A DNA stretch of 64,000 bases from Thermoplasmata archaeon. GTDB lineage: Archaea > Thermoplasmatota > E2 > DHVEG-1. Position numbers and translations under genes: made by a program. Shown piece by piece: positions 1-64,000 of the stretch. Location of the stretch: positions 19,048-83,047 of the forward strand of contig JAHWGK010000001.1 of assembly GCA_020054495.1 (NCBI GenBank), read 5' to 3'. The notes below the pieces were generated by a model. That model had not been told where the DNA came from and searched no databases. It worked only from the letters and a program-made list of their open reading frames with translations. Positions within the stretch are counted from its first letter, which is position 1. The number at the start of each line of letters is the position of its first letter.

Positions 1-1
1 G

Positions 2-226
2 GCTATAAAATATAATGATTTTGTTGTTGCTCAAGGGAAATATTCACCATTGCCAAATGTGAAAAATATTTGTCCTGATGTATTAATGGAATCTAGTAGT
101 CACACTAAGAATAATATTGATGAGGCGAAACAAGTAATGGACAAATTAGGTGGCAAAGTTATTGTCACACCATATTACCCTATGATTTGTTCGACTGAGA
201 TTAAGAAAAAAATTCGAGAGGGGTAG
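2..226 (+). CDS. 3' end of a CDS truncated by the window edge; cytidylyltransferase-like C-terminus (TagD-like?)
   Basis: Frame 2 is open from the window start to TAG 224-226. The tail ...GGKVIVTPYYPMICSTEIKKKIREG resembles the ...VVYLPRTEGISTTKIKEEI tail of glycerol-3-phosphate cytidylyltransferases. Weak, short match. Confidence 0.3.
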   Translation, partial: AIKYNDFVVAQGKYSPLPNVKNICPDVLMESSSHTKNNIDEAKQVMDKLGGKVIVTPYYPMICSTEIKKKIREG

Positions 227-229
227 ATA

Positions 230-1462
230 ATGACGAAAATAAATTTACAATTTTGGAATTTGTGGACTACCTATGCAATTTATTACTTTGGAAAAGTAAA
301 TCTGAGTATAATAATACCAGCGTTATTGATAACATTTAAAGATCTCAACCTGTATAATTTTGGTCTTGTTTCATTGGGATTCATGTTTGCCTATGCTATT
401 GGGCAGTTTTTACATGGGCAAATTTCAGAGAGATTCAATCCATATGTCTATATAACAATGGGGTTATTGTTATCGGGAATAGCGAATCTATTTATGGGTT
501 TTGTTGGAAGCTTTTTTGTAATGTTATTAATGCTAGAAACCTTTGATGGATTCTTCCAATCAATGGGATGGTCTTCGGTTGTAAGAGCCAATGCCTTAAT
601 CCAAAAGAATGACAAAGAGAGAGATCGATCTTCAACAATACTGGGTTGTTCATACCAGATTGGGACCGCAGTAACATCACTCGTCTCAGCATTTGTTGTT
701 GCATGGTGGGGATGGCAGGCAGGTTTCTGGGTGGCCAGTATAATGCTAATAGGTAGAGGTGTAACTCTATACCTAACAAAACCAAAAGTAGACCATAAGC
801 CAAAGCAAACAGTAAAAAAACAAGTCAGAGGGACAATTACGTTTCCAATTGTTATGAGCGGGCTTTCCCTAATGGTACTCAATATGGTGCGATATGGAGT
901 TATGACTTGGTTGTTTGCATACTATATCCTTGAAGGAAGTCACACAATAGCAGAATTTGGCGAAGTCAGCATAAGTAGTTTCTTTGTGTTCATTCCACTT
1001 GCCGGAGTATGTGGAACACTTATCTACAATAAATTCCCTTGGAAAAAGGATATTACAAGTATTATATTCCTTTCACTGATGGGTGTATGTTGGTATATAT
1101 TCCCATTTGCAGATAGCTTTACAGGATCCTTACTTGTTCTAGCAAGTAGTGCGTTCCTCTATGGACCACACGTGTTCCTAGTTTGTACTATACCAACCAG
1201 ATTCAAAGAGAAGGACGTGGTAGCCTCATCAACAGGATTTATTGATGGAATGGGGTACATAGGAACAACAATAATAATGATGGTTGTTCCATATCTTGTG
1301 ATAGAAACACAAGGTAGTTGGAACAATGTCTTCATATTATGGTCATTGATCTCCTTTGCAGCAGCAGCCTTAGTTGCAATAACATACTTTGGGCACTTTA
1401 AAGATATTATTCTTCAGACAAATGAACAACCACTTAAAAAAAAAGAAGGTAAATCTCGTTAA
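230..1462 (+). CDS. MFS transporter, organophosphate:Pi antiporter (GlpT/UhpC-like) family
   Basis: 410 aa and multi-TM. The N-terminal YAIYYFGKVNLSIIIPAL resembles the GlpT-family signature (Y..Y..R.N.S.A.P.L). ATG lies 3 nt after the upstream stop. Confidence 0.7.
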   Translation: MTKINLQFWNLWTTYAIYYFGKVNLSIIIPALLITFKDLNLYNFGLVSLGFMFAYAIGQFLHGQISERFNPYVYITMGLLLSGIANLFMGFVGSFFVMLLMLETFDGFFQSMGWSSVVRANALIQKNDKERDRSSTILGCSYQIGTAVTSLVSAFVVAWWGWQAGFWVASIMLIGRGVTLYLTKPKVDHKPKQTVKKQVRGTITFPIVMSGLSLMVLNMVRYGVMTWLFAYYILEGSHTIAEFGEVSISSFFVFIPLAGVCGTLIYNKFPWKKDITSIIFLSLMGVCWYIFPFADSFTGSLLVLASSAFLYGPHVFLVCTIPTRFKEKDVVASSTGFIDGMGYIGTTIIMMVVPYLVIETQGSWNNVFILWSLISFAAAALVAITYFGHFKDIILQTNEQPLKKKEGKSR

Positions 1463-1486
1463 TCAGAATTCTTAATAGGGATAATA

Positions 1487-2224
1487 ATGAGCATCTTTGA
1501 ATGGGACACCAGAGCTGAAAAATATGACAACTTAGAGTGGACAAACAGAGAGCAATATATGGAAACATTCCTAAAAATGTGTGATTTAAAGTCTGATTTT
1601 AACGCGTGTGATATAGGTACAGGAACTGGAATAATTGCTCAAACATTGGCTCATTATTGCAAAAATGTTGATGCAATTGATTATTCAAAATCGATGCTTA
1701 ATATAGCAAAAAAGAAACGACGAATGGATAATATTAATTATAAACTTATGAATGCAGAAAAACTAGAATTTTCATCAAATTTATTTGATATAGTAACAGC
1801 TAGAATGTGTTTTCATCATATTGCACATCGAGATAAAGCAATAAATGAATGTATAAGAATTCTAAAACCTGGAAAAAAATTTGTTATTTCAGAAGGCATT
1901 CCACCTCCAGGAACCAGGAAGTTTTATACAGAAATGTTCAAGTTAAAAGAAAAAAGAAGAACGTATACTATAGATGATCTAGTAGAATTATTAGAAAACG
2001 GTGGATTAAAAAATCTCGTTATTGAAATACATAAAATGCCATGTGTAAGTATTAACAATTGGTTGGCAAACTCAGGTAAAGATAAAATCACTTGTAAAAA
2101 GATTTATGATATTCATTTAGACTGTGATGATTATGTCAAAAAAGCATATAACATGAAGGTATTAAATGGCGATATTTTCATGGATTGGTTAATTGCAATT
2201 GTTTGTGGCATAAAATCACATTAA
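1487..2224 (+). CDS. class I SAM-dependent methyltransferase
   Basis: Motif I DIGTGTGIIAQ, post-I DAIDYS, and ILKPGKKFVISE. Confidence 0.8.
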   Translation: MSIFEWDTRAEKYDNLEWTNREQYMETFLKMCDLKSDFNACDIGTGTGIIAQTLAHYCKNVDAIDYSKSMLNIAKKKRRMDNINYKLMNAEKLEFSSNLFDIVTARMCFHHIAHRDKAINECIRILKPGKKFVISEGIPPPGTRKFYTEMFKLKEKRRTYTIDDLVELLENGGLKNLVIEIHKMPCVSINNWLANSGKDKITCKKIYDIHLDCDDYVKKAYNMKVLNGDIFMDWLIAIVCGIKSH

Positions 2225-2289
2225 TCTCAAATAAAAACTTTTAAAACATTTTACTATCTAGCTTAATTAACTAAATTTGAGAGATTCAA

Positions 2290-2637
2290 ATGAGGGAAGA
2301 AGAAAAAGCTGTCGAAGCACTTCGGAACGTAAAACTTAGAAAGAGTGCTGTCCCTCTTTTCATAACAAAAACCTTAGTTAATATTAGTAATATATTGCCA
2401 AATTGGATGAATAAAAAAAATTTAAAAACATTATTAAAAATATATGAAAAAAAAGGTTGTAAGTTTGTTCATATTGCTATACCTAATCATTTCTTTACAA
2501 ATTTATCAACACTAGAATTTTATGGGGAAATTTCAAAGTTCCTAAAAAAACAGAAGAATATTTGGAATATAGATATGGCAAAGATTGGAGAATCCCCAAA
2601 AGAGATTATATATCTACCAAAGATGACCACTCAATAG
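2290..2637 (+). CDS. hypothetical protein
   Basis: 115-aa ORF in the operon orientation; no recognisable motif. Confidence 0.4.
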   Translation: MREEEKAVEALRNVKLRKSAVPLFITKTLVNISNILPNWMNKKNLKTLLKIYEKKGCKFVHIAIPNHFFTNLSTLEFYGEISKFLKKQKNIWNIDMAKIGESPKEIIYLPKMTTQ

Positions 2638-2707
2638 TTAAAGATTAAAGACAAATTCAAATAACAGAAAACGCCAAGATGAATGGCTCGATCTGGAGGA
2701 AAATATA

Positions 2708-3877
2708 TTGAAAGAGATAGGCATACTAGAAGTTCATTGCCATGTTAAATTTCTTCATACGACAATGAAGATTTGCAAGACAAAAGATACAAATGTTACA
2801 GTATTCACAACAAAATATCTGTTTTCAAGACTAGAGAATTACTTAGAGAATAAAGAGGATTATAATGTTGTATTAAAAAAGGATAATGAAGGGTTGAATT
2901 CCTTCTTAAAACGAGTTGAAAAAATTTGTAATGAAAAAATTGATTTATTACTTATCAATACACTGCAGGTAAGCTGTTTCTACTTACCACGTTTTTTTGG
3001 ATTTCATCCAAGATCTAAAACAATCATGACGGTACATACTGCAAATGCCTGGCTTAAACCAAAACCAGTATTCAAGCTCAGAAAATTGATCAGAACTATA
3101 GATACAAATTTAAGTTCTTTTATAGTGAGTAAAATTATACTTCCAAGATTCGATGCGATAAATGTTATTTATCCACCAATTAAGGATTATATTTTGGAAG
3201 AAACAAATTATAATAAAAAAATATTTACTTTGCCTTTCAATTTTTTTGATGAAACTAGAGAAGTTGATAAAAAGGAAAACAAAAAAATACAATTCGTTAT
3301 ACCTGGACAGATAGAAGAGCATAGAAGAGAATACAAAGTAATAATTGATGCATTTGAAAAACTCTTTAACAATTTTAATGAAAAAATCGATCTATATCTT
3401 TTAGGATACCCTGTAGGAAATTATGGAAAACAAATTTTAAAAAGATGCAAAAGAATGAAAAAGAAAGGATATAATATATTTACCTTTGATACTTTTGTTC
3501 CAGAAGGAGAATATAATGAAATTATATTAAAGAGCGACTTTATTATTTCTCCAATTAAGATTAAAACTAGAGGCATGGGAGAAATACAGGAAATATATGG
3601 CGTGACAAAGGGAAGTGCTGTTGTATTTGAAGCAATTCAATATGCCAAACCCTTAGTCGTACCATATAAATTTAATATAATCAAGGAATTGAAAAGTTCT
3701 ACTTTAAAATATCACGATTCAAATGATCTAGCAAAAATACTAATTGAATTTATAGACGACAGAAAAAAATTACTGGATTTTAAAACTGCAGCTCTTAAAA
3801 ATTCAAAATGTTTCTCTTTAGACATTTTGCAGGAATACTTTGTTAAAGAGATATTAGATAAAGTAGATGAATTATAA
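2708..3877 (+). CDS. putative GT-B glycosyltransferase
   Basis: TTG start 9 nt after GGAGGA. The C-terminal half has a GT4-like acceptor/donor region (...GSAVVFEAIQYAKPLVVPY...). Context supports the call. Confidence 0.5.
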   Translation: MKEIGILEVHCHVKFLHTTMKICKTKDTNVTVFTTKYLFSRLENYLENKEDYNVVLKKDNEGLNSFLKRVEKICNEKIDLLLINTLQVSCFYLPRFFGFHPRSKTIMTVHTANAWLKPKPVFKLRKLIRTIDTNLSSFIVSKIILPRFDAINVIYPPIKDYILEETNYNKKIFTLPFNFFDETREVDKKENKKIQFVIPGQIEEHRREYKVIIDAFEKLFNNFNEKIDLYLLGYPVGNYGKQILKRCKRMKKKGYNIFTFDTFVPEGEYNEIILKSDFIISPIKIKTRGMGEIQEIYGVTKGSAVVFEAIQYAKPLVVPYKFNIIKELKSSTLKYHDSNDLAKILIEFIDDRKKLLDFKTAALKNSKCFSLDILQEYFVKEILDKVDEL

Positions 3878-3899
3878 TAAATCGTTGGAGGAAAAGTAA

Positions 3900-4838
3900 T
3901 TGTCAAATCTTGTCAAAACATTAACCAAACGTTCTTTAAAGATATTGAAAAAGGATGGTTTTAGAGGTTTAATAACATCGAGGAAGAATTATTATGAATC
4001 TTATCCTCCAATAAGACACCATTTTTATTATTGGCTATATTCAAAATTAAAATTAAAAAGAACTATAGTTCGCGAAATTCAAGGATCAAAAATGTTTCTA
4101 AATTTGGATGATTTTGGGCTTTCAAAATATCTCTTTTTAAACGGAATACGTGAACCAGAATGCACAAGAATTTTTAAACAACAGTTAAAAGAAGGAATGG
4201 TAATTGCTGATATTGGAGCAAATATCGGATATTACGCCCTGATGGAAGCAAATATAATTGGTGATAAAGGAAAGATTTATGCAATTGAACCATTTCCGTC
4301 GAACTATAATCTCTTATTAGAAAATATAAAACTCAATTCGTATGGTAACATAATTGAGCCATACAACTTAGCTATTAGTAATAAATCAGGCAAAGAAAAA
4401 CTCTATATTTCTGAAAGACACAACTGTTGCAATATGATGGAATCTAATAATTTAGATCATGTTGAAGTTCAAACAGAAACATTAGATAATTTTATGATTA
4501 ATAAACAACTTTTTGACTACATTAGGATGGATATTGAAGGATTTGAATATTATGTCCTAAATGGCATGAAAGAAACTTTAAAAAAATGCAAATGTAAGAT
4601 GTTTATAGAAGTTCATCCATATCAAATGTACGAGAAAGGATTAGATTATAAGAAACCCTTGAAAATGCTCTTTTCCCTTGGATTTCATCCAACATATATA
4701 ATAAAGGAACATGGTCCTTTGAAAGAGGAAGCATTTGAATATAAGAAACCAGTAGAATCATTCTTTTCATATCTAGAAGAATTAGAACTATCACCCCCAA
4801 AAAATACACATGGTTTTGGCTTATTTTTAGAAAAGTAA
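3900..4838 (+). CDS. FkbM-family methyltransferase
   Basis: DIGANIGYYAL, IYAIEPFP and the late MFIEVHP block are typical of Methyltransf_21/FkbM. TTG start after GGAGGA. Confidence 0.75.
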   Translation: MSNLVKTLTKRSLKILKKDGFRGLITSRKNYYESYPPIRHHFYYWLYSKLKLKRTIVREIQGSKMFLNLDDFGLSKYLFLNGIREPECTRIFKQQLKEGMVIADIGANIGYYALMEANIIGDKGKIYAIEPFPSNYNLLLENIKLNSYGNIIEPYNLAISNKSGKEKLYISERHNCCNMMESNNLDHVEVQTETLDNFMINKQLFDYIRMDIEGFEYYVLNGMKETLKKCKCKMFIEVHPYQMYEKGLDYKKPLKMLFSLGFHPTYIIKEHGPLKEEAFEYKKPVESFFSYLEELELSPPKNTHGFGLFLEK

Positions 4839-4949
4839 TTTATCTACAGATTAACTTAATTTAGAGATAAGTAAAAATACTTAAGAAGAGTGCATTATTA
4901 CGAAAAAACCAGATTCATAATTAATTAGAGGAAATATGGAGATTATTTA

Positions 4950-6248
4950 ATGAAAATAAGTGTTTTTGCTTTAGGAAGAACAGGTTTACCTCTTTCTCTT
5001 ATCTGCGCAGACTGTGGATTTGATGTCATTGGAATAGATATCAATGACGAACTAGTTAATCAACTTAAAAATGGAAAACTTCCTTTTTATGAACCTGAAA
5101 TGAAAGAGTTACTTGATAAATATCTAAATAAAAGATTTATACCAATCAGTAAAGTGACTGAAGATGTAAAAAAATCTGAATATTTTATAATAGCAATTGG
5201 TACAAAATTTAATAGATATCCGGAAAAAGCATCTTTAACAAATCTGTATTCAGTAATAGACGAAATAAAAAACTCTGGAATAAAAAATAAAACCATTATT
5301 TTGCGTGTCACTCTTCCACTTGGAACAACTGATAAAATTAAACAAATACTTGAAAAAGATGGTTTTAAAGAAGGAAGAGATTTTTATCTAGCCTTTGTAC
5401 CAGAGAGGTTAATGGAGGGAAAAGCAATCAAAGAGGAAAGAAACCTTCCAAAAATTATTGGATGCTATAGTGATGAAAGCTTTGAAAAAGTTAAATACTT
5501 CTTTGAAAAAATAGGGGGAGAAATCGTTCGTGTTTCTAATCCTAAAACCGCTGAGTCTATAAAATTAATAGATAACTCGTGGAGAAACATGCGTTTTGCT
5601 TTTGCTAATGAAATAGCCCTTTTATCAGAGGCAAATGGAATAAATGCCATTGAAGCACTTAACGCAGCAAATAGAGGTTACGAAAGAAATAATATACCAT
5701 TTCCAGGTCCAGTTAGCGGTTATTGTCTAGGTAAAGATCCATATTTATTGGAAACTGCCTTTGATAAGGTTATCGTTAGAGGATTTAACTCTGTATGGTT
5801 TTATGCAAGGCGTGCAAATGACTGGCTAAGTAAAAAGATTGTAAAGGAAGCAAAAGGTAAAAACGTGCTAGTAGCTGGACTTTCATTTAAAAAAGATATA
5901 GATGACTATAGAAATAGTCATTCAATTGATATTGTGGATCTACTACTTGCAGAGGATTTTACAGTGATGGTAACAGATCCATATCTTGATAATGGGCCAT
6001 ATACCCGTTTACCTTTATATCTTGATAAGGCTGTTAAAAAAGTGAAATTAAAAGATGGATTAAAAAAAGTGGATACAATTATTTTTACTACAGCACACGA
6101 AGAGTATAAAAATTTAGATATCAAAGAGCTTTTAAGTAATGTAAAGAAGGGCGTAAAAATAGTAGATCTTTGGAACATATTTCAAGGGAAATTAGAAGAT
6201 TGTAAAGAAGTTATATATGTAGGGCTTGGCAGAGGAGATTTAAAATGA
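4950..6248 (+). CDS. nucleotide-sugar 6-dehydrogenase (UDP-glucose/GDP-mannose dehydrogenase family, WecC/Ugd-like)
   Basis: Three-domain layout: N-terminal Rossmann, central ...AFANEIALLSEANGI..., catalytic-region GYCLGKDP, and C-terminal LAGLSFKKDIDDYRNS. Confidence 0.85.
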   Translation: MKISVFALGRTGLPLSLICADCGFDVIGIDINDELVNQLKNGKLPFYEPEMKELLDKYLNKRFIPISKVTEDVKKSEYFIIAIGTKFNRYPEKASLTNLYSVIDEIKNSGIKNKTIILRVTLPLGTTDKIKQILEKDGFKEGRDFYLAFVPERLMEGKAIKEERNLPKIIGCYSDESFEKVKYFFEKIGGEIVRVSNPKTAESIKLIDNSWRNMRFAFANEIALLSEANGINAIEALNAANRGYERNNIPFPGPVSGYCLGKDPYLLETAFDKVIVRGFNSVWFYARRANDWLSKKIVKEAKGKNVLVAGLSFKKDIDDYRNSHSIDIVDLLLAEDFTVMVTDPYLDNGPYTRLPLYLDKAVKKVKLKDGLKKVDTIIFTTAHEEYKNLDIKELLSNVKKGVKIVDLWNIFQGKLEDCKEVIYVGLGRGDLK

Positions 6249-7198
6249 AAGTGGTTGTTACTGGTGCCGCTGGTTTCTTAGGTAGTTTTCTATCCGAAGA
6301 ACTTTTATCCAAGGAACATGAAGTAATAGGTATTGACAATTTCTTCCGAGGAAAAAAAGAGTATCTCCCAAAGCATATTAATTTTAAATTTCATGAAATA
6401 GATCTAGTTAAGCAGCCAAAAGATTTTTGTAAAATAATTGAAGAAGAAGAGCCTCAGTTATTATTTCATTATGCCGCCATTAATGGTACGAAATATTTCT
6501 ATGATATCCCTTATCAAGTAATCAATAACAATATTGTAATGACCCAAAATGTCCTCAATGCCTGTAAGAATTCAAAAGTAAAAAAAATAATTTATGCATC
6601 GAGCTCAGAAACTTACGGTGAACCTTTAGAAATTCCAACACCCGAAACTCATCCAATTTTATTAAATATTAATACAAATAGAGATAGTTATGCATCATCA
6701 AAAGCAATTTGTGATTTTTATGTTAAATTATTTGCTAAAGAAAACAATATCGATTTTCTAATTCTAAGGATCTTTAATACATATGGACCCCATATGGATA
6801 CATCTGAATATGGTCAAGTTATTCCAGAATTTATTAACAAAATGTTTAACGATGAAAAATTTACAATAATTGGTAATGGAGAACACACACGAAGTTTTTG
6901 TTACGTATCAGACCATACAAGGCTAGTAAGAAAACTTGCAGAGACTGTTTCAAATCAGGTTGTAAACATTGGGAATGACAAAGAAACGCGCATTATAGAT
7001 CTAGCAGAAATGATGCACAAAATGGAAAATAAAGAATTTAATCCAGAATTTTTACTAGAACGAGAATATGATCATAAAAGAAGATGCCCCGATATCTCAA
7101 AACTTAAAAAATTAATAAACGATTACCCAAAAGTAACTTTAGAAGAAGGATTAAAAAGGACAATTAAATGTTATAGCAAAAATATCCAGAGTTGCTAA
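6245..7198 (+). CDS. extended-SDR NAD-dependent epimerase/dehydratase (UDP-glucuronate decarboxylase-like)
   Basis: VVTGAAGFLGSFL, YASSSETYG, YASSKAICD (YxxxK). 4-nt overlap with the upstream dehydrogenase. Confidence 0.85.
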   Translation: MKVVVTGAAGFLGSFLSEELLSKEHEVIGIDNFFRGKKEYLPKHINFKFHEIDLVKQPKDFCKIIEEEEPQLLFHYAAINGTKYFYDIPYQVINNNIVMTQNVLNACKNSKVKKIIYASSSETYGEPLEIPTPETHPILLNINTNRDSYASSKAICDFYVKLFAKENNIDFLILRIFNTYGPHMDTSEYGQVIPEFINKMFNDEKFTIIGNGEHTRSFCYVSDHTRLVRKLAETVSNQVVNIGNDKETRIIDLAEMMHKMENKEFNPEFLLEREYDHKRRCPDISKLKKLINDYPKVTLEEGLKRTIKCYSKNIQSC

Positions 7199-7199
7199 A

Positions 7200-8852
7200 A
7201 TGACAACATATTTTACAAGTGCTAAACAGAAAAAAGTGCTTGATATTTCTAAAAAAATTCTCGAATTTCTTCATCTAAAACTTATAATTTATCAAATTTT
7301 TATAACTATTTTCCAAGAAATTGCATTAAAACGACTAAGAAAAATCGTTCAAAAGTCTAATGTTAATATTAAAAGCTCTACAGGAAAAAAAATTTTCTTG
7401 TACACTGTCGGAAGATATGGCATCCTGGGTTATACCGAAGCGGGAATTGCAAAATCTTTACAGATGCGAGGAAATAACGTAAAAATGCTAATATGTGGTG
7501 GTGCAATGAATATGTGTACTACCCATTTTACGATCACACAACCATTTAATCCTTGGATTTGCAAGAATTGCATTAGTTTTTCAAAAAAATTTTTTAAAAC
7601 AATAAATCTGCCCTTTTCTACATATAATGATTACTTAGAAAAAAAGGATATTGAAAATGCAGAAAAAAAAGTAAATGAATTGTCTGTAGAACAATGTGAA
7701 AAAATTGTATACAAAGATATAAGAGTTGGGTTTCATGCCAAAATCTCAGCTGAAAGATATTTCATGGGAGATATACCTCCAAAAAATAAGTATGAAAAAA
7801 TATTAAGATTAGAGTTGATAAATGCCATCATCTCAACAGACGTTGCTGAAAAAATTTATGAAAATGAAAAGCCAGACGTTTTTATTACATCTCAAGGAAT
7901 ATATAGCTCTTGGGGGGCCTTTACAGATTTTTTCACCAATAAAAAAATAAGAGTAAATATTTGGGCCAGTGGTGAAGGCGATACAATAACATTTGATAGA
8001 CATAAATCCCAAGAATATTACAGAGAGTATTATGAAGAAATAAGAAAAAAACAACAATTAAATCCTGAAGAAGAAAAGGAGATTGAAGAGTTCTTTAATA
8101 GAAGAACACATGGAAAAGAAGGTCAAGTGACTTACTATAATTTTGGAGAGATTACTAAAGAAGAACTGGAGGACAAATTCCAATTCAAAAAATACGATAA
8201 AACCTATGTAATTTTCCCTAATGTTCCCTGGGATGCAGCGGTACTTGCAGCGAATACAGCATTTACAGATGTATATGAATGGATCCTATGTACTATTGAG
8301 CTGTTTAAAGAAAAACAGAACTTACAGCTAATAATAAAAATACATCCATCAGAAATAAGATTCATGGAATCTAAAAGAACCCTACTTGATTATATAAAAA
8401 ATACATATCCTACACTTCCAGAAAATATAAAAATAATAACAGGTGACACTACAATAAGTCCATACTCCTTATTTCCATTTATAGATGTTGGAATAGTATA
8501 TGTTGGGACAATTGGATTAGAAATGGCAGTAAATAACATACCTGTAGTAGTTGCAGGTGACGCCCACTACAACAGAAAAGGTTTCACTTACGATGCTTTA
8601 ACTAAAGAAGAATATTCGAAAATCTTAAATAGAGACTTAGAACCAATATCAAATCAACAAAATTTAGCAAAAGTATATTCTTATTTCCATTTTATTAAAA
8701 AATTCATCCCAAAGTCATTTATCAAAGCAAATAGTTTTTTGGATATAAGGTGGAATATTGATTCGCTTGAAGGTTTTAATCCAGGTAAAGATAAATATCT
8801 CGATCATATTTGCAACTACATTGAAAACAACGGTGTTTTCCAAAATTGGTAA
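7200..8852 (+). CDS. capsule-synthesis-like GT-B protein with HP motif (candidate CMP-ulosonic acid transferase)
   Basis: 550 aa. ...VIFPNVPWDAAV... then LQLIIKIHPSE and a ...VGIVYVGTIGLEMAVNNIPVVV... layout, reminiscent of KpsC/KpsS-type (Capsule_synth) proteins. Not verified by search. Confidence 0.45.
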   Translation: MTTYFTSAKQKKVLDISKKILEFLHLKLIIYQIFITIFQEIALKRLRKIVQKSNVNIKSSTGKKIFLYTVGRYGILGYTEAGIAKSLQMRGNNVKMLICGGAMNMCTTHFTITQPFNPWICKNCISFSKKFFKTINLPFSTYNDYLEKKDIENAEKKVNELSVEQCEKIVYKDIRVGFHAKISAERYFMGDIPPKNKYEKILRLELINAIISTDVAEKIYENEKPDVFITSQGIYSSWGAFTDFFTNKKIRVNIWASGEGDTITFDRHKSQEYYREYYEEIRKKQQLNPEEEKEIEEFFNRRTHGKEGQVTYYNFGEITKEELEDKFQFKKYDKTYVIFPNVPWDAAVLAANTAFTDVYEWILCTIELFKEKQNLQLIIKIHPSEIRFMESKRTLLDYIKNTYPTLPENIKIITGDTTISPYSLFPFIDVGIVYVGTIGLEMAVNNIPVVVAGDAHYNRKGFTYDALTKEEYSKILNRDLEPISNQQNLAKVYSYFHFIKKFIPKSFIKANSFLDIRWNIDSLEGFNPGKDKYLDHICNYIENNGVFQNW

Positions 8853-8961
8853 ATTGGAATATCTTAAATTAATAAAAAAAATTAAAGGCAACAAAGTTTT
8901 TAAAAGAATTATTATACTTAACAATTACAAAAAGACAATCGTTCTTTAAGAGGGACTATAA

Positions 8962-9936
8962 ATGGACTTATTAAAAGATAAAGTAATATTACTAACAGGT
9001 GGAACAGGATCTTTTGGCAATAAATTTACTGATATAGTTTTAAAGGAACACAATCCTAATGCGATAAGGATTTTTTCAAGAGGAGAAAAAAAACAATTAG
9101 ATATGGCCAATAGATTCAAAGATGATAGATTAAGGTTTTTTATAGGAGATGTTAGAGATAAAGATAGACTACATCGAGCAATGAATGATGTTGATATAGT
9201 TGTTCATGCTGCTGCTTTAAAACAGGTCCCTGCTTGTGAATATAATCCTATTGAGGCAGTGAGAACAAATATAGATGGAGGCATCAATGTGATTGATGCT
9301 GCAATTGATAACGGAATAGAACGCGTAATAGCCATCAGTACCGACAAAGCAGTTCATCCAGTAAATTTGTATGGCGCAACTAAAATGACAGCTGAAAAAC
9401 TTTTCATTCAAGGTAATTCCTACGCGGGTAAAGCTAATACAATGTTTAGTTGTGTTAGATATGGAAACGTTATCGGTAGTCGAGGTAGCGTAATTCCCCT
9501 TTTCTTGGAACAAAAAAAGACAGGGGCAATTACAATAACACATGAAGAAATGACACGTTTTTGGATAAGACTTGAAGATGGAGTTAGATTTGTTACAAAA
9601 TGTGTTAATAGAATGAAAGGTGGCGAAATCTTTGTTCCAAAAATTCCAAGTATGAAAATTATTGACCTCGCGGATGCAATAGCACCCGGTGTAAAAAGAA
9701 AGATTATTGGAATTAGACCTGGAGAAAAAATCCATGAGATATTAATAACAGAAGATGAAGCTAAACATAGCAGGGAATTTAATGATAGTTTCGTCATAGA
9801 ACCTGAGCACCCATTCTGGGAAGAAGATAACTTGGCAGGAGGAAAACAACTTCCAGAGGGATTTAGATATACAAGTGCAAATAATGAAAAATGGATAACT
9901 AAAGGCGAAATAAAGAAAATTATTAAGGAATTATAA
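8962..9936 (+). CDS. pseB: UDP-N-acetylglucosamine 4,6-dehydratase (inverting), PseB/FlaA1
   Basis: Near-colinear with Helicobacter/Campylobacter PseB: LLTGGTGSFGNKF, RFFIGDVRD, HAAALKQVPACEYNP, STDKAVHPVNLYGATK, RYGNVIGSRGSVIP, MTRFWI, GGEIFVPKIPSMK. Confidence 0.92.
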   Translation: MDLLKDKVILLTGGTGSFGNKFTDIVLKEHNPNAIRIFSRGEKKQLDMANRFKDDRLRFFIGDVRDKDRLHRAMNDVDIVVHAAALKQVPACEYNPIEAVRTNIDGGINVIDAAIDNGIERVIAISTDKAVHPVNLYGATKMTAEKLFIQGNSYAGKANTMFSCVRYGNVIGSRGSVIPLFLEQKKTGAITITHEEMTRFWIRLEDGVRFVTKCVNRMKGGEIFVPKIPSMKIIDLADAIAPGVKRKIIGIRPGEKIHEILITEDEAKHSREFNDSFVIEPEHPFWEEDNLAGGKQLPEGFRYTSANNEKWITKGEIKKIIKEL

Positions 9937-11132
9937 TGTCTGAAAAGTTAGCCTTACATGGTGGACCTCCCATTAGAAAAGAATTTTTACCATATGGACG
10001 TCAATGGATAAATGATGACGACATAAAGGCAGTTACTGATGTTTTGAAAACTGATTGGATAACACAAGGTCCCAAAGTAGTCGAATTTGAAAAAAAGGTT
10101 GCGGATTACAGTAATACAAAGTATGCCGTTGCTTTTTCATCGGGCACAGCAGCACTACATGCAGCCGCATATGTTGCAGGAATTACAAATGGAGATGAAG
10201 TTATTACCACCCCTATTACTTTTGCAGCAGATGGAAACTGTGTATTATTTACTGGAGGGACAGTTAAATTTGCTGATATCAAAAAAGATACCTATAATAT
10301 TGACCCAAAGAAAATAAAAGAACAAATCACAAAAAAAACAAAGGCATTAATACCTGTAGATTACACAGGACAACCCTGTGATATTAATGAAATAAATGAA
10401 ATCGCAGAAAAAAATAATCTTACAGTAATAGAAGATGCATCTCATGCAATAGGAGCAGAATATAAAAATAAAAAAGTGGGAGGATTAACGGATTTAACAG
10501 TATTCAGCTTCCATCCTGTGAAAACAATCACAACTGGGGAGGGAGGAATGGCTCTTACTAATAATGAAGAGTTATATGAAAAACTGCAAATTTTCAGAAC
10601 ACATGGAATTACTAGGGATACTAAGAAACTACAAAAGAACGAAGGAGCGTGGTATTACGAAATGCAAACTCTTGGATATAATTACAGAATCACTGATTTT
10701 CAATGTGCACTAGGAATAAGTCAGCTTAAAAAAATTGATAATTTTATCAAAAAAAGAAGAGATATCGCCACCAAATATAATGAAGCATTCGAAAGCTTGG
10801 ACGAAATAATAACACCATATGAAAAAAAGGATGTTAAATCCACATATCACATCTATATGATACAACTGGATCTAGGAGATTTAAAGGCCAATAGAAAAAC
10901 AATATTTGACGCATTTAGAGCAGAAAACATTGGTGTACATGTACATTATATACCTCTTCATCTACAACCGTATTATAGGGAGAGATTTGGATATAAAAAA
11001 GGTGACTTTCCCATTGCTGAAGCATATTATAATAAAGCATTAACATTACCCTTGTTTCCCAAAATGAAAGATGAAGATGTGAATGATGTAATTGAGGCCG
11101 TAGAAAAAGTAATTAGCTATTATCAAAAATAG
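9936..11132 (+). CDS. pseC: UDP-4-amino-4,6-dideoxy-N-acetyl-beta-L-altrosamine transaminase, PseC (DegT family)
   Basis: DegT/DnrJ fold motifs, FSFHPVKTITTGEGG (PLP lysine region), YNYRITDFQCALGISQL. Start overlaps the pseB stop. Confidence 0.88.
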   Translation: MSEKLALHGGPPIRKEFLPYGRQWINDDDIKAVTDVLKTDWITQGPKVVEFEKKVADYSNTKYAVAFSSGTAALHAAAYVAGITNGDEVITTPITFAADGNCVLFTGGTVKFADIKKDTYNIDPKKIKEQITKKTKALIPVDYTGQPCDINEINEIAEKNNLTVIEDASHAIGAEYKNKKVGGLTDLTVFSFHPVKTITTGEGGMALTNNEELYEKLQIFRTHGITRDTKKLQKNEGAWYYEMQTLGYNYRITDFQCALGISQLKKIDNFIKKRRDIATKYNEAFESLDEIITPYEKKDVKSTYHIYMIQLDLGDLKANRKTIFDAFRAENIGVHVHYIPLHLQPYYRERFGYKKGDFPIAEAYYNKALTLPLFPKMKDEDVNDVIEAVEKVISYYQK

Positions 11133-11141
11133 GTTATATTA

Positions 11142-11816
11142 ATGAAATCTATCGCTATAATTCCAGCAAGAGGCGGAAGTAAAGCAATTCCGAGGAAGAA
11201 TATAATTGAATTGGGCGGTAAACCACTAATAGCATATGTGATAGAAGCTGCGTTAAAGGTAAAAAAATTAGATCGAGTAATAGTTTCAACTGAAGACATG
11301 AAAATAGCAGAAATTGCAAAAAAATATGGAGCAGAATTACCATTTTTAAGACCGAAAGAACTAGCAAAAGATGAAACACCTACTTTACCAGTCTTACAGC
11401 ATGCCGTAAGAGTTCTTGAAGAAAAAGAGGATTACAAGCCAGATATAGTTGTTTTATTGTATGCTACATTTCCACTGCTTCAAGCTGAAAAAATATCTGA
11501 AGCAATACGGATGATTAAAGACGAAGGTTTCGATTCAGTTATTAGTGTAACTAAAGATAAAGGACATTACTGGGTAGAAGAAGATAATAATTATATTAGA
11601 TTGTATCCAAAAATCATTGAAAACAGACAGCTTGTTCAACCATTGTTTAAAGAAAATGGAGCGATTTATGCATGTAAAAGAGGTCTGCTCATGGAAAAAA
11701 ATGAAATTGTTAGTGGAAATATTGGATTTTTAATAATGAAAAAAGAGGAATCGGTTGATATCGACGAACAAATGGATTTTGAATTTGCTGAGTTCCTTTT
11801 AACAAAAAAAATATAA
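11142..11816 (+). CDS. pseF: CMP-nonulosonic acid synthetase (pseudaminic acid cytidylyltransferase-like)
   Basis: IAIIPARGGSKAIPRKNI motif of the CMP-NeuAc synthetase family. Position in the pse operon. Confidence 0.75.
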   Translation: MKSIAIIPARGGSKAIPRKNIIELGGKPLIAYVIEAALKVKKLDRVIVSTEDMKIAEIAKKYGAELPFLRPKELAKDETPTLPVLQHAVRVLEEKEDYKPDIVVLLYATFPLLQAEKISEAIRMIKDEGFDSVISVTKDKGHYWVEEDNNYIRLYPKIIENRQLVQPLFKENGAIYACKRGLLMEKNEIVSGNIGFLIMKKEESVDIDEQMDFEFAEFLLTKKI

Positions 11817-11904
11817 GCAATATTTACATATTAATGCTTAATTAAAATATTATCAACAAATATAGGAGAGACGGTTCTCAAATATTTAAACGGGAGAGAT
11901 TTGA

Positions 11905-13110
11905 TTGAGATACTGCAAGAAATGCATTATGCCGGATACTAGACCCGAACAAGTATTTGATAATGATGGTATTTGTGATGCATGTAACTCCTCAGAAAAG
12001 AAACACAGAGACATTGACTGGCAGCAAAGGAGAAAGGAATTTGAGAAAATTTTAGATCGTTATCGTTGCAAGGACGGAAGCTGGTGGGATTGTATAGTTC
12101 CTGTTAGTGGAGGAAAAGATAGTTGTTATCAAGCAGTTCAGATGAAATATGAATATGAGATGAATCCTCTACTTGTTAATTTTATTCCTTGTGAGATGAC
12201 TGAGGTGGGTTTAAAGAACATACTGTGGTTGAGAGACCAAGGTTTTGACATGATTCAGGTTGGGGGGAACAGAAAAATCTACAAACAAATGGTTCGAAAA
12301 GGTTTCTTTGATTTAGGCGATTGTTGTTGGCCTGAACATATTGGTATTTTCACAGCACCTGCCAGAGTTGCGGTGCAATATAATGTTCCGTTGCTTATAT
12401 GGGGAGAAAACTCTCAATTTGAATATGGCGGACCAGCTTCAAAAAGAGAAAACAACTATCTAGATCGTAATTGGTTGGAACAATTTCAGATGCTAGGTTA
12501 TCGTATTTCTGATCTGTATCATGAAGGATATAACAAAAAGGATCTATTGACTTGGGAATATCCATCAGATGAAGAACTTAAAGAAGTGGGAGTAACAGGT
12601 TTGTTCCTAGGATATTACAAAAAATGGGATACCTATGAACATGCACAAAAAATGATAAAGATGGGTTGGAATGTCAATCCTGGTGGAGGTCCTGTTGAAG
12701 GATCATATTATAATTTTGAGAATTTAGATTGCAAATGGATTACTGGATTGCATGATTATCTTAAATTCCTAAAATATGGCTATGGGCGAGCTACTGACGA
12801 ACTTTGTATTGAGATTAGAGCCGGACGTATTGATCGCGAAGAGGCAATCCGAATAGTGCGAAACTTAGAAGGGAAAATACCCAGAAAATATCTCAAAGAT
12901 TTCTTAGATTTTATTGACTGCACTGAGGAAGAATTTTTTAAGACTTTAGATCGATTTACAAATCGGAAAATATTCCTTACTGATGAGAATGGTAATTTCA
13001 TAAAAGATGAAAATGGAGATGTTATCAAGAAAGATTATGGTTATGATGAAAGTGAGGGTTTTGCCTTGGAACATGGGGAGGATGCAAAAAAAATTGATTA
13101 CAGTTATTGA
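11905..13110 (+). CDS. N-acetyl sugar amidotransferase (PP-loop; WbpG/WbuX/AglX/PseA-like)
   Basis: N-terminal Cys knuckle MRYCKKCIMPDTRP...GICDACN and PP-loop VPVSGGKDSCY. Confidence 0.85.
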   Translation: MRYCKKCIMPDTRPEQVFDNDGICDACNSSEKKHRDIDWQQRRKEFEKILDRYRCKDGSWWDCIVPVSGGKDSCYQAVQMKYEYEMNPLLVNFIPCEMTEVGLKNILWLRDQGFDMIQVGGNRKIYKQMVRKGFFDLGDCCWPEHIGIFTAPARVAVQYNVPLLIWGENSQFEYGGPASKRENNYLDRNWLEQFQMLGYRISDLYHEGYNKKDLLTWEYPSDEELKEVGVTGLFLGYYKKWDTYEHAQKMIKMGWNVNPGGGPVEGSYYNFENLDCKWITGLHDYLKFLKYGYGRATDELCIEIRAGRIDREEAIRIVRNLEGKIPRKYLKDFLDFIDCTEEEFFKTLDRFTNRKIFLTDENGNFIKDENGDVIKKDYGYDESEGFALEHGEDAKKIDYSY

Positions 13111-13705
13111 TGTTAATATAGGTAATGTAAACAGTGTTAGTAAAGCTTTGAACTATCTGAAAGTAGACCATAAAGTCACAAATAATCTAGATGATATTTT
13201 AGAATCAGATAAAATAATTTTTCCAGGGGTTGGAAGTTTTTATGAAGCATCAAAAAGAATCAAAGCCTCTGGGATAAAAGATGTTTTAAAAAAAAGAGTT
13301 CTTGAAGATAAAATTCCCATTTTAGGAATATGTCTTGGCATGCAACTTTTAGCAACTACTGGAGAAGAAGTAAAAAAATCAGAAGGACTAGATTTGATTA
13401 AGGGGAAAGTTGCTATACACCGTGCATCAAAAGAGGGTTTACGTCTACCGCATATTGGATGGAACGATGTAACTTTCAAAGATTTCAAATTATTTGACTC
13501 TATTAAAAATGGATCATGTTTCTATTTTGTACATAGTTACGAAATGATTCCATCTGAAGAAGTAAAAGTTGCATACACTAATTACGGAGTCGATTATGTT
13601 GCAGCTATCCAAAAAGATAATATTTTAGGTGTTCAATTCCATCCTGAAAAAAGCCAGCATGTTGGTTTAAGATTATTAAAAAACTATTGTGAGGGGAAAT
13701 TTTAA
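13082..13705 (+). CDS. glutamine amidotransferase subunit, HisH paralog (WbuY/AglY-like)
   Basis: ITVIDVNIGNVNSV, GICLGMQ (nucleophile Cys), HSY, QFHPEKS. I chose ATG 13082 rather than the tracked 13007. Confidence 0.85.
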   Translation: MQKKLITVIDVNIGNVNSVSKALNYLKVDHKVTNNLDDILESDKIIFPGVGSFYEASKRIKASGIKDVLKKRVLEDKIPILGICLGMQLLATTGEEVKKSEGLDLIKGKVAIHRASKEGLRLPHIGWNDVTFKDFKLFDSIKNGSCFYFVHSYEMIPSEEVKVAYTNYGVDYVAAIQKDNILGVQFHPEKSQHVGLRLLKNYCEGKF

Positions 13706-14481
13706 TGCTACGATACAGGGTTATTCCACTTGTTCTTCTCGATGGATATTCGGTTGTAAAAACCATTCAGTTTGATATTCGTCGTAATCAGGGAAATCCT
13801 ATTGTAGTATCAAGAATTTATAACAGTAGAAACGTGGATGAACTAATGCTACTTGATATTGATGCTTCAAAAGAAGACAGAGGAATAGATTTACATACTG
13901 TTGACGCTGCATCCTCTGAATGTTTTATGCCTTTGACAGTAGGTGGAGGACTTAAAACCTGCGAAGATATAACTAAAGCACTAAAAGCTGGAGCAGATAA
14001 AATTTCTCTAAATACCATTATATTTGACAAACCCGAGTTTCTAAAAGAAGCCGTTTCTGTTTTTGGCAGTCAATGTATTGTTGCCTCAATTGATATCAAA
14101 AAAAATGAAATTGGCGAATGGGAGCTATTTTCACATTCAAATAGAAACGTCAATATGAGTTTAGATGAAATGCTGGATTTTCTGATAAAATCAGATGTGG
14201 GAGAAATACTAGTTAATAGTGTTGATTTAGATGGTACAATGAGTGGTTATGATCTGGATTTAATTGAACATGTATCTTCTGCAACAAATATTCCAGTTAT
14301 TGCAGCAGGTGGAGCATCTGGTCCAAATGATTGTAGTAGAGCAATAACAACAGGGGCATCTGCTGTATCAGCTGCGAGTATATTTCATTTCACAAGTTAT
14401 ACTCCAAGAACATGTAAAGAAGATATGGATAAACATGGAATACCAACAAGACTATTAGATATTGAAGACACAAAATTCTAA
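13705..14481 (+). CDS. cyclase-like subunit, HisF paralog (WbuZ/AglZ-like)
   Basis: RVIPLVLLDG..VVKT, LLDIDAS, PLTVGGG, PVIAAGGASG. Start overlaps the HisH-like stop. Confidence 0.85.
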   Translation: MLRYRVIPLVLLDGYSVVKTIQFDIRRNQGNPIVVSRIYNSRNVDELMLLDIDASKEDRGIDLHTVDAASSECFMPLTVGGGLKTCEDITKALKAGADKISLNTIIFDKPEFLKEAVSVFGSQCIVASIDIKKNEIGEWELFSHSNRNVNMSLDEMLDFLIKSDVGEILVNSVDLDGTMSGYDLDLIEHVSSATNIPVIAAGGASGPNDCSRAITTGASAVSAASIFHFTSYTPRTCKEDMDKHGIPTRLLDIEDTKF

Positions 14482-14513
14482 ATTAAAATATCAAATATCG
14501 GAGTAAGATCTGT

Positions 14514-15509
14514 ATGAGAATTGCTTTTAGAGTTGATGCTTCCAGAGAAATTGGAATCGGGCATCTAATGAGATGTCTTGCTTTATCAGAGGAATTACAA
14601 AAACAGGGTCATAAATGTTACATTTTATCAGAAACAAGCAAGGAAATAATAACTAATAAAATAAGTGAGTTCCAAGTTGAATTTTATAAGATAAATGAAT
14701 TAGCCGATGCGATTAAAATTTCAAAAGAAAACTGTATTGATTGGATTATTACAGATTGTTATAGTTTAAACTCAGAATATATTAAAAAATTAAAGGAGAC
14801 CTTCAAAGTTTTATCAATAGATGATAATGCTTTGATACATTATTATTCAGATGCAATAGTCAATCAAAATATCGGTGCAGATAAACTTGATTATTCAGCG
14901 GAGGAATATACTAGATTTTTCCTTGGATCTAAATATGTAATGATGAGAAATGAGCTGTTAAAAAGAAATGAGAAAAAAGAGAAAGACAAAGTTAAAAAAA
15001 TATTAATAACACTAGGAGGCGCAGATAAAGATAATTTTACATTAGAAATTTTAAAGATATTAAAAACAATAGATGAAAATGTCGAAGTTATAGCTGTTAT
15101 TGGTCCTTTTAACCCTTTTTACAATGTTCTCAAAGAATACGTAAACAAATCCAATTTAATGGTTAATTTAATTAAATCCCCTGAAAAAATGACAGACATT
15201 TATCTAGAGTCAGACATAGCTATTAGCGCAGGTGGAACATCTTGTTATGAACTTGCGTATTATGGCATTCCAAATCTAATTATAACTATTGCTGAAAATC
15301 AATTAAACATTGCAAAAGAGCTCGATAGACAAGGAATTAGCATATATCTTGGTGACCAGAAAGATGTAACAAGTGAAAAAATCAAAGAGAAGGTTAAAGA
15401 ATTAATAAACAATCATTCTTTAAGAAAAAGTATGAGCCAAAATGGAAGGAATCTGGTAGATGGACTGGGTAAAAAAAGAATTGTGGATTTTATGGAGAGT
15501 TATAATTGA
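14514..15509 (+). CDS. pseG: UDP-2,4-diacetamido-2,4,6-trideoxy-beta-L-altropyranose hydrolase, PseG
   Basis: MRIAFRVDASREIGIGHLMRCLALSEEL is the typical PseG N-terminus. GT-B-like C-terminal half (ITLGGADKDN, ISAGGTSCYE). Confidence 0.8.
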   Translation: MRIAFRVDASREIGIGHLMRCLALSEELQKQGHKCYILSETSKEIITNKISEFQVEFYKINELADAIKISKENCIDWIITDCYSLNSEYIKKLKETFKVLSIDDNALIHYYSDAIVNQNIGADKLDYSAEEYTRFFLGSKYVMMRNELLKRNEKKEKDKVKKILITLGGADKDNFTLEILKILKTIDENVEVIAVIGPFNPFYNVLKEYVNKSNLMVNLIKSPEKMTDIYLESDIAISAGGTSCYELAYYGIPNLIITIAENQLNIAKELDRQGISIYLGDQKDVTSEKIKEKVKELINNHSLRKSMSQNGRNLVDGLGKKRIVDFMESYN

Positions 15510-16543
15510 AGAAAGAAGTAAAAATCGGAAATAAAACAGTTGGAGATGGATACTCAACTTATATTATTGCAGAAATTGGAGCAAATCATAATTGTAATAT
15601 GAAAATTGCAAAAGAGCTAATCGATAAAGCAGCAGATGCACACGTTGATTCAGTTAAATTTCAAACATATAAAGCAGAAAAGCTTTATTCAAAAAAGGCA
15701 CCTCAGTTTTCAAAGGACGATATGAAACCATTTGACCTGATAAAATCAGTTGAGTTGCCAAGGAAATGGCATAAAGAACTATTTGAATATGCTGTTGAAA
15801 AAAATTTACATTTTATATCAAGCCCGTTTGATTTTGAAGCAGTTGATTTATTAAACGAAATTGGAGTTCCAGCATTTAAAATAGCTTCATTTGAAATCAC
15901 AGATCTTGAATTGTTGAAATATACAGCTGAAAAAAAGAAACCGATTATTCTATCAACAGGGATGGCAGATTTTGAGGAGATAAACGAGGCTTTAGAAGCA
16001 ATTATATCTACAGGAAATGATGATATTATTTTACTTCACTGTAACTCAATGTATCCTGCCCCCATTGAAATAGTTAATCTAAATGCAATACAGACGATGT
16101 CTCAAGAATTTAAGATACCTGTAGGTTTTTCCGATCATACTCTTGGAATTCATATACCTGTTGCAGCAGTTGCAAAAGGAGCGAAGTTAATAGAAAAACA
16201 TTTTACACTAGATAGGGCAATGAGCGGGCCTGATCATAGTTTTGCAATTGAACCACATGATCTTAAACAAATGGTTCAAAATATTAGGGATATTGAAAAG
16301 GCATTAGGAAATGGGAAAAAAGTTTTATCAAAAGCTGAAAAAGAGATGTATGAAAAAGGGAGAAGAAGCCTTATTGCTTCCCAGGATATTCCAAAAGGAA
16401 CAAAAATTACAAGAGAAATGATTATTATTAAACGGCCGGGTTATGGTATCAAACCAAAATTCTTAAACGATATAGTGGGAAAAATAGCTAAAAGAGACGT
16501 CGAGGAAGACCAATGGATCACATGGGAGGATATCAAAAAATAA
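15506..16543 (+). CDS. pseI: pseudaminic acid synthase, PseI (NeuB family with C-terminal SAF domain)
   Basis: YIIAEIGANHN, VDSVKFQTY, FKIASFE, GFSDHT, IEKHFTLDR, plus a SAF-like tail RRSLIASQDIPKGTKITREMIIIKRPGYGI. Confidence 0.9.
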   Translation: MKKEVKIGNKTVGDGYSTYIIAEIGANHNCNMKIAKELIDKAADAHVDSVKFQTYKAEKLYSKKAPQFSKDDMKPFDLIKSVELPRKWHKELFEYAVEKNLHFISSPFDFEAVDLLNEIGVPAFKIASFEITDLELLKYTAEKKKPIILSTGMADFEEINEALEAIISTGNDDIILLHCNSMYPAPIEIVNLNAIQTMSQEFKIPVGFSDHTLGIHIPVAAVAKGAKLIEKHFTLDRAMSGPDHSFAIEPHDLKQMVQNIRDIEKALGNGKKVLSKAEKEMYEKGRRSLIASQDIPKGTKITREMIIIKRPGYGIKPKFLNDIVGKIAKRDVEEDQWITWEDIKK

Positions 16544-16568
16544 ATATCAAATGTTTTAGGTTTTTAAA

Positions 16569-17105
16569 ATGAATATTGAATTTGTAAATATACTAGATGT
16601 AGATGAAGAAGCAATTGAACTTGTTAGAAATTGGAGGAACAGCAAGAAAGTAAGCCAATACATGTTTACTAATCATCATATAAACAAAGAAGAACATCAA
16701 AGATGGATAGAAAAACTAAAAACCAGCGATACTGGAAAGGCATGGGTAATTAAATACGATGGGAAACCAATAGGACTTGTGCAACTGTCAAACATTGACT
16801 ATATTAATAAAACAACAGAGTGGGGTTTTTACATAGCAGATGATTCAGTGAGGGGAAAAGGTATTGGAGCTACTTCTTTGTATAAATTAATTGAATTTAT
16901 ATTCGATGAAATGAAGTTTGAAAAGATGAGAACAATGGTGCTTGAAAACAACCCCGTCGCATTGGAACTTTATAAAAAATTTGGTTTTAAGAAAGAAGGA
17001 GAACTTGAAGAAAAACTCGAAAGAAATGAAAAACAGATAGATGTTTTGTTAATGAGCCTTCATAAGGACGAATGGGAAAACGTTAAACCAAATTTAAATC
17101 TGTAA
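16569..17105 (+). CDS. pseH: GNAT N-acetyltransferase, PseH-like
   Basis: ELVRNWRNSKKVSQYMFTNHHINKEEHQRWIEKL (PseH-type N-terminus) and GNAT core RGKGIG...LYKKFGF. Confidence 0.7.
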   Translation: MNIEFVNILDVDEEAIELVRNWRNSKKVSQYMFTNHHINKEEHQRWIEKLKTSDTGKAWVIKYDGKPIGLVQLSNIDYINKTTEWGFYIADDSVRGKGIGATSLYKLIEFIFDEMKFEKMRTMVLENNPVALELYKKFGFKKEGELEEKLERNEKQIDVLLMSLHKDEWENVKPNLNL

Positions 17106-17111
17106 AGGATT

Positions 17112-18704
17112 ATGTTTAAGAACCATTCGTTAATAAGACATACTCGAAAAACGGTTGATGAAATGTCGCTTGGAAGATATAACGAGAAAATTAAAACCAT
17201 CGATGGCCTTCGAAAAATAATTGGAAAACCTCCACGGAAAAAAAAGGTAATAATGTGTCATGGAACATTTGACATAGTTCATCCAGGACATATACGACAG
17301 CTTGCTTATGCTAAGGAAAAAGCAGATATCCTTGTTGCAAGTGTAACTGCAGATAAATATGTTGCCAAGGGAGAAGAAAAACCATTTGTTCCAGAAGAAT
17401 TACGTGCTAAAAACCTTGCAGCATTAGAACTAGTTGATTATGTAATAATAGATTACCACCAAAAGCCAATAGATAATATATTGAAAATAAAACCTGATCT
17501 ATTCATAAAAGGATTCGAATATGCAAAGGACGGCATACATCCAAAAACAAAAGAGGAAATAAAAGCAGTAAGCTCTTATGGCGGTGAAATAATTTTCAGC
17601 CCAGGAGATATCGTTTATTCATCTACACATCTTTTAACAGTTCATCGACCTAAGATAGCCCTTGATAAAATACTTGCCTATATGGATGTAGAAAACGTTG
17701 GCTTCAATGACATTCTGAATGTTCTAAAGAAGTTTAAAAACACCAAGGTACATGTTATTGGAGATACCATTGTTGATAAATACTCATATTGCACAGTTCT
17801 CGGTCCAACTACCAAAACACCTACTTTTAGCATAAAACTAGACTCCTCTGAAATGTTTTTAGGTGGAGCAGGAATAGTTGCAAAACACCTAAAAAATCTT
17901 GGGGCGGATGTTACATTCACGACATTACTAGGAAATGATGACCTAAAAGATTTCGTAATTAAGGATATTAAAAAATGGAACATAAAAACAAATGCAATTA
18001 TAGATAATACTAAACCTACCACTTTAAAAGAAAGATTCTGGGCAGATGGATACAAACTTTTACAAGTTGATACTGTGGATAATAGTATAGTATCCAATAA
18101 AATTCTAAAAGAAATGTGCAATCATATAAAACAAGACAAACATGATATATATGTTTTCAGTGATTTCAGACACGGCATCTTCAACAAAGAGACAATTAAA
18201 ACAATAATCGATAGCACAGATCCAAAAACAATAAAAGTTGCAGATAGTCAGGTAAGTAACAGATGGGGAAATATATTAGAGTTCAGTGGAGTAAATATTA
18301 TTTTCCCAAATGAAAAAGAGGCGAGATTTGCTCTTGGTGATCAAGATTTGGGAATTAGACCTCTTGCAGCACAGCTTTATAGAAAATCCAAGGCAAAATA
18401 TCTAGTATTAAAATTAGGGGAAAAAGGCATTCTGATTTATAGAAAACCCCGAGCACCTACCAAGCCAAGAGATTTCATATTTATTGACAGTTTTGTAGAA
18501 GAATTAAAAGATGCACTTGGTGCAGGAGATGCACTACTTGCTACAACATCTCTTGCATACAAATGCTCAAAAGATATTTTTATAAGTGCGATTCTTGGGA
18601 ATGCTGCGGCGGCTGTTGCATGTGAAAAAGAAGGAAATCATCCAGTATCAATAAAAGAAATAGAACAAAAGATAGAAAGCATTAGTAACAACAAATTTGA
18701 ATAA
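17112..18704 (+). CDS. bifunctional nucleotidyltransferase (N-terminal, HxGH) / PfkB sugar kinase (C-terminal); HldE-like with inverted domain order
   Basis: N-terminal CHGTFDIVHPGHI (cytidylyltransferase-fold HxGH). C-terminal ribokinase-family motifs GGAGIVAKHL and DALGAGDALLA. Confidence 0.75.
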   Translation: MFKNHSLIRHTRKTVDEMSLGRYNEKIKTIDGLRKIIGKPPRKKKVIMCHGTFDIVHPGHIRQLAYAKEKADILVASVTADKYVAKGEEKPFVPEELRAKNLAALELVDYVIIDYHQKPIDNILKIKPDLFIKGFEYAKDGIHPKTKEEIKAVSSYGGEIIFSPGDIVYSSTHLLTVHRPKIALDKILAYMDVENVGFNDILNVLKKFKNTKVHVIGDTIVDKYSYCTVLGPTTKTPTFSIKLDSSEMFLGGAGIVAKHLKNLGADVTFTTLLGNDDLKDFVIKDIKKWNIKTNAIIDNTKPTTLKERFWADGYKLLQVDTVDNSIVSNKILKEMCNHIKQDKHDIYVFSDFRHGIFNKETIKTIIDSTDPKTIKVADSQVSNRWGNILEFSGVNIIFPNEKEARFALGDQDLGIRPLAAQLYRKSKAKYLVLKLGEKGILIYRKPRAPTKPRDFIFIDSFVEELKDALGAGDALLATTSLAYKCSKDIFISAILGNAAAAVACEKEGNHPVSIKEIEQKIESISNNKFE

Positions 18705-18779
18705 GGTTTATTCTTAGAAAAAGTATTAAATAAACAGTAGATTACGAGAGTGGAGAAAAATACAAGGAGAAAAAAGATT

Positions 18780-19472
18780 ATGCCAATTTTTTTAGATTCA
18801 AGTATAACTTCTGAGATAAAAAAATTCCATAAAATGGGAATCATAAGAGGGATTACAACAAATCCAACTATAATGTTCAAAGATGGTGTTACTGGCGGAA
18901 TGGATGGAATTAAAGAGAGATCTAAAGAAATAGCTGATATTGTAAAACCTTATCCCGTATCAGTCGAGGTTATGACAAACGATCGAGATGGGATGATACA
19001 GCAAGCCAAGGAATTTTCAAAATGGGCTACAAATATTAATATAAAAATTACAGCACATGGTCCTAACGGCGAACTAGTCAATTTTGAAGTTGTCCACGAG
19101 CTTGAAAAAGTCCATAACATAAGGGTAAATACTACTGCAATGATGAGCGCACAACAATGTTTCTTAGCCGCCCTTGCGGGATCTACTTATGTTTCAATTT
19201 TTGGTGGAAGAGTAAACAATATGGGCTATAACTGCTGTGATGAAATACAAAAATTAAGAACTGCAATTGATGACTTTGATCTTAAATCAAAAATTATTGT
19301 AGGCTCAACCCGTGAAGTTTTAAACACCATCGAATGGTTAAATGCAGGTGCTCATATTGTAACAATTGCCCCTAAATTATTGGAGGGGATGATTGTTCAT
19401 CCTTACACTAAAGAAACTGTTCAAATGTTTTTATCTGATGCTGGAAAAATCAAATCAATGCTAAATAAATAA
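18780..19472 (+). CDS. transaldolase / fructose-6-phosphate aldolase family (type 3B, TalC/FSA-like)
   Basis: MPIFLDSS...GITTNPTI, INIKITA (Schiff-base Lys region), YVSIFGGR. ATG 18780 follows AGGAG; the tracked GTG 18750 was rejected. Confidence 0.85.
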   Translation: MPIFLDSSITSEIKKFHKMGIIRGITTNPTIMFKDGVTGGMDGIKERSKEIADIVKPYPVSVEVMTNDRDGMIQQAKEFSKWATNINIKITAHGPNGELVNFEVVHELEKVHNIRVNTTAMMSAQQCFLAALAGSTYVSIFGGRVNNMGYNCCDEIQKLRTAIDDFDLKSKIIVGSTREVLNTIEWLNAGAHIVTIAPKLLEGMIVHPYTKETVQMFLSDAGKIKSMLNK

Positions 19473-19518
19473 AACTTGGAAAAAATTCAAATCCTTGTAT
19501 TTTTACCGATGGGATGTG

Positions 19519-20061
19519 ATGAGCATTAAAAATAAGGCAGTGTTTCTTGATAGAGACGGCGTAATCAATGAAGTAGTATTTCATAATAGTGAAAAGCCAT
19601 CATCACCATGGAATTTCAATGAATTTAAGCTTATAAAAGGAGTGAAAGAACCATTGGAAGCCCTAGCAAAAATAGGATATTTACTTTTTGTAATATCAAA
19701 TCAACCTGATATATCACGAGGGTTTGTTGAAAAAGGAACGACTGAGAAAATAAGCCGGATAATCTATGATAAATACCCTGTTAAAGAGATTATAGTTTGT
19801 CCTCATGATGATCATCATAATTGTAACTGCCGTAAACCCAAACCTGGGATGATTTTAGAACTATCAAAAAAATATGATGTTGATTTAAAAAAATCGTTTT
19901 TAATTGGTGATAACTGGAAAGATACTGAAGCAGGGGAAAAAGCTGGATGTACAACTATTTTATTGGATAAAACTTATAATAAATCTGTTGAGTCTGATTA
20001 TAGAACAGAAAATCTAAACACAGCTGTAAAGTTGATAAAATCTATTCATAATAAAAATTAA
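19519..20061 (+). CDS. gmhB: D-glycero-D-manno-heptose 1,7-bisphosphate phosphatase-like HAD (GmhB)
   Basis: AVFLDRDGVINE, ISNQPDISRG, zinc-site CPHDDHHNCNCRKPKPGM, IGDNWKDTEAG. Confidence 0.85.
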   Translation: MSIKNKAVFLDRDGVINEVVFHNSEKPSSPWNFNEFKLIKGVKEPLEALAKIGYLLFVISNQPDISRGFVEKGTTEKISRIIYDKYPVKEIIVCPHDDHHNCNCRKPKPGMILELSKKYDVDLKKSFLIGDNWKDTEAGEKAGCTTILLDKTYNKSVESDYRTENLNTAVKLIKSIHNKN

Positions 20062-20184
20062 ATCTGTTTATTAATTTTATTTAAAAAAATATTTCGATAA
20101 AATAATTTTAATGAATTCTAAAAACCATAGAAATTATTAAAAAATATCTTTATATAGAGGATATTCAAATTATGGAGTTAAATA

Positions 20185-20979
20185 ATGTTAAAGAGAGATG
20201 AAAAAGAAGTTAAACCACCGATTTTTGTTCTTGGTTGTCAGCGTTCCGGTACAACCTTACTTAGAAGAATTCTGGATTCACATCCGAACATTGTTTGTCC
20301 ACCGGAATCAGTTTTTCTTGAAGAGCTATCAAAGGTCTATGAAACAGAGAGGTCAATTGCTGGTTTAGAATCTATGGGATTTAGTGAAGAAGATATATTA
20401 GAACAAATGCGTATGTTTACAACGTTTTTCTTTGAAGGATATGCAAAATCCAAGAGTAAACCACGATGGGCAGATAAAACATGCCCTTATCTAAATCACG
20501 TTAATACCATTGACTCTGTGTTTAAACAAGAAGTAGTATACATTGGAATAGTGCGACATGGTCTGGATGTTGCATATTCATTATGTGATCTTAATATGGG
20601 AGTTCTGAAACCATATATTGCAGATGGAACTGATAAAAAAATTGCGGCAATTCAATTCTGGAAAGACCAAAACATGAAACTACTGGATTTCAGAGATAAG
20701 GTTAAAGATCGTTTTTATCTTGTTAAATATGAAGATCTTACCACCAAACCAGAATCTATACTACCTGCCATTTTTAAGTTCCTTGACGAGCCGTGGGACA
20801 ATAAAATTTTAAATTATAACGATTTCGAACATGACCCAGGATTTGAAGATCCAAAGATAGCAAACTATGATAAGATACAACCTAACTTTGGTAACTATAA
20901 AAAATGGCCTATTAGCACCCAAAGGCGTTTATATCAAACAGCTCTTATGATGTTCAAACGCCTAGGTTATACCATATAG
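20185..20979 (+). CDS. PAPS-dependent sulfotransferase
   Basis: 5'-PSB loop PIFVLGCQRSGTTLLRRIL and a 3'-PB-like VRHGLDVAYS. Confidence 0.8.
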   Translation: MLKRDEKEVKPPIFVLGCQRSGTTLLRRILDSHPNIVCPPESVFLEELSKVYETERSIAGLESMGFSEEDILEQMRMFTTFFFEGYAKSKSKPRWADKTCPYLNHVNTIDSVFKQEVVYIGIVRHGLDVAYSLCDLNMGVLKPYIADGTDKKIAAIQFWKDQNMKLLDFRDKVKDRFYLVKYEDLTTKPESILPAIFKFLDEPWDNKILNYNDFEHDPGFEDPKIANYDKIQPNFGNYKKWPISTQRRLYQTALMMFKRLGYTI

Positions 20980-20989
20980 AAGGGAGAAT

Positions 20990-21658
20990 ATGGAAATAGA
21001 TTTCTTTGAAGCATCTACAAGAGCACCATCTGAAAGAACAGAATTATGTAAAGATGTATCACATGACATGTTTTCAGATGATTACATAAATTTTGGTTAT
21101 GATTATTTTGATAATAAGGATTATTTTGTTGGATATCATGGATACAAATACGATGGGCGATTCAAAGAAACTGCTGAAAAAATTGTTGAACATTACGGAC
21201 TTGAAAAAGGATCAAAAGTTTTAGAGTTAGGTTGCGCAAAAGGTTACTTGTTAATAGAATTTCATAAATTGAAGATGGATGTTTATGGTGTAGATATAAG
21301 CAAATACGCTGTTGATAATGCACATTCAGATATCAAAGATAGATTAAAGATTGGAAGACTTGCGGATATGAATTTTAAGGAAAATTATTTTGATTTAGTA
21401 CTAAGTAAAGAATTATTACCACATCTTAAAATGGATGAATTGCTTCAAGTTTTAAAAGAAACAAAACGGATCTCAAAAGATAACATTTTTCATATGATTC
21501 AATGTGGTCGTAATGAAAAAGAACTTGAATTAATGAAAAAATGGGATCATACTCATCAAATTCTTATGACACCAACAAAATGGGTTGAATTTTTTAATCA
21601 AAATAACTATAACTGTGATTATCAGTTTAAGGTGTTAGCAATACAGGAGGGGGTATAA
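20990..21658 (+). CDS. class I SAM-dependent methyltransferase
   Basis: VLELGCAKGYL motif I, VYGVDIS post-I, FDLVLSKELL. Confidence 0.75.
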   Translation: MEIDFFEASTRAPSERTELCKDVSHDMFSDDYINFGYDYFDNKDYFVGYHGYKYDGRFKETAEKIVEHYGLEKGSKVLELGCAKGYLLIEFHKLKMDVYGVDISKYAVDNAHSDIKDRLKIGRLADMNFKENYFDLVLSKELLPHLKMDELLQVLKETKRISKDNIFHMIQCGRNEKELELMKKWDHTHQILMTPTKWVEFFNQNNYNCDYQFKVLAIQEGV

Positions 21659-22644
21659 TAAAAAATATTCTTGTAACAGGCGGAGCAGGATATGTTGGAA
21701 GTATATTAGTTCCAAAGTTGCTAAATAAAAACTATTATGTAACAGTTCTTGACAAAATGTGGTTTGGTAGTGAAGGGATAGATTATCTAAAAAACAAAAA
21801 TCTCAAAATTATAAAAGGAGATACTAGGGACAAAGAACTTGTAAATAAAATAACCCAAGATATCGACACTGTAATTCATCTGGCAGCTGTTTCAAATGAT
21901 CCCTGTTCAGAACTTGATCATAATTTGACAAAAGAAGTAAATTATGAAGCAACTGTGAATCTTGCTAAAACATCGAAAAAAAATGGTGTTAAAAGATTTA
22001 TTAACATTTCAACAGCAAGTGTCTATGGAATAAAAGATGACCCAAATGTAACTGAAGATCTTTCACTTGAACCATTAACAATTTATTCCAAAACAAAAGC
22101 AGATGCTGAACAAAAAGTGAAAGAATGCAATGATGAAAATTTTACAGCAGTTAATCTTAGACCATCAACTGCATGTGGATATTCTCCCAGGATGAGACTT
22201 GATCTTGTTGTTAATATTTTAACATCTCATGCAATAATGAATAAGAAAATACTAGTTTTTGGCGGTACACAAAAAAGACCAAATATACATGTTCAAGATA
22301 TTGCAGATTTATATGTCATGATGGTTGAATACCCTAAGGAAAAAATTGCTGGTGAAGCATTCAACATAGCTTTTGAAAACCATACAGTTTTGGGACTAGC
22401 TGAAACGATTAGAAACATTATCGGTAAAGATGTTGAAATCGAAGTTCAACCAACAAATGACCCTCGATCCTATCATGTATCATCAGAGAAAATCACAAAA
22501 ATGACAGGCTATAAACCAAAGAAAACAATAAAAGATGCAGTTCTTGGAATTAAAGATGCTTTTGAGCAGAATAAAATCCAGGATTGGAAAGATATTAACT
22601 ATTATAATGTAAAGAAGATGAAAGCTATTCAAGAGCTGTTATAA
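21658..22644 (+). CDS. NAD-dependent epimerase/dehydratase (extended SDR); proposed ATA start
   Basis: The Rossmann motif KNILVTGGAGYVGS is encoded at 21661-21702, upstream of the first canonical in-frame start (TTG 21718). GGAGG 21646-21650 precedes ATA 21658. Also YSKTKADAE (YxxxK). Confidence 0.8.
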   Translation: MKNILVTGGAGYVGSILVPKLLNKNYYVTVLDKMWFGSEGIDYLKNKNLKIIKGDTRDKELVNKITQDIDTVIHLAAVSNDPCSELDHNLTKEVNYEATVNLAKTSKKNGVKRFINISTASVYGIKDDPNVTEDLSLEPLTIYSKTKADAEQKVKECNDENFTAVNLRPSTACGYSPRMRLDLVVNILTSHAIMNKKILVFGGTQKRPNIHVQDIADLYVMMVEYPKEKIAGEAFNIAFENHTVLGLAETIRNIIGKDVEIEVQPTNDPRSYHVSSEKITKMTGYKPKKTIKDAVLGIKDAFEQNKIQDWKDINYYNVKKMKAIQELL

Positions 22645-23744
22645 TGAAGGTCCCATTTATTGGTTTAAAAAAGCAGCATGAAACAATAAAACAGGAAATC
22701 CTTGACGCAGTTGGAAAAGTAATTGATGATTCGTACTTTATTCTTGGTGAGGATGTTAAAGAATTCGAAAATAATTTTTCTAAATACTGCGGTGTAAATT
22801 ATGCAGTTGGAATTAATTCTGGAACAGATGCTTTGATTCTAGCTATGAAATCACTAAATATAGGTAAAGGTGATGAAGTTATTACTGCTCCAAATTCTTT
22901 TCTTTCTACAGCCTCAAGTATTATTGCAATAGGTGGAAAACCTGTTTTTGTTGATGTCAGAGAAGATATGAACATTAATCCGAGGTTGATAAAAGATGCT
23001 ATTACAGAGAATACAAAGGCAATTATTCCAGTTCATCTAACTGGTAGATCTGCTGATATGAAACCAATTCTAGAAATTGCAAAGGATAATAATTTATATG
23101 TTATCGAAGACGCAGCACAAGCAGTAGGTGCAGAGTATCATGGTAAAAAAGTGGGATCATTTGGACACGTAAATTGCTTTAGTCTACATCCTTTGAAAAT
23201 TCTAAATGCATGTGGAGATGGAGGAGCTGTAACTACTGATAATCAAGAGATTTATACTAAACTTATTCAGTTAAGAAATATAGGTTTGAAAAATCGTGAT
23301 GAGTCAGAATTATGGGGTTATAATAGTAGACTTGACACCATGCAAGCAGCTATTCTAAATATAAAAATGAAATATCTTGATAATTGGATTAAAAAAAGAA
23401 GGGGAAATGCAAAATACTATAATGAAGAACTAGAAAATTATGTGAAAATCCCGGCAGAAAAACCTTTTGAAAAATGTGTATATCAAACATATACAATTCA
23501 AGCAGAAAATAGAGATGATCTAAGGCAATATCTAGCAGATAACGGTATTGATACTAAAATTCACTATCCAATTCCAATTCATCTTCAAAAAGCTGCTGAA
23601 AAACTTGGCTATAAAAAAGGTTCAATGCCAATGACAGAACATTTAGCAAATTCAATTCTAGCATTACCTTCTCATCAGGATTTAGACCCTGAAGATAGGG
23701 AATATGTTGCTGAAAAAATAAAAGAATTCTATGACAAGAAATAA
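22644..23744 (+). CDS. DegT/DnrJ/EryC1-family sugar aminotransferase (WbpE-like)
   Basis: GINSGTDAL, FSLHPLKILNACGDGG, YNSRLDTMQAAIL. Confidence 0.9.
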   Translation: MKVPFIGLKKQHETIKQEILDAVGKVIDDSYFILGEDVKEFENNFSKYCGVNYAVGINSGTDALILAMKSLNIGKGDEVITAPNSFLSTASSIIAIGGKPVFVDVREDMNINPRLIKDAITENTKAIIPVHLTGRSADMKPILEIAKDNNLYVIEDAAQAVGAEYHGKKVGSFGHVNCFSLHPLKILNACGDGGAVTTDNQEIYTKLIQLRNIGLKNRDESELWGYNSRLDTMQAAILNIKMKYLDNWIKKRRGNAKYYNEELENYVKIPAEKPFEKCVYQTYTIQAENRDDLRQYLADNGIDTKIHYPIPIHLQKAAEKLGYKKGSMPMTEHLANSILALPSHQDLDPEDREYVAEKIKEFYDKK

Positions 23745-23784
23745 ACAAGGATTTTAATTTAATATTTTATAAGGGCGGATAGAG

Positions 23785-24699
23785 ATGAGATACATAATTA
23801 TTGGATATGGAAATATTGGGAAAAAAAGACACAATATTTTAGGAAAAAAGTGTGTTGCAACAGTAGATCCTTATGTCGATGATGCTGATTATAAAGACTA
23901 TCAGGATGTTCCTTTGAATCAATTTGATGCAGCTGTTCTTTCTATTCCACCAGATATAAAAATGGATCTAGTTAAGTATCTCTTGTCAAACAAAAAACAT
24001 GTTCTTGCGGAGAAACCCCTTCGGTTTAGAGATAAAAAAGAACTAGATGAAATACGATCTCTTGCTAAAAAGAACAACGTTATTTGGTATACTTCCTACA
24101 ATCATCGTTTTGAGCCGCTTATTTTAAAGTTAAAAGAAATTATGGAGAATGATGGTATTGGTGATTTCTATTTTGGTAAATTTACATATGGTTTTGGAAC
24201 TGCACAAAATAACGTTGGTACATGGCGCGATATAGATCTTGGAGTAATAGAAGAAGTTGGATGTCATTTGATTAATATGGTTCCATATTTGTTTAATAAG
24301 TACCCGGAACCTGAAGGATTCAAAATAATTAATGTTAATAATTTTGAAATTAATTCTATTGATAATTGCTGGTTTTCATACCTAGAAAACCATCTAATGT
24401 TTCATTGCACCTGGGATGCCTGGAAGAATGTATTTGAAATAGAGTTATTTGGAAGTAAGGGTTCGCTTCACTTGTATGGTTTACGAAAATGGGGAGAAAG
24501 CAAGTTGTATCATCGCTTAAGAGTCTTTCCAAGTGGTGTTCCAAAAGAAAAAGTGTTTACTTCTTCTGGCCCTGATGTAACATGGGAAAAAGACGTCGAA
24601 TTTTTTGAAGGAAGTATATCAAAGGGAAAAACATCATATGATGATGATTTATACATGTTAAACTCAATGAATACACTGTCTCAACAATTAGGTATTTAA
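23785..24699 (+). CDS. Gfo/Idh/MocA-family oxidoreductase (WbpB-like)
   Basis: MRYIIIGYGNIGKKRH Rossmann start and LAEKPL motif. Confidence 0.8.
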   Translation: MRYIIIGYGNIGKKRHNILGKKCVATVDPYVDDADYKDYQDVPLNQFDAAVLSIPPDIKMDLVKYLLSNKKHVLAEKPLRFRDKKELDEIRSLAKKNNVIWYTSYNHRFEPLILKLKEIMENDGIGDFYFGKFTYGFGTAQNNVGTWRDIDLGVIEEVGCHLINMVPYLFNKYPEPEGFKIINVNNFEINSIDNCWFSYLENHLMFHCTWDAWKNVFEIELFGSKGSLHLYGLRKWGESKLYHRLRVFPSGVPKEKVFTSSGPDVTWEKDVEFFEGSISKGKTSYDDDLYMLNSMNTLSQQLGI

Positions 24700-24713
24700 A
24701 AGAAGGTGAAATC

Positions 24714-26033
24714 ATGAAAAATGAAAACATCGCAGGTTTCATAGGTTTAACACATTTAGGAGCGGTCTCAATTGTTAGCTGGGCGTCGAAATTTGATCAA
24801 GTAATAGGTTTTGATACCAATGAAAAACTGGTGAACTTATTTTCATCCGGAAAAGCACCATTTCCGGAACCAGAACTCCAAGAACTTTTAGATAGAAATA
24901 AGAAAAACATGACTTTTACAACTGATTTTAGCAAGTTATCAGAATGTTATAGCGTCTTCATTAGTCATGATATTGTAACCGATGAAAAAAATAGGAGTAA
25001 CTATGATACTTTCTATGCTCTAATCGATGAAGCAATACCACACTTTCCACAGAAGATAATTATTGTTCTGATGAGTCAGGTTTCTGTTGGTACAAGTCGG
25101 AAACTTAAAGAGTATATTAAAGAGAAAAGACCTGATTTAAATTTTAATCTTGTATACTTTGTTGATACATTAATCATTGGTAGAGCATTGGATCGTTTTC
25201 TAAATCCTGAGAGAATTATGATTGGGACTGAAACAGGGACAGATGAAATATTTGATAAATATCTTATTTTAAAAAGACAGCTGAATTCTTTTAACGCTCC
25301 TGTTTTAATTATGAGATACGAAAGTGCCGAGATGACTAAGATTTGTATTAATTTCTATCTCTTCAACTCAGTTATATATGCTAACATTGTCGCTGATCTA
25401 TGCGAAGCATATCATGCTGATATGAATGAAATAATCCCTGCTTTAAGGCTTGATAAAAGAATTGGCCAATATTCATATATTAGACCAAGTCTAGGCGTAA
25501 CTGGTGGACATCTTGAAAGAGATATAAGAACTATTGAAAAAATGCAGAGAGAAGCAGGGCTTAAAACCGATTTCATTGAAAGATTAATGGACATAAATGA
25601 AGAAAGATACAGATGGGTTGAAGAAAAAGTAAAAAAACATTTATACCCAAAAGTAAAAAATCCAAAAATATGCATCTGGGGACTTGCCTATAAGAAAGAC
25701 ACGGAATCTTTAAAAAATTCTATTGCTCCAAAAATAATCAATGATCTACCAGATAATATTATTTTCAGCGCATATGATCCATTGGTTAAAACATTTGAAG
25801 GTACAAAGAAAGTTGAATTACACAAAGATAGATATGATGCTGTTAAAGGTGCTAGCTGTTTGATTGTCCTTACAGATCCTGATGAATTTAAAGAATTAGA
25901 TGTAAAAAAGATTAAAGAATCCATGGATAATCCGTTAATTCTCGATTGTGTAAATCTTTATTCTGATTATAAAAAAGAGATGAAAGATTTCAATTATATA
26001 GCTGTTGGGCGAATGGAGAATACCAATAAATAA
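24714..26033 (+). CDS. nucleotide-sugar dehydrogenase (WbpA/WecC-like)
   Basis: Family layout with FIGLTHLG N-terminus, central SAEMTKICINFY, GVTGGHLERD, and C-terminal WGLAYKKDTESLKNS. Confidence 0.8.
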   Translation: MKNENIAGFIGLTHLGAVSIVSWASKFDQVIGFDTNEKLVNLFSSGKAPFPEPELQELLDRNKKNMTFTTDFSKLSECYSVFISHDIVTDEKNRSNYDTFYALIDEAIPHFPQKIIIVLMSQVSVGTSRKLKEYIKEKRPDLNFNLVYFVDTLIIGRALDRFLNPERIMIGTETGTDEIFDKYLILKRQLNSFNAPVLIMRYESAEMTKICINFYLFNSVIYANIVADLCEAYHADMNEIIPALRLDKRIGQYSYIRPSLGVTGGHLERDIRTIEKMQREAGLKTDFIERLMDINEERYRWVEEKVKKHLYPKVKNPKICIWGLAYKKDTESLKNSIAPKIINDLPDNIIFSAYDPLVKTFEGTKKVELHKDRYDAVKGASCLIVLTDPDEFKELDVKKIKESMDNPLILDCVNLYSDYKKEMKDFNYIAVGRMENTNK

Positions 26034-26090
26034 TATAATTTTGATAACCTTCATATAACTAAAGATAAAGACAAAAGTTGGAGTGGTGCT

Positions 26091-27098
26091 TTGGAGAGAA
26101 AGTCAATTAAACAAGAATTTCGAAATTGTTATGAGCAAGATAGAAACCAAGTGAAAATTCCTTTTTGGATAACTCGCTGGGAAACCTCAAAGGAGATGCA
26201 AGATTTTCAAGGTGTTGAAGATCTTGTAAGATGGTTTGAATGGGCAGCTTTCCCAAAACCACATTATTTTTCAGAGGGGGAAATCTCTCCACTTGTTAAA
26301 AAATCTCAATCATATCATCAAAAGTTAATTGACCAACTATCCTTAGATATAAATGTGAAAGAATATGAGGTAAACAGTGTCTATAACGCTCAAGATTACC
26401 TCTTCCAGAACCTTTATCCTGTTCCAAATAGAATGAAAATACATCGAATTTTAGATTTTGGAGCAGGGTACGGTAGACAAGCCAATTTATGGACTCAACT
26501 CAAAAAAGATATTGTATATGTTGGAATGGATGCAATAGAATTACCTTACTGTTTGCAACATCTGTATTATAGTTATCTTGATTTACCACTTCATGAGTAT
26601 GTTATAGAGAGAGGAAATTTTAAAATAAAAGATAAACCAGGGATTTATCATCTTCCAACTTGGAGATACGATTTGTTACCTGATAATTTTTTTGATTTGA
26701 TAATCTGTGTACAAGTGTTGCATGAGTTAAATGAAATACTACTTAAAAATATGATAAAGAGTTTTCACAGGGTTCTACGACCAGGTGGCATGTTATACAT
26801 TCGTGATCATGATTTGGCATATACGCCGGGTAACAGGGTGGATCTGAAAGAATATTTGCCCAAAAATGGATTTGCACTTGAATTTAGACCACACATAGTT
26901 GATCGTGAAGAACTACATGGAATCCCCCAAATATGGCGAAAAATAGATAGGAAAACTATTGAAAGCCAAAAACCTGATAAATTAACCTTAAAATCACTAT
27001 TAAATAAAACAATTGAAACACAACCAAAAATCGGTAAAAGAATAACAGATATTTATTATAAATTCAAATATTTTAAAAAAGAAAACAACAATAATTAA
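26091..27098 (+). CDS. SAM-dependent methyltransferase (divergent)
   Basis: ILDFGAGYGRQA motif I, VGMDA, LRPGGMLYIRD. TTG start. Confidence 0.65.
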   Translation: MERKSIKQEFRNCYEQDRNQVKIPFWITRWETSKEMQDFQGVEDLVRWFEWAAFPKPHYFSEGEISPLVKKSQSYHQKLIDQLSLDINVKEYEVNSVYNAQDYLFQNLYPVPNRMKIHRILDFGAGYGRQANLWTQLKKDIVYVGMDAIELPYCLQHLYYSYLDLPLHEYVIERGNFKIKDKPGIYHLPTWRYDLLPDNFFDLIICVQVLHELNEILLKNMIKSFHRVLRPGGMLYIRDHDLAYTPGNRVDLKEYLPKNGFALEFRPHIVDREELHGIPQIWRKIDRKTIESQKPDKLTLKSLLNKTIETQPKIGKRITDIYYKFKYFKKENNNN

Positions 27099-27103
27099 AA
27101 AAT

Positions 27104-28321
27104 TCATTTTTTAACATTTTTTAAGATAGACTCATAAAAACTGTCAACTCTATTAATGTGATTATCAATCAACCATTTTTCTCTGAATTTTAAGACATTT
27201 TTTTTAAGATCGTTATAATCGTAATTATCTATTAATTTTTTTAAGTTATCAATATCATTATTGCTAACTCCAAAACCAATATTATTTTTCTCAATAATCT
27301 GTGTTAAATATTCCAAACGGTCACTAATAATCAAGGGTAAACCTGCCTCAAAGAAATTATATTGACGGTAACTCCTAGCAGCAATCTTCATAGCTTCAGG
27401 TGTACAGTGATTCATCAATTCAGTTGGTCTTATTATCGCTCCAAAGTCATACTGGGCAATTTCATTCTGAACTTGATTAAAAGGTACAGCACCGTGTAAA
27501 TGGAAATATTTTTCCTTTCGATTCATTTCGGCATACTTTTGATAAACATTCCAAACTGTACTATATGGTACAAGATAGATGTGGAAGTGTATCTTTTGTT
27601 TAAAAAACCTCTTCAACATATCAGGGATAAAAGTTGATTGCATTCCAGAACCAATATTCACAAGATGATATTCGCCATCCTCCGAGGAGAGCTTTTTGGT
27701 CTTATCCTTTACAAAAAAATCTTCATTACAATAATCAAAGTAATTTAACAAAGGACATGTAATTTTGTAATTGTGTTTTTTATAGTAATCAACTTCAAAA
27801 TCAGGACCCCTATAAATAATGCCATTCACATTTTCAAAACAATATTTATCTTTTTCATATTGCTCCTTTGAAAGATTCTCAATGCCCCACATTATTGGAC
27901 CATTATGAAGATCCATAACCACAGGTTTATCAGTATTTTTTAGAGTAAAAAAGGTTAATTCATCAGAACTACAACAATTGTATAAATCTGCCTTTATTTT
28001 TCGAAAAAGAGTCTGAAATCTTACACGATAACTAAGTTTTTCAAAAAATGGACCAAGAGCATTATCCGTCATCAAAACCTTGAACGTATGTACAATTGGT
28101 GAATCGTCACCTGATTGAGCGAAACCAAAATTTTTTAAATCTAAAAGAGGAGGCTGGTAACATATGATTTCATCAAAAACATTTTTAAAGATAGCTAAAT
28201 TTTTTTTGTCAAAATTACGGCATAAAAGAATTATCTTGAATTTCTTCGTTTTTTTCAAAGCGTATGCTTGATTATACATCCTTGGATATGGATTATGCCT
28301 CAAGAACATAATGGTTTTCAT
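27104..28321 (-). CDS. putative GT-B glycosyltransferase
   Basis: C-terminal FFEAGLPLIISD resembles the GT4 E..AGLPVI.. region. Start moved to ATG 28321 (after GGAAAGAGG). Confidence 0.5.
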   Translation of the reverse strand: MKTIMFLRHNPYPRMYNQAYALKKTKKFKIILLCRNFDKKNLAIFKNVFDEIICYQPPLLDLKNFGFAQSGDDSPIVHTFKVLMTDNALGPFFEKLSYRVRFQTLFRKIKADLYNCCSSDELTFFTLKNTDKPVVMDLHNGPIMWGIENLSKEQYEKDKYCFENVNGIIYRGPDFEVDYYKKHNYKITCPLLNYFDYCNEDFFVKDKTKKLSSEDGEYHLVNIGSGMQSTFIPDMLKRFFKQKIHFHIYLVPYSTVWNVYQKYAEMNRKEKYFHLHGAVPFNQVQNEIAQYDFGAIIRPTELMNHCTPEAMKIAARSYRQYNFFEAGLPLIISDRLEYLTQIIEKNNIGFGVSNNDIDNLKKLIDNYDYNDLKKNVLKFREKWLIDNHINRVDSFYESILKNVKK

Positions 28322-28451
28322 TTGCCTCTTTCCGATTGTAAACATGAATTCTTATAATATTTTTTCCAAAATAGTTGCTTTAGACTTAAAATATCAAAAA
28401 ACATTGAATAAGAGTGCAGTAATTAGTATAAAAATGCAAAGTTCAAATTAG

Positions 28452-29750
28452 CTAACTTTCGAATCCAAGAATTATATCTACTGCCTTTCGAGTTGCACCA
28501 TCTTTTGTTCTAGACAAATATTTATTAAAATTATTAACAAAAATTTTACGGTCTTTTTCAGGGTTTGACTTAAACTTCATTATCCATTTTTTAAGTTCAA
28601 TTGTATCTTTTGCTTGAGGTGAAAAACCAACCATCGCATAATCATCAACTAGATTTTTTAAATTTACATCTTTGTACAAAATTGTAGGTTTTCCAACTGA
28701 AAGAGCATCAAGTACTGCAGATCCTCGGCCCATATAAATTACTATATCGGAAATTGAAGATAGACTCATAGCTTGAGATTGATCAATAGTCCATCTTTTT
28801 TTATCATATTTATTAAGAAGGCTTTTAAGATGTTTAAGATCTTGTCTTGGATGCGGTTTAACAATCAAAAAAGAATCTGGAAAAGAAATTACAGTATCCA
28901 CAATTTCATGAAACGTAGCACTTAAGGTCTCTTTTGTAAAACTAGAAGCGGTCGGTCTAACTGTAAACAATAAAAAAATGGTTTTTTTAGAATCGTATAC
29001 TTTTTTCTTGGAACCATGCCTATCCCAATTATCTAGGATAAATTGAATCCACCAGTCATCATATCTTGGAATTCCAACCGCATGTGTTTTGTTTTTGTAT
29101 GTTTTGTTTCTTTTGTTTAGTAATTGTGTCATTTCTTTTGTGTTACATAGGATATCGTCTGCAAAACGTGTTGGAGTCTTTTGAGAATCTGATTTTTTTG
29201 ATATTGGAATATTATAGATGCAGGTTGCATGCGGGAATATTACTTCTCTAGCTCCCATTTTTCGTGCTATATCTACAATACGTTTTCTTGTACCTTTATC
29301 TTGAGATTCATCTTTGAGTAAAACATCAGGTTTGATTTTGTTCATCATTTTTTTATTTGGTGGGAATATTCTGAAAAAATATTCAAATATATGGTTTTCT
29401 TGAAATATCGTTAATTTTGATCGAATAGTTTTGTTAAATATTCTCATAAATATGTTAAAAATTCTTTTATGAACTGGTTTAAGAAAATCTTTTGTTTCAT
29501 ACCAGTTATCTACACAATTTAAAAGTAGATTCTTTAGGAATGTGTTTTCCTTTAGTATTGCATTTGAGTCTAAATGATTAAACAAAACGGATTGAGTAAT
29601 TTCAGGATAATTATTTTTTATATATTGACAAATAGGTAAGATCCAGTCTATTTCCCCCCAGGAGGTATCAATCAAAATTAGAATGTTTTTGACATTTCTG
29701 TGTTTTTCAGGATCTTTTTCCTTTGAATTGTACAATTTTTTAACACCCAA
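28452..29750 (-). CDS. GT-B-like transferase with HP motif (TagF/capsule-synthesis/sialyltransferase-like)
   Basis: FLIVKPHPRQD followed by SDIVIYMGRGSAVLDALSVGKPTILY. This layout is shared by CDP-glycerol glycerophosphotransferases and CMP-sugar transferases. Confidence 0.45.
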   Translation of the reverse strand: MGVKKLYNSKEKDPEKHRNVKNILILIDTSWGEIDWILPICQYIKNNYPEITQSVLFNHLDSNAILKENTFLKNLLLNCVDNWYETKDFLKPVHKRIFNIFMRIFNKTIRSKLTIFQENHIFEYFFRIFPPNKKMMNKIKPDVLLKDESQDKGTRKRIVDIARKMGAREVIFPHATCIYNIPISKKSDSQKTPTRFADDILCNTKEMTQLLNKRNKTYKNKTHAVGIPRYDDWWIQFILDNWDRHGSKKKVYDSKKTIFLLFTVRPTASSFTKETLSATFHEIVDTVISFPDSFLIVKPHPRQDLKHLKSLLNKYDKKRWTIDQSQAMSLSSISDIVIYMGRGSAVLDALSVGKPTILYKDVNLKNLVDDYAMVGFSPQAKDTIELKKWIMKFKSNPEKDRKIFVNNFNKYLSRTKDGATRKAVDIILGFES

Positions 29751-29916
29751 GGTAATATTAGATTTTGATGATGAATGGGTTCTTATTCAAAAGTGTTTTT
29801 GCTTACATTATTTTAGCGAATAATGATTTTATCAAGTACGAGTACTGTACGATATTATAATAACACAAGATTTTTGTATAAGTTACTGTTCACATACTGT
29901 AATTAAAGGTGATATT

Positions 29917-30963
29917 CTGCCAAAAAATGGTTATAATTCCGTAACACTACCAGATGCCTTAGTAAAAGATATAGACAATTTTGTAGATCAGAGTAATAAA
30001 TTGATTTCAAGCAGAAGTGAAGCGCTAAAATTAGCATGGATAGAGTATAAAGATAAACATATAGAAAATGTATTAGATAAATCTGTAAGAAAAGATACTT
30101 CCAAAGTGAAAATTGGCAATAAAGCTGTGGGGGATGGTGAACCTGTTTTTTTCATAGCAGAGATTGGCATTAATCATAATGGAGACATTGAAATAGCGAA
30201 AAAACTAATTGATATTGCAGTTGAAACGGGTTGTGATGCTGTTAAATTTCAAAAAAGAACAGTTGATATTGTTTATTCAAAAAAAGAGTTAGAAAGGCCA
30301 AGAGAAAACCCATTTGGTACGACTAACGGGGATCTTAAAAGAGGATTAGAATTCGGCGAGAAGGAATTTAGTGTAATTGATAAGTATTGTAAACAAAAAA
30401 ACATACTTTGGTTTGCATCCTGTTGGGACGAAAAAAGTGTAGATTTTATAGATCAGTTTAACCCACCATGCTATAAAATTGCATCTGCATGTTTGACAGA
30501 TGATAATTTATTAAAACATACAAAAGCCAAAGGTAAACCAATTATGTTATCAACTGGTCTTAGTACAATTGATGAAATCAAACATGCAGTCGATATTCTA
30601 GGAACAAAGGGTCTTATTATTTTACATTGCACATCAACATATCCTTCAGCACTAGATGAATTAAATTTAAAAGTAATACAGAATTTTAAAAAGAGGTTTA
30701 ATTGTCCAATTGGCTATAGTGGCCATGAAGTTGGTGTAACACCTAGTCTAATGGCGGCTGTAATGGGATCATGTGTAATTGAAAGACATATTACCCTAGA
30801 TAGGGCTATGTGGGGTAGTGATCAAGCTGCAAGTCTAGAACCTAATGGTATTAGAAGACTTGTAAGGGATATTGGACAAATATCTATTGTCAACAGTGAT
30901 GGAATAAAAAAAGTTTATGAGAGTGAATTACCGATTAAATCTAAGTTAAGGCGAGTTGGATGA
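29917..30963 (+). CDS. NeuB-family (sugar + PEP) synthase lacking the SAF domain, with an in-frame N-terminal ribbon-helix-helix-like segment
   Basis: NeuB core VFFIAEIGINHNGD, CDAVKFQKR, YKIASAC, GYSGHE, IERHITLDR. Upstream in the same frame: NSVTLPDALVKDIDNFVDQSNKLISSRSEALKLAWIEY. The 5' end is uncertain (CTG 29917, ATT 29914, TTG 30001 or GTG 30106). Confidence 0.75.
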   Translation: MPKNGYNSVTLPDALVKDIDNFVDQSNKLISSRSEALKLAWIEYKDKHIENVLDKSVRKDTSKVKIGNKAVGDGEPVFFIAEIGINHNGDIEIAKKLIDIAVETGCDAVKFQKRTVDIVYSKKELERPRENPFGTTNGDLKRGLEFGEKEFSVIDKYCKQKNILWFASCWDEKSVDFIDQFNPPCYKIASACLTDDNLLKHTKAKGKPIMLSTGLSTIDEIKHAVDILGTKGLIILHCTSTYPSALDELNLKVIQNFKKRFNCPIGYSGHEVGVTPSLMAAVMGSCVIERHITLDRAMWGSDQAASLEPNGIRRLVRDIGQISIVNSDGIKKVYESELPIKSKLRRVG

Positions 30964-31550
30964 AAAAAAAAATTGAAGAAATAATACAGGCGAATATAGA
31001 TACAACTACTAAACTATTGAAATCTGATTTGGAAAAAATCGAAGAAACAGTAAGTATTATAACTAAAGCTTTAAAGAATGGAAATAAGCTATTAATTTTT
31101 GGAAATGGTGGCAGCGCAGCCGATGCTCAGCATATCGCGGCTGAGTTTATCAACAAATTCAGATTTGATAGAGATCCTTTACCAGCAATTGCATTAACAA
31201 CAGATTCGTCCATATTAACTTGTATATCAAATGACTCTAGTTTTAGTCATATTTTTGAAAAACAAATAAAGGCTTTAGGAAACAAAGGCGACATCGCCCT
31301 AGCAATAACCACCAGTGATTCAATTTTAGAAGAAAATGCTCATTCATCAAATATTGGATTTGCACTTGCTGCATCTAGAGAAAAAGGAATAACAACTATC
31401 GGATTTGTTAGTGAGAAAAGTAAAACTATTTTAGATTACCTTGATCATTATATTAAAATTCCTTCATCGGATACGCCTAGAATTCAGGAGGCGCACATCT
31501 TAGTTGGTCATATTATTTGTGAACTTGTTGAACAGGAAATATTTCATTAA
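30960..31550 (+). CDS. gmhA: SIS-domain phosphoheptose isomerase (GmhA-like)
   Basis: LLIFGNGGSAADAQHIAAEF, LTTDSS, DIALAITTS, QEAHILVGHIIC. ATGA overlap with the upstream stop. Confidence 0.85.
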   Translation: MKKKIEEIIQANIDTTTKLLKSDLEKIEETVSIITKALKNGNKLLIFGNGGSAADAQHIAAEFINKFRFDRDPLPAIALTTDSSILTCISNDSSFSHIFEKQIKALGNKGDIALAITTSDSILEENAHSSNIGFALAASREKGITTIGFVSEKSKTILDYLDHYIKIPSSDTPRIQEAHILVGHIICELVEQEIFH

Positions 31551-31568
31551 ATATCTAGGTAGAAAAAT

Positions 31569-32135
31569 ATGATTAGTAAAAAAATAGCCGAGCCGATATT
31601 AATTCATGGGAGTAATTTCAGATTAGAGAGTTTTAATGATAAATATGTTACAGAAGAATATGTGAGTTGGTTAAGAGATAAAGAAATTGCAGAAGTAATC
31701 ATTAGTGCTAACCCAAATGTTACAATAGAAAATGTTCAAGATTATTGTCAAAAAATGATGGAAAGTAATGACAATTATTTTTTTGCTATTGTTATGAATG
31801 CAAATGATAAACATATAGGTAATCTAAGATTGGGGCCTATTGATTATGATCAACGAAGTTGTAGATATGGAATGATGATTGGTAATAAGGATTATCATAA
31901 CAAAGGAGTTGGATCAGAAGTAGTTAAGTTAGCCTTAGATTTTTGTTTTCAAACTCTAGGCATGCATAAAGTCTTTTTAGATGTTTTAGAGCATAATAAA
32001 CCTGCGATTAAAATCTATGAAAAGAATGGTTTTGAAACTGAAGGAATACAACGTGACCAATTTTACAAAGATAGTAAATATTACGACGTTAGAATAATGG
32101 GTATTATTAATCCAAAGGAGAGAAATACCAAATGA
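31569..32135 (+). CDS. GNAT-family N-acetyltransferase
   Basis: HNKGVGSEVV...IKIYEKNGFETEG GNAT core. Confidence 0.8.
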   Translation: MISKKIAEPILIHGSNFRLESFNDKYVTEEYVSWLRDKEIAEVIISANPNVTIENVQDYCQKMMESNDNYFFAIVMNANDKHIGNLRLGPIDYDQRSCRYGMMIGNKDYHNKGVGSEVVKLALDFCFQTLGMHKVFLDVLEHNKPAIKIYEKNGFETEGIQRDQFYKDSKYYDVRIMGIINPKERNTK

Positions 32136-32818
32136 GCCGGCATATAGCAATGATACCAGCGCGGATGGGGAGTGTTGGTTTCAAACATAAAAACAGGAAG
32201 TTTTTTGATTGTACTGCAGATTTTCTTGATGATGTTAAATGGTTTGATAGAGTAATTGTTTCAACAGATGACCCAGTTGTAAAAGAATACTCAGAAAAAA
32301 GGGGATACGACGTTCACATTCGTCCAGAAGAGTTAGCAGGCCCTGTAGTTTCAATTAAACAAGTTTTTGAAAGTGTAATAGAAGACATGAGCATCGAAAA
32401 AGATGATATTCTTTGGTTGTTCTACTTACCAATTCTGTATAAGAGTCATGCTGATTTTGAAGAATCTAAAAAAATAATTGAAAAACCTGATGTGAAAAGT
32501 CTTTGTTCTTTTATCAAAGCTGAGACTCATCCATATGTTTGTTGGAATTACGACTCTGATAAAAAAACTTTAACACAGTATATAGAAAACGATTGTTTTA
32601 GAAGGCAGGATCAGCCACTGGCATGGGAGCACCACCATTATCTTTATTGTTTCAAAGCAGAGGAGATATCTAAGCTCGATAATGAAATGATAAATAGCAA
32701 AACATATCCTGTTTTTTTAGACGAGGAAACGGCTGAGAATTTGCTTGAGATGGATGCACCTTCAGATTATGAAAAATGGAAAAAGAAATTTGGAGAAAAA
32801 GGAGTGATTAAAAAATGA
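32132..32818 (+). CDS. divergent acylneuraminate (CMP-ulosonic acid) cytidylyltransferase family protein
   Basis: IAMIPARMGSVGFKHKNRKF is a degenerate version of IPARGGSKGIPRKN. The size fits the family. Confidence 0.65.
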   Translation: MSRHIAMIPARMGSVGFKHKNRKFFDCTADFLDDVKWFDRVIVSTDDPVVKEYSEKRGYDVHIRPEELAGPVVSIKQVFESVIEDMSIEKDDILWLFYLPILYKSHADFEESKKIIEKPDVKSLCSFIKAETHPYVCWNYDSDKKTLTQYIENDCFRRQDQPLAWEHHHYLYCFKAEEISKLDNEMINSKTYPVFLDEETAENLLEMDAPSDYEKWKKKFGEKGVIKK

Positions 32819-34170
32819 GCGTAACAGTAAATATTAAAAAACCTGTTATTAAAAAATCAGATGAAATATACGCACGAGCAGAAAAAATAATACCTTCAGG
32901 AACACAAACTTTTAGTAAAGGTACAAATCAGTTTGTAAGAGGATTTGCGCCCAAATATATTGCAAAAGGTAAAGGATGTTATACATGGGATGTTGATGGG
33001 AACAAATATCTAGATATGATAATGGCATGTCATGCAAAAATTCTTGGTTATGCAGATCCAGATGTAAATCAAGCTGTAAAGGACCAACTTGACATAGGAA
33101 CCACATACAGTCTCCCACATGAATTAGAAGTAGATGTTACAGAGAAATTAATAGATGCAATACCCTGCGCAGAAGCTGCTCGTTTTGGAAAAAACGGAGC
33201 AGATGCAACATCTATTTGTGTCAGAGTTGCAAGAGCCAATACTAATCGTGACCATATCGCATACTGTGGCTACCATGGCTGGCATGACTGGTATATTGCA
33301 AATACAGACCTAAATTCAGGCATACCATATTTCAACCAGGAACTGGCACATTCTTTTGCATATAATCAGATAGAAACACTTGAGAACATATTCAATGAAT
33401 ATCCAGATGATATAGCAGTAGTAATAATGGAAGCACTTACAATACTTGAGCCAAAAGACAACTTCCTCCACAAAGTCAAAAAACTAACACATGACCATGG
33501 AGCGCTTCTAGCATTTGATGAGGTTATGACAGGGTTTAGATTCTCATTTGGAGGAGCACAAGAGCTAACTGGTGTAACACCAGATATTGCAGCCTTTGCA
33601 AAAGCAATCTCAAATGGCATACCGCTTTCTGCAATAGTCGGTAAAAAAGATTATATGTTCTGCCTTGACAAAACATTTTTCTCATTTACATATGGCGGGG
33701 ACTGTGTAGGACTTGCCGCAGCAAATGCATGCATTCCAAAGCTTAAGAGAGAAAAGGTATCAGAACACCTTCACAAAGTCGGAAAAGTATTAAAAGATGG
33801 ATACAACAAACTTGCAGAGCAACACGGTCTTGCAGATTACACCAATTGTATGGGATATCCCTGCAGAACAGTTATATCATTTGACGGGCAGGGAACATAT
33901 GATTCCCTTGAAATGAAATCATTCTTCCAACAAGAGATGATAAGACGAGGAGTTCTCTGGGCTGCATATCATGCACTAACCTGGTCACATAAACTGGAAG
34001 ATATCGAATACACACTAGCCTGCTATGACGAAGCACTTGCAGAATTCAAGAAAATTGTTGATAAAGGTGACAAAATCAAATATCACCTAGAAGGCCCACC
34101 AGTAGAACCAGTCTTCAGAAAAGTTGCAGATTTTATGTCATATACAATGAAAGATAAAAAGGTAAATTAG
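32815..34170 (+). CDS. class III PLP aminotransferase (glutamate-1-semialdehyde aminomutase-like)
   Basis: FGKNGADAT, FDEVMTGFRF, DIAAFAKAISNG (PLP Lys). Confidence 0.85.
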   Translation: MSVTVNIKKPVIKKSDEIYARAEKIIPSGTQTFSKGTNQFVRGFAPKYIAKGKGCYTWDVDGNKYLDMIMACHAKILGYADPDVNQAVKDQLDIGTTYSLPHELEVDVTEKLIDAIPCAEAARFGKNGADATSICVRVARANTNRDHIAYCGYHGWHDWYIANTDLNSGIPYFNQELAHSFAYNQIETLENIFNEYPDDIAVVIMEALTILEPKDNFLHKVKKLTHDHGALLAFDEVMTGFRFSFGGAQELTGVTPDIAAFAKAISNGIPLSAIVGKKDYMFCLDKTFFSFTYGGDCVGLAAANACIPKLKREKVSEHLHKVGKVLKDGYNKLAEQHGLADYTNCMGYPCRTVISFDGQGTYDSLEMKSFFQQEMIRRGVLWAAYHALTWSHKLEDIEYTLACYDEALAEFKKIVDKGDKIKYHLEGPPVEPVFRKVADFMSYTMKDKKVN

Positions 34171-34173
34171 CCA

Positions 34174-35016
34174 ATGAAGAAAATAGGAATCGTACAGGGG
34201 AGATTATCACCACCGGTAGATAATCAAATACAAGCGTTTCCAATATATACATGGAAAGATGAGTTTCCAATATATGAACAACTTGGGCTTTCCTGTATCG
34301 ATTGGTTATTCAAATATGAAACAGTTGCAGGTAACCCCTTAAGCTCTGATTCTGGGATTGAACAGATTAAAGAACTATGTCACAAGCACAATGTCAAGAT
34401 AAACGCAGTTTTATCTGATTATTTCATGGTTAAAAAACTGTTTGGCGAAGAAGCAGATGAATCGATTAAAACCCTGTATTTTTTAATTGACCAATGTAAC
34501 AAATGTGGCATACCAAACATTGTTCTTCCTTTTGTGGATAATGCTGCTATAAAAGCAGAAGAGGATAAAAAACAAATAGTCGAAAATCTAACAGAACATA
34601 TACGATATGCTAACAAGAAAAATATCAATATCATAATAGAAGGGAGTTTGGAACCTGTTGTGTTTAGAGATTTTATAATATCTTTCAAACCTCTTAATAT
34701 GAAAATTAACTATGACATGGGTAACAGCACTGGTCTTGGTTATAATCCTAGAGAAGAAATAAGATTATTAGGAGAGTTTTTCGGAAGTGTTCATATCAAA
34801 GATAAAATAAAAAGTGGCGGAACTGTACCACTAGGTACTGGTAATGTAGATTTCGAAACAGTTTTTAATGAGCTTAAAAATATTGATTATTCTGGAAATT
34901 TTGTTTTAGAAACAGCACGCCAGGATTTAGAAGAGACTAAATTTATAAATGATAGAGTAGAAACAATAAAAAATTATATTAATTTCGTAAAACCATATCT
35001 AGAGGGATTTGAATGA
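34174..35016 (+). CDS. xylose-isomerase-like TIM-barrel sugar(-phosphate) isomerase/epimerase
   Basis: 280 aa. Pattern ...IIIEGS..., NYDMGN, VHIKD, FVLE is typical of the AP_endonuc_2 fold. Confidence 0.65.
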   Translation: MKKIGIVQGRLSPPVDNQIQAFPIYTWKDEFPIYEQLGLSCIDWLFKYETVAGNPLSSDSGIEQIKELCHKHNVKINAVLSDYFMVKKLFGEEADESIKTLYFLIDQCNKCGIPNIVLPFVDNAAIKAEEDKKQIVENLTEHIRYANKKNINIIIEGSLEPVVFRDFIISFKPLNMKINYDMGNSTGLGYNPREEIRLLGEFFGSVHIKDKIKSGGTVPLGTGNVDFETVFNELKNIDYSGNFVLETARQDLEETKFINDRVETIKNYINFVKPYLEGFE

Positions 35017-35828
35017 GATTTAGTTTAAAAAATCAGATAGTTGTAATAACAGGTGGCGGTGGTTTCCTAGGTGGTAAGCATGCCGAAGCAATAGCAGAAA
35101 TAGAAGGCATTCCGATCCTGATAGACATTGATGAAGAAAGTGCGAAGGCTAAAGCAAAATCAATTGAGGAAGAATATGGCAGTGCAGCATTAGGTTACAA
35201 AGTAGATATTACATCTACCGAAGAAATTGAAACGCTTGCAGATGATCTTTTAAAAAGATTTGATAAAATTGATGTATTAATCAATAATGCAGCCATGAAT
35301 CCTCAGATGGATTATAAAACAGAGAAAGAAGAAACACGTTTAGAAAACTTCTCTCTTGAACGCTGGAATGATGAAGTTTCTGTTGGACTCACGGGTGCTT
35401 TTATTTGTAGTAAAATTATTGGTCCACATATGGCAAAAAGAGGTAAAGGTGTAATTTTGAATATTGCCTCTGACCTTGGACTTATAGCTCCAGATCAAAG
35501 AATATATCGGAAAAAAAACCTTTCAGACGACAAGCAGCCTGTTAAACCTGTTACTTACACTGTGGTAAAACATGGTCTTATAGGTTTAACACGTTACTTA
35601 GCAACTTATTGGTGTGATAAAGGAGTTCGTGTCAATGCTTTATGTCCAGGCGGAATATACAATAATCAACCTGAAGATTTCGTAGAAAAGCTTACGAATC
35701 TTATACCTCTCGGGAGAATGGCCAATCCCGACGATTACAAGGGAGCCATTCAGTTTATGTGTAGTGATGCCTCTATTTATATGACTGGTTCAATTGTTGT
35801 AATAGATGGCGGACGTACCTGCTGGTAA
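35013..35828 (+). CDS. short-chain dehydrogenase/reductase
   Basis: VITGGGGFLGG, NNAA, YTVVKHG (YxxxK), NALCPGG. Confidence 0.85.
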   Translation: MRFSLKNQIVVITGGGGFLGGKHAEAIAEIEGIPILIDIDEESAKAKAKSIEEEYGSAALGYKVDITSTEEIETLADDLLKRFDKIDVLINNAAMNPQMDYKTEKEETRLENFSLERWNDEVSVGLTGAFICSKIIGPHMAKRGKGVILNIASDLGLIAPDQRIYRKKNLSDDKQPVKPVTYTVVKHGLIGLTRYLATYWCDKGVRVNALCPGGIYNNQPEDFVEKLTNLIPLGRMANPDDYKGAIQFMCSDASIYMTGSIVVIDGGRTCW

Positions 35829-35884
35829 AAAGGATTAATTTTTATAGTTAAACATATAAAGACAAGATATTTTCCTATATCTCT

Positions 35885-36346
35885 ATGTATTCTAAGATAA
35901 AACTACTAGCATTAGATTTTGATGGGGTTATGACTGATAACAAGGTTATTGTGGATGAAAACGGTAAGGAATCAGTTGTTTGCAATAGAAGCGATGGAAT
36001 GGGTATAGAGAAAATAAAAAAGAGAGATATAGAAGTAATTGTTATTTCCAAAGAACAAAATAATGTTGTAAGAGCACGTTGTGATAAACTAAGGATTCCA
36101 TGTGTTCATGGTATAGATGACAAGTTATCAATTTTAAAAAAAGAAATAGAAAAAAGAAATCTAACTCCCGAAGAAGTTTGTTTTGTCGGAAATGATGTTA
36201 ACGATATTGAATGCATTAAATATGTTGGGATGGGTGTCGCTGTAAACAATGCTTATCCCGAGGTTAAAAAAATAGCAAAAATGGTTACAGAAAAAACCGG
36301 TGGTGAAGGAGCAGTAAGGGAAGTAATTGACAAAATATTATCCTAG
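35885..36346 (+). CDS. HAD-IIIA KdsC-family ulosonate-phosphate phosphatase
   Basis: LLALDFDGVMTDN, NRSDGMGI, VGNDVNDIE. The 153-aa size is typical of KdsC/KDN-9-P phosphatases. Confidence 0.8.
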   Translation: MYSKIKLLALDFDGVMTDNKVIVDENGKESVVCNRSDGMGIEKIKKRDIEVIVISKEQNNVVRARCDKLRIPCVHGIDDKLSILKKEIEKRNLTPEEVCFVGNDVNDIECIKYVGMGVAVNNAYPEVKKIAKMVTEKTGGEGAVREVIDKILS

Positions 36347-36356
36347 TTTTCCAGCT

Positions 36357-38003
36357 TTACTTTTCTTCTTTGTTTTTTAACTCAGATTTTACATAGCCCA
36401 TCATTTTTTTAGGATGAAAAAGGTCTATGAAAAAATGAAAATCATCTTTTTTAAACTCCCTTAACGCAAATAATACTGCCATATAAATTGCCAGTCCAAC
36501 TAGTGAAAAACTGATTAAATGATACCAGCGGAATAATACAATAAATGACTTAAGATAATATAGAGTTCCTCCCATAACTATGCCCGCTATGATATGTCTT
36601 ATAGTATGGCTTTGTAGGATTTTGATTCCTGTAAATCTTTTTGCTGCAAGTCTTGTACCGAAGAAATATATCAAAGCTGAAATAGCTGTTGCGGTTGCAG
36701 CTCCTGTTGGTCCATTAATGGATATCACATATGAGCTGATTCTAATATTTGAAAGTAAACCATTTTCTGGAATAATCAAATAATTTAAAATTATGTTTGT
36801 ACCACATAACATTACTCCAATTAATGCTTGTATCTTTGGTTTGTTTATACCAAGAACAAGATTTGCATAAGGAAGAGATATTCCATAAATAAAAACCCAT
36901 ATTAACAAGGTCATCAAAACGGGTGCTGCTGGTAAAAAAGCAGTATCTAGAACTATTTCGATAATTCGCGAGGCAAATAAAAGGACTACAACTATCGGAG
37001 GAATCAAAACCATCGAAATGTATCTTTCTGCTAAACGAACCGCTTTTTTAATTTCCCCGAAATTATTAGAAGCATGATACTTTGAAATTGTTGGAAAGAG
37101 AACAGTGCCAACAGCCATCGCCAAAATTGTTATAAGACCGGTTATACGTTGAACTGTGAAATAATAACCAACCTCTACAGATGTCCAAAAAAATCCTATC
37201 ATAACTTTATCAATATTTGTAGAAATAATAGCAATAACTGATGAAAATGCGACAGGAACGGCAAAGGAAAAATAGCTCTTAAATAAAATCCAATTAGGTT
37301 TTTTCAAAGGGTACTTTCTAAAAAGCCAAAATCCTACAAAAAATGTTGCCATCATGCCAAAGACATAGGTCATTGCCAAAGAACCAACTGCATGATCTGC
37401 AATGAATTTTTGGAGCGGTTGAATAAATTCCGGCCAATCAAACGCAGGGGTAACACTATAAAATTTACCTGCGACAAAAAATCCAGTAACCCCTGCCAAG
37501 GCTACAATGATTAAAAGAGGGGTTTTAACGATGGTTTCTAACATTTCCGCGATTTGTTTCTTTGCAATTTCTCGCCTACCAACAAAAGTATTAATCGGTA
37601 TAGATTTTAATAACGAAAAAATGGTGTAAATAAGCATGATGAAGAAAACAGATTCTGTTGTTGCATCTGTAAAACCTTCGTTAAAGATATATTTCGAAAT
37701 AAAATAAGTACCAATAAGAAGTATTAACATCAAACTCGTAAGAAATATTTTAATTACTACAAATGTACCGATACAAGTACCTAAATCTTGTCCTTCTGAT
37801 ACCCTTTTGATATGTGCTTGAGAAAAACCTAGATCAGTTACAGCATTAAACAAAGCAATAAATGATAATGCAAATCCAATAATACCAAGAGCGGCTGGTG
37901 CAGCTTGTCCCCATAGCTTTGCCAGTACAAAAAATCCAATAATGGCTAGAGTTTTGATAATAAAATTTGTTGACACAATCAGAAAAGATTTCCTGGCAAT
38001 CAT
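36357..38003 (-). CDS. MOP-superfamily polysaccharide/oligosaccharide flippase (Wzx-like)
   Basis: 548 aa, about 14 predicted TM helices, typical polysaccharide-biosynthesis-protein layout. Confidence 0.8.
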   Translation of the reverse strand: MIARKSFLIVSTNFIIKTLAIIGFFVLAKLWGQAAPAALGIIGFALSFIALFNAVTDLGFSQAHIKRVSEGQDLGTCIGTFVVIKIFLTSLMLILLIGTYFISKYIFNEGFTDATTESVFFIMLIYTIFSLLKSIPINTFVGRREIAKKQIAEMLETIVKTPLLIIVALAGVTGFFVAGKFYSVTPAFDWPEFIQPLQKFIADHAVGSLAMTYVFGMMATFFVGFWLFRKYPLKKPNWILFKSYFSFAVPVAFSSVIAIISTNIDKVMIGFFWTSVEVGYYFTVQRITGLITILAMAVGTVLFPTISKYHASNNFGEIKKAVRLAERYISMVLIPPIVVVLLFASRIIEIVLDTAFLPAAPVLMTLLIWVFIYGISLPYANLVLGINKPKIQALIGVMLCGTNIILNYLIIPENGLLSNIRISSYVISINGPTGAATATAISALIYFFGTRLAAKRFTGIKILQSHTIRHIIAGIVMGGTLYYLKSFIVLFRWYHLISFSLVGLAIYMAVLFALREFKKDDFHFFIDLFHPKKMMGYVKSELKNKEEK

Positions 38004-38054
38004 GATAGGATGGTTAACAAAAAAGACGTATATAAATGATTAACAAATTAAAAA

Positions 38055-39260
38055 TTATAATATCTTACTTTTAGGCATTATTTCACCGTTGACGACTGCT
38101 CCTGGTCCAATAAAACAATTATCTCCAAGGATGGCTCCTACATTTATCATTGAATTTATGCCGGTTTGAACATTGTCTCCAGTAATAATGCCAAGTTTTC
38201 TTCTCCTTGTATTAATCTTATTTCCATTTTGAATAACCCAAATATTTTTCTTATCGAGACGTAAGTTTGCTACTTTTGAACCAGCTCCAAGGTTGCAATT
38301 TTGACCTATGATTGAATCTCCAACATAGTTCTGATGTGGAATATTACTGTTATCCAAAATAATTGAATTTTTCACTTCACAAGCATTTCCAATATGACAG
38401 TTGTTTCCAATTGATGTGTAAGGTCTTATGTAACAGTTTGGACCTATTTTGCAGTTATCTCCAATTACAACTGGTCCTTCTAAGTAACTCCCGCTCTTTA
38501 TTGTGGTATTTTTTCCAACAATAACTTTTCCTTTAATTGTAATATTTTTTTCAACAGTTTGTTCTGTCTTGTTGTCTATTTTCTTTAAAATTTCTTCATT
38601 TGCATCAAGTAAATGCCAGGGGTAAACAACGTCTCTCCATTCTTTGAGAAAAATTCCTTCAAACGCTCCATCTTCAGCCATCATATTTATTGAATCAGTT
38701 ATTTCATATTCCCCTCTAAGAGATTTTTTAGTTTTTTTGATATAATTAAAGATTTTTTTATTGAAATGATATATACCTGCATTAATATCATTTGAGAAAG
38801 GGTCTTGCATTTTTTCAAAGATTTTAACAATTTTGTTTCCTTTTATTTTAACGATTCCGTATTCTTCCGCATTTTGAATTTTATAGAGCCCCATGCTATT
38901 TTCTTTTTCTACAATTTTTTTTATATCTTGTTTACCAAAAATTGTATCTCCAGATAGCACTAGAAAATTATCAACAAATTTTTCAGCTGTCCCAATTGCA
39001 TGTGCAGTTCCTAAAGGTTCTCCTTGGCTAATATATTCGATTTTAACATTCCAATTTTTCCCATTTTTAAAATAATTTCTCACCATTTCGCTTTTGTAGC
39101 TAACAATAAAAATGAACTCTTTTATTCCCGCATCAATTGCATTTATTAAATTCCATTCTAAAATTGGCTTGTTTGCAATTGGAATCATAACTTTTGGGCG
39201 AGTGAAAGTTAGCGGATGCATCCGTTTTCCTTCACCAGCTGCAAGGATTACACATTTCAT
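38055..39260 (-). CDS. archaeal-type bifunctional sugar-1-phosphate nucleotidyltransferase / left-handed beta-helix acyltransferase (GlmU-like), copy 1
   Basis: VILAAGEGKRMHPLT..PKVM, GTAHAI, then hexapeptide repeats (IGDNCKIGPNCYI...). Confidence 0.8.
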   Translation of the reverse strand: MKCVILAAGEGKRMHPLTFTRPKVMIPIANKPILEWNLINAIDAGIKEFIFIVSYKSEMVRNYFKNGKNWNVKIEYISQGEPLGTAHAIGTAEKFVDNFLVLSGDTIFGKQDIKKIVEKENSMGLYKIQNAEEYGIVKIKGNKIVKIFEKMQDPFSNDINAGIYHFNKKIFNYIKKTKKSLRGEYEITDSINMMAEDGAFEGIFLKEWRDVVYPWHLLDANEEILKKIDNKTEQTVEKNITIKGKVIVGKNTTIKSGSYLEGPVVIGDNCKIGPNCYIRPYTSIGNNCHIGNACEVKNSIILDNSNIPHQNYVGDSIIGQNCNLGAGSKVANLRLDKKNIWVIQNGNKINTRRRKLGIITGDNVQTGINSMINVGAILGDNCFIGPGAVVNGEIMPKSKIL

Positions 39261-39274
39261 TTTTTCATTTTCTC

Positions 39275-41089
39275 CTATTCAACGGTGACTGATTTTGCAA
39301 GATTACGAGGTTTGTCAATTGAACATTCCCTTAAGTTTGCGACATGATAAGCAAGAAGTTGTAAAATAACAGTTATTGGAACACATGAAAGGAGACCTGA
39401 ATTTGATGGAAATGGTAAAACAAAATCAGCATGTTTATCTATTTCAGTATCACTATCCTCAGCAATAGCAATTACCTGAGGGCCTCTTGCTTTTACTTCG
39501 CCAATATTTGCTATCATTTTAGCATAAGTAGAATCTTTTGTAACTATCACTACAACAGGAGTAGTTTTTGTAAGTAAAGCAAAAGGACCATGTTTCAGTT
39601 CACCAGCCGCAAAACCTTCAGCATGAATATATGATATTTCCTTAAGTTTAAGAGCTCCTTCCAATGATAGAGGGTAGTTTAAACCTCGTCCAATGAAAAA
39701 AACTGAATTTGCATTCTTTAATTTGGATGCTATTCCAGATATTTTTTTACTTTGATTCAATATCTGTCTAACATTTCTTGGTAGCTCTTTAAGTTGGAGA
39801 ATATATTTGTACAATTCATCTGCTCCAATCTTGTTTTTTATTATTGAAATTTTTAATGCTAACAAGAAAAGAACGAGAATTTGAGATGTGAATGTTTTTG
39901 TTGCAGCAACACCAATTTCGGGACCAGATTGAGTTAGAATATATGCATCTGAAATCCTTGTTGCAGTGCTTCCAACAACATTTGTTACAACAAGAGTTTT
40001 ACATCCTGAGTTTTTAGCTTCTTTGAGTGCAGCAAGTGTGTCTAAAGTTTCACCTGATTGAGTAACAGCTATTACAAGGGAGGACTCATTTCTTGTACCA
40101 AAATAGCGATATTCAGAGGAAAGCTCAACGTTAACAGGGATTCCTGTTAATTTTTCTACTAAATATTTACCTATAAGACCAGCGTAGTAAGAAGTTCCAC
40201 ATGCAATAATATTAATTGAATTTATTCCATTTTTTAGAAGATTTTCGACTTTTTCGTTAAATTCTATTGTTCTATAGATTTCTGAAATTCGTCCTCTTAT
40301 TACATGATGAACTGTTTCAGGCTGATCATAAATCTCTTTAAGCATAAAATGTGGAAAACCAGATTTTTCTGCGTCTTTTAAATCCCATTTAATTAAATTT
40401 TCCTTTCTTTCAATTGGTATGTTTTTTTCATCAAATATTCTTATTTCTTTATTTGAAATAATACAAAGCTCTCCATCATTAAGGTAAACCACTCTATTTG
40501 TATATTTTAAAAAAGCAGTGACGTCAGACGCTAAATAGTTTTCATTATCTCCTACACCTATTACAAGTGGGCTATCTTTTCTTGCGCCAACAATTTTGTC
40601 AGGCTCATCAGTACAAGTTACAACAATTGCATAGTATCCTTCAACTTTTTTTAATGCAGAAAATACCGCTTTTTCTAAATTTCCCGTATAATTATCTTCT
40701 ATTAATTGAGCAATAACTTCTGTGTCGGTTTGTGATAAAAATTTATATCCCTTCTTTTTTAAATTGTCTCTTAATTTTGTGAAGTTTTCGATGATTCCGT
40801 TGTGGACAACTGCAATTTTTTTATTTGATGAAAGATGAGGATGAGCGTTTTCTTTTGTAACTCCTCCGTGAGTTGCCCAACGGGTATGTCCTATCCCAAT
40901 TGTTCCTTTAAAATCTGGGAGATTTTTTTTAATTTCATCTATTTCTCCAATATCTTTAAAGAGCTGTTGTTTTTTATCAATAATAGCAATTCCTGCCGAA
41001 TCATAACCTCTATATTCTAACCTTTTTAGACTATCGACTAAGATTTCTTTTGCATCTCTAAATCCTATGTATCCTATTATTCCGCACAA
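39275..41089 (-). CDS. glmS: glutamine--fructose-6-phosphate aminotransferase (isomerizing)
   Basis: MCGIIGY N-terminal nucleophile, HTRWATHG, two SIS domains, C-terminal PRNLAKSVTVE. Confidence 0.95.
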   Translation of the reverse strand: MCGIIGYIGFRDAKEILVDSLKRLEYRGYDSAGIAIIDKKQQLFKDIGEIDEIKKNLPDFKGTIGIGHTRWATHGGVTKENAHPHLSSNKKIAVVHNGIIENFTKLRDNLKKKGYKFLSQTDTEVIAQLIEDNYTGNLEKAVFSALKKVEGYYAIVVTCTDEPDKIVGARKDSPLVIGVGDNENYLASDVTAFLKYTNRVVYLNDGELCIISNKEIRIFDEKNIPIERKENLIKWDLKDAEKSGFPHFMLKEIYDQPETVHHVIRGRISEIYRTIEFNEKVENLLKNGINSINIIACGTSYYAGLIGKYLVEKLTGIPVNVELSSEYRYFGTRNESSLVIAVTQSGETLDTLAALKEAKNSGCKTLVVTNVVGSTATRISDAYILTQSGPEIGVAATKTFTSQILVLFLLALKISIIKNKIGADELYKYILQLKELPRNVRQILNQSKKISGIASKLKNANSVFFIGRGLNYPLSLEGALKLKEISYIHAEGFAAGELKHGPFALLTKTTPVVVIVTKDSTYAKMIANIGEVKARGPQVIAIAEDSDTEIDKHADFVLPFPSNSGLLSCVPITVILQLLAYHVANLRECSIDKPRNLAKSVTVE

Positions 41090-41090
41090 A

Positions 41091-42275
41091 TTACATCACT
41101 TTACTTGAACTTCCTACTTTTTTACTTAATCTATTCATAGGTTCTATTTTGCATTTTCTACCAATAATTACTCCAGGGTCAACAACAACGTTAGATCCAA
41201 TTGTGCAATCTTCGCCAATCATTGCACCAATATTTTTTAACTTCTTATACTCGCCTTCAATTTCAAGTGTGTTACTACCAGATATGCTTGAAAAATTGTT
41301 ATCAATAATAGTACCTTTTGCAATAATTGAATTTTTTATAGAAGAGTTTGAACCAATATGTGTATCATTCATGATCACACTATTCCTAATCTCAGAAAAA
41401 GGATTAATGACAGAATTATCCCCAATTGTTGTTGATGGAAAAATACAAGCATTTGGTCCAATTTCACAACCTTCCCCAATTACAACAGGCCCAACAATAT
41501 AACACCCAGAATAAATAGTTGTGTCTTTACCAATTGAAACGTCGCCTTTTATTGTAACGCCTTTTTCGATAACGCCTCCTTTTGAAGAAGGAGCACTATT
41601 AATTAACGACTCATTAACTTTAATTAAATCCCAAGGATATACAATATCCATCCATTCATTTGCAATAATTGTATCAATTATTTCTCCCTGATCTACGATT
41701 GATTGAATAACTGAAGAAAGATCATAAACACCATCAGAGGCTAATCCTTCAATTTGTTCAAAAATTGTTTTTGGAAGTTTATAGATCCCGGTTGATATAA
41801 ACTTACCAATTTCTTCTTTTGGTTTTTCAACTATTTCTTTAAGTTTATTTTTTTCAATAATAACAACACCATATTTAGATGGCTGAGGATTTTCTTTGAT
41901 TAATATTGAATATTTTGAGTTATCCTTAATTAAATTTGAAATACTTTTTTGATCAATTATATTGTCCCCTGATAAAACAATGAATGATTCTTTTATCTGT
42001 TTTTTAGATTGTAGTAAAGCATGAGCAGTGCCTAATTGTTTATCTTGTTCAACGTATGTTATTTTGACTCCTTTATAGTTTTTGAAGTATTCCATTATAA
42101 CTTCTTTTTTGTAACCAACAACAATTATAATTTCAGAAATCCCACTTTTTTTTACAGAATCAACTACATATTCAAGTATTGGCTTGTTTGCAACAAGTAA
42201 CATTACCTTTGGTAAAGTCTCTGTAAAAGGTCTTAATCTTTTTCCTTCGCCTGCGGCTAATATTACAGCTTTCAT
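41091..42275 (-). CDS. archaeal-type bifunctional GlmU-like enzyme, copy 2
   Basis: VILAAGEGKRLRPFT..PKVM, GTAHAL, C-terminal hexapeptide repeats. Confidence 0.8.
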   Translation of the reverse strand: MKAVILAAGEGKRLRPFTETLPKVMLLVANKPILEYVVDSVKKSGISEIIIVVGYKKEVIMEYFKNYKGVKITYVEQDKQLGTAHALLQSKKQIKESFIVLSGDNIIDQKSISNLIKDNSKYSILIKENPQPSKYGVVIIEKNKLKEIVEKPKEEIGKFISTGIYKLPKTIFEQIEGLASDGVYDLSSVIQSIVDQGEIIDTIIANEWMDIVYPWDLIKVNESLINSAPSSKGGVIEKGVTIKGDVSIGKDTTIYSGCYIVGPVVIGEGCEIGPNACIFPSTTIGDNSVINPFSEIRNSVIMNDTHIGSNSSIKNSIIAKGTIIDNNFSSISGSNTLEIEGEYKKLKNIGAMIGEDCTIGSNVVVDPGVIIGRKCKIEPMNRLSKKVGSSSKVM

Positions 42276-42357
42276 TCAAATCGCCTTTAGGTGTAAGCTT
42301 AATTCGCATATTTTACATTTACTAACATAATTTTGAATTAATGCCATAAAATATAAA

Positions 42358-43122
42358 ATGATTCTTTTTCTTATACATAAAAATCTTGAGGTAATAATAT
42401 TGGCTAAGAAATACGTTATATTCAAAGATGATGACATAGGAAAAGATTTTGAAGGATTTAAAAAATGGATAGATGTTGTGTTGGAAAACAAAGCAAAAGC
42501 AGCCATTGGTGTCATTGGAAGGTATTTGAAAAATCAAGAATTAAGGAAATATCTAAATTCACTTGATGAAAAGCAAATAGAAATATTTTGCCATGGATAT
42601 TACCATAGTCATCTTCCATATATCTATAATAAACTTCTTAGAAGAAAGACTCTTTCAAAAACAGAATTTAATAAAGATTTTGGAAAACAAAACCTATCTC
42701 TTAAAAAATATAGACTTCTAGAAAGTAAATATTTGAAAATAAAATCAATTGCTTTAGGCCCACAAGGAAATATTTGGAATGAATTTATAATAGACGCAGC
42801 TTTAAAAAACGATTTTAAATTAATGTTTTCTTGGGATAAAGCAAAACATAAATTGTTGACCATTCCATTAACTGACAATTTTAAACAAAATTCATTAGAT
42901 GAATTTATCAGTGCCTATAAGAAAAACAAAGAAAATTCTATTTACACTTTGCAGTTTCATCATGCAAATCTATCTGAAACGCAATTCGATCTTATGGCAG
43001 AGGTTATTGATTTTTTAAAAAATGATGAAGATAGAGTTTTTGTAACACCATTTGAACTTTTGAAAATAAGTAAAAGTGATAAAACTATTTTTGATTTAAT
43101 GGCTCCTGAAAATGTGAGATAA
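42358..43122 (+). CDS. putative NodB/DUF2334-like polysaccharide deacetylase
   Basis: FKDDDIG (TFDDG-like) and CHGYYHSH (H..xH-like). Weak. Confidence 0.35.
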   Translation: MILFLIHKNLEVIILAKKYVIFKDDDIGKDFEGFKKWIDVVLENKAKAAIGVIGRYLKNQELRKYLNSLDEKQIEIFCHGYYHSHLPYIYNKLLRRKTLSKTEFNKDFGKQNLSLKKYRLLESKYLKIKSIALGPQGNIWNEFIIDAALKNDFKLMFSWDKAKHKLLTIPLTDNFKQNSLDEFISAYKKNKENSIYTLQFHHANLSETQFDLMAEVIDFLKNDEDRVFVTPFELLKISKSDKTIFDLMAPENVR

Positions 43123-43154
43123 ATAAAATTCCTTTCTTTACATTATTTTTAACA

Positions 43155-44012
43155 TTAATTGATAAATAAAATTGAATACTTGCAGCTTTCCGCCATTTTT
43201 CTTTTAATGTTTTTTACAGGAAGACCCAATATACCTTTTTTCTTTTGTCCTCTGCCTACTATTACAAGATTTGGATTAATGCTTTCTGCAGCTTTAGTTG
43301 TTTCTTTTTGCAAGCTACCTTTTATTAATTTTATGTTTACTCCTTTGTTTTTCATTTCCTCAACAAAGTTTTGTCCTTTAAAAATCAAGTCTCTTTCTGA
43401 TTTTTTATCAGATCTTATACAATTTTCATCTACTTGCACGCAATCTTCAACATCTACAACATATAGCATGTGCAAATCCCAGCCGAGAGTTTCTGAAAGT
43501 TTTAAACTTATTTCTGGAACTTTTTTGTTGGGAGCCAGATTAGAACAAACTGCAAGAATTGATTTACCTTTGCTTTCAGCTTCTACCCAAACAGGTATAT
43601 TTATATCATCTAAAAGACGATAATTAAGGATACATCCTTTTTCAAAACCCATCAATATTAAATCGTAATTGTATTTATCGATTTCACTTTTTACAATGAT
43701 ACTAAATTCCCCTTCAACTATTTTTTCTTCAAAAGAAATATTTTTGTTTTTAAAGAAGTACTTTGCATCATCAAAAATAATGTTGTATGCTGCAAGTTTT
43801 TGTTTTCTAACTATCTCATTTTTTGTTTCTGCTATTTCATAAAGAGTTCGGTAGGAATTAGAACGTCTGTCTGTTTGATTTAATGTTTTTTCTTCTATTA
43901 TGTAAATGAGGTTTATGGTACTTTTATATTTTTCAGCAAGGAAAACTCCTCTTTGCAGAACTTGCTTGTTGTAAAACTCTGAAGAAATTGGTATTATTAC
44001 ATTTTTAAACAT
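43155..44012 (-). CDS. tandem universal stress protein (UspA) domains
   Basis: Two Usp-like halves; the second ends LVIVGRGQKKKGILG...ESCKYSILFI. Confidence 0.7.
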   Translation of the reverse strand: MFKNVIIPISSEFYNKQVLQRGVFLAEKYKSTINLIYIIEEKTLNQTDRRSNSYRTLYEIAETKNEIVRKQKLAAYNIIFDDAKYFFKNKNISFEEKIVEGEFSIIVKSEIDKYNYDLILMGFEKGCILNYRLLDDINIPVWVEAESKGKSILAVCSNLAPNKKVPEISLKLSETLGWDLHMLYVVDVEDCVQVDENCIRSDKKSERDLIFKGQNFVEEMKNKGVNIKLIKGSLQKETTKAAESINPNLVIVGRGQKKKGILGLPVKNIKRKMAESCKYSILFIN

Positions 44013-44029
44013 ATTCCCCGCCTTATTCC

Positions 44030-45463
44030 TTAGATATTATGTAATCCCAATACTCCAATCCAATATCCTACTGCAACCAGAAATACAATTACTATACAAA
44101 TAATATTTGCTAAAACACCAGCCTTAAATAAATCCTTTGTTGAAAAATAACCTGATGAATACGTTATTGCATTACCTGGAGTTGCTATAACAAGCATAAA
44201 CGCAAGTCCACCGCTTAAAGCGATAATCATTGATGAAAGTAAAGGACTTATTCCTATTGCTGGTGCCAATGCTATACCAATTGGCAATAAAATTGCAACA
44301 GCTCCAATATTTGACATAACCTCTGTCAGCAATATAGTTATAATTATCATTACAAGAATCACTAAATAAAGATTAGAGCCTGCTAAACTGAATATTTGAT
44401 CAGCTATCCATTGTCCAGCTCCGGTTTTTTGAATGCCAATTCCTAAAGTAATTGCTCCTCCATAAAGTAAAATAATACCCCAAGGGACTCGCTTTTCTAC
44501 ATCTTTCCAAGTAATAACGCCTGTTAAAAACAATAGGATACTTCCAAGTATTGAAATGACTGCAAGTCCAAAATATTGATATGATGAGAAGAAAATCCAA
44601 AGTAAGATTGTTATTATCAGTATAATTAAAACTAGGAATTCGTTTTTCTTCATTTTTCCTGTGATACTGACTTGATTTTTAATTTCTTTTCTTGCTGCAG
44701 AAATGTCCTTTATTTCAATTGGAAAAGAAAACTGTAGGACAAGCCAGACTAAAGGTAATGCAATGATTACAACAGGCATAGAATACTTCATCCAATCAAA
44801 AAAAGTTACATCTATTCCAATATCTGAGAGAATGCCAATGGTTAGAGGATTACGAGCCCCACCTATTAGAGTTCCTAAACTACCAATTGAACACCCAAAT
44901 GCAACGCTTAACATACTAATCTTTCCAAAATTACTCTGTTTTGGGACTATTTTCATGGCAATTAGAATTGATACGACAATTGGTAAAAAAAGTGCAGCGA
45001 CACCGTGCTCGGGCATAACAAATGATAAAAATGCACAAGATGTCATGATTCCAAATGTAAAGAAACGTGGGCTTTTCTCGAATTTGCTTAAAAACTTTAA
45101 AGCAATACGTCGGTGGAGGCCATGTTTTTCGATTGCACCAGCAAGAATAAATGCACCTATTAAGAAAAATACTGCCTGATTTCCAAATGAAGAAAAGACA
45201 TCATTTGGAGGTATAACATGTAACAAGGGCTGAATTATCATTATTAAAAGACCAGTTACAGCTAGTGGTATTGCTTCAGTTATCCACAAAATTGCAGCCA
45301 TAATTAAAATTCCTATCATAACTTGGCCATCATGAGTTAAACCGCTTGGATTTGGGGAAAAATAAAATATTGCTACAATTAAAAAGGCTAGTAAAATAAA
45401 AAAAATGTCTTTATGACTCTGGATTTTAAGTTTACTTTTAAAATAATTATTATCGTCTTTCAT
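44030..45463 (-). CDS. DASS/SLC13-family Na+-coupled anion symporter (candidate sulfate importer)
   Basis: 477 aa polytopic protein. Repeated hairpin-type motifs (SFVMPEHG.., VMSNIGAVA) typical of DASS. Sits in the sat/cysC operon. Confidence 0.75.
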   Translation of the reverse strand: MKDDNNYFKSKLKIQSHKDIFFILLAFLIVAIFYFSPNPSGLTHDGQVMIGILIMAAILWITEAIPLAVTGLLIMIIQPLLHVIPPNDVFSSFGNQAVFFLIGAFILAGAIEKHGLHRRIALKFLSKFEKSPRFFTFGIMTSCAFLSFVMPEHGVAALFLPIVVSILIAMKIVPKQSNFGKISMLSVAFGCSIGSLGTLIGGARNPLTIGILSDIGIDVTFFDWMKYSMPVVIIALPLVWLVLQFSFPIEIKDISAARKEIKNQVSITGKMKKNEFLVLIILIITILLWIFFSSYQYFGLAVISILGSILLFLTGVITWKDVEKRVPWGIILLYGGAITLGIGIQKTGAGQWIADQIFSLAGSNLYLVILVMIIITILLTEVMSNIGAVAILLPIGIALAPAIGISPLLSSMIIALSGGLAFMLVIATPGNAITYSSGYFSTKDLFKAGVLANIICIVIVFLVAVGYWIGVLGLHNI

Positions 45464-46044
45464 GTTCTTCTATTTCGGTATAATCGATTATCTATTGCTT
45501 CCATCATTTTATCAAAGATTTCCCTAGATATACCCAAGAAATCCACTATTTTACTAATATTTCCCTTTGGATTTAATAGTATATCATTATAGCTGACCAA
45601 TAAAACATCAATATCTTCTCTTTCAATGATGTGGTTTTTTACCAGTTCATTTAATTTAACAAAGGTTTCACGGGTTTCTTCGCGATTATCGTCTTTTTTC
45701 CCAATCATTTTTTCCATTGAATCAAGTATTTCTTCAATGTTTCTCTCGGAGTAAATGATTTTATATTTCCCAGGAGGAAGATATCGAAGACCATAAGCTG
45801 TAATCTTAATGAATTTTCCTTTGTATTTCTCCATTGGAAAGGATCCATCAATGAGTTTATTTATTATCTTCCCACCTTCAAGCTCATAATAACCTTTCGG
45901 GTTGTTTTGGTCAGGCAGCCGTGAACCATTAAAAGAAGTTGGGATATCACCAGCACTTAAAATTTGCATCATCATGGATGTTCCAGAACGCTCTAAACCT
46001 GATATAATGTAGTTTATATCTTCATCTAATTTCATCTCACTCAC
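45460..46044 (-). CDS. small sulfotransferase-family protein
   Basis: IISGLERSGTSMMMQIL (5'-PSB P-loop-like), IIYSERNIEEILDS (3'-PB-like). 4-nt overlap with the transporter start. Confidence 0.6.
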   Translation of the reverse strand: MSEMKLDEDINYIISGLERSGTSMMMQILSAGDIPTSFNGSRLPDQNNPKGYYELEGGKIINKLIDGSFPMEKYKGKFIKITAYGLRYLPPGKYKIIYSERNIEEILDSMEKMIGKKDDNREETRETFVKLNELVKNHIIEREDIDVLLVSYNDILLNPKGNISKIVDFLGISREIFDKMMEAIDNRLYRNRRT

Positions 46045-46045
46045 T

Positions 46046-46657
46046 CTACCCTTTTATGAGACCTAGTTCTTTTAATTTTTTCATAACTTTTTCTGCACTT
46101 TCTTCTACAGTTTCTTTATCAGTGTCAACTATTAGTTCTGGATTTTCTGGTTCTTCATAAGGAGCATTAATTCCTGTGAAATCTTTTATTATTCCTTCCC
46201 TTGCTTTTTTATATAAACCTTTAGGATCTCGCTTTTCACATGTTTCAAGAGAGGCTCTACAAAATATTTCGACAAATCTTCCATCTCCAACCAGTTCTCT
46301 GCAGAAATTTCTATATTTTCTGTACGGAGAAATAAAAGCAGTTATAGCAATCACGCCAGCATCTGCAAAAAGATTGGCAACTTCAGATATTCTTCTAATA
46401 TTTTCGTTCCTATCCTCAGGCGAAAAACCAAGATTTTTATTAAGTCCCTGGCGAATATTATCTCCATCGAGCACATACGTAAGTTTTCCTATAGAATGTA
46501 AGTTGTATGCAACTTCATTTGCAACTGTTGATTTTCCGCTACCAGATAGCCCTGTAAACCATAGGACTGCTCCCTTCTGTTTTAAAAGCACTTCTCTTTC
46601 TTCTTTTGTTACTTTATGTTCATGCCATGTTACATTTGTTGCTTTTTTTTCTACCAT
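46046..46657 (-). CDS. cysC: adenylyl-sulfate (APS) kinase
   Basis: VLWFTGLSGSGKSTVA, LDGDNIR, ITAFISPYR, KGLYKKAR. Confidence 0.95.
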   Translation of the reverse strand: MVEKKATNVTWHEHKVTKEEREVLLKQKGAVLWFTGLSGSGKSTVANEVAYNLHSIGKLTYVLDGDNIRQGLNKNLGFSPEDRNENIRRISEVANLFADAGVIAITAFISPYRKYRNFCRELVGDGRFVEIFCRASLETCEKRDPKGLYKKAREGIIKDFTGINAPYEEPENPELIVDTDKETVEESAEKVMKKLKELGLIKG

Positions 46658-46676
46658 TTTTTATCACCTTCTAATT

Positions 46677-47651
46677 TCACATTTTTAAAAATTCTAAAAT
46701 TTCTTGGACAAAAGAATCAGTTTGTCCTTTTGGTACAATTGCTCCAAAAACTTCTTTTTTTCCTCCACATTTAAAACCAAGAGATTTTCCCTTCACTATC
46801 AAAGGTTCTGCATTTTTCTTACTTCTCACATAAATTTGATCTCTATCACCAAAAAAACCTGTATTGATAACAACAGTATTTTTCTCAGAAGTCCATGCAA
46901 CTTTTCTTGTTAATGTAGAGATTATATTGTATGATGTGTTAATTTTTTTAAGAATTATCCCATCTATTTCGTTATCGGGCATATTTAGTTGTTTTTCAAG
47001 CTCTTGATTTAATTTATTGAAGTTATCATTCCATTTCTGATTATTCAATATATAATCAGCTGTTCCATTTTCAATTAAAAGACGTGGAGCTTCCTCAACC
47101 GCTTCCTTATCTCCTAATTTATAGTTTGAATCCAAAAGATAAGCCATTTTTAACAAATCATCAAAATTTAGACCGTTTTCATTGCAAAAATCTGTGATAA
47201 TTCTGTAAAATTCCTGATTGTTTTTTATTTTCTGTTCATGATCTCCGATGATTCCAAGCAATCCATATAAATTTATTTTGTTACCTAGAAAATCATTTAC
47301 TATCCAACTTGCAGAAGGATATTTGTCAGGGTTCCCGCCCTTTATTACAGGGTTATTATGAAATACTTGTTCCACAACTTTACCCAAATGATGGTCAAAA
47401 ATCATTACTTGTGCATTTTTTGCAAGTCTTAAGATGTTGTCTTCAGGAAGAGACATGTCTGCAACTATTACAAAATCATATTTTGAATAATTTTCAAGTT
47501 CTTCTTCGGTGAGATAGTAGTTGCCAAGCTGGGGTGTTTTGTTAGTGATGTCTTTATCTGAAAGTTGTTCCAGTAAAAGGCGAGCGGAACATATGCCATC
47601 AGTATCCCAATGATGAATCAATAGGCCTTTCCCTTTTAATTTTTCAAACAT
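46677..47651 (-). CDS. DHH/DHHA1 phosphoesterase (candidate 3'-phosphoadenosine-5'-phosphate phosphatase)
   Basis: IHHWDTDGICSA (DxD), IFDHHLG (DHH), C-terminal GGKKEVFGA (DHHA1-like). The function is contextual. Confidence 0.7.
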   Translation of the reverse strand: MFEKLKGKGLLIHHWDTDGICSARLLLEQLSDKDITNKTPQLGNYYLTEEELENYSKYDFVIVADMSLPEDNILRLAKNAQVMIFDHHLGKVVEQVFHNNPVIKGGNPDKYPSASWIVNDFLGNKINLYGLLGIIGDHEQKIKNNQEFYRIITDFCNENGLNFDDLLKMAYLLDSNYKLGDKEAVEEAPRLLIENGTADYILNNQKWNDNFNKLNQELEKQLNMPDNEIDGIILKKINTSYNIISTLTRKVAWTSEKNTVVINTGFFGDRDQIYVRSKKNAEPLIVKGKSLGFKCGGKKEVFGAIVPKGQTDSFVQEILEFLKM

Positions 47652-47666
47652 GTTAATCTTTCCTTT

Positions 47667-48818
47667 TTATTCAACAAATGGATTTTTAAATTTAAGAATC
47701 ATTTCTGCTACTTCTTTTCTCATCATGTCTTCAGGGGGAATTTCTCCGTTTCTTAGCAATTCTCTTATTTTTTTACCACTGAAATTGATATGATCTTTTG
47801 GGTCATGAGGACAAATCTTATCATTTACAACACTACCGCATTTTGTACATCTTGAAAAAGATCTGAAGAAAACTGGAATAATATGTAAATCTGGAAATTC
47901 TGAGAAAATATCATGTGCATCATAAGGGCCATAATAATTTCCAACTCCTGCATGATCTCTACCTACAATGAAGTGGGTGCAGCCGAAATTTTTCCGCATT
48001 ATAGCATGATGTATTGCCTCTCTTGGTCCAGCATATTTCATAGAAGTTCTTAAAATGGACATTACTGCACGATCTTTGAGATAATAGTGTTTCATCAGTG
48101 CTTCATATGACGATAGTATCACATCATCTCTGAAATCTCCACTTTTTTTCTTTCCAATGATTGGATTAATAAATAGACCATCGACAAAAGTTAGAGCTGT
48201 TTTTTGAACATATTCATGGCCTATATGGGGTGGATTACGCGTTTGAAAAGCAACAATTTCTCTCCATCCTTTTTCTTTGAATAAAATACGTGTTTCTTTT
48301 GGTGTAAGATTATATTGATCATATTCCCTTGTTTTACTTGCAATAAGTGAAATTTTTCCACCAATTAGATTTTGTTTCATATTGTATACATTAGCAACCC
48401 CCGGGTGATTTGTATCTTGTGTTCGATAGATTGCTTGTGCTAATGTTTTTTTATCATATGTATAAATTTCATCAACATTTAATAATGCACGTACACCATT
48501 TTCTTTATTTGTAAGAATAACAGAATCTCCTGCTTTTATTCCATTTAAGTCGTTTTTATCAAAATCCAACAGTATGGGAATTGCCCATGGTGTATCATCA
48601 GCTAATCTTTTTTCTGCAACTACATTTTCAAGATCGTTGTTACATAAAAATCCTTCTAATGGTGAAAATACTCCGTGGGCAATGTTTAGAATATCTTCTG
48701 AAAGGTTTGTATTTATTTCAAGTTTTGAAAGACCGTTAGTGCCTAATGACTCTTTTTTAACACGCCTATTTATTAATTTTCCACCGTGTGGTTTTGGCAT
48801 TATTTTCACCTCAGTCAA
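47667..48818 (-). CDS. sat: sulfate adenylyltransferase (ATP sulfurylase)
   Basis: FQTRNPPHIGHEY, GRDHAGVGNYYGPYDAH, and a C-terminal Cys cluster. Confidence 0.95.
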   Translation of the reverse strand: MTEVKIMPKPHGGKLINRRVKKESLGTNGLSKLEINTNLSEDILNIAHGVFSPLEGFLCNNDLENVVAEKRLADDTPWAIPILLDFDKNDLNGIKAGDSVILTNKENGVRALLNVDEIYTYDKKTLAQAIYRTQDTNHPGVANVYNMKQNLIGGKISLIASKTREYDQYNLTPKETRILFKEKGWREIVAFQTRNPPHIGHEYVQKTALTFVDGLFINPIIGKKKSGDFRDDVILSSYEALMKHYYLKDRAVMSILRTSMKYAGPREAIHHAIMRKNFGCTHFIVGRDHAGVGNYYGPYDAHDIFSEFPDLHIIPVFFRSFSRCTKCGSVVNDKICPHDPKDHINFSGKKIRELLRNGEIPPEDMMRKEVAEMILKFKNPFVE

Positions 48819-49044
48819 TATAGCCTAGTGCTCGAAGTCTATCTTTAACTCTTTTTTCGTCTTCTTTTGTAAAAACCTCGTCCTCTTCTTCGTCCATACC
48901 TGATATAACCTCTCTAAGCACATAGGTTACATATGAAGAGAGAGATGTGAATCCTGTTCCTTTTATTCTTTTTTTAATTTTTTCTGCTAGAGGGGTTGGT
49001 ATTGATACTGTTGTAAATTTTTTATCTTCTTTATCTTCTTTCAT
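48811..49044 (-). CDS. CopG/ribbon-helix-helix family transcriptional regulator
   Basis: KFTTVSIPTPLAEKIKKRIKGTGFTSLSSYVTYVLREVI (strand-helix-helix). 8-nt overlap with the sat start. Confidence 0.75.
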   Translation of the reverse strand: MKEDKEDKKFTTVSIPTPLAEKIKKRIKGTGFTSLSSYVTYVLREVISGMDEEEDEVFTKEDEKRVKDRLRALGYID

Positions 49045-49077
49045 AGTTTATACCTCATCATATATAATTATATTTCA

Positions 49078-49117
49078 TTATATATCACTATATTTAGTTA
49101 TATATCATTGTGATATA
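49078..49117. promoter_or_regulatory. repeat/palindrome cluster upstream of the RHH-sat operon (candidate operator and/or TATA region)
   Basis: TTATATATCA at 49078-49087 and 49098-49107 (20-nt phasing). Perfect palindrome TATATCA-ttg-TGATATA at 49101-49117, 34-73 nt upstream of the RHH start codon. Confidence 0.3.
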
Positions 49118-49212
49118 AATACTTTACGAATTTTGAGGCTTTGCACATAAGATTTAGATACTGTTATGTTTTAAACCTATACAAGCAAATAAAAAAAAGA
49201 GAATGAATTTGG

Positions 49213-49674
49213 CTACTGTAAACCTAGAATGTATCTAAACACTGGAAAGGCATTGGGGAATTTTTCTAATATTATTTGTACAAAGTTGAATTGTGGAGCA
49301 TTAATTTGACGAGGGGAGCCATAGCTTACAGTAAAAGACCATTCATCATTCATTTGGTCTTCTCCATTAGTATCTATTGCCCTAATCCTCAAAAAATACT
49401 TATTTCCCTTTTTCAAATCTCCATAATCTTGAGGAAGATTTTCATATGCTATTTGTGTTTGACTTCCATGATAGAGGGCAATTGTTACAATAAGCTCACC
49501 ATTTACGTACAGATCCCTTATATCATATAATATATGCTCTAAAGTTTGTTCCATGAACCAGATCTCGTACATTACACGGTCACCGCTGTTTGTATCTCTC
49601 TCCCCCCCTGCCCATGTTAGATCAATAGCTTCTGGGCTGGAGTCTACTTTATTAGATAAGAAAGTTTTATAAAC
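49213..49674 (-). pseudogene. 5'-truncated FN3/Ig-like-domain surface protein remnant (tracked ORF 49213..49572)
   Basis: The domain sequence continues in frame upstream of the tracked ATG (KVDSSPEAIDLTWAGGERDTNSGDRV-MYEIWF...) up to a stop at 49675-49677. There is no start codon or signal peptide. Confidence 0.4.
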
Positions 49675-49713
49675 TTATATTCTAACTATTATTAAATAGA
49701 AGGATTAAAAAAT

Positions 49714-51090
49714 ATGAAAAAAACCATTATTAAGAAAAAAGGATTGATTTTGATAATTGGAGTGATTTTCGTTTTGGTATCTATTCAACAGATGGGTATA
49801 TTCTATACGGAGTCAGTATCTTCTATATCTACAATTGCAACAATTAATGATACCTCATCTCCAATTGTTGGTAGTTTTTCCGATTCTCACTTTTCATCAG
49901 TTAATCCTATCTATGGTGAACGTCCTTTATTATTAATTCTAATTGAATTTAGAGATCAACCTCATTCCCCTGATCATGACATCGAGCATTATAATGAATT
50001 GTTATGGGGTGAAGAAAATAATTTACAGGATTACTTTAATGAAGTTTCATATGGAAAATTTACATATGTAAAAGCAGGAATTTTAGGATGGTATAAGTCA
50101 ACTTGTAGTATTAACTTATATAGACTCAATTTTCATTATTATACAAATATTATAGCAAGACAAGGTTTTAAAAAAGCTGCTCAGGATCAGAGTTTTAATT
50201 TTGTTCAATATGATAAAAATGGTGATCAAATAATAACACCTGATGAGCTTTCTATTTTTGTAGTTGTCACTAATTCAAATAAAAAATTAACTTATGCGTA
50301 TACCAAAAGGATTGACAATAAATTAAAGATGTTTGATCAAGTAAAAACATGGGATGGTGTTTTTTTAAAATTAAGATATTGTGGAGTTCCAGAAGATTGG
50401 CATATGCGTATTTATGCTCATGAACTTGGACATACACTTGATCTTCCAGATCTTTACGATCTGCATTTTATCCCCACTGGAAATTCAAATGGAATTGGTA
50501 ACTACTGTGTAATGAATCCACATCCTGAGCCAAATGATCCTGTACATTTTTGTGCTTGGTCAAAAATAAAACTAGGGTGGATAGACCCTGTTGTTATCTC
50601 CGAGGACGGATATTATGAAATCCACGACATAGAAAGACACCCAGAGGCATATATAATTCGAAATCCAACACATTCAACCTCTGAATATTTTTTAGTTGAA
50701 AATCGTCAAAGAATAGGATTTGATGAACAAATACCTGATACAGGAATTGTAATATATCACATAGATGAATCCAGGCTAAGTAGGTATTATGGGGGGAAAA
50801 AAATCGTCTTGTTAGGTGACAACAAGGATGAAACACATAAATTAGTAGATCTTGAGTGTGCTGATAGTCCCTCATCACATTTTATCAATGCTGATGATTT
50901 AGATACAGGAAAAAATTTTGGAGATGGCTATGATCTATGGGATAAAAATGAATATGTTTTTCATGATGATTCTATTCCTTGTAATTCCCGTTGGTATGAT
51001 GGTATTAAGAGTGGAATATCTATAGAAGTTTTATCAGAGTCAAATAATACTATGGGAGTTTATTTTTCAATAAATGGGTATAGTCCATAA
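49714..51090 (+). CDS. secreted M6-like (immune inhibitor A-type) zinc metalloprotease
   Basis: N-terminal signal/TM MKKTIIKKKGLILIIGVIFVLVSI. HELGHTLDLPDLYD (HExxH..DLY). Confidence 0.75.
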   Translation: MKKTIIKKKGLILIIGVIFVLVSIQQMGIFYTESVSSISTIATINDTSSPIVGSFSDSHFSSVNPIYGERPLLLILIEFRDQPHSPDHDIEHYNELLWGEENNLQDYFNEVSYGKFTYVKAGILGWYKSTCSINLYRLNFHYYTNIIARQGFKKAAQDQSFNFVQYDKNGDQIITPDELSIFVVVTNSNKKLTYAYTKRIDNKLKMFDQVKTWDGVFLKLRYCGVPEDWHMRIYAHELGHTLDLPDLYDLHFIPTGNSNGIGNYCVMNPHPEPNDPVHFCAWSKIKLGWIDPVVISEDGYYEIHDIERHPEAYIIRNPTHSTSEYFLVENRQRIGFDEQIPDTGIVIYHIDESRLSRYYGGKKIVLLGDNKDETHKLVDLECADSPSSHFINADDLDTGKNFGDGYDLWDKNEYVFHDDSIPCNSRWYDGIKSGISIEVLSESNNTMGVYFSINGYSP

Positions 51091-51152
51091 GAAAATACAA
51101 TAAAAAAAGTAATAATAGAGACGCTATTACTCTTTTGTTAATAGGTGTAAAA

Positions 51153-51989
51153 TTGAAAACAAAAGATGTGAAAATAGCAGTTCTAAGAATAGAAGGAACA
51201 AACTGTGAACAAGAATCCTACGATGCTTTCAAAAGACTTGGAGCAAATCCAGAGTTTGTACATTTAAAACAACTTTTGAATATTGACTGTAATAAAGATG
51301 AAAAACGCGATGTTTTTGATTATCAATGCCTGATGATTCCTGGAGGTTTTTCTGCTGGCGATTATATTAGAGGTGGCGCTATTTTTGCTGCAAGAATCAA
51401 AAGTAAGCTAGATAAAGATCTAGTAGAGTATGTAAAGCAAGAATATCCTGTACTAGGTGTATGTAATGGTTTTCAAGTGCTAATAGAGCTTGGTTTTTTA
51501 CCTGGAATTGAAAAAATTGTTACTCCAGTTCCAGACGCTTGCTTAAGTATAAATGATTCTAATAGATTTGAATGCCGACCAACTTTACTTAAACATGAAA
51601 ATAATGGAAAATGTGTATTTACCTCAAAAATCCCAAAAAATGATATTAGATTAATTCCTACTGCTAACGCTGAGGGGAAATTGTTATTTCCTCTTAATAA
51701 ACAAGAGGATTATCTAAAAAAATTAGAAAAAAATGACCAAATTGTTTTTCGTTATGTCGATCCTGATGGAAATTATTCAGGGCATCCATGGAACCCTAAT
51801 GGCTCGATATCTAATATTGCAGGTATTTGTAATTACATTGGAAATGTTTTTGGCATGATGCCGCATCCTGAGAGAACGTTTTATCGGCATCAGCATCCTG
51901 ATTGGACAGAAACTGGAATAAATGATGACTTAGGTGATGGTAAGGCTGTGTTTGAATCTGTTTTAGATTATATTTGTAAAAGGTTCTAG
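51153..51989 (+). CDS. purQ: phosphoribosylformylglycinamidine synthase I (glutaminase subunit)
   Basis: VKIAVLRIEGTNCEQE, GGFSAGDY, GVCNGFQ, MMPHPER. TTG 51153 follows AGGTG; the tracked start was 51135. Confidence 0.85.
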   Translation: MKTKDVKIAVLRIEGTNCEQESYDAFKRLGANPEFVHLKQLLNIDCNKDEKRDVFDYQCLMIPGGFSAGDYIRGGAIFAARIKSKLDKDLVEYVKQEYPVLGVCNGFQVLIELGFLPGIEKIVTPVPDACLSINDSNRFECRPTLLKHENNGKCVFTSKIPKNDIRLIPTANAEGKLLFPLNKQEDYLKKLEKNDQIVFRYVDPDGNYSGHPWNPNGSISNIAGICNYIGNVFGMMPHPERTFYRHQHPDWTETGINDDLGDGKAVFESVLDYICKRF

Positions 51990-51990
51990 T

Positions 51991-52401
51991 ATGCCAAAAG
52001 TTGCAACTTGTTTGTTGATTAATGATGAGGGAAAACTGCTTATTTTGAAGAGGAGTGAAAAAGTTAGAACATATAAGGGTTTATGGGGTGGCATTACAGG
52101 TTACATTGAGGAAAATGAAACGCCTTATGAAACAGCTATTAAGGAGATAAAAGAGGAAGTTGGGATTAAAAAAGAAGATGTTAGTCTTATTAAAACATTA
52201 GATCCTATTGAATTTACAGATTTTTATAGAAGAGAGCAATACGATTGGATAATATTTCCATTTATATTTAAGGTTAATAAAAAGGGTAAAATAAATATAG
52301 ACTGGGAGCATTTAGAATATTGGTGGATACTGCCTTCAGAAATTGAAAAATACGATACGGTTCCACTTTTAAAAGACATCGTGTCTAAGTTATTTATGTA
52401 A
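51991..52401 (+). CDS. NUDIX hydrolase
   Basis: Nudix box GGITGYIEENETPYETAIKEIKEEVGI. Confidence 0.85.
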   Translation: MPKVATCLLINDEGKLLILKRSEKVRTYKGLWGGITGYIEENETPYETAIKEIKEEVGIKKEDVSLIKTLDPIEFTDFYRREQYDWIIFPFIFKVNKKGKINIDWEHLEYWWILPSEIEKYDTVPLLKDIVSKLFM

Positions 52402-52408
52402 GAGTTTC

Positions 52409-52471
52409 GGATGGGGAAGTCGTGGAGGTGGTGAGGAGAGATAGGAAAAAATTAGGATAACTCCCCCATCC
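52409..52471. other. GC-rich inverted repeat in a convergent intergenic region (hairpin; terminator or small RNA?)
   Basis: GGATGGGG (52409-52416) pairs with CCCCATCC (52464-52471) around a purine-rich 47-nt loop. It stands out from the AT-rich flanks. Confidence 0.25.
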
Positions 52472-52622
52472 TATACATTATAATAGTTTTGTTAGTATAT
52501 AAAACTTTTTATATAAATTATCGATAATTGTCGATAAAAAATGCTATATGTTACAGGTTGTTATAAAACATAACAAAAATTCGGAAAAACGTAAAAAAAA
52601 TTTCAATGGTTATTGTCCCTTC

Positions 52623-53516
52623 TTACCTATAAACTAGAATTACCGGAAGTAAAAATGCAAGTAAACCTATAAAAATCGCAATTAATGTAAATTTTCGATA
52701 AAGTTTCAGATGCGGTTTCTTCTTTATAATTAAATGTATAGATGCACTAAGGAGCATGGTATCAGTTACAAAAACCAGAGCAAGATAGTAATAATTTAGG
52801 TAATAAATCTCAAATGTTTCCATGAAAAACGGAAGAAAACTCAAAGCAATTGCAATTATATAAAAGAATGCTGCAAGGATGTTTGACTTTCGGGAACCAA
52901 TATATTTTGGAAATGATTTGACGCCTTTTTCCTTGTCTCCTTGAAAATCCATCACATCTTTCATGATTTCTCGTCCGGACCCAGCAAGAAATGCAATAAG
53001 TGCAATGACATAAATTGCAGGATGAATTTCAAATTGGAGTGTGCTGCCTTCAATTACTGCAACCCCTCCAAAAATAAATGGAATTGCCATGATATAAGCT
53101 ATATAGAAATTTCCAATCAACTTTATCTTTTTCATTTTTGTATCATATAAAATAGCAAGGAGGGCTGTAATCAAGGCAATTATGAAACAAGCCAAATTTA
53201 CAAAATATGAACAAATAATTCCGAGAGGGAAAAATATGAAAAACAAGTACAGCGCTGATTTTGGAGACAAATCTCCACGAACTAGTGGCCTGTCTTCTCT
53301 TTTGTTTCTCTTATCTATTTCTAAATCACAGTAATCATTCAAGGCAAATGTACTTGCCTCAAGAAATAAAGCAGTAAAAAAAGTAAGTATGAACTTATCA
53401 AAGGAGGGCAATCCCTGTCCTTTTAGTGCTATTAATGAACCAATTAGTATTGCTATAGCAATCATTACCCCATGCTCTAGTCGCATGAGCTCCCAGATTG
53501 CTTTGATTTTTTTCAT
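52623..53516 (-). CDS. UbiA-family prenyltransferase, digeranylgeranylglyceryl phosphate synthase-like
   Basis: WELMRLEHGVM, NDYCDLEIDKRN (NDxxDxxxD), second Asp-rich region KDVMDFQGD. About 8 TM helices. Confidence 0.75.
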   Translation of the reverse strand: MKKIKAIWELMRLEHGVMIAIAILIGSLIALKGQGLPSFDKFILTFFTALFLEASTFALNDYCDLEIDKRNKREDRPLVRGDLSPKSALYLFFIFFPLGIICSYFVNLACFIIALITALLAILYDTKMKKIKLIGNFYIAYIMAIPFIFGGVAVIEGSTLQFEIHPAIYVIALIAFLAGSGREIMKDVMDFQGDKEKGVKSFPKYIGSRKSNILAAFFYIIAIALSFLPFFMETFEIYYLNYYYLALVFVTDTMLLSASIHLIIKKKPHLKLYRKFTLIAIFIGLLAFLLPVILVYR

Positions 53517-53638
53517 AACTCTCTGGAATAAAACTGTTTATTAAATCTTTTTGATAAGAAATCATGTTTGTTATTTTTATAAAAAGTTTTTACAACATAT
53601 ATTTAATTACATTTTTATTTTGGAATAGGTGGTTTGAG

Positions 53639-54322
53639 ATGGAATATAAAATATCAGGAAATAATTTACAGCTGGTAACTATTCAAATAAACCCTCAGGA
53701 AAAAATCTTTGCTGAAGCAGGATCAATGGTTTACATGAGTGGAAATGTAAACATGGAGGCAAAAATAAGAGGGGGGCTTATGAAAGGAATAGGCAGGAAA
53801 TTTATGGGAGAAACAGCCTTTTTAGCAGAATACACCTCTCAAGGTGGAACTGGTATGGTTTCATTTGGCGGGAAAACACCAGGAACAATAAAGACTTTAG
53901 ATATTACACCTGGCAAAGATTTTTTTGCACAAAAAGATGCTTTTTTAGTTGCGGAAGATACAATTGAAATGAGTGTAGCATTTCAGAAAAAACTTGGATC
54001 TGGTTTATTTGGCGGTGAGGGATTTATAATTCAAAAATATTCTGGAGAAGGAAAAATGTGGATCCATGCAAGTGGAGATTTTATTGAATTTGATCTTCAA
54101 CCAGATCAGACTTTGAAAGTTGATACAGGAAGTGTTGTTGGTTGGGACACAACTATCACATATGATATTGAAAGGGTGAAAGGTGTTAAGACAATGTTCT
54201 TTGGTGGGGAAGGGATATTTTTAACTAAATTAAGAGGTCCTGGAAAAATAATAATTCAATCTCTTAATGTAAGAGAGCTAGCATTAGCATTAATGCCTTA
54301 TATGCCAAGAAATACTTCATAA
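53639..54322 (+). CDS. AIM24/TIGR00266-family protein
   Basis: MEYKISGNNLQLVTIQINP...AEAGSMVYMSG...GEGF family pattern. ATG 53639 follows AGGTGG. Confidence 0.7.
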   Translation: MEYKISGNNLQLVTIQINPQEKIFAEAGSMVYMSGNVNMEAKIRGGLMKGIGRKFMGETAFLAEYTSQGGTGMVSFGGKTPGTIKTLDITPGKDFFAQKDAFLVAEDTIEMSVAFQKKLGSGLFGGEGFIIQKYSGEGKMWIHASGDFIEFDLQPDQTLKVDTGSVVGWDTTITYDIERVKGVKTMFFGGEGIFLTKLRGPGKIIIQSLNVRELALALMPYMPRNTS

Positions 54323-54344
54323 ACCGAATAGTTGAGATGAAAAG

Positions 54345-54617
54345 ATGATTAAAGGAGCAATAGCTGCTATTATTGGCGCAGTTGTAGTCGCACTAATTGT
54401 TTTAGGCATTATTCTTTTATTTTTTACAGAATTAATAGTTTGGTTAGCTGCTCTTTTTTTTGCATGGATTTTCATAGGAGCTCTAATTGTATTTCTTATT
54501 GCTTTCATTATTGCATTTATCACTTTTTTTGCTTTTTTTTATTACCTAGCTGAGAAAAAACCAGAAATAAAACCAGGCGAGTATAAATTAGAAAAAGAGA
54601 AAGGTAAACACGAATAA
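54345..54617 (+). CDS. small membrane protein (3 TM) with a Lys/Glu-rich tail
   Basis: 90-aa hydrophobic ORF; the antisense ORF 54317..54523 is judged a shadow. Confidence 0.5.
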   Translation: MIKGAIAAIIGAVVVALIVLGIILLFFTELIVWLAALFFAWIFIGALIVFLIAFIIAFITFFAFFYYLAEKKPEIKPGEYKLEKEKGKHE

Positions 54618-54644
54618 AATTTTATTTCATCAAATTCTTTTTTC

Positions 54645-55679
54645 TTATTTTTGTGGTTCGATGATTATTTTTATAGAATTTTTTGCCTGAGCTGCAAGTT
54701 TGAATCCCTCAGATGCGCTTCCAAGAGGGAATCTATGAGTAATCATATCTGTTACTACCATTTTTTTTGTTCTAATAATCTCTATTGCTTCTTCAAGATC
54801 TCTTGGTGCTCCAGCATATGTTGAAACCATTTTGACTTGCTTGTTCCATAAATCAAATAATGGAAATGGTATATCTACGCCAGGTTCTGTTGGTGCAAAA
54901 AAGAGAATTGTACCTCCAGCTTGAACTGATTCTATTGCTTGTTTTACAGCAGAGGGGACACCTGCACATAATATGACAATGTCTGCAAATTTTCCATCAT
55001 TATGTTTTTTTATTTCTTCAGCTACATTTTCTTTTGCATTAATTACGATATCTGCACCCATTTTTTTCGCAGTTTTTAATCTAAAATCGTCAATATCGGT
55101 AGCAAATATCTTACTTGCACCCATTGCTTTAGCTAGTTTAATGTTTAGGAGGCCTGCAACGCCGCTTCCAATGACGAGAACGCTTTGATTTGACTTCATT
55201 TCCACTATTCTCATACCTCTAACAACACAGGCCAGTGGTTCAATGAATGCTCCTTCTTCGTAAGACATTTCCTTTGGTAGAACAAATGCACCACGGTCTA
55301 CGTTAATCTCTGGAACTCTTAGACATTCTGCAAAACCTCCAGGGTAGAAATTTGTGGAATGCAATGTTTTACAAAGAGTATGTTGATCGTTTTCACAAAA
55401 ACTACAGGTATTACAAGGAACATGATGTGAGACGAAAACTCTATCTCCAACTTTGAATTCTTTTACGTTTTTTCCTACTTTAATAATATCTCCTGCTATT
55501 TCATGACCAAGTACTCTTGGAGCTTTTTTTAGGCGGTACCATTCCATCACATCACTGCCACATATACCGCATGCCTTGACTTTTACAAGGAGTTCATTAT
55601 CATCTATTTCAGGTATCGGCATTTCTTCCATTCGTACATCGTTATTGCTGTAATACATTGCAACGCGCATTTTTTCCAT
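54645..55679 (-). CDS. zinc-dependent medium-chain alcohol/threonine/sorbitol dehydrogenase
   Basis: CGICGSD, GHEIAGDI, structural-zinc CNTCSFC, GSGVAGL. Confidence 0.85.
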   Translation of the reverse strand: MEKMRVAMYYSNNDVRMEEMPIPEIDDNELLVKVKACGICGSDVMEWYRLKKAPRVLGHEIAGDIIKVGKNVKEFKVGDRVFVSHHVPCNTCSFCENDQHTLCKTLHSTNFYPGGFAECLRVPEINVDRGAFVLPKEMSYEEGAFIEPLACVVRGMRIVEMKSNQSVLVIGSGVAGLLNIKLAKAMGASKIFATDIDDFRLKTAKKMGADIVINAKENVAEEIKKHNDGKFADIVILCAGVPSAVKQAIESVQAGGTILFFAPTEPGVDIPFPLFDLWNKQVKMVSTYAGAPRDLEEAIEIIRTKKMVVTDMITHRFPLGSASEGFKLAAQAKNSIKIIIEPQK

Positions 55680-55771
55680 ATTTTAAACCAATCTCTGTTA
55701 TTGATAGGTCTTTAAAAGAGTTTATGACAAAAAATAAAACAAAAAAAATAATCACTATGTAAATTTCTCAC

Positions 55772-56200
55772 TCAAAATATTTCATTGGCAAATGCATCAA
55801 GTTTTTTCTCATAACCTTCTTCCAATGGGCCCTTCATACCATTTACCTTAATTCTAACGCCATCTGGAACTTTAGTCATACCTTTAGGCTGAAGTAGATT
55901 GTTAATGATTTGATGAGTTTTAGCTTTAGGATCCATGTGGGTCACCATAGTAGTGTATTTTGCTTCTTCTTGTGAAATCTCCAAATTGTTTAGGAATTTT
56001 TTCATTTTTCTAGGGGGACGACCTATGTGAGTTGGACTGCTAAAAATATATAGATCTGCTGAAGGTATGGAGTCTGGGTTTATTTCACGTATAGAAGAAG
56101 TTTCTACTGAATGACCTTTCTTCGTAATTGCCTCCGTCAAGTATTCAACACATTTTTTCCCATTTCCATATTTTGACTCATATGCAATATATACTTTCAT
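55772..56200 (-). CDS. flavodoxin-like protein
   Basis: MKVYIAYESKYGNGKK N-terminus and the size. Start moved to ATG 56200. Confidence 0.65.
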   Translation of the reverse strand: MKVYIAYESKYGNGKKCVEYLTEAITKKGHSVETSSIREINPDSIPSADLYIFSSPTHIGRPPRKMKKFLNNLEISQEEAKYTTMVTHMDPKAKTHQIINNLLQPKGMTKVPDGVRIKVNGMKGPLEEGYEKKLDAFANEIF

Positions 56201-56269
56201 TATAGTTCCCCTAAACTTTAAATAATTAGCCATATAAAAAGTCAATCTTTCAAGTAATAGTCAAAAAAT

Positions 56270-57184
56270 TTACATTGATCTAAGTCGTCTGACCCTTTCG
56301 TCTATTGGCGGGTGTGTAGCCCAAATAGATCCCCGATCTGATGCTGATCTTTTAAATGGGTTTGCAATATAGAGAGGAGCAACAGTTTTTGATCCTTTAG
56401 GTTTTCCCTTAGGGTGATCTCCTTTAATTCTCTCCAATGCTTTTGCAAGTCCTTCAGGGTTTCTAGTTAAATAAGCGCCATTAGAATCGGCAAGATATTC
56501 TCTTTTTCTAGAGATTGCAAGATATGTGAGCCTTGAAAAAATCGGAGCTAAAATAACAAGAAGAATTGCTATAACGATGAGAATTGCATTACCTTCGCCT
56601 TTTCTACCTCTTCCAGCTCCGCCCCAGAAAAGTGAGTAGAATAAAATTTCAGATATTAAAGCAATCGCACCAACTACGGCTATTGTAACAGTCATTATGA
56701 GAATATCATTATTTTTAATATGGCTCATTTCATGTGCCATTACGCCTTCTAGTTCATCCGGTTTTAACTTTCGAAGTGCCCCTGTTGTAGCGCAAATAAC
56801 TGCATTTTCTGGTTTTTTTCCAGTTGCAAATGCGTTTATATTGTCAGAATCTTGAACATAAACCTTTGGCATAGGTATTCCTGCCGCAATTGCCATCTCA
56901 TCAACTTTGTGGATCAGTAATTTTTCTTCGCGAATGTTAGGATTTGCTGGTCTTGCTTTTGCTGCTGAAAGCACTGTTTGAACTGAGATAGAATACGTGA
57001 TTGCAATGTATCCAATTGCAATTGGAAGGCCAAAGGCTAGTGAGATGAAAATGTTTCCATTAAAAAGGATGTATCCTATTGCAAAGACAACACCTAAGAA
57101 CAAAATAGCCATAAAAGTACATATGACTATTGTTAAGCGTTTGTTTCTTCTAATATGATCTTCTACAAGTAATCGTTTTTCCAT
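56270..57184 (-). CDS. htpX: M48 zinc metalloprotease HtpX
   Basis: HEMSHIKNND, TM pairs, C-terminal THPPIDERV. Confidence 0.9.
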   Translation of the reverse strand: MEKRLLVEDHIRRNKRLTIVICTFMAILFLGVVFAIGYILFNGNIFISLAFGLPIAIGYIAITYSISVQTVLSAAKARPANPNIREEKLLIHKVDEMAIAAGIPMPKVYVQDSDNINAFATGKKPENAVICATTGALRKLKPDELEGVMAHEMSHIKNNDILIMTVTIAVVGAIALISEILFYSLFWGGAGRGRKGEGNAILIVIAILLVILAPIFSRLTYLAISRKREYLADSNGAYLTRNPEGLAKALERIKGDHPKGKPKGSKTVAPLYIANPFKRSASDRGSIWATHPPIDERVRRLRSM

Positions 57185-57206
57185 AATACCAAACGTTTAA
57201 ATTTTT

Positions 57207-57764
57207 TTAGAATTTTACTTTTGGCAGTTCTTTAGCAGCTTCAGGTATCTGTAGCATTTCTCTTGTCTTTCGTCCCATTCTCTTGGCAAACCAAACTCCA
57301 GGGAATGTTTCAATTGTATTATTAAACGCAAGTACAGAATCATTGAAGTGCTGTCTTGAATAAGCAATTTTATTTTCAGTATTTGTGAGTTCATCCTGCA
57401 AGTTCAAGAAATTCTGATTAGCTTTTAGATCTGGATAATTCTCAGAAACAGCAAAAAGTGATTTTAGTGCACCTGTTAGCACATTATCAGCATCTATATT
57501 TTCTTGTGGAGATTTTGCACTCATAAGTGCAGAACGAGCTTTTGTAACGTTTTCAAGAACTTCCTTTTCGTGTTTCATATAACCTTTGACAGTTTCCATA
57601 AGGTTTGGTATTAGCTCTGCTCTTCGTCTTAATTGAACATCAATTTGTGCCCAGGAGTTATCAATTCTATTTTCAGTTCTTATTATTTTGTTGTAAAATC
57701 CCCAATATATTAGTAAGAAAAATACAATGAGTATTACTATTATTATACCTATCCATAATAACAT
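57207..57764 (-). CDS. lemA: LemA family protein
   Basis: N-terminal TM, then the conserved LemA core (SWAQIDVQLRRRAELIPNL..., ENYPDLKAN). Confidence 0.9.
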   Translation of the reverse strand: MLLWIGIIIVILIVFFLLIYWGFYNKIIRTENRIDNSWAQIDVQLRRRAELIPNLMETVKGYMKHEKEVLENVTKARSALMSAKSPQENIDADNVLTGALKSLFAVSENYPDLKANQNFLNLQDELTNTENKIAYSRQHFNDSVLAFNNTIETFPGVWFAKRMGRKTREMLQIPEAAKELPKVKF

Positions 57765-57897
57765 GTTTTTTGCCTCCGATTTCCTTTTTGGTGGTTAATG
57801 TTATCTTTTATATAAAGCTATCGCGTCTAAATACATAAGGTAAGTTAATCGCATTATTTATAAGTAAGACAACTATTTTTATTTTGAGGATGTTGGG

Positions 57898-58590
57898 CTG
57901 AAAAAACAGTTTGTAATATTTGCAATAACGTTTGTTTTGATATCTTTATGTTTTAGCGGATGTTTTAGTGAAAATAAAAGCAGTGACGAAGATAACGAGT
58001 TAGATAGATTTATTGGGGCCTGGTATGGATGGATATTAAATAAATCCAACAGGGAAATTTGGACTTTTTGTCAAAATAGATCAATAAAAATTGATGATTC
58101 TTGGGGGATTGAATGGGGTACTTATAGTTTAGATGGTAGTGATCTTAAAATAAAAAAACCCTTAAGTGGTTTTCCCGGTGAATATTCAACGATGTGGTAT
58201 ACTTATAAGTTTTCAGAAGATGGTAATCATTTTACATTCAAAATGTTTAGTGATGAAATTGATGGAGAATTTTATAAAAATTCGATATTTTTAGATGAAG
58301 AGGCTAGTAAACTTATTGGAAAATGGTCAAATCAAACAATCCATTGGAAAAATTCTAACGAGGCTTGGACTTATTATTGGAATTGCACTTTTTATACTAA
58401 TGGATCAATCTTAGTTGAACATAATTGGTATTATATGGATATTGATGAAATAAAATGGGATAAAAGTTGGTATTTCTATTTCATAGAGGATGAAGGTTAT
58501 TTATGCCGAGGTACTTTTTGTAGTAATTATAGTTTTACAGATGATGACAAAATTCTGAATTGGGATTTGAATTACACAAGAATTGAATGA
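57898..58590 (+). CDS. putative lipoprotein, sequon-rich; proposed CTG start
   Basis: The upstream in-frame extension gives (M)KKQFVIFAITFVLISLCFSGC, a complete signal peptide with a lipobox-like Cys. GAGGA lies 7 nt upstream of CTG 57898. The tracked TTG 57937 would cut the h-region. Confidence 0.55.
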   Translation: MKKQFVIFAITFVLISLCFSGCFSENKSSDEDNELDRFIGAWYGWILNKSNREIWTFCQNRSIKIDDSWGIEWGTYSLDGSDLKIKKPLSGFPGEYSTMWYTYKFSEDGNHFTFKMFSDEIDGEFYKNSIFLDEEASKLIGKWSNQTIHWKNSNEAWTYYWNCTFYTNGSILVEHNWYYMDIDEIKWDKSWYFYFIEDEGYLCRGTFCSNYSFTDDDKILNWDLNYTRIE

Positions 58591-58615
58591 TCTTTTTCCG
58601 TTGTTTTTCTACTTT

Positions 58616-59401
58616 TTATTTTTTATTTGATTTGAATAGGTCGTATGCTTCCTTTGGAGTGTATTTTTTGTGAACAACAGCATTTACTGCTTTGATCATA
58701 CTTACTGGATCGCTACTTTGAAAAATATTCCTACCCATATCTACTCCAATAGCTCCTGCCTGTATTGCATCATGTGCCATTTGTAATGCATCTTTTTCCG
58801 GAATCTTTTTGCCGCCTGCTATTACAATTGGGACAGGGCATGTTTCAACAATTTTTTCAAAATCTTTACAGAAATATGTTTTAACAATGCTTGCTCCTAA
58901 TTCTGCCGCCATTCTTGAGGCTAGCGATAAGTATCGCGCATCTTTGCCGAGTCCCTTACCAACCGCAGTAACCGCAAGTACTGGAATGCCGTAACGATTC
59001 GCTTCATCAATAACCTGTGTGAATGCAAGTAAAGTATCTCTTTCAAAAGGTTGACCTACAAGTATTGAAAAAGCAACAGCAGAAACATTGAGTCGAATAG
59101 CATCCTCCAATGATACAACAATGCCTTCGTGAAGTAGATTTGTCTCATTGAGAATGCTAGTACCCCCAGATACCCTCAAACAAACAGGAATGTCTGTTTC
59201 AGGTGGAATATAGTTCCTCAACCCGCCTCTTGTTGGCATAATTACATCAGCATATGGAAGAAGTGGCTTAACCATTTCATCAAGTTTTTCTAGACCTGTT
59301 GTCGGGCCCATAAAGTATCCATGGTCCACTGCAAGCATAACTGTACGTCCATCTTTTGGTTTAATTATTTTTGAAAGTCGATTTTTCATTCCCCAATCCA
59401 T
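58616..59401 (-). CDS. class I aldolase, FbaB/DhnA / ADH-synthase (AroA')-like
   Basis: MLAVDHGYFMGP, VKTYF (Schiff-base Lys region), GVDMGRNIFQ. ATG 59401 follows GGAGG. Confidence 0.8.
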   Translation of the reverse strand: MDWGMKNRLSKIIKPKDGRTVMLAVDHGYFMGPTTGLEKLDEMVKPLLPYADVIMPTRGGLRNYIPPETDIPVCLRVSGGTSILNETNLLHEGIVVSLEDAIRLNVSAVAFSILVGQPFERDTLLAFTQVIDEANRYGIPVLAVTAVGKGLGKDARYLSLASRMAAELGASIVKTYFCKDFEKIVETCPVPIVIAGGKKIPEKDALQMAHDAIQAGAIGVDMGRNIFQSSDPVSMIKAVNAVVHKKYTPKEAYDLFKSNKK

Positions 59402-59527
59402 AAATAAATCGCCTCCGGCTTTTCTAGGATAATAAGCAATGCTTATATAAGTTATTTCTAAAGAATGTGGCAAATATTTTAATTAGATGTTGTATTACCT
59501 ATTTTGTATTATAGGGAGGCATAAAAT

Positions 59528-60976
59528 ATGTCAGTTATTGAAAATTTTGAACCAAAACTGGTATGGAAACATTTTGATGAAATAAGAAAAATACCTCATT
59601 GTTCTAAACATGAGGAAAAAATAAGAGAATATATTCTTAATTTTGCAAAAAATAGTAATATAAAATCAAAAACTGATAAATCAGGTAATGTTGTCCTTTC
59701 AAAACCTGCAAGCTCAGGAATGGAAAGTATACCTACTGTTATACTGCAGGGTCATATGGATATGGTTTGTGAAAAAAACAGTGATGTGACCCATGATTTT
59801 TTAAAAGACCCGATAAAACTCAAACTAGAAGGAGACATTCTTACAGCTGATGGCACAACTCTTGGAGCAGATAACGGTATCGGCCTTGCAATTAGCCTAG
59901 CAATACTAGAGGATAACACATTGAAACATGGACCCATTGAAGCATTATTTACTGTCGATGAGGAAACAGGACTTACTGGTGCTTTTGCAATGGAATCAAA
60001 CATGTTAACTGGAAAAATATTGTTAAATCTCGATAGTGAGGATTTTGGTGTTATAACCGTTGGATGTGCGGGTGGAGGAGATTCACAGATACAGCTTCCA
60101 TTAAAAACCCAACCAATAAATGGAACCATGGAAAGTGTTACAATTAAAGTCTCAGGATTGCGTGGTGGACACTCAGGAGTAGATATCCGTGAACAACGAG
60201 GTAATGCTGTTAAACTTTTGACACGTATGCTTTGGAAAGCTAAAGATAATCACAAGTTCTATATAACAGATATAAAAGGAGGGGATAAACACAATGCTAT
60301 TCCGCGAGAGGCATATGCAAAAATCTCTATTGATAAATCAGAAAAAAACAAATTTATCTCCATTCTTAAGTCAGAAGAAAAAAACATACTTCAGGAAATT
60401 AAACCAATTGATCCGAAATTTAAATTAGAAGTAGAAGACATTGAAAAACTTCATACAACATTATCTGATGACTCACAAAGTAAACTATTGAACCTATTAC
60501 ATGGTCTTCCTCATGGTGTAGATAAAATGAGCTATGACATACCAGATCTTGTGGAAACATCAACAAATCTTGCAACAATTGCAATTAACGAAAATGATGC
60601 AGTAATAGGCTTAAGTACAAGAAGCTCGATAAAAACTTCTTTGCAAGATTTCCGTGACCGTATAAGTGCAGTTGCAGCACTTTCAGGAGCAAAAGTAACT
60701 GAGGACGCACCGTATCCTGGATGGAAACCAAATCTTGATTCAAATATACTTAAATTATCTAAGAAAATCTTCAAAGACATTTACGGCAAGGAACCAACCG
60801 TTGAAGCAATACATGCTGGACTTGAATGTGGAATCATTGGAGAGAAATTCCCAGGTATGGACATGATATCCATTGGACCCACCATTAAATACCCACACTC
60901 ACCAGAAGAACAAGTACACGTCAGCACAGTTGAAAAATTCTACAGATACGTGTTAAAATTATTAGAAAACGTATAA
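59528..60976 (+). CDS. pepD: aminoacyl-histidine dipeptidase (M20C, PepD)
   Basis: LQGHMDMV, GADNGIG, TVDEETGLTGA, HAGLECG. Confidence 0.9.
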   Translation: MSVIENFEPKLVWKHFDEIRKIPHCSKHEEKIREYILNFAKNSNIKSKTDKSGNVVLSKPASSGMESIPTVILQGHMDMVCEKNSDVTHDFLKDPIKLKLEGDILTADGTTLGADNGIGLAISLAILEDNTLKHGPIEALFTVDEETGLTGAFAMESNMLTGKILLNLDSEDFGVITVGCAGGGDSQIQLPLKTQPINGTMESVTIKVSGLRGGHSGVDIREQRGNAVKLLTRMLWKAKDNHKFYITDIKGGDKHNAIPREAYAKISIDKSEKNKFISILKSEEKNILQEIKPIDPKFKLEVEDIEKLHTTLSDDSQSKLLNLLHGLPHGVDKMSYDIPDLVETSTNLATIAINENDAVIGLSTRSSIKTSLQDFRDRISAVAALSGAKVTEDAPYPGWKPNLDSNILKLSKKIFKDIYGKEPTVEAIHAGLECGIIGEKFPGMDMISIGPTIKYPHSPEEQVHVSTVEKFYRYVLKLLENV

Positions 60977-61208
60977 TAGGAAAAGAAAAAAAATCTTTTC
61001 TTATTCAATTTTTCTATTATTTTTTGGCAAGGGTTGTCAAAAATGCATCATAAATTTATTTTATAAGGATGAGTTTTGATTATAAACAAATATATATAAT
61101 ATAAAAAACAAATAATAATTAGACGAATAAAATAAGATGATTATATGTGTTTTGATGCATCTTAGGTATTAACACCTAAAAAATTATTAATAGGTAGATG
61201 CAGTAGAA

Positions 61209-61865
61209 ATGTTATCAAAAAAGGATGTTTTATCTCTAGAAAAAAGAAGGAAAATTTATCATTTTATTTTAAAATATCCTGGTTTACACATACGTGAGCT
61301 TTCAAGAGATTTGAATATTTCATTTAGTACCTTGAATCATCATCTTAACTATCTTAAAAAACAAGGTTTACTACTTGCAAAATCTGATGGTAGATATACT
61401 CGTTATTATGTTACAGGAAAGGTAGGTTCAACAGATAAAAAATTGCTGAATCTAATGAGACATACGGTCCCTCGGAACATTATCTTATTATTGTTGATAT
61501 ACCCGTTAAGGAATTTTTCTCAAATAGAGATTGTAAGATTTGCTAAAACTTGGAAGAAGCATTGGACGAAAATAGGATTCCATTTAAACAAACATCCGAC
61601 TACTATATCCTATCATCTAGACAAACTATTGAAAATGAATATCATTGAAAGTTACTCAAGTGGCAATGAAATTAGATGCAAGTTAAAAGATATAGTTGTC
61701 ATCTATAGTTTTCTAATTACCTATGAAAAAAGTTTTTCTGGTCCAGTTATTAGCTCTGTTTTAAAATGGATGTCGGAATGGGCAGATGAGAAATATGATA
61801 AGGACAGTATGAATGACTTTCTTGAATACTTATATGAAATATTTCCGCATCCATATCATGTCTGA
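61209..61865 (+). CDS. tandem winged-helix (ArsR/TrmB-like) transcriptional regulator
   Basis: Two wHTH-like units: IYHFILKYPGLHIRELSRDLNISFSTLNHHLNYLKKQGLL and ...KHPTTISYHLDKLLKMNII. Confidence 0.6.
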   Translation: MLSKKDVLSLEKRRKIYHFILKYPGLHIRELSRDLNISFSTLNHHLNYLKKQGLLLAKSDGRYTRYYVTGKVGSTDKKLLNLMRHTVPRNIILLLLIYPLRNFSQIEIVRFAKTWKKHWTKIGFHLNKHPTTISYHLDKLLKMNIIESYSSGNEIRCKLKDIVVIYSFLITYEKSFSGPVISSVLKWMSEWADEKYDKDSMNDFLEYLYEIFPHPYHV

Positions 61866-61886
61866 TTTTTTATTAACTTCTTTTTT

Positions 61887-61923
61887 AAATCCTAGAATAT
61901 AATTTGGTTGCAGGATTTTTGCT
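61887..61923 (+). terminator. hairpin plus T-run after the regulator gene
   Basis: AAATCCT (61887-61893) pairs with AGGATTT (61912-61918) and runs into TTTTT. Confidence 0.3.
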
Positions 61924-61984
61924 CTAAAAAGTTTATGTATAATTAAAAGAGATTGTTAATATAATAATTGAAGGGATTACGAAA

Positions 61985-63748
61985 ATGAAAAATAGACTGT
62001 TAGGAAAAAGTATAGCCTTATCTACAATCCTCTTATTTTTAGGGACAAGTATTGTTCCAGGTATACATGGAACTAATGAAGAAGTAAATTCTGTAAATTA
62101 TGAATCCAGTGGGCAAAAACTAGGCTCAATAATAAATGATAGTGTTCTAGACTTGCAATACATCTACAACTTAACAGAGAATCTTAGCAATATAATTTTT
62201 ACAGAATATGATGAATCAACAGGAGAGATAGCGAAAGGAAGAGCTTTTGGGACTAAGGGAGAGCACAAGGCAGCAGAGATACTATATGAAAATATGACAA
62301 AGCTTGGACTTTACACTTGGAAAGAACCTATTGAAAATATCCCAGAGTATCCATATGTAGCTAGTAACATTGAGATATCAGAAAGAAGTTTAACAGTTAT
62401 AAATAAAATTACCCACTCAGTAAAACCTGTTACTGATTATTATATATCTCCAAGGGGAAACTTAACATATTTTAATATTTATTTAGATGAACTAAAAGGT
62501 AAAAAACCATTACTTGGATCTATTTTAACTAAATTAATTACTTCGTTAATTATCCCTATTAAGGGAAGTTTTGACCGGAAATATAATCTCTATGATTTTG
62601 ACCGTTTGACTCACAATTTTTCATATAAAAGTTTAAAAGTCATAAGAGTTCCATCAAATTATTCATTAGCAATGGATCTCGTTCGCTATATCAAAAATGA
62701 TGATCCATTTGTTTTTATTCAACGGGATCATGGATTTAGTACTTGGCCTTCAGGTGAAAAGACCGATTTTAAGGGATTTTTATATAAAACAATTTTTAAA
62801 ATCATGGAGGTTTTTCATGGCCCTACTGAGCCACTTATATGGACTTTATTTCACCCCAATTGTAAGGGAATAATAAAGGTTGATTCAAACAACGATACCT
62901 ATAATATGGGACCTAGTTATGCTTTTCTTCCGGTTATAAAGGTAAATAGAACAATTGGAGAAGAAATATACAATAATCCTGAAAATTATAGCATTGATTT
63001 TTTTATCAATCAAAGGTGGAATCAGTCTGTAGAAAGCTATAATGTTATCGGACAACTTAATGGGACCAATCCAGATGAAACAATCATTGTTTGTTCTCTG
63101 TATGATAGCTGGTGGTGCCAGGGTACAGGAGATGCTGCTATTGCAATGTCGATGGTCCTTGGACTTGCTAAATACTTTAAGGATCACAATATCGTCCCAA
63201 GATGCAATGTGAAATTTATTGGTTTTTGTGGAGAGGAATATGGTCTAAGAGGAGCATATCATTATGAGGCGACTCATCGAAAAGAAAATATTTCATTTGT
63301 TATTGACTTAAACCAGCTTGGTTTTACTCCCTTAATACCTGAGAATCTTAAATTTCAGATCTGGACGAATAATAAAACGTTAAACGCGACCTTAGGAGAA
63401 TTTGCTGAAGAGACTAACTATACAAAAAGAACTGGAATAGGTTTTCAGATGAGATATAATTTTGATGCAGGACCGAGTAATGTTCATGCTTTTTGCTATA
63501 ATGTTACCCAAGGGAAAAGAATATGCAATACATTATTAATTTTAAAAACAGGATATGAAGTTCCAGGACCACAATGGCTCAATCATCATAGAGATGGTCT
63601 GAAACATACAGAGGGAGACGCTATCAAATATTTTAATTGGACTGATACAAGCATATCTGGTGAAATGATTTGGAATGTTACGGAATATTTCACTGTCGAT
63701 AATCCATTCAATATTCTAACGGATTACTTATATAAAAGACAATTTTAG
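61985..63748 (+). CDS. secreted M28-family aminopeptidase, N-glycosylation sequon-rich
   Basis: Signal peptide MKNRLLGKSIALSTILLFLGTSIV. M28 motifs NVIGQL, WWCQGTGDAA, GFCGEEYGLRGAYHY. I count 19 N-x-S/T sequons. Confidence 0.75.
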   Translation: MKNRLLGKSIALSTILLFLGTSIVPGIHGTNEEVNSVNYESSGQKLGSIINDSVLDLQYIYNLTENLSNIIFTEYDESTGEIAKGRAFGTKGEHKAAEILYENMTKLGLYTWKEPIENIPEYPYVASNIEISERSLTVINKITHSVKPVTDYYISPRGNLTYFNIYLDELKGKKPLLGSILTKLITSLIIPIKGSFDRKYNLYDFDRLTHNFSYKSLKVIRVPSNYSLAMDLVRYIKNDDPFVFIQRDHGFSTWPSGEKTDFKGFLYKTIFKIMEVFHGPTEPLIWTLFHPNCKGIIKVDSNNDTYNMGPSYAFLPVIKVNRTIGEEIYNNPENYSIDFFINQRWNQSVESYNVIGQLNGTNPDETIIVCSLYDSWWCQGTGDAAIAMSMVLGLAKYFKDHNIVPRCNVKFIGFCGEEYGLRGAYHYEATHRKENISFVIDLNQLGFTPLIPENLKFQIWTNNKTLNATLGEFAEETNYTKRTGIGFQMRYNFDAGPSNVHAFCYNVTQGKRICNTLLILKTGYEVPGPQWLNHHRDGLKHTEGDAIKYFNWTDTSISGEMIWNVTEYFTVDNPFNILTDYLYKRQF

Positions 63749-63867
63749 ATAAATACAGTCTAATTGTTCTAGAATATGATAAATTACAAAAATACTTTTT
63801 TAATTGTTTTTGGTATTAATTGTAAAGAAATATTTATTAGTAATTAACTCAAATAAATATCTTTAGA

Positions 63868-64000
63868 ATGAATAAACTATGTTTTAGATTTAAAATAAAA
63901 ATCTTCCTAATAGTTTTTTGTTTATTATTTAGTTCTATTGTTGTATCAGGTTTTAGATATGAGACTTTGATAATAAAAAAATCAGTTTATGAGTATTCTT
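63868..64000 (+). CDS. 5' end of a CDS running off the window (signal/TM-bearing protein)
   Basis: ATG 63868 gives MNKLCFRFKIKIFLIVFCLLFSSIVVSG..., open to the window end. Confidence 0.35.
   Translation, partial: MNKLCFRFKIKIFLIVFCLLFSSIVVSGFRYETLIIKKSVYEYS

Follow-up and report, generated by a model that had tools for sequence, protein, structure and literature searches.

The literature already contains an archaeal sulfate-activation gene cluster. Fig. 1B of Jin et al. 2021 (PMC8268124) depicts a conserved copG-ATPS-pApase-APSK cluster, which includes aboo_0230-0235 of Aciduliprofundum boonei and, in P. yayanosii, pych_17520-17560 (copG-ATPS-pApase-(phosphodiesterase)-APSK). These authors put copG forward as the regulator of the cluster and pointed to a sulfotransferase gene beside it in some archaea; their paper is framed around assimilation and leaves the sulfotransferase, transporter, operator and bacterial counterparts unanalysed. 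An ATP sulfurylase (ATPS), an APS kinase (APSK) and a DHH-type PAP phosphatase (PAPP) were characterised by Jespersen and Wagner 2023 (PMC10322725), who explicitly proposed a hypothetical sulfotransferase route (‘route 1c’) for archaea that keep these genes. The M. thermolithotrophicus locus in the same study pairs these three enzymes with an AprAB-like PAPS reductase. Many anaerobic archaea have sulfate-activation genes but cannot reduce sulfate, and the fate of their PAPS was raised explicitly in 2023.

Here we analyze an operon from an uncultured sediment organism, Thermoplasmata archaeon (GCA_020054495.1, contig JAHWGK010000001.1, positions 19,048-83,047; this 64,000-nt stretch is ‘the window’). 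The cassette is orthologous to the published A. boonei cluster: a leading CopG/RHH gene, a Sat-type ATPS, a DHH-type pApase and an APS kinase are common to the window and the cluster of Jin et al. The sequence-only reading was aware of no earlier description of such an archaeal cassette; its claim to novelty fails, because the core is drawn in PMC8268124 and the sulfotransferase route is proposed in PMC10322725. All seven genes of the window operon are found in A. boonei, with identities of 74% (RHH), 60% (ATPS), 53% (sulfotransferase, ST), 47% (APSK), 45% (the DASS transporter) and 35% (PAPP); its universal stress protein (Usp) is a weak match, whereas that of the window is a clear tandem. 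The two also differ in gene order (APSK-ST in the window rather than ST-APSK), and the window operon, unlike that cluster, has no type I phosphodiesterase gene.

In bacteria, rhizobial nodPQ-nodH couples PAPS supply to a sulfotransferase for 6-O-sulfation of Nod-factor GlcNAc, and Xanthomonas raxPQ-raxST does so for tyrosine sulfation of RaxX. Like the window operon, both co-encode a private ATP sulfurylase/APS kinase pair with a PAPS-using sulfotransferase; unlike it, they use CysDN-CysC fusions and sulfotransferases of other families, and we know of no PAP phosphatase, transporter or RHH regulator in either set.

Operon layout and conservation

The minus-strand run at 43155-49044 holds seven closely spaced ORFs, each lying where the sequence-only reading had placed it, in the order RHH-ATPS-PAPP-APSK-ST-DASS-USP. 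The family assignments were borne out for all genes but the first, whose product is weakly RHH-like by sequence. Two junctions needed revision. The longest ATPS ORF opens at TTG 48818, but a Shine-Dalgarno sequence (GAGGTG, 48812-48807) precedes ATG 48800, which is most likely the true start and yields a 377-aa protein, as in the homologue at locus L003; the RHH-ATPS junction is therefore a 10-nt gap and not the 8-nt overlap first reported. Similarly, the ST begins at ATG 46035 (MKLDE..., the same in all homologues), 10 nt past the APSK stop rather than the 1 nt of the earlier description. The ATGA overlap between the ST stop and the DASS start is real. Usp, the final gene, is convergent with a plus-strand gene at 42358-43122.

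The same gene order recurs on the complete chromosomes CP070724.1 and CP070836.1 and on many metagenome contigs. Chance hardly accounts for an arrangement shared by dozens of independent genomes. The block is present in about 30 species-level Thermoplasmatota genomes, plus the cultured A. boonei T469; among 80 loci, PAPP occurs in 31, DASS in 23 and USP in 21. In some genomes CysD+CysN occupy the slot of Sat, a non-orthologous replacement. Modules of the cassette also occur in Aminicenantes and other bacteria, where the layout is ST-RHH-ATPS-APSK-(epimerase)-UDP-glucose dehydrogenase. Within Thermoprofundales-like Thermoplasmatota the cassette has been kept by vertical descent, and there has been exchange of some of its parts with sediment bacteria.

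We think it probable, from the families and their linkage, that the operon is devoted to sulfation: its products would take up sulfate, make PAPS, transfer the sulfuryl group and hydrolyse PAP. The analysis supports this element of the sequence-only reading, the sulfate step of DASS being the inferred part. The cassette offers three candidates: the compact, highly conserved ST as PAPS consumer, a DASS protein from an unusual clade as sulfate importer, and the RHH-like protein, with its defined operator, as regulator. Cultured A. boonei has this set too, so the question is directly testable. If a sulfated metabolite or a sulfated envelope glycan is made, the trait would be widespread among Aminicenantes and the abundant Thermoprofundales of sediments, and sulfur cycling in sediments would have a small sink that has gone unrecognised.

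Predicted PAPS synthesis and PAP removal

The ATPS (47667..48800, minus strand) carries both expected domains above curated thresholds (PUA_2 PF14306, 148 bits; ATP-sulfurylase PF01747, 301 bits), scores 511 bits against NCBIfam NF003166 (cut-off 387), and matches the M. thermolithotrophicus ATPS (PDB 8a8d) at E 2e-142. The APS kinase (CysC; 46046..46657, minus strand) scores 275 bits against TIGR00455 (cut-off 138.7) and has the P-loop GLSGSGKST. Given this strong homology to characterised enzymes, Sat would convert sulfate to APS, and CysC would convert APS to PAPS.

The DHH/DHHA1 phosphoesterase (46677..47651, minus strand; Pfam DHH) has a sole PDB match, 8a8k (E 1.7e-34, residues 10-315 of 324), which is the PAP phosphatase characterised in M. 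thermolithotrophicus. In that enzyme the metal ligands are His6/Asp8/Asp10, Asp57, His76/His77 (DHH) and Asp127, and a GG[KG] motif of the DHHA1 domain serves the substrate (PMC10322725); in the alignment HHWDTDG, ADM/LDL, DHH, GD and GGK are matched with identical residues. This protein is a predicted archaeal DHH-type PAP phosphatase homologous to MtPAPP. By homology to two characterised archaeal enzymes, it would turn inhibitory PAP into AMP and Pi. The window and M. thermolithotrophicus share these homologous enzymes and the same logic of PAP removal; the PAPS consumer is a reductase in the latter, a sulfotransferase in the former.

Sulfation versus reduction

Alternatively, the operon could be the front end of assimilatory sulfate reduction, with a PAPS reductase (CysH-like, or AprAB-like as in M. 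thermolithotrophicus) and a sulfite reductase (Fsr/Sir) encoded elsewhere in the genome and the ST as a side branch, along the lines of the M. thermolithotrophicus pathway or of that proposed for M. jannaschii-type enzymes. In its favour, the window ATPS and PAPP have homologues in a proven assimilatory pathway (the ATPS being very close to that of M. thermolithotrophicus), and both Jin et al. (PMC8268124) and Zhou et al. (PMC6461988) label the cluster sulfate assimilation. We screened by Pfam the approximately 60 large non-nested ORFs of the window (≥100 aa; nine of them have no Pfam match) and found no PAPS/APS reductase or sulfite reductase among them, in agreement with the sequence-only reading; the window contains no AprAB-like genes either. 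Across 1.2 Mb of related loci the CysH signature ECG[LIVM]H occurs once, in an ORF directly upstream of the ST at locus L079, which is a point in favour of assimilation. That ORF aside, the cassette has no reductase beside it in any of more than 150 related loci. Moreover, Zhou et al. report Thermoprofundales MAGs with the first two steps but no CysH/CysJI (PMC6461988); M. infernus has ATPS, APSK, PAPP and putative reductases, yet does not grow on sulfate (PMC10322725); and the operon encodes no PAPS consumer other than the ST. We consider an assimilatory front end decidedly unlikely. The best reading, as first proposed, is that PAPS is used for sulfation rather than reduction, bearing in mind the place of the ST inside the operon (about 30 species), the CysD+CysN swap, the lack of a reductase in the window, and the literature.

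Relatives also contain RHH-headed clusters that have no ST (RHH-ATPS-(PAPP)-phosphodiesterase-APSK), and therefore PAPS synthesis has at least one other use in these organisms. A signalling role for PAPS/PAP was suggested for Thermococcales by Jin et al. 2021 (PMC8268124), and one could suppose that here too the pair is mainly a signal or stress metabolite, the operon being a regulatory nucleotide circuit and not a biosynthetic one. The ST-less clusters and the Usp gene of the operon are consistent with that idea, but a dedicated transporter plus a sulfotransferase would be an expensive way to make a signal, and both ST and DASS are conserved in the lineage; we regard it as very improbable.

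The sulfotransferase and its acceptor

The 191-aa ST (45460..46035, minus strand; the earlier ORF was 45460-46044) scores 38.3 bits against Sulfotransfer_1 (PF00685, threshold 22) and also matches Sulfotransfer_3. Residues 15-23 (SGLERSGTS) and R101...S109 are invariant across 22 sequences; we take these to be the 5′-phosphosulfate-binding loop and the 3′-phosphate-binding motif, respectively. None of the 63 invariant columns of the family is a His, such as the catalytic His of the SULT type, and the catalytic base is likely a Glu (E18, E54 or E100), as in carbohydrate sulfotransferases and TPST. An AF2 model (pLDDT 84), submitted to Foldseek, matches StaL, Teg12/14, SULTs and TPST with probability 1.0 and TM-scores of about 0.5-0.6. 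As judged from this model, the closest resemblance is to StaL/Teg12, TPST and cytosolic SULTs (SULT1/2), not to carbohydrate sulfotransferases. The family is very conserved: at E≤1e-30 it falls into only 35 clusters of 50% identity, and its members are 54-88% identical across two domains of life. Residues 35-59 form a flexible loop rich in invariant positions. One fusion of an ST to an HD phosphohydrolase was found, and among more distant relatives there are fusions to TPR repeats, as a rule protein-binding modules.

Nucleotide-sugar genes adjoin the ST in three lineages. In Thermoplasmatota these are the conserved syntenic neighbours GlmU/GlmS/flippase, represented in the window by a GlmU-like sugar-1-P nucleotidyl/acetyltransferase (41091-42275), GlmS (39275-41089), a second GlmU-like gene (38055-39260) and a Wzx/MurJ-type flippase (36357-38003); this minus-strand block (36357..42275) is a transcription unit separate from the sulfation operon. 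Aminicenantes have UDP-glucose dehydrogenase/epimerase in a same-strand run with the ST, and A. boonei has PIG-L/WbqC/UDP-sugar dehydrogenase/GT4. We propose that the ST would move the sulfuryl group of PAPS to a conserved acceptor, most likely carbohydrate-related; the surface glycan predicted in the sequence-only reading is one candidate.

The cassette could instead serve sulfation of something other than a surface glycan, with the operon ST acting on a small soluble metabolite (e.g., an osmolyte such as a sulfated sugar), a cofactor, a lipid or a protein tyrosine, and with the adjacency of glycan genes being inherited synteny. The extreme cross-domain conservation of the ST and its invariant-rich loop argue for such a target, as do its closest folds, whose substrates are small molecules or peptides, the TPR fusions of its distant relatives, and the Arg in its phosphosulfate-binding loop, as in TPST. 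On the other hand, the nucleotide-sugar genes stand beside the ST in independent contexts, and carbohydrate and tyrosine sulfotransferases, like this family, typically have no invariant His and use Glu instead. We hold a non-glycan target to be possible, though doubtful, and continue to favour a carbohydrate-related acceptor.

A second sulfotransferase gene at 20185..20979 (plus strand), noted in the sequence-only reading, is real (Sulfotransfer_3, E 4.5e-30). It is unrelated to the operon ST and lies within a variable nonulosonic-acid/amino-sugar glycan island. Its product is likely another consumer of PAPS and would draw on the same pool.

The RHH-like protein and its promoter repeats

The first gene of the operon encodes a 77-aa RHH-like protein of the CopG/Arc-MetJ type (48811..49044, minus strand); its relatives are named CopG or Arc/MetJ in their sources. 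Its score against Pfam RHH_1 (14 bits) is below the cut-off of 20.5, the best family member reaching E 0.0015, and the match to the Arc repressor is at E 0.23. With hhalign, Arc/CopG/NikR/Mnt are matched at E 2.9e-4 and 40% probability, in the correct β-α-α register. The AF2 monomer has an extended segment (residues 9-16), two helices (17-26 and 35-50) and an additional helix at 60-73. A Foldseek search with this monomer returned no significant match of any kind (one RHH domain, 7ycv, appeared at E 9.7). The C-terminal helix is nearly invariant (...SKEDEEKVKERL[KR]ALGY[ILM]D).

Another key feature is the promoter/operator region (49051..49120, minus strand). A TATA-like box (atttatat, at about 49120-49113) is followed at 49110-49051, ahead of the RHH start, by five to six head-to-tail decamers of consensus TARYKAWATA, the last of which overlaps a Shine-Dalgarno sequence (GAGGT) directly before the RHH ATG at 49044. 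TRF describes the repeats as period 10 × 5.5 copies and period 20 × 2.4 copies. Four exact matches stand in phase at 49061-49100, as against 8.5 scattered matches expected across the window; the array is the sole one of its kind there and appeared in none of 50 shuffles. The same array is found upstream of RHH in related loci: at least three in-phase decamers precede the gene in 41 of 76 metagenome loci, and at least two occur in none of 1339 control windows. This conserved tandem 10-bp array between the TATA box and the RHH start is new here. In 56 of 58 metagenome loci, which were selected through the RHH protein itself, the gene just 3′ of RHH encodes a Sat-type ATPS (47) or CysD (9). That the RHH family marks sulfate-activation operons in general is likewise new here.

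RHH repressors that act on short tandem-repeat arrays include omega of pSM19035, ParG and CopG. The window protein is like these in being a small, putatively β-α-α protein, first in its operon, with promoter repeats spaced about one helical turn apart; it differs in its additional, nearly invariant C-terminal helix and its archaeal TATA promoter. From this anatomy and its conservation we infer that several RHH-like dimers would bind the tandem repeats and autoregulate the whole operon. The earlier proposal of an RHH-like regulator at the head of the operon is backed by the conserved, operator-like array.

A bolder proposal joins the two ends of this system. The ST would be the ‘missing’ sulfotransferase that explains ATPS, APSK and PAP phosphatase in many non-assimilating archaea, sulfating a single acceptor common to archaea and bacteria (e.g., a nucleotide sugar or envelope precursor), and the RHH protein would be a previously uncharacterised dedicated regulator whose C-terminal helix senses pathway state (APS/PAPS/PAP or an enzyme). 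We offer this tentatively, as a fairly unlikely combination.

The DASS transporter and Usp

The DASS-family anion symporter (44030..45463, minus strand) scores 320 bits against TIGR00785 (cut-off 199), and matches VcINDY (E 1e-55) and SLC13A1 (E 6e-48). By sequence it is assigned to a cassette-specific clade. In DASS/SLC13 proteins, two hairpin-tip Ser-Asn-Thr motifs bind Na+ and substrate. Where VcINDY has the first SNT motif, all cassette-linked members have P-E-H (S-E-H in A. boonei); their second motif is S-N-[TI]. With this first substrate/Na+ motif altered, it is genomic linkage that makes the protein a candidate sulfate importer, which would supply the pathway with its substrate.

The Usp (43155..44012, minus strand) matches Pfam Usp PF00582 over residues 1-124 (42.9 bits, threshold 24). 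Its halves align with one another (E 4e-4), and the protein is therefore a tandem Usp, as the sequence-only reading had it. We speculate that its probable role is to modulate the transporter or to sense adenine nucleotides; the gene is kept after DASS in 21 genome loci.

Gene content of the operon

All seven minus-strand genes that the sequence-only reading had placed in this operon (43155-49044) are present, and their family assignments stand. The ATP sulfurylase (ATPS, Sat-type) carries PUA_2 and ATP-sulfurylase domains, scores 511 bits against the NCBIfam sulfate adenylyltransferase model (cut-off 387) and matches the crystallised Methanothermococcus thermolithotrophicus enzyme (E = 2e-142). 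Its true start is most likely ATG 48800 (minus strand): a GAGGTG Shine-Dalgarno sequence lies ahead of it, and it yields 377 aa, the same as the call in a homologous chromosome. This start leaves a 10-nt gap after the stop codon of the ribbon-helix-helix (RHH) gene; the 8-nt overlap proposed for the two genes is thus not borne out. The sole PDB relative of the DHH protein is 8a8k, the characterised PAP phosphatase (PAPP) of M. thermolithotrophicus (E = 1.7e-34, near full length); its metal-ligand positions (HxDxD, D, DHH and GD) and its GGK motif, with roles taken from PMC10322725, are matched residue by residue. The APS kinase (APSK), the DASS transporter and the N-terminal domain of the Usp protein exceed curated thresholds, and the N- and C-terminal halves of Usp align with each other (E = 4e-4). 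The operon sulfotransferase (ST) is above the Pfam Sulfotransfer_1 threshold; we corrected its start to ATG 46035 (minus strand), which is common to all homologues, and its ATGA overlap with the DASS gene is real.

The DASS protein (44030-45463) has VcINDY and SLC13 proteins as its nearest relatives, and its residues FVMPEHGVAA and TEVMSNIGAV correspond to the first and second motif regions of this family. In every cassette-linked DASS the first Ser-Asn-Thr motif, a substrate/Na+ motif in VcINDY, has become Pro/Ser-Glu-His (P-E-H; S-E-H in Aciduliprofundum boonei); the second is Ser-Asn-Thr/Ile. Because of this replacement we regard the cassette proteins as a distinct clade, and the P-E-H sequence hints at a difference in coupling-ion or substrate chemistry. 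It is genomic linkage that makes sulfate the putative substrate.

Conservation and gene order of the cassette

Gene-order analysis of 80 genome loci placed the RHH-ATPS-PAPP-APSK-ST-DASS-USP block in many Thermoplasmatota, among them the complete chromosomes CP070724.1 and CP070836.1; across the 80 loci, PAPP is found in 31, DASS in 23 and USP in 21. The block is usually followed, as in the window, by GlmU-like/GlmS/GlmU-like/flippase genes. The best database relative of the window RHH belongs to the cultured A. boonei T469, where the order is RHH-ATPS-DHH-ST-APSK-DASS-(weak Usp)-phosphodiesterase, adjoined by WbqC, PIG-L, UDP-sugar dehydrogenase and glycosyltransferase genes. Aminicenantes and allied bacteria have the order ST-RHH-(ATPS-APSK)-(epimerase)-UDP-glucose dehydrogenase on a single strand.

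A further observation concerns the slot between RHH and PAPP, where CysD plus CysN can take the place of the Sat-type ATPS while the rest of the cassette, including ST, is unchanged (genome loci L014, L026, L029, L030, L053 and L077; metagenome loci L115, L122, L125, L142, L146 and L164); at several of these loci the APS kinase is about 50% identical to that of the window. This swap is a non-orthologous displacement, which indicates selection for the product of the pathway.

We also observed that genes for a type I phosphodiesterase/nucleotide pyrophosphatase (PF01663) turn up repeatedly within the cassette or next to it, and in clusters that have no ST gene (15398-16930 in the A. boonei locus L085; L007, L035, L082; L171, L175, L177, L179, L182, L183); none is found in the window. 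Jin et al. guessed that this enzyme removes PPi (PMC8268124). Three proteins (P0315, P0321 and P0337) are Phosphodiest-TPR-sulfotransferase fusions, more distantly related to ST.

The sulfotransferase family and its acceptor

A sequence search of ST against the PDB returned marginal matches at most, so structure prediction was needed. AlphaFold predicted the fold with confidence (pLDDT 84), and the model resembles StaL, Teg12/14, cytosolic SULTs and tyrosylprotein sulfotransferases, with TM-scores of about 0.5-0.6. Throughout the family the PAPS loop SGLERSGTS and an R101...S109 motif are invariant; there is no invariant histidine. Residues 35-59 (NPKGYxELxGGK) form a loop of low model confidence that is rich in invariant positions.

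ST matches 1676 database proteins, the best 120 of which are 65-88% identical to it. Relatives occur in more than 542 species-representative genomes, from Thermoplasmatota, Aminicenantes/Acidobacteriota, Cloacimonadota, Desulfaltia and others, and among the 1.8 billion representatives of a library those with E<=1e-30 fall into 35 clusters at 50% identity. By these comparisons the family is compact and very conserved; so little change between two domains points to a single, shared acceptor and not a strain-specific glycan. Since nucleotide-sugar genes flank ST in Thermoplasmatota, in A. boonei and in Aminicenantes, three settings independent of one another, we slightly favour an acceptor related to carbohydrates (a sugar nucleotide, for example, or a conserved precursor of the envelope) over a free metabolite or a protein. 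One ST relative, P0272 (375 aa, 52% identical), combines the sulfotransferase with an HD phosphohydrolase domain in a single protein, an arrangement that echoes the pairing of ST with PAP phosphatase in the cassette; the HD domain may be an alternative partner that removes PAP.

ST relatives of 43-50% identity are also carried by IMG/VR contigs of 45-155 kb that are classified as viral (L087-L092) and lack ATPS and APSK; an RHH relative is also encoded on L091, and a sugar nucleotidyltransferase on L087. These ST genes could be auxiliary genes, or the contigs misclassified cellular DNA.

Fate of PAPS and relation to described clusters

A Pfam scan of about 60 large, non-nested window ORFs of at least 100 aa detected neither a PAPS/APS reductase nor a sulfite reductase (nine ORFs had no Pfam match), upholding the earlier statement that the window is without them. 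Nor do reductase families appear among recurrent neighbours in the related loci. The CysH signature ECG[LIVM]H, a partial surrogate for reductases that misses AprAB-like, Fsr and Sir enzymes, occurs once in the window and 86 loci (1.2 Mb): in one uncultured archaeon (L079), a PAPS/APS-reductase-like gene (a 421-aa ORF with the motif ECGIH, ending near 10000) lies directly upstream of an ST of the operon family. Zhou et al. reported that Thermoprofundales MAGs have the steps to PAPS without CysH and CysJI (PMC6461988). According to Jespersen and Wagner, M. infernus cannot grow on sulfate although ATPS, APSK and PAPP are present, and such archaea were proposed to spend PAPS through an unidentified sulfotransferase (PMC10322725). 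Taking together the CysDN displacement, the bacterial ST gene order, the HD fusion, the lack of reductases in the window scan and their scarcity in related loci, and these two papers, we consider that the best reading is that PAPS is made for sulfation.

To that extent the interpretation offered by the sequence-only reading is supported; its claim that no such cassette had been described in archaea fails, because the window cassette belongs to a kind already described. Jin et al. (2021) characterised the DHH-type pApase of P. yayanosii and showed (their Fig. 1B) a copG-ATPS-pApase-(phosphodiesterase)-APSK cluster that is conserved among several archaea, A. boonei (aboo_0230-0235) being one; they suggested copG as its regulator, and noted that some archaea have a sulfotransferase gene next to it (PMC8268124). 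Jespersen and Wagner (2023) solved structures of ATPS, APSK and PAPP, and put forward the sulfotransferase route as a proposal (PMC10322725). The gene set in itself would not surprise a specialist. Searches of the literature for an archaeal sulfation operon in Thermoplasmatota led only to PMC8268124, PMC10322725 and PMC6461988. As far as the searchable literature shows, several points are new: the seven-gene block is widespread and stable in Thermoprofundales-like archaea, it has counterparts in bacteria, and CysDN can displace Sat within it; the ST family is defined; the DASS proteins carry an unusual motif; a putative operator array precedes RHH; and the RHH family is linked in general to sulfate adenylyltransferase genes. 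The question of how non-assimilating archaea use PAPS was posed recently, and experiments on it are feasible in a cultured organism.

The RHH-like protein and its putative operator array

The 77-aa product of the first gene of the operon (48811-49044, minus strand) is only weakly RHH by sequence: its Pfam RHH_1 score is under the cut-off, RHH matches in PDB profile and Pfam searches were all sub-threshold, and Foldseek with a monomer model returned nothing informative. Profile-profile alignment places it in the correct register with Arc, CopG, NikR and Mnt (E = 2.9e-4), and its relatives are named Arc/MetJ or CopG regulators by JGI and NCBI. Upstream of the gene, directly after a TATA-like box, lie five to six head-to-tail decamers, TARYKAWATA (49110-49051, minus strand). 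Four exact copies are in phase here, against 8.5 scattered matches expected across the whole window; Tandem Repeats Finder gives period lengths of 10 and 20, and the array occurs once in the window and in 0 of 50 shuffles. The same array precedes RHH in related genome loci (as a two-copy version in A. boonei), and at least three in-phase units stand within 120 nt upstream of RHH in 41 of 76 metagenome loci, which were selected through RHH alone; control windows with at least two in-phase units numbered 0 of 1339. The position of the array suggests that RHH would repress by occluding the start site. An Rfam scan of the whole 64-kb window found no tRNA, rRNA, riboswitch or sRNA family at the gathering threshold; scans for sigma-70 promoters and intrinsic terminators, models that do not apply to archaea, were at chance level.

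In the 58 RHH-selected metagenome loci with enough downstream sequence, the gene after RHH encodes a Sat-type ATPS (47) or CysD (9), together 56 of 58. Clusters without ST also exist, arranged RHH-ATPS-(PAPP)-phosphodiesterase-APSK as in P. yayanosii. For these two reasons the RHH family is a general marker of sulfate-activation operons, and we reject, as the main reading, that RHH serves ST specifically as its partner or substrate (an antitoxin-like tail, or a tyrosine acceptor in LGY[ILM]D), an idea prompted by the invariant RHH tail and by modules made up of RHH and ST genes only. The C-terminal helix, SKEDEEKVKERL[KR]ALGY[ILM]D, which archaea and bacteria alike conserve more strongly than the DNA-binding core, probably interacts with a component of the pathway or with a ligand. 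We dropped the idea of a proteasomal HbYX motif in the tail: the tyrosine is third from the end, and HbYX needs it to be penultimate. Some Thermoplasmatota have an extra RHH-ST module apart from the full cassette (L028 and L054, from the same MAG, CAYFVP01; L007, L035, L044, L082, L144 and L153); in L007 a second Sulfotransfer_3 gene follows it.

Glycan island and local insertion

Pfam confirms that the glycan island has its own sulfotransferase, a Sulfotransfer_3 enzyme (20185-20979), which has the PAPS loop alone in common with the operon ST. It is the more typical glycan-decorating sulfotransferase of the two, and would draw on the same PAPS. Around it are two NeuB-type synthases, DegT aminotransferases, UDP-sugar dehydrogenases, cytidylyltransferases, GNATs, methyltransferases and a flippase. 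The nonulosonic-acid synthases belong to two separate sets (15506-16543; 30001-30963), both of which include genes for a GNAT and a cytidylyltransferase. Two large island ORFs on the minus strand (27104-28345 and 28452-29750) have no Pfam match.

Relative to related genomes such as L008, in which the RHH promoter has GATase_5 and Nudix genes immediately upstream, about 2 kb is inserted in the window (49213-51090); the insert encodes, on the minus strand, a 119-aa protein that matches no family (49213-49572) and, on the plus strand, an M6-family metalloprotease (49714-51090).
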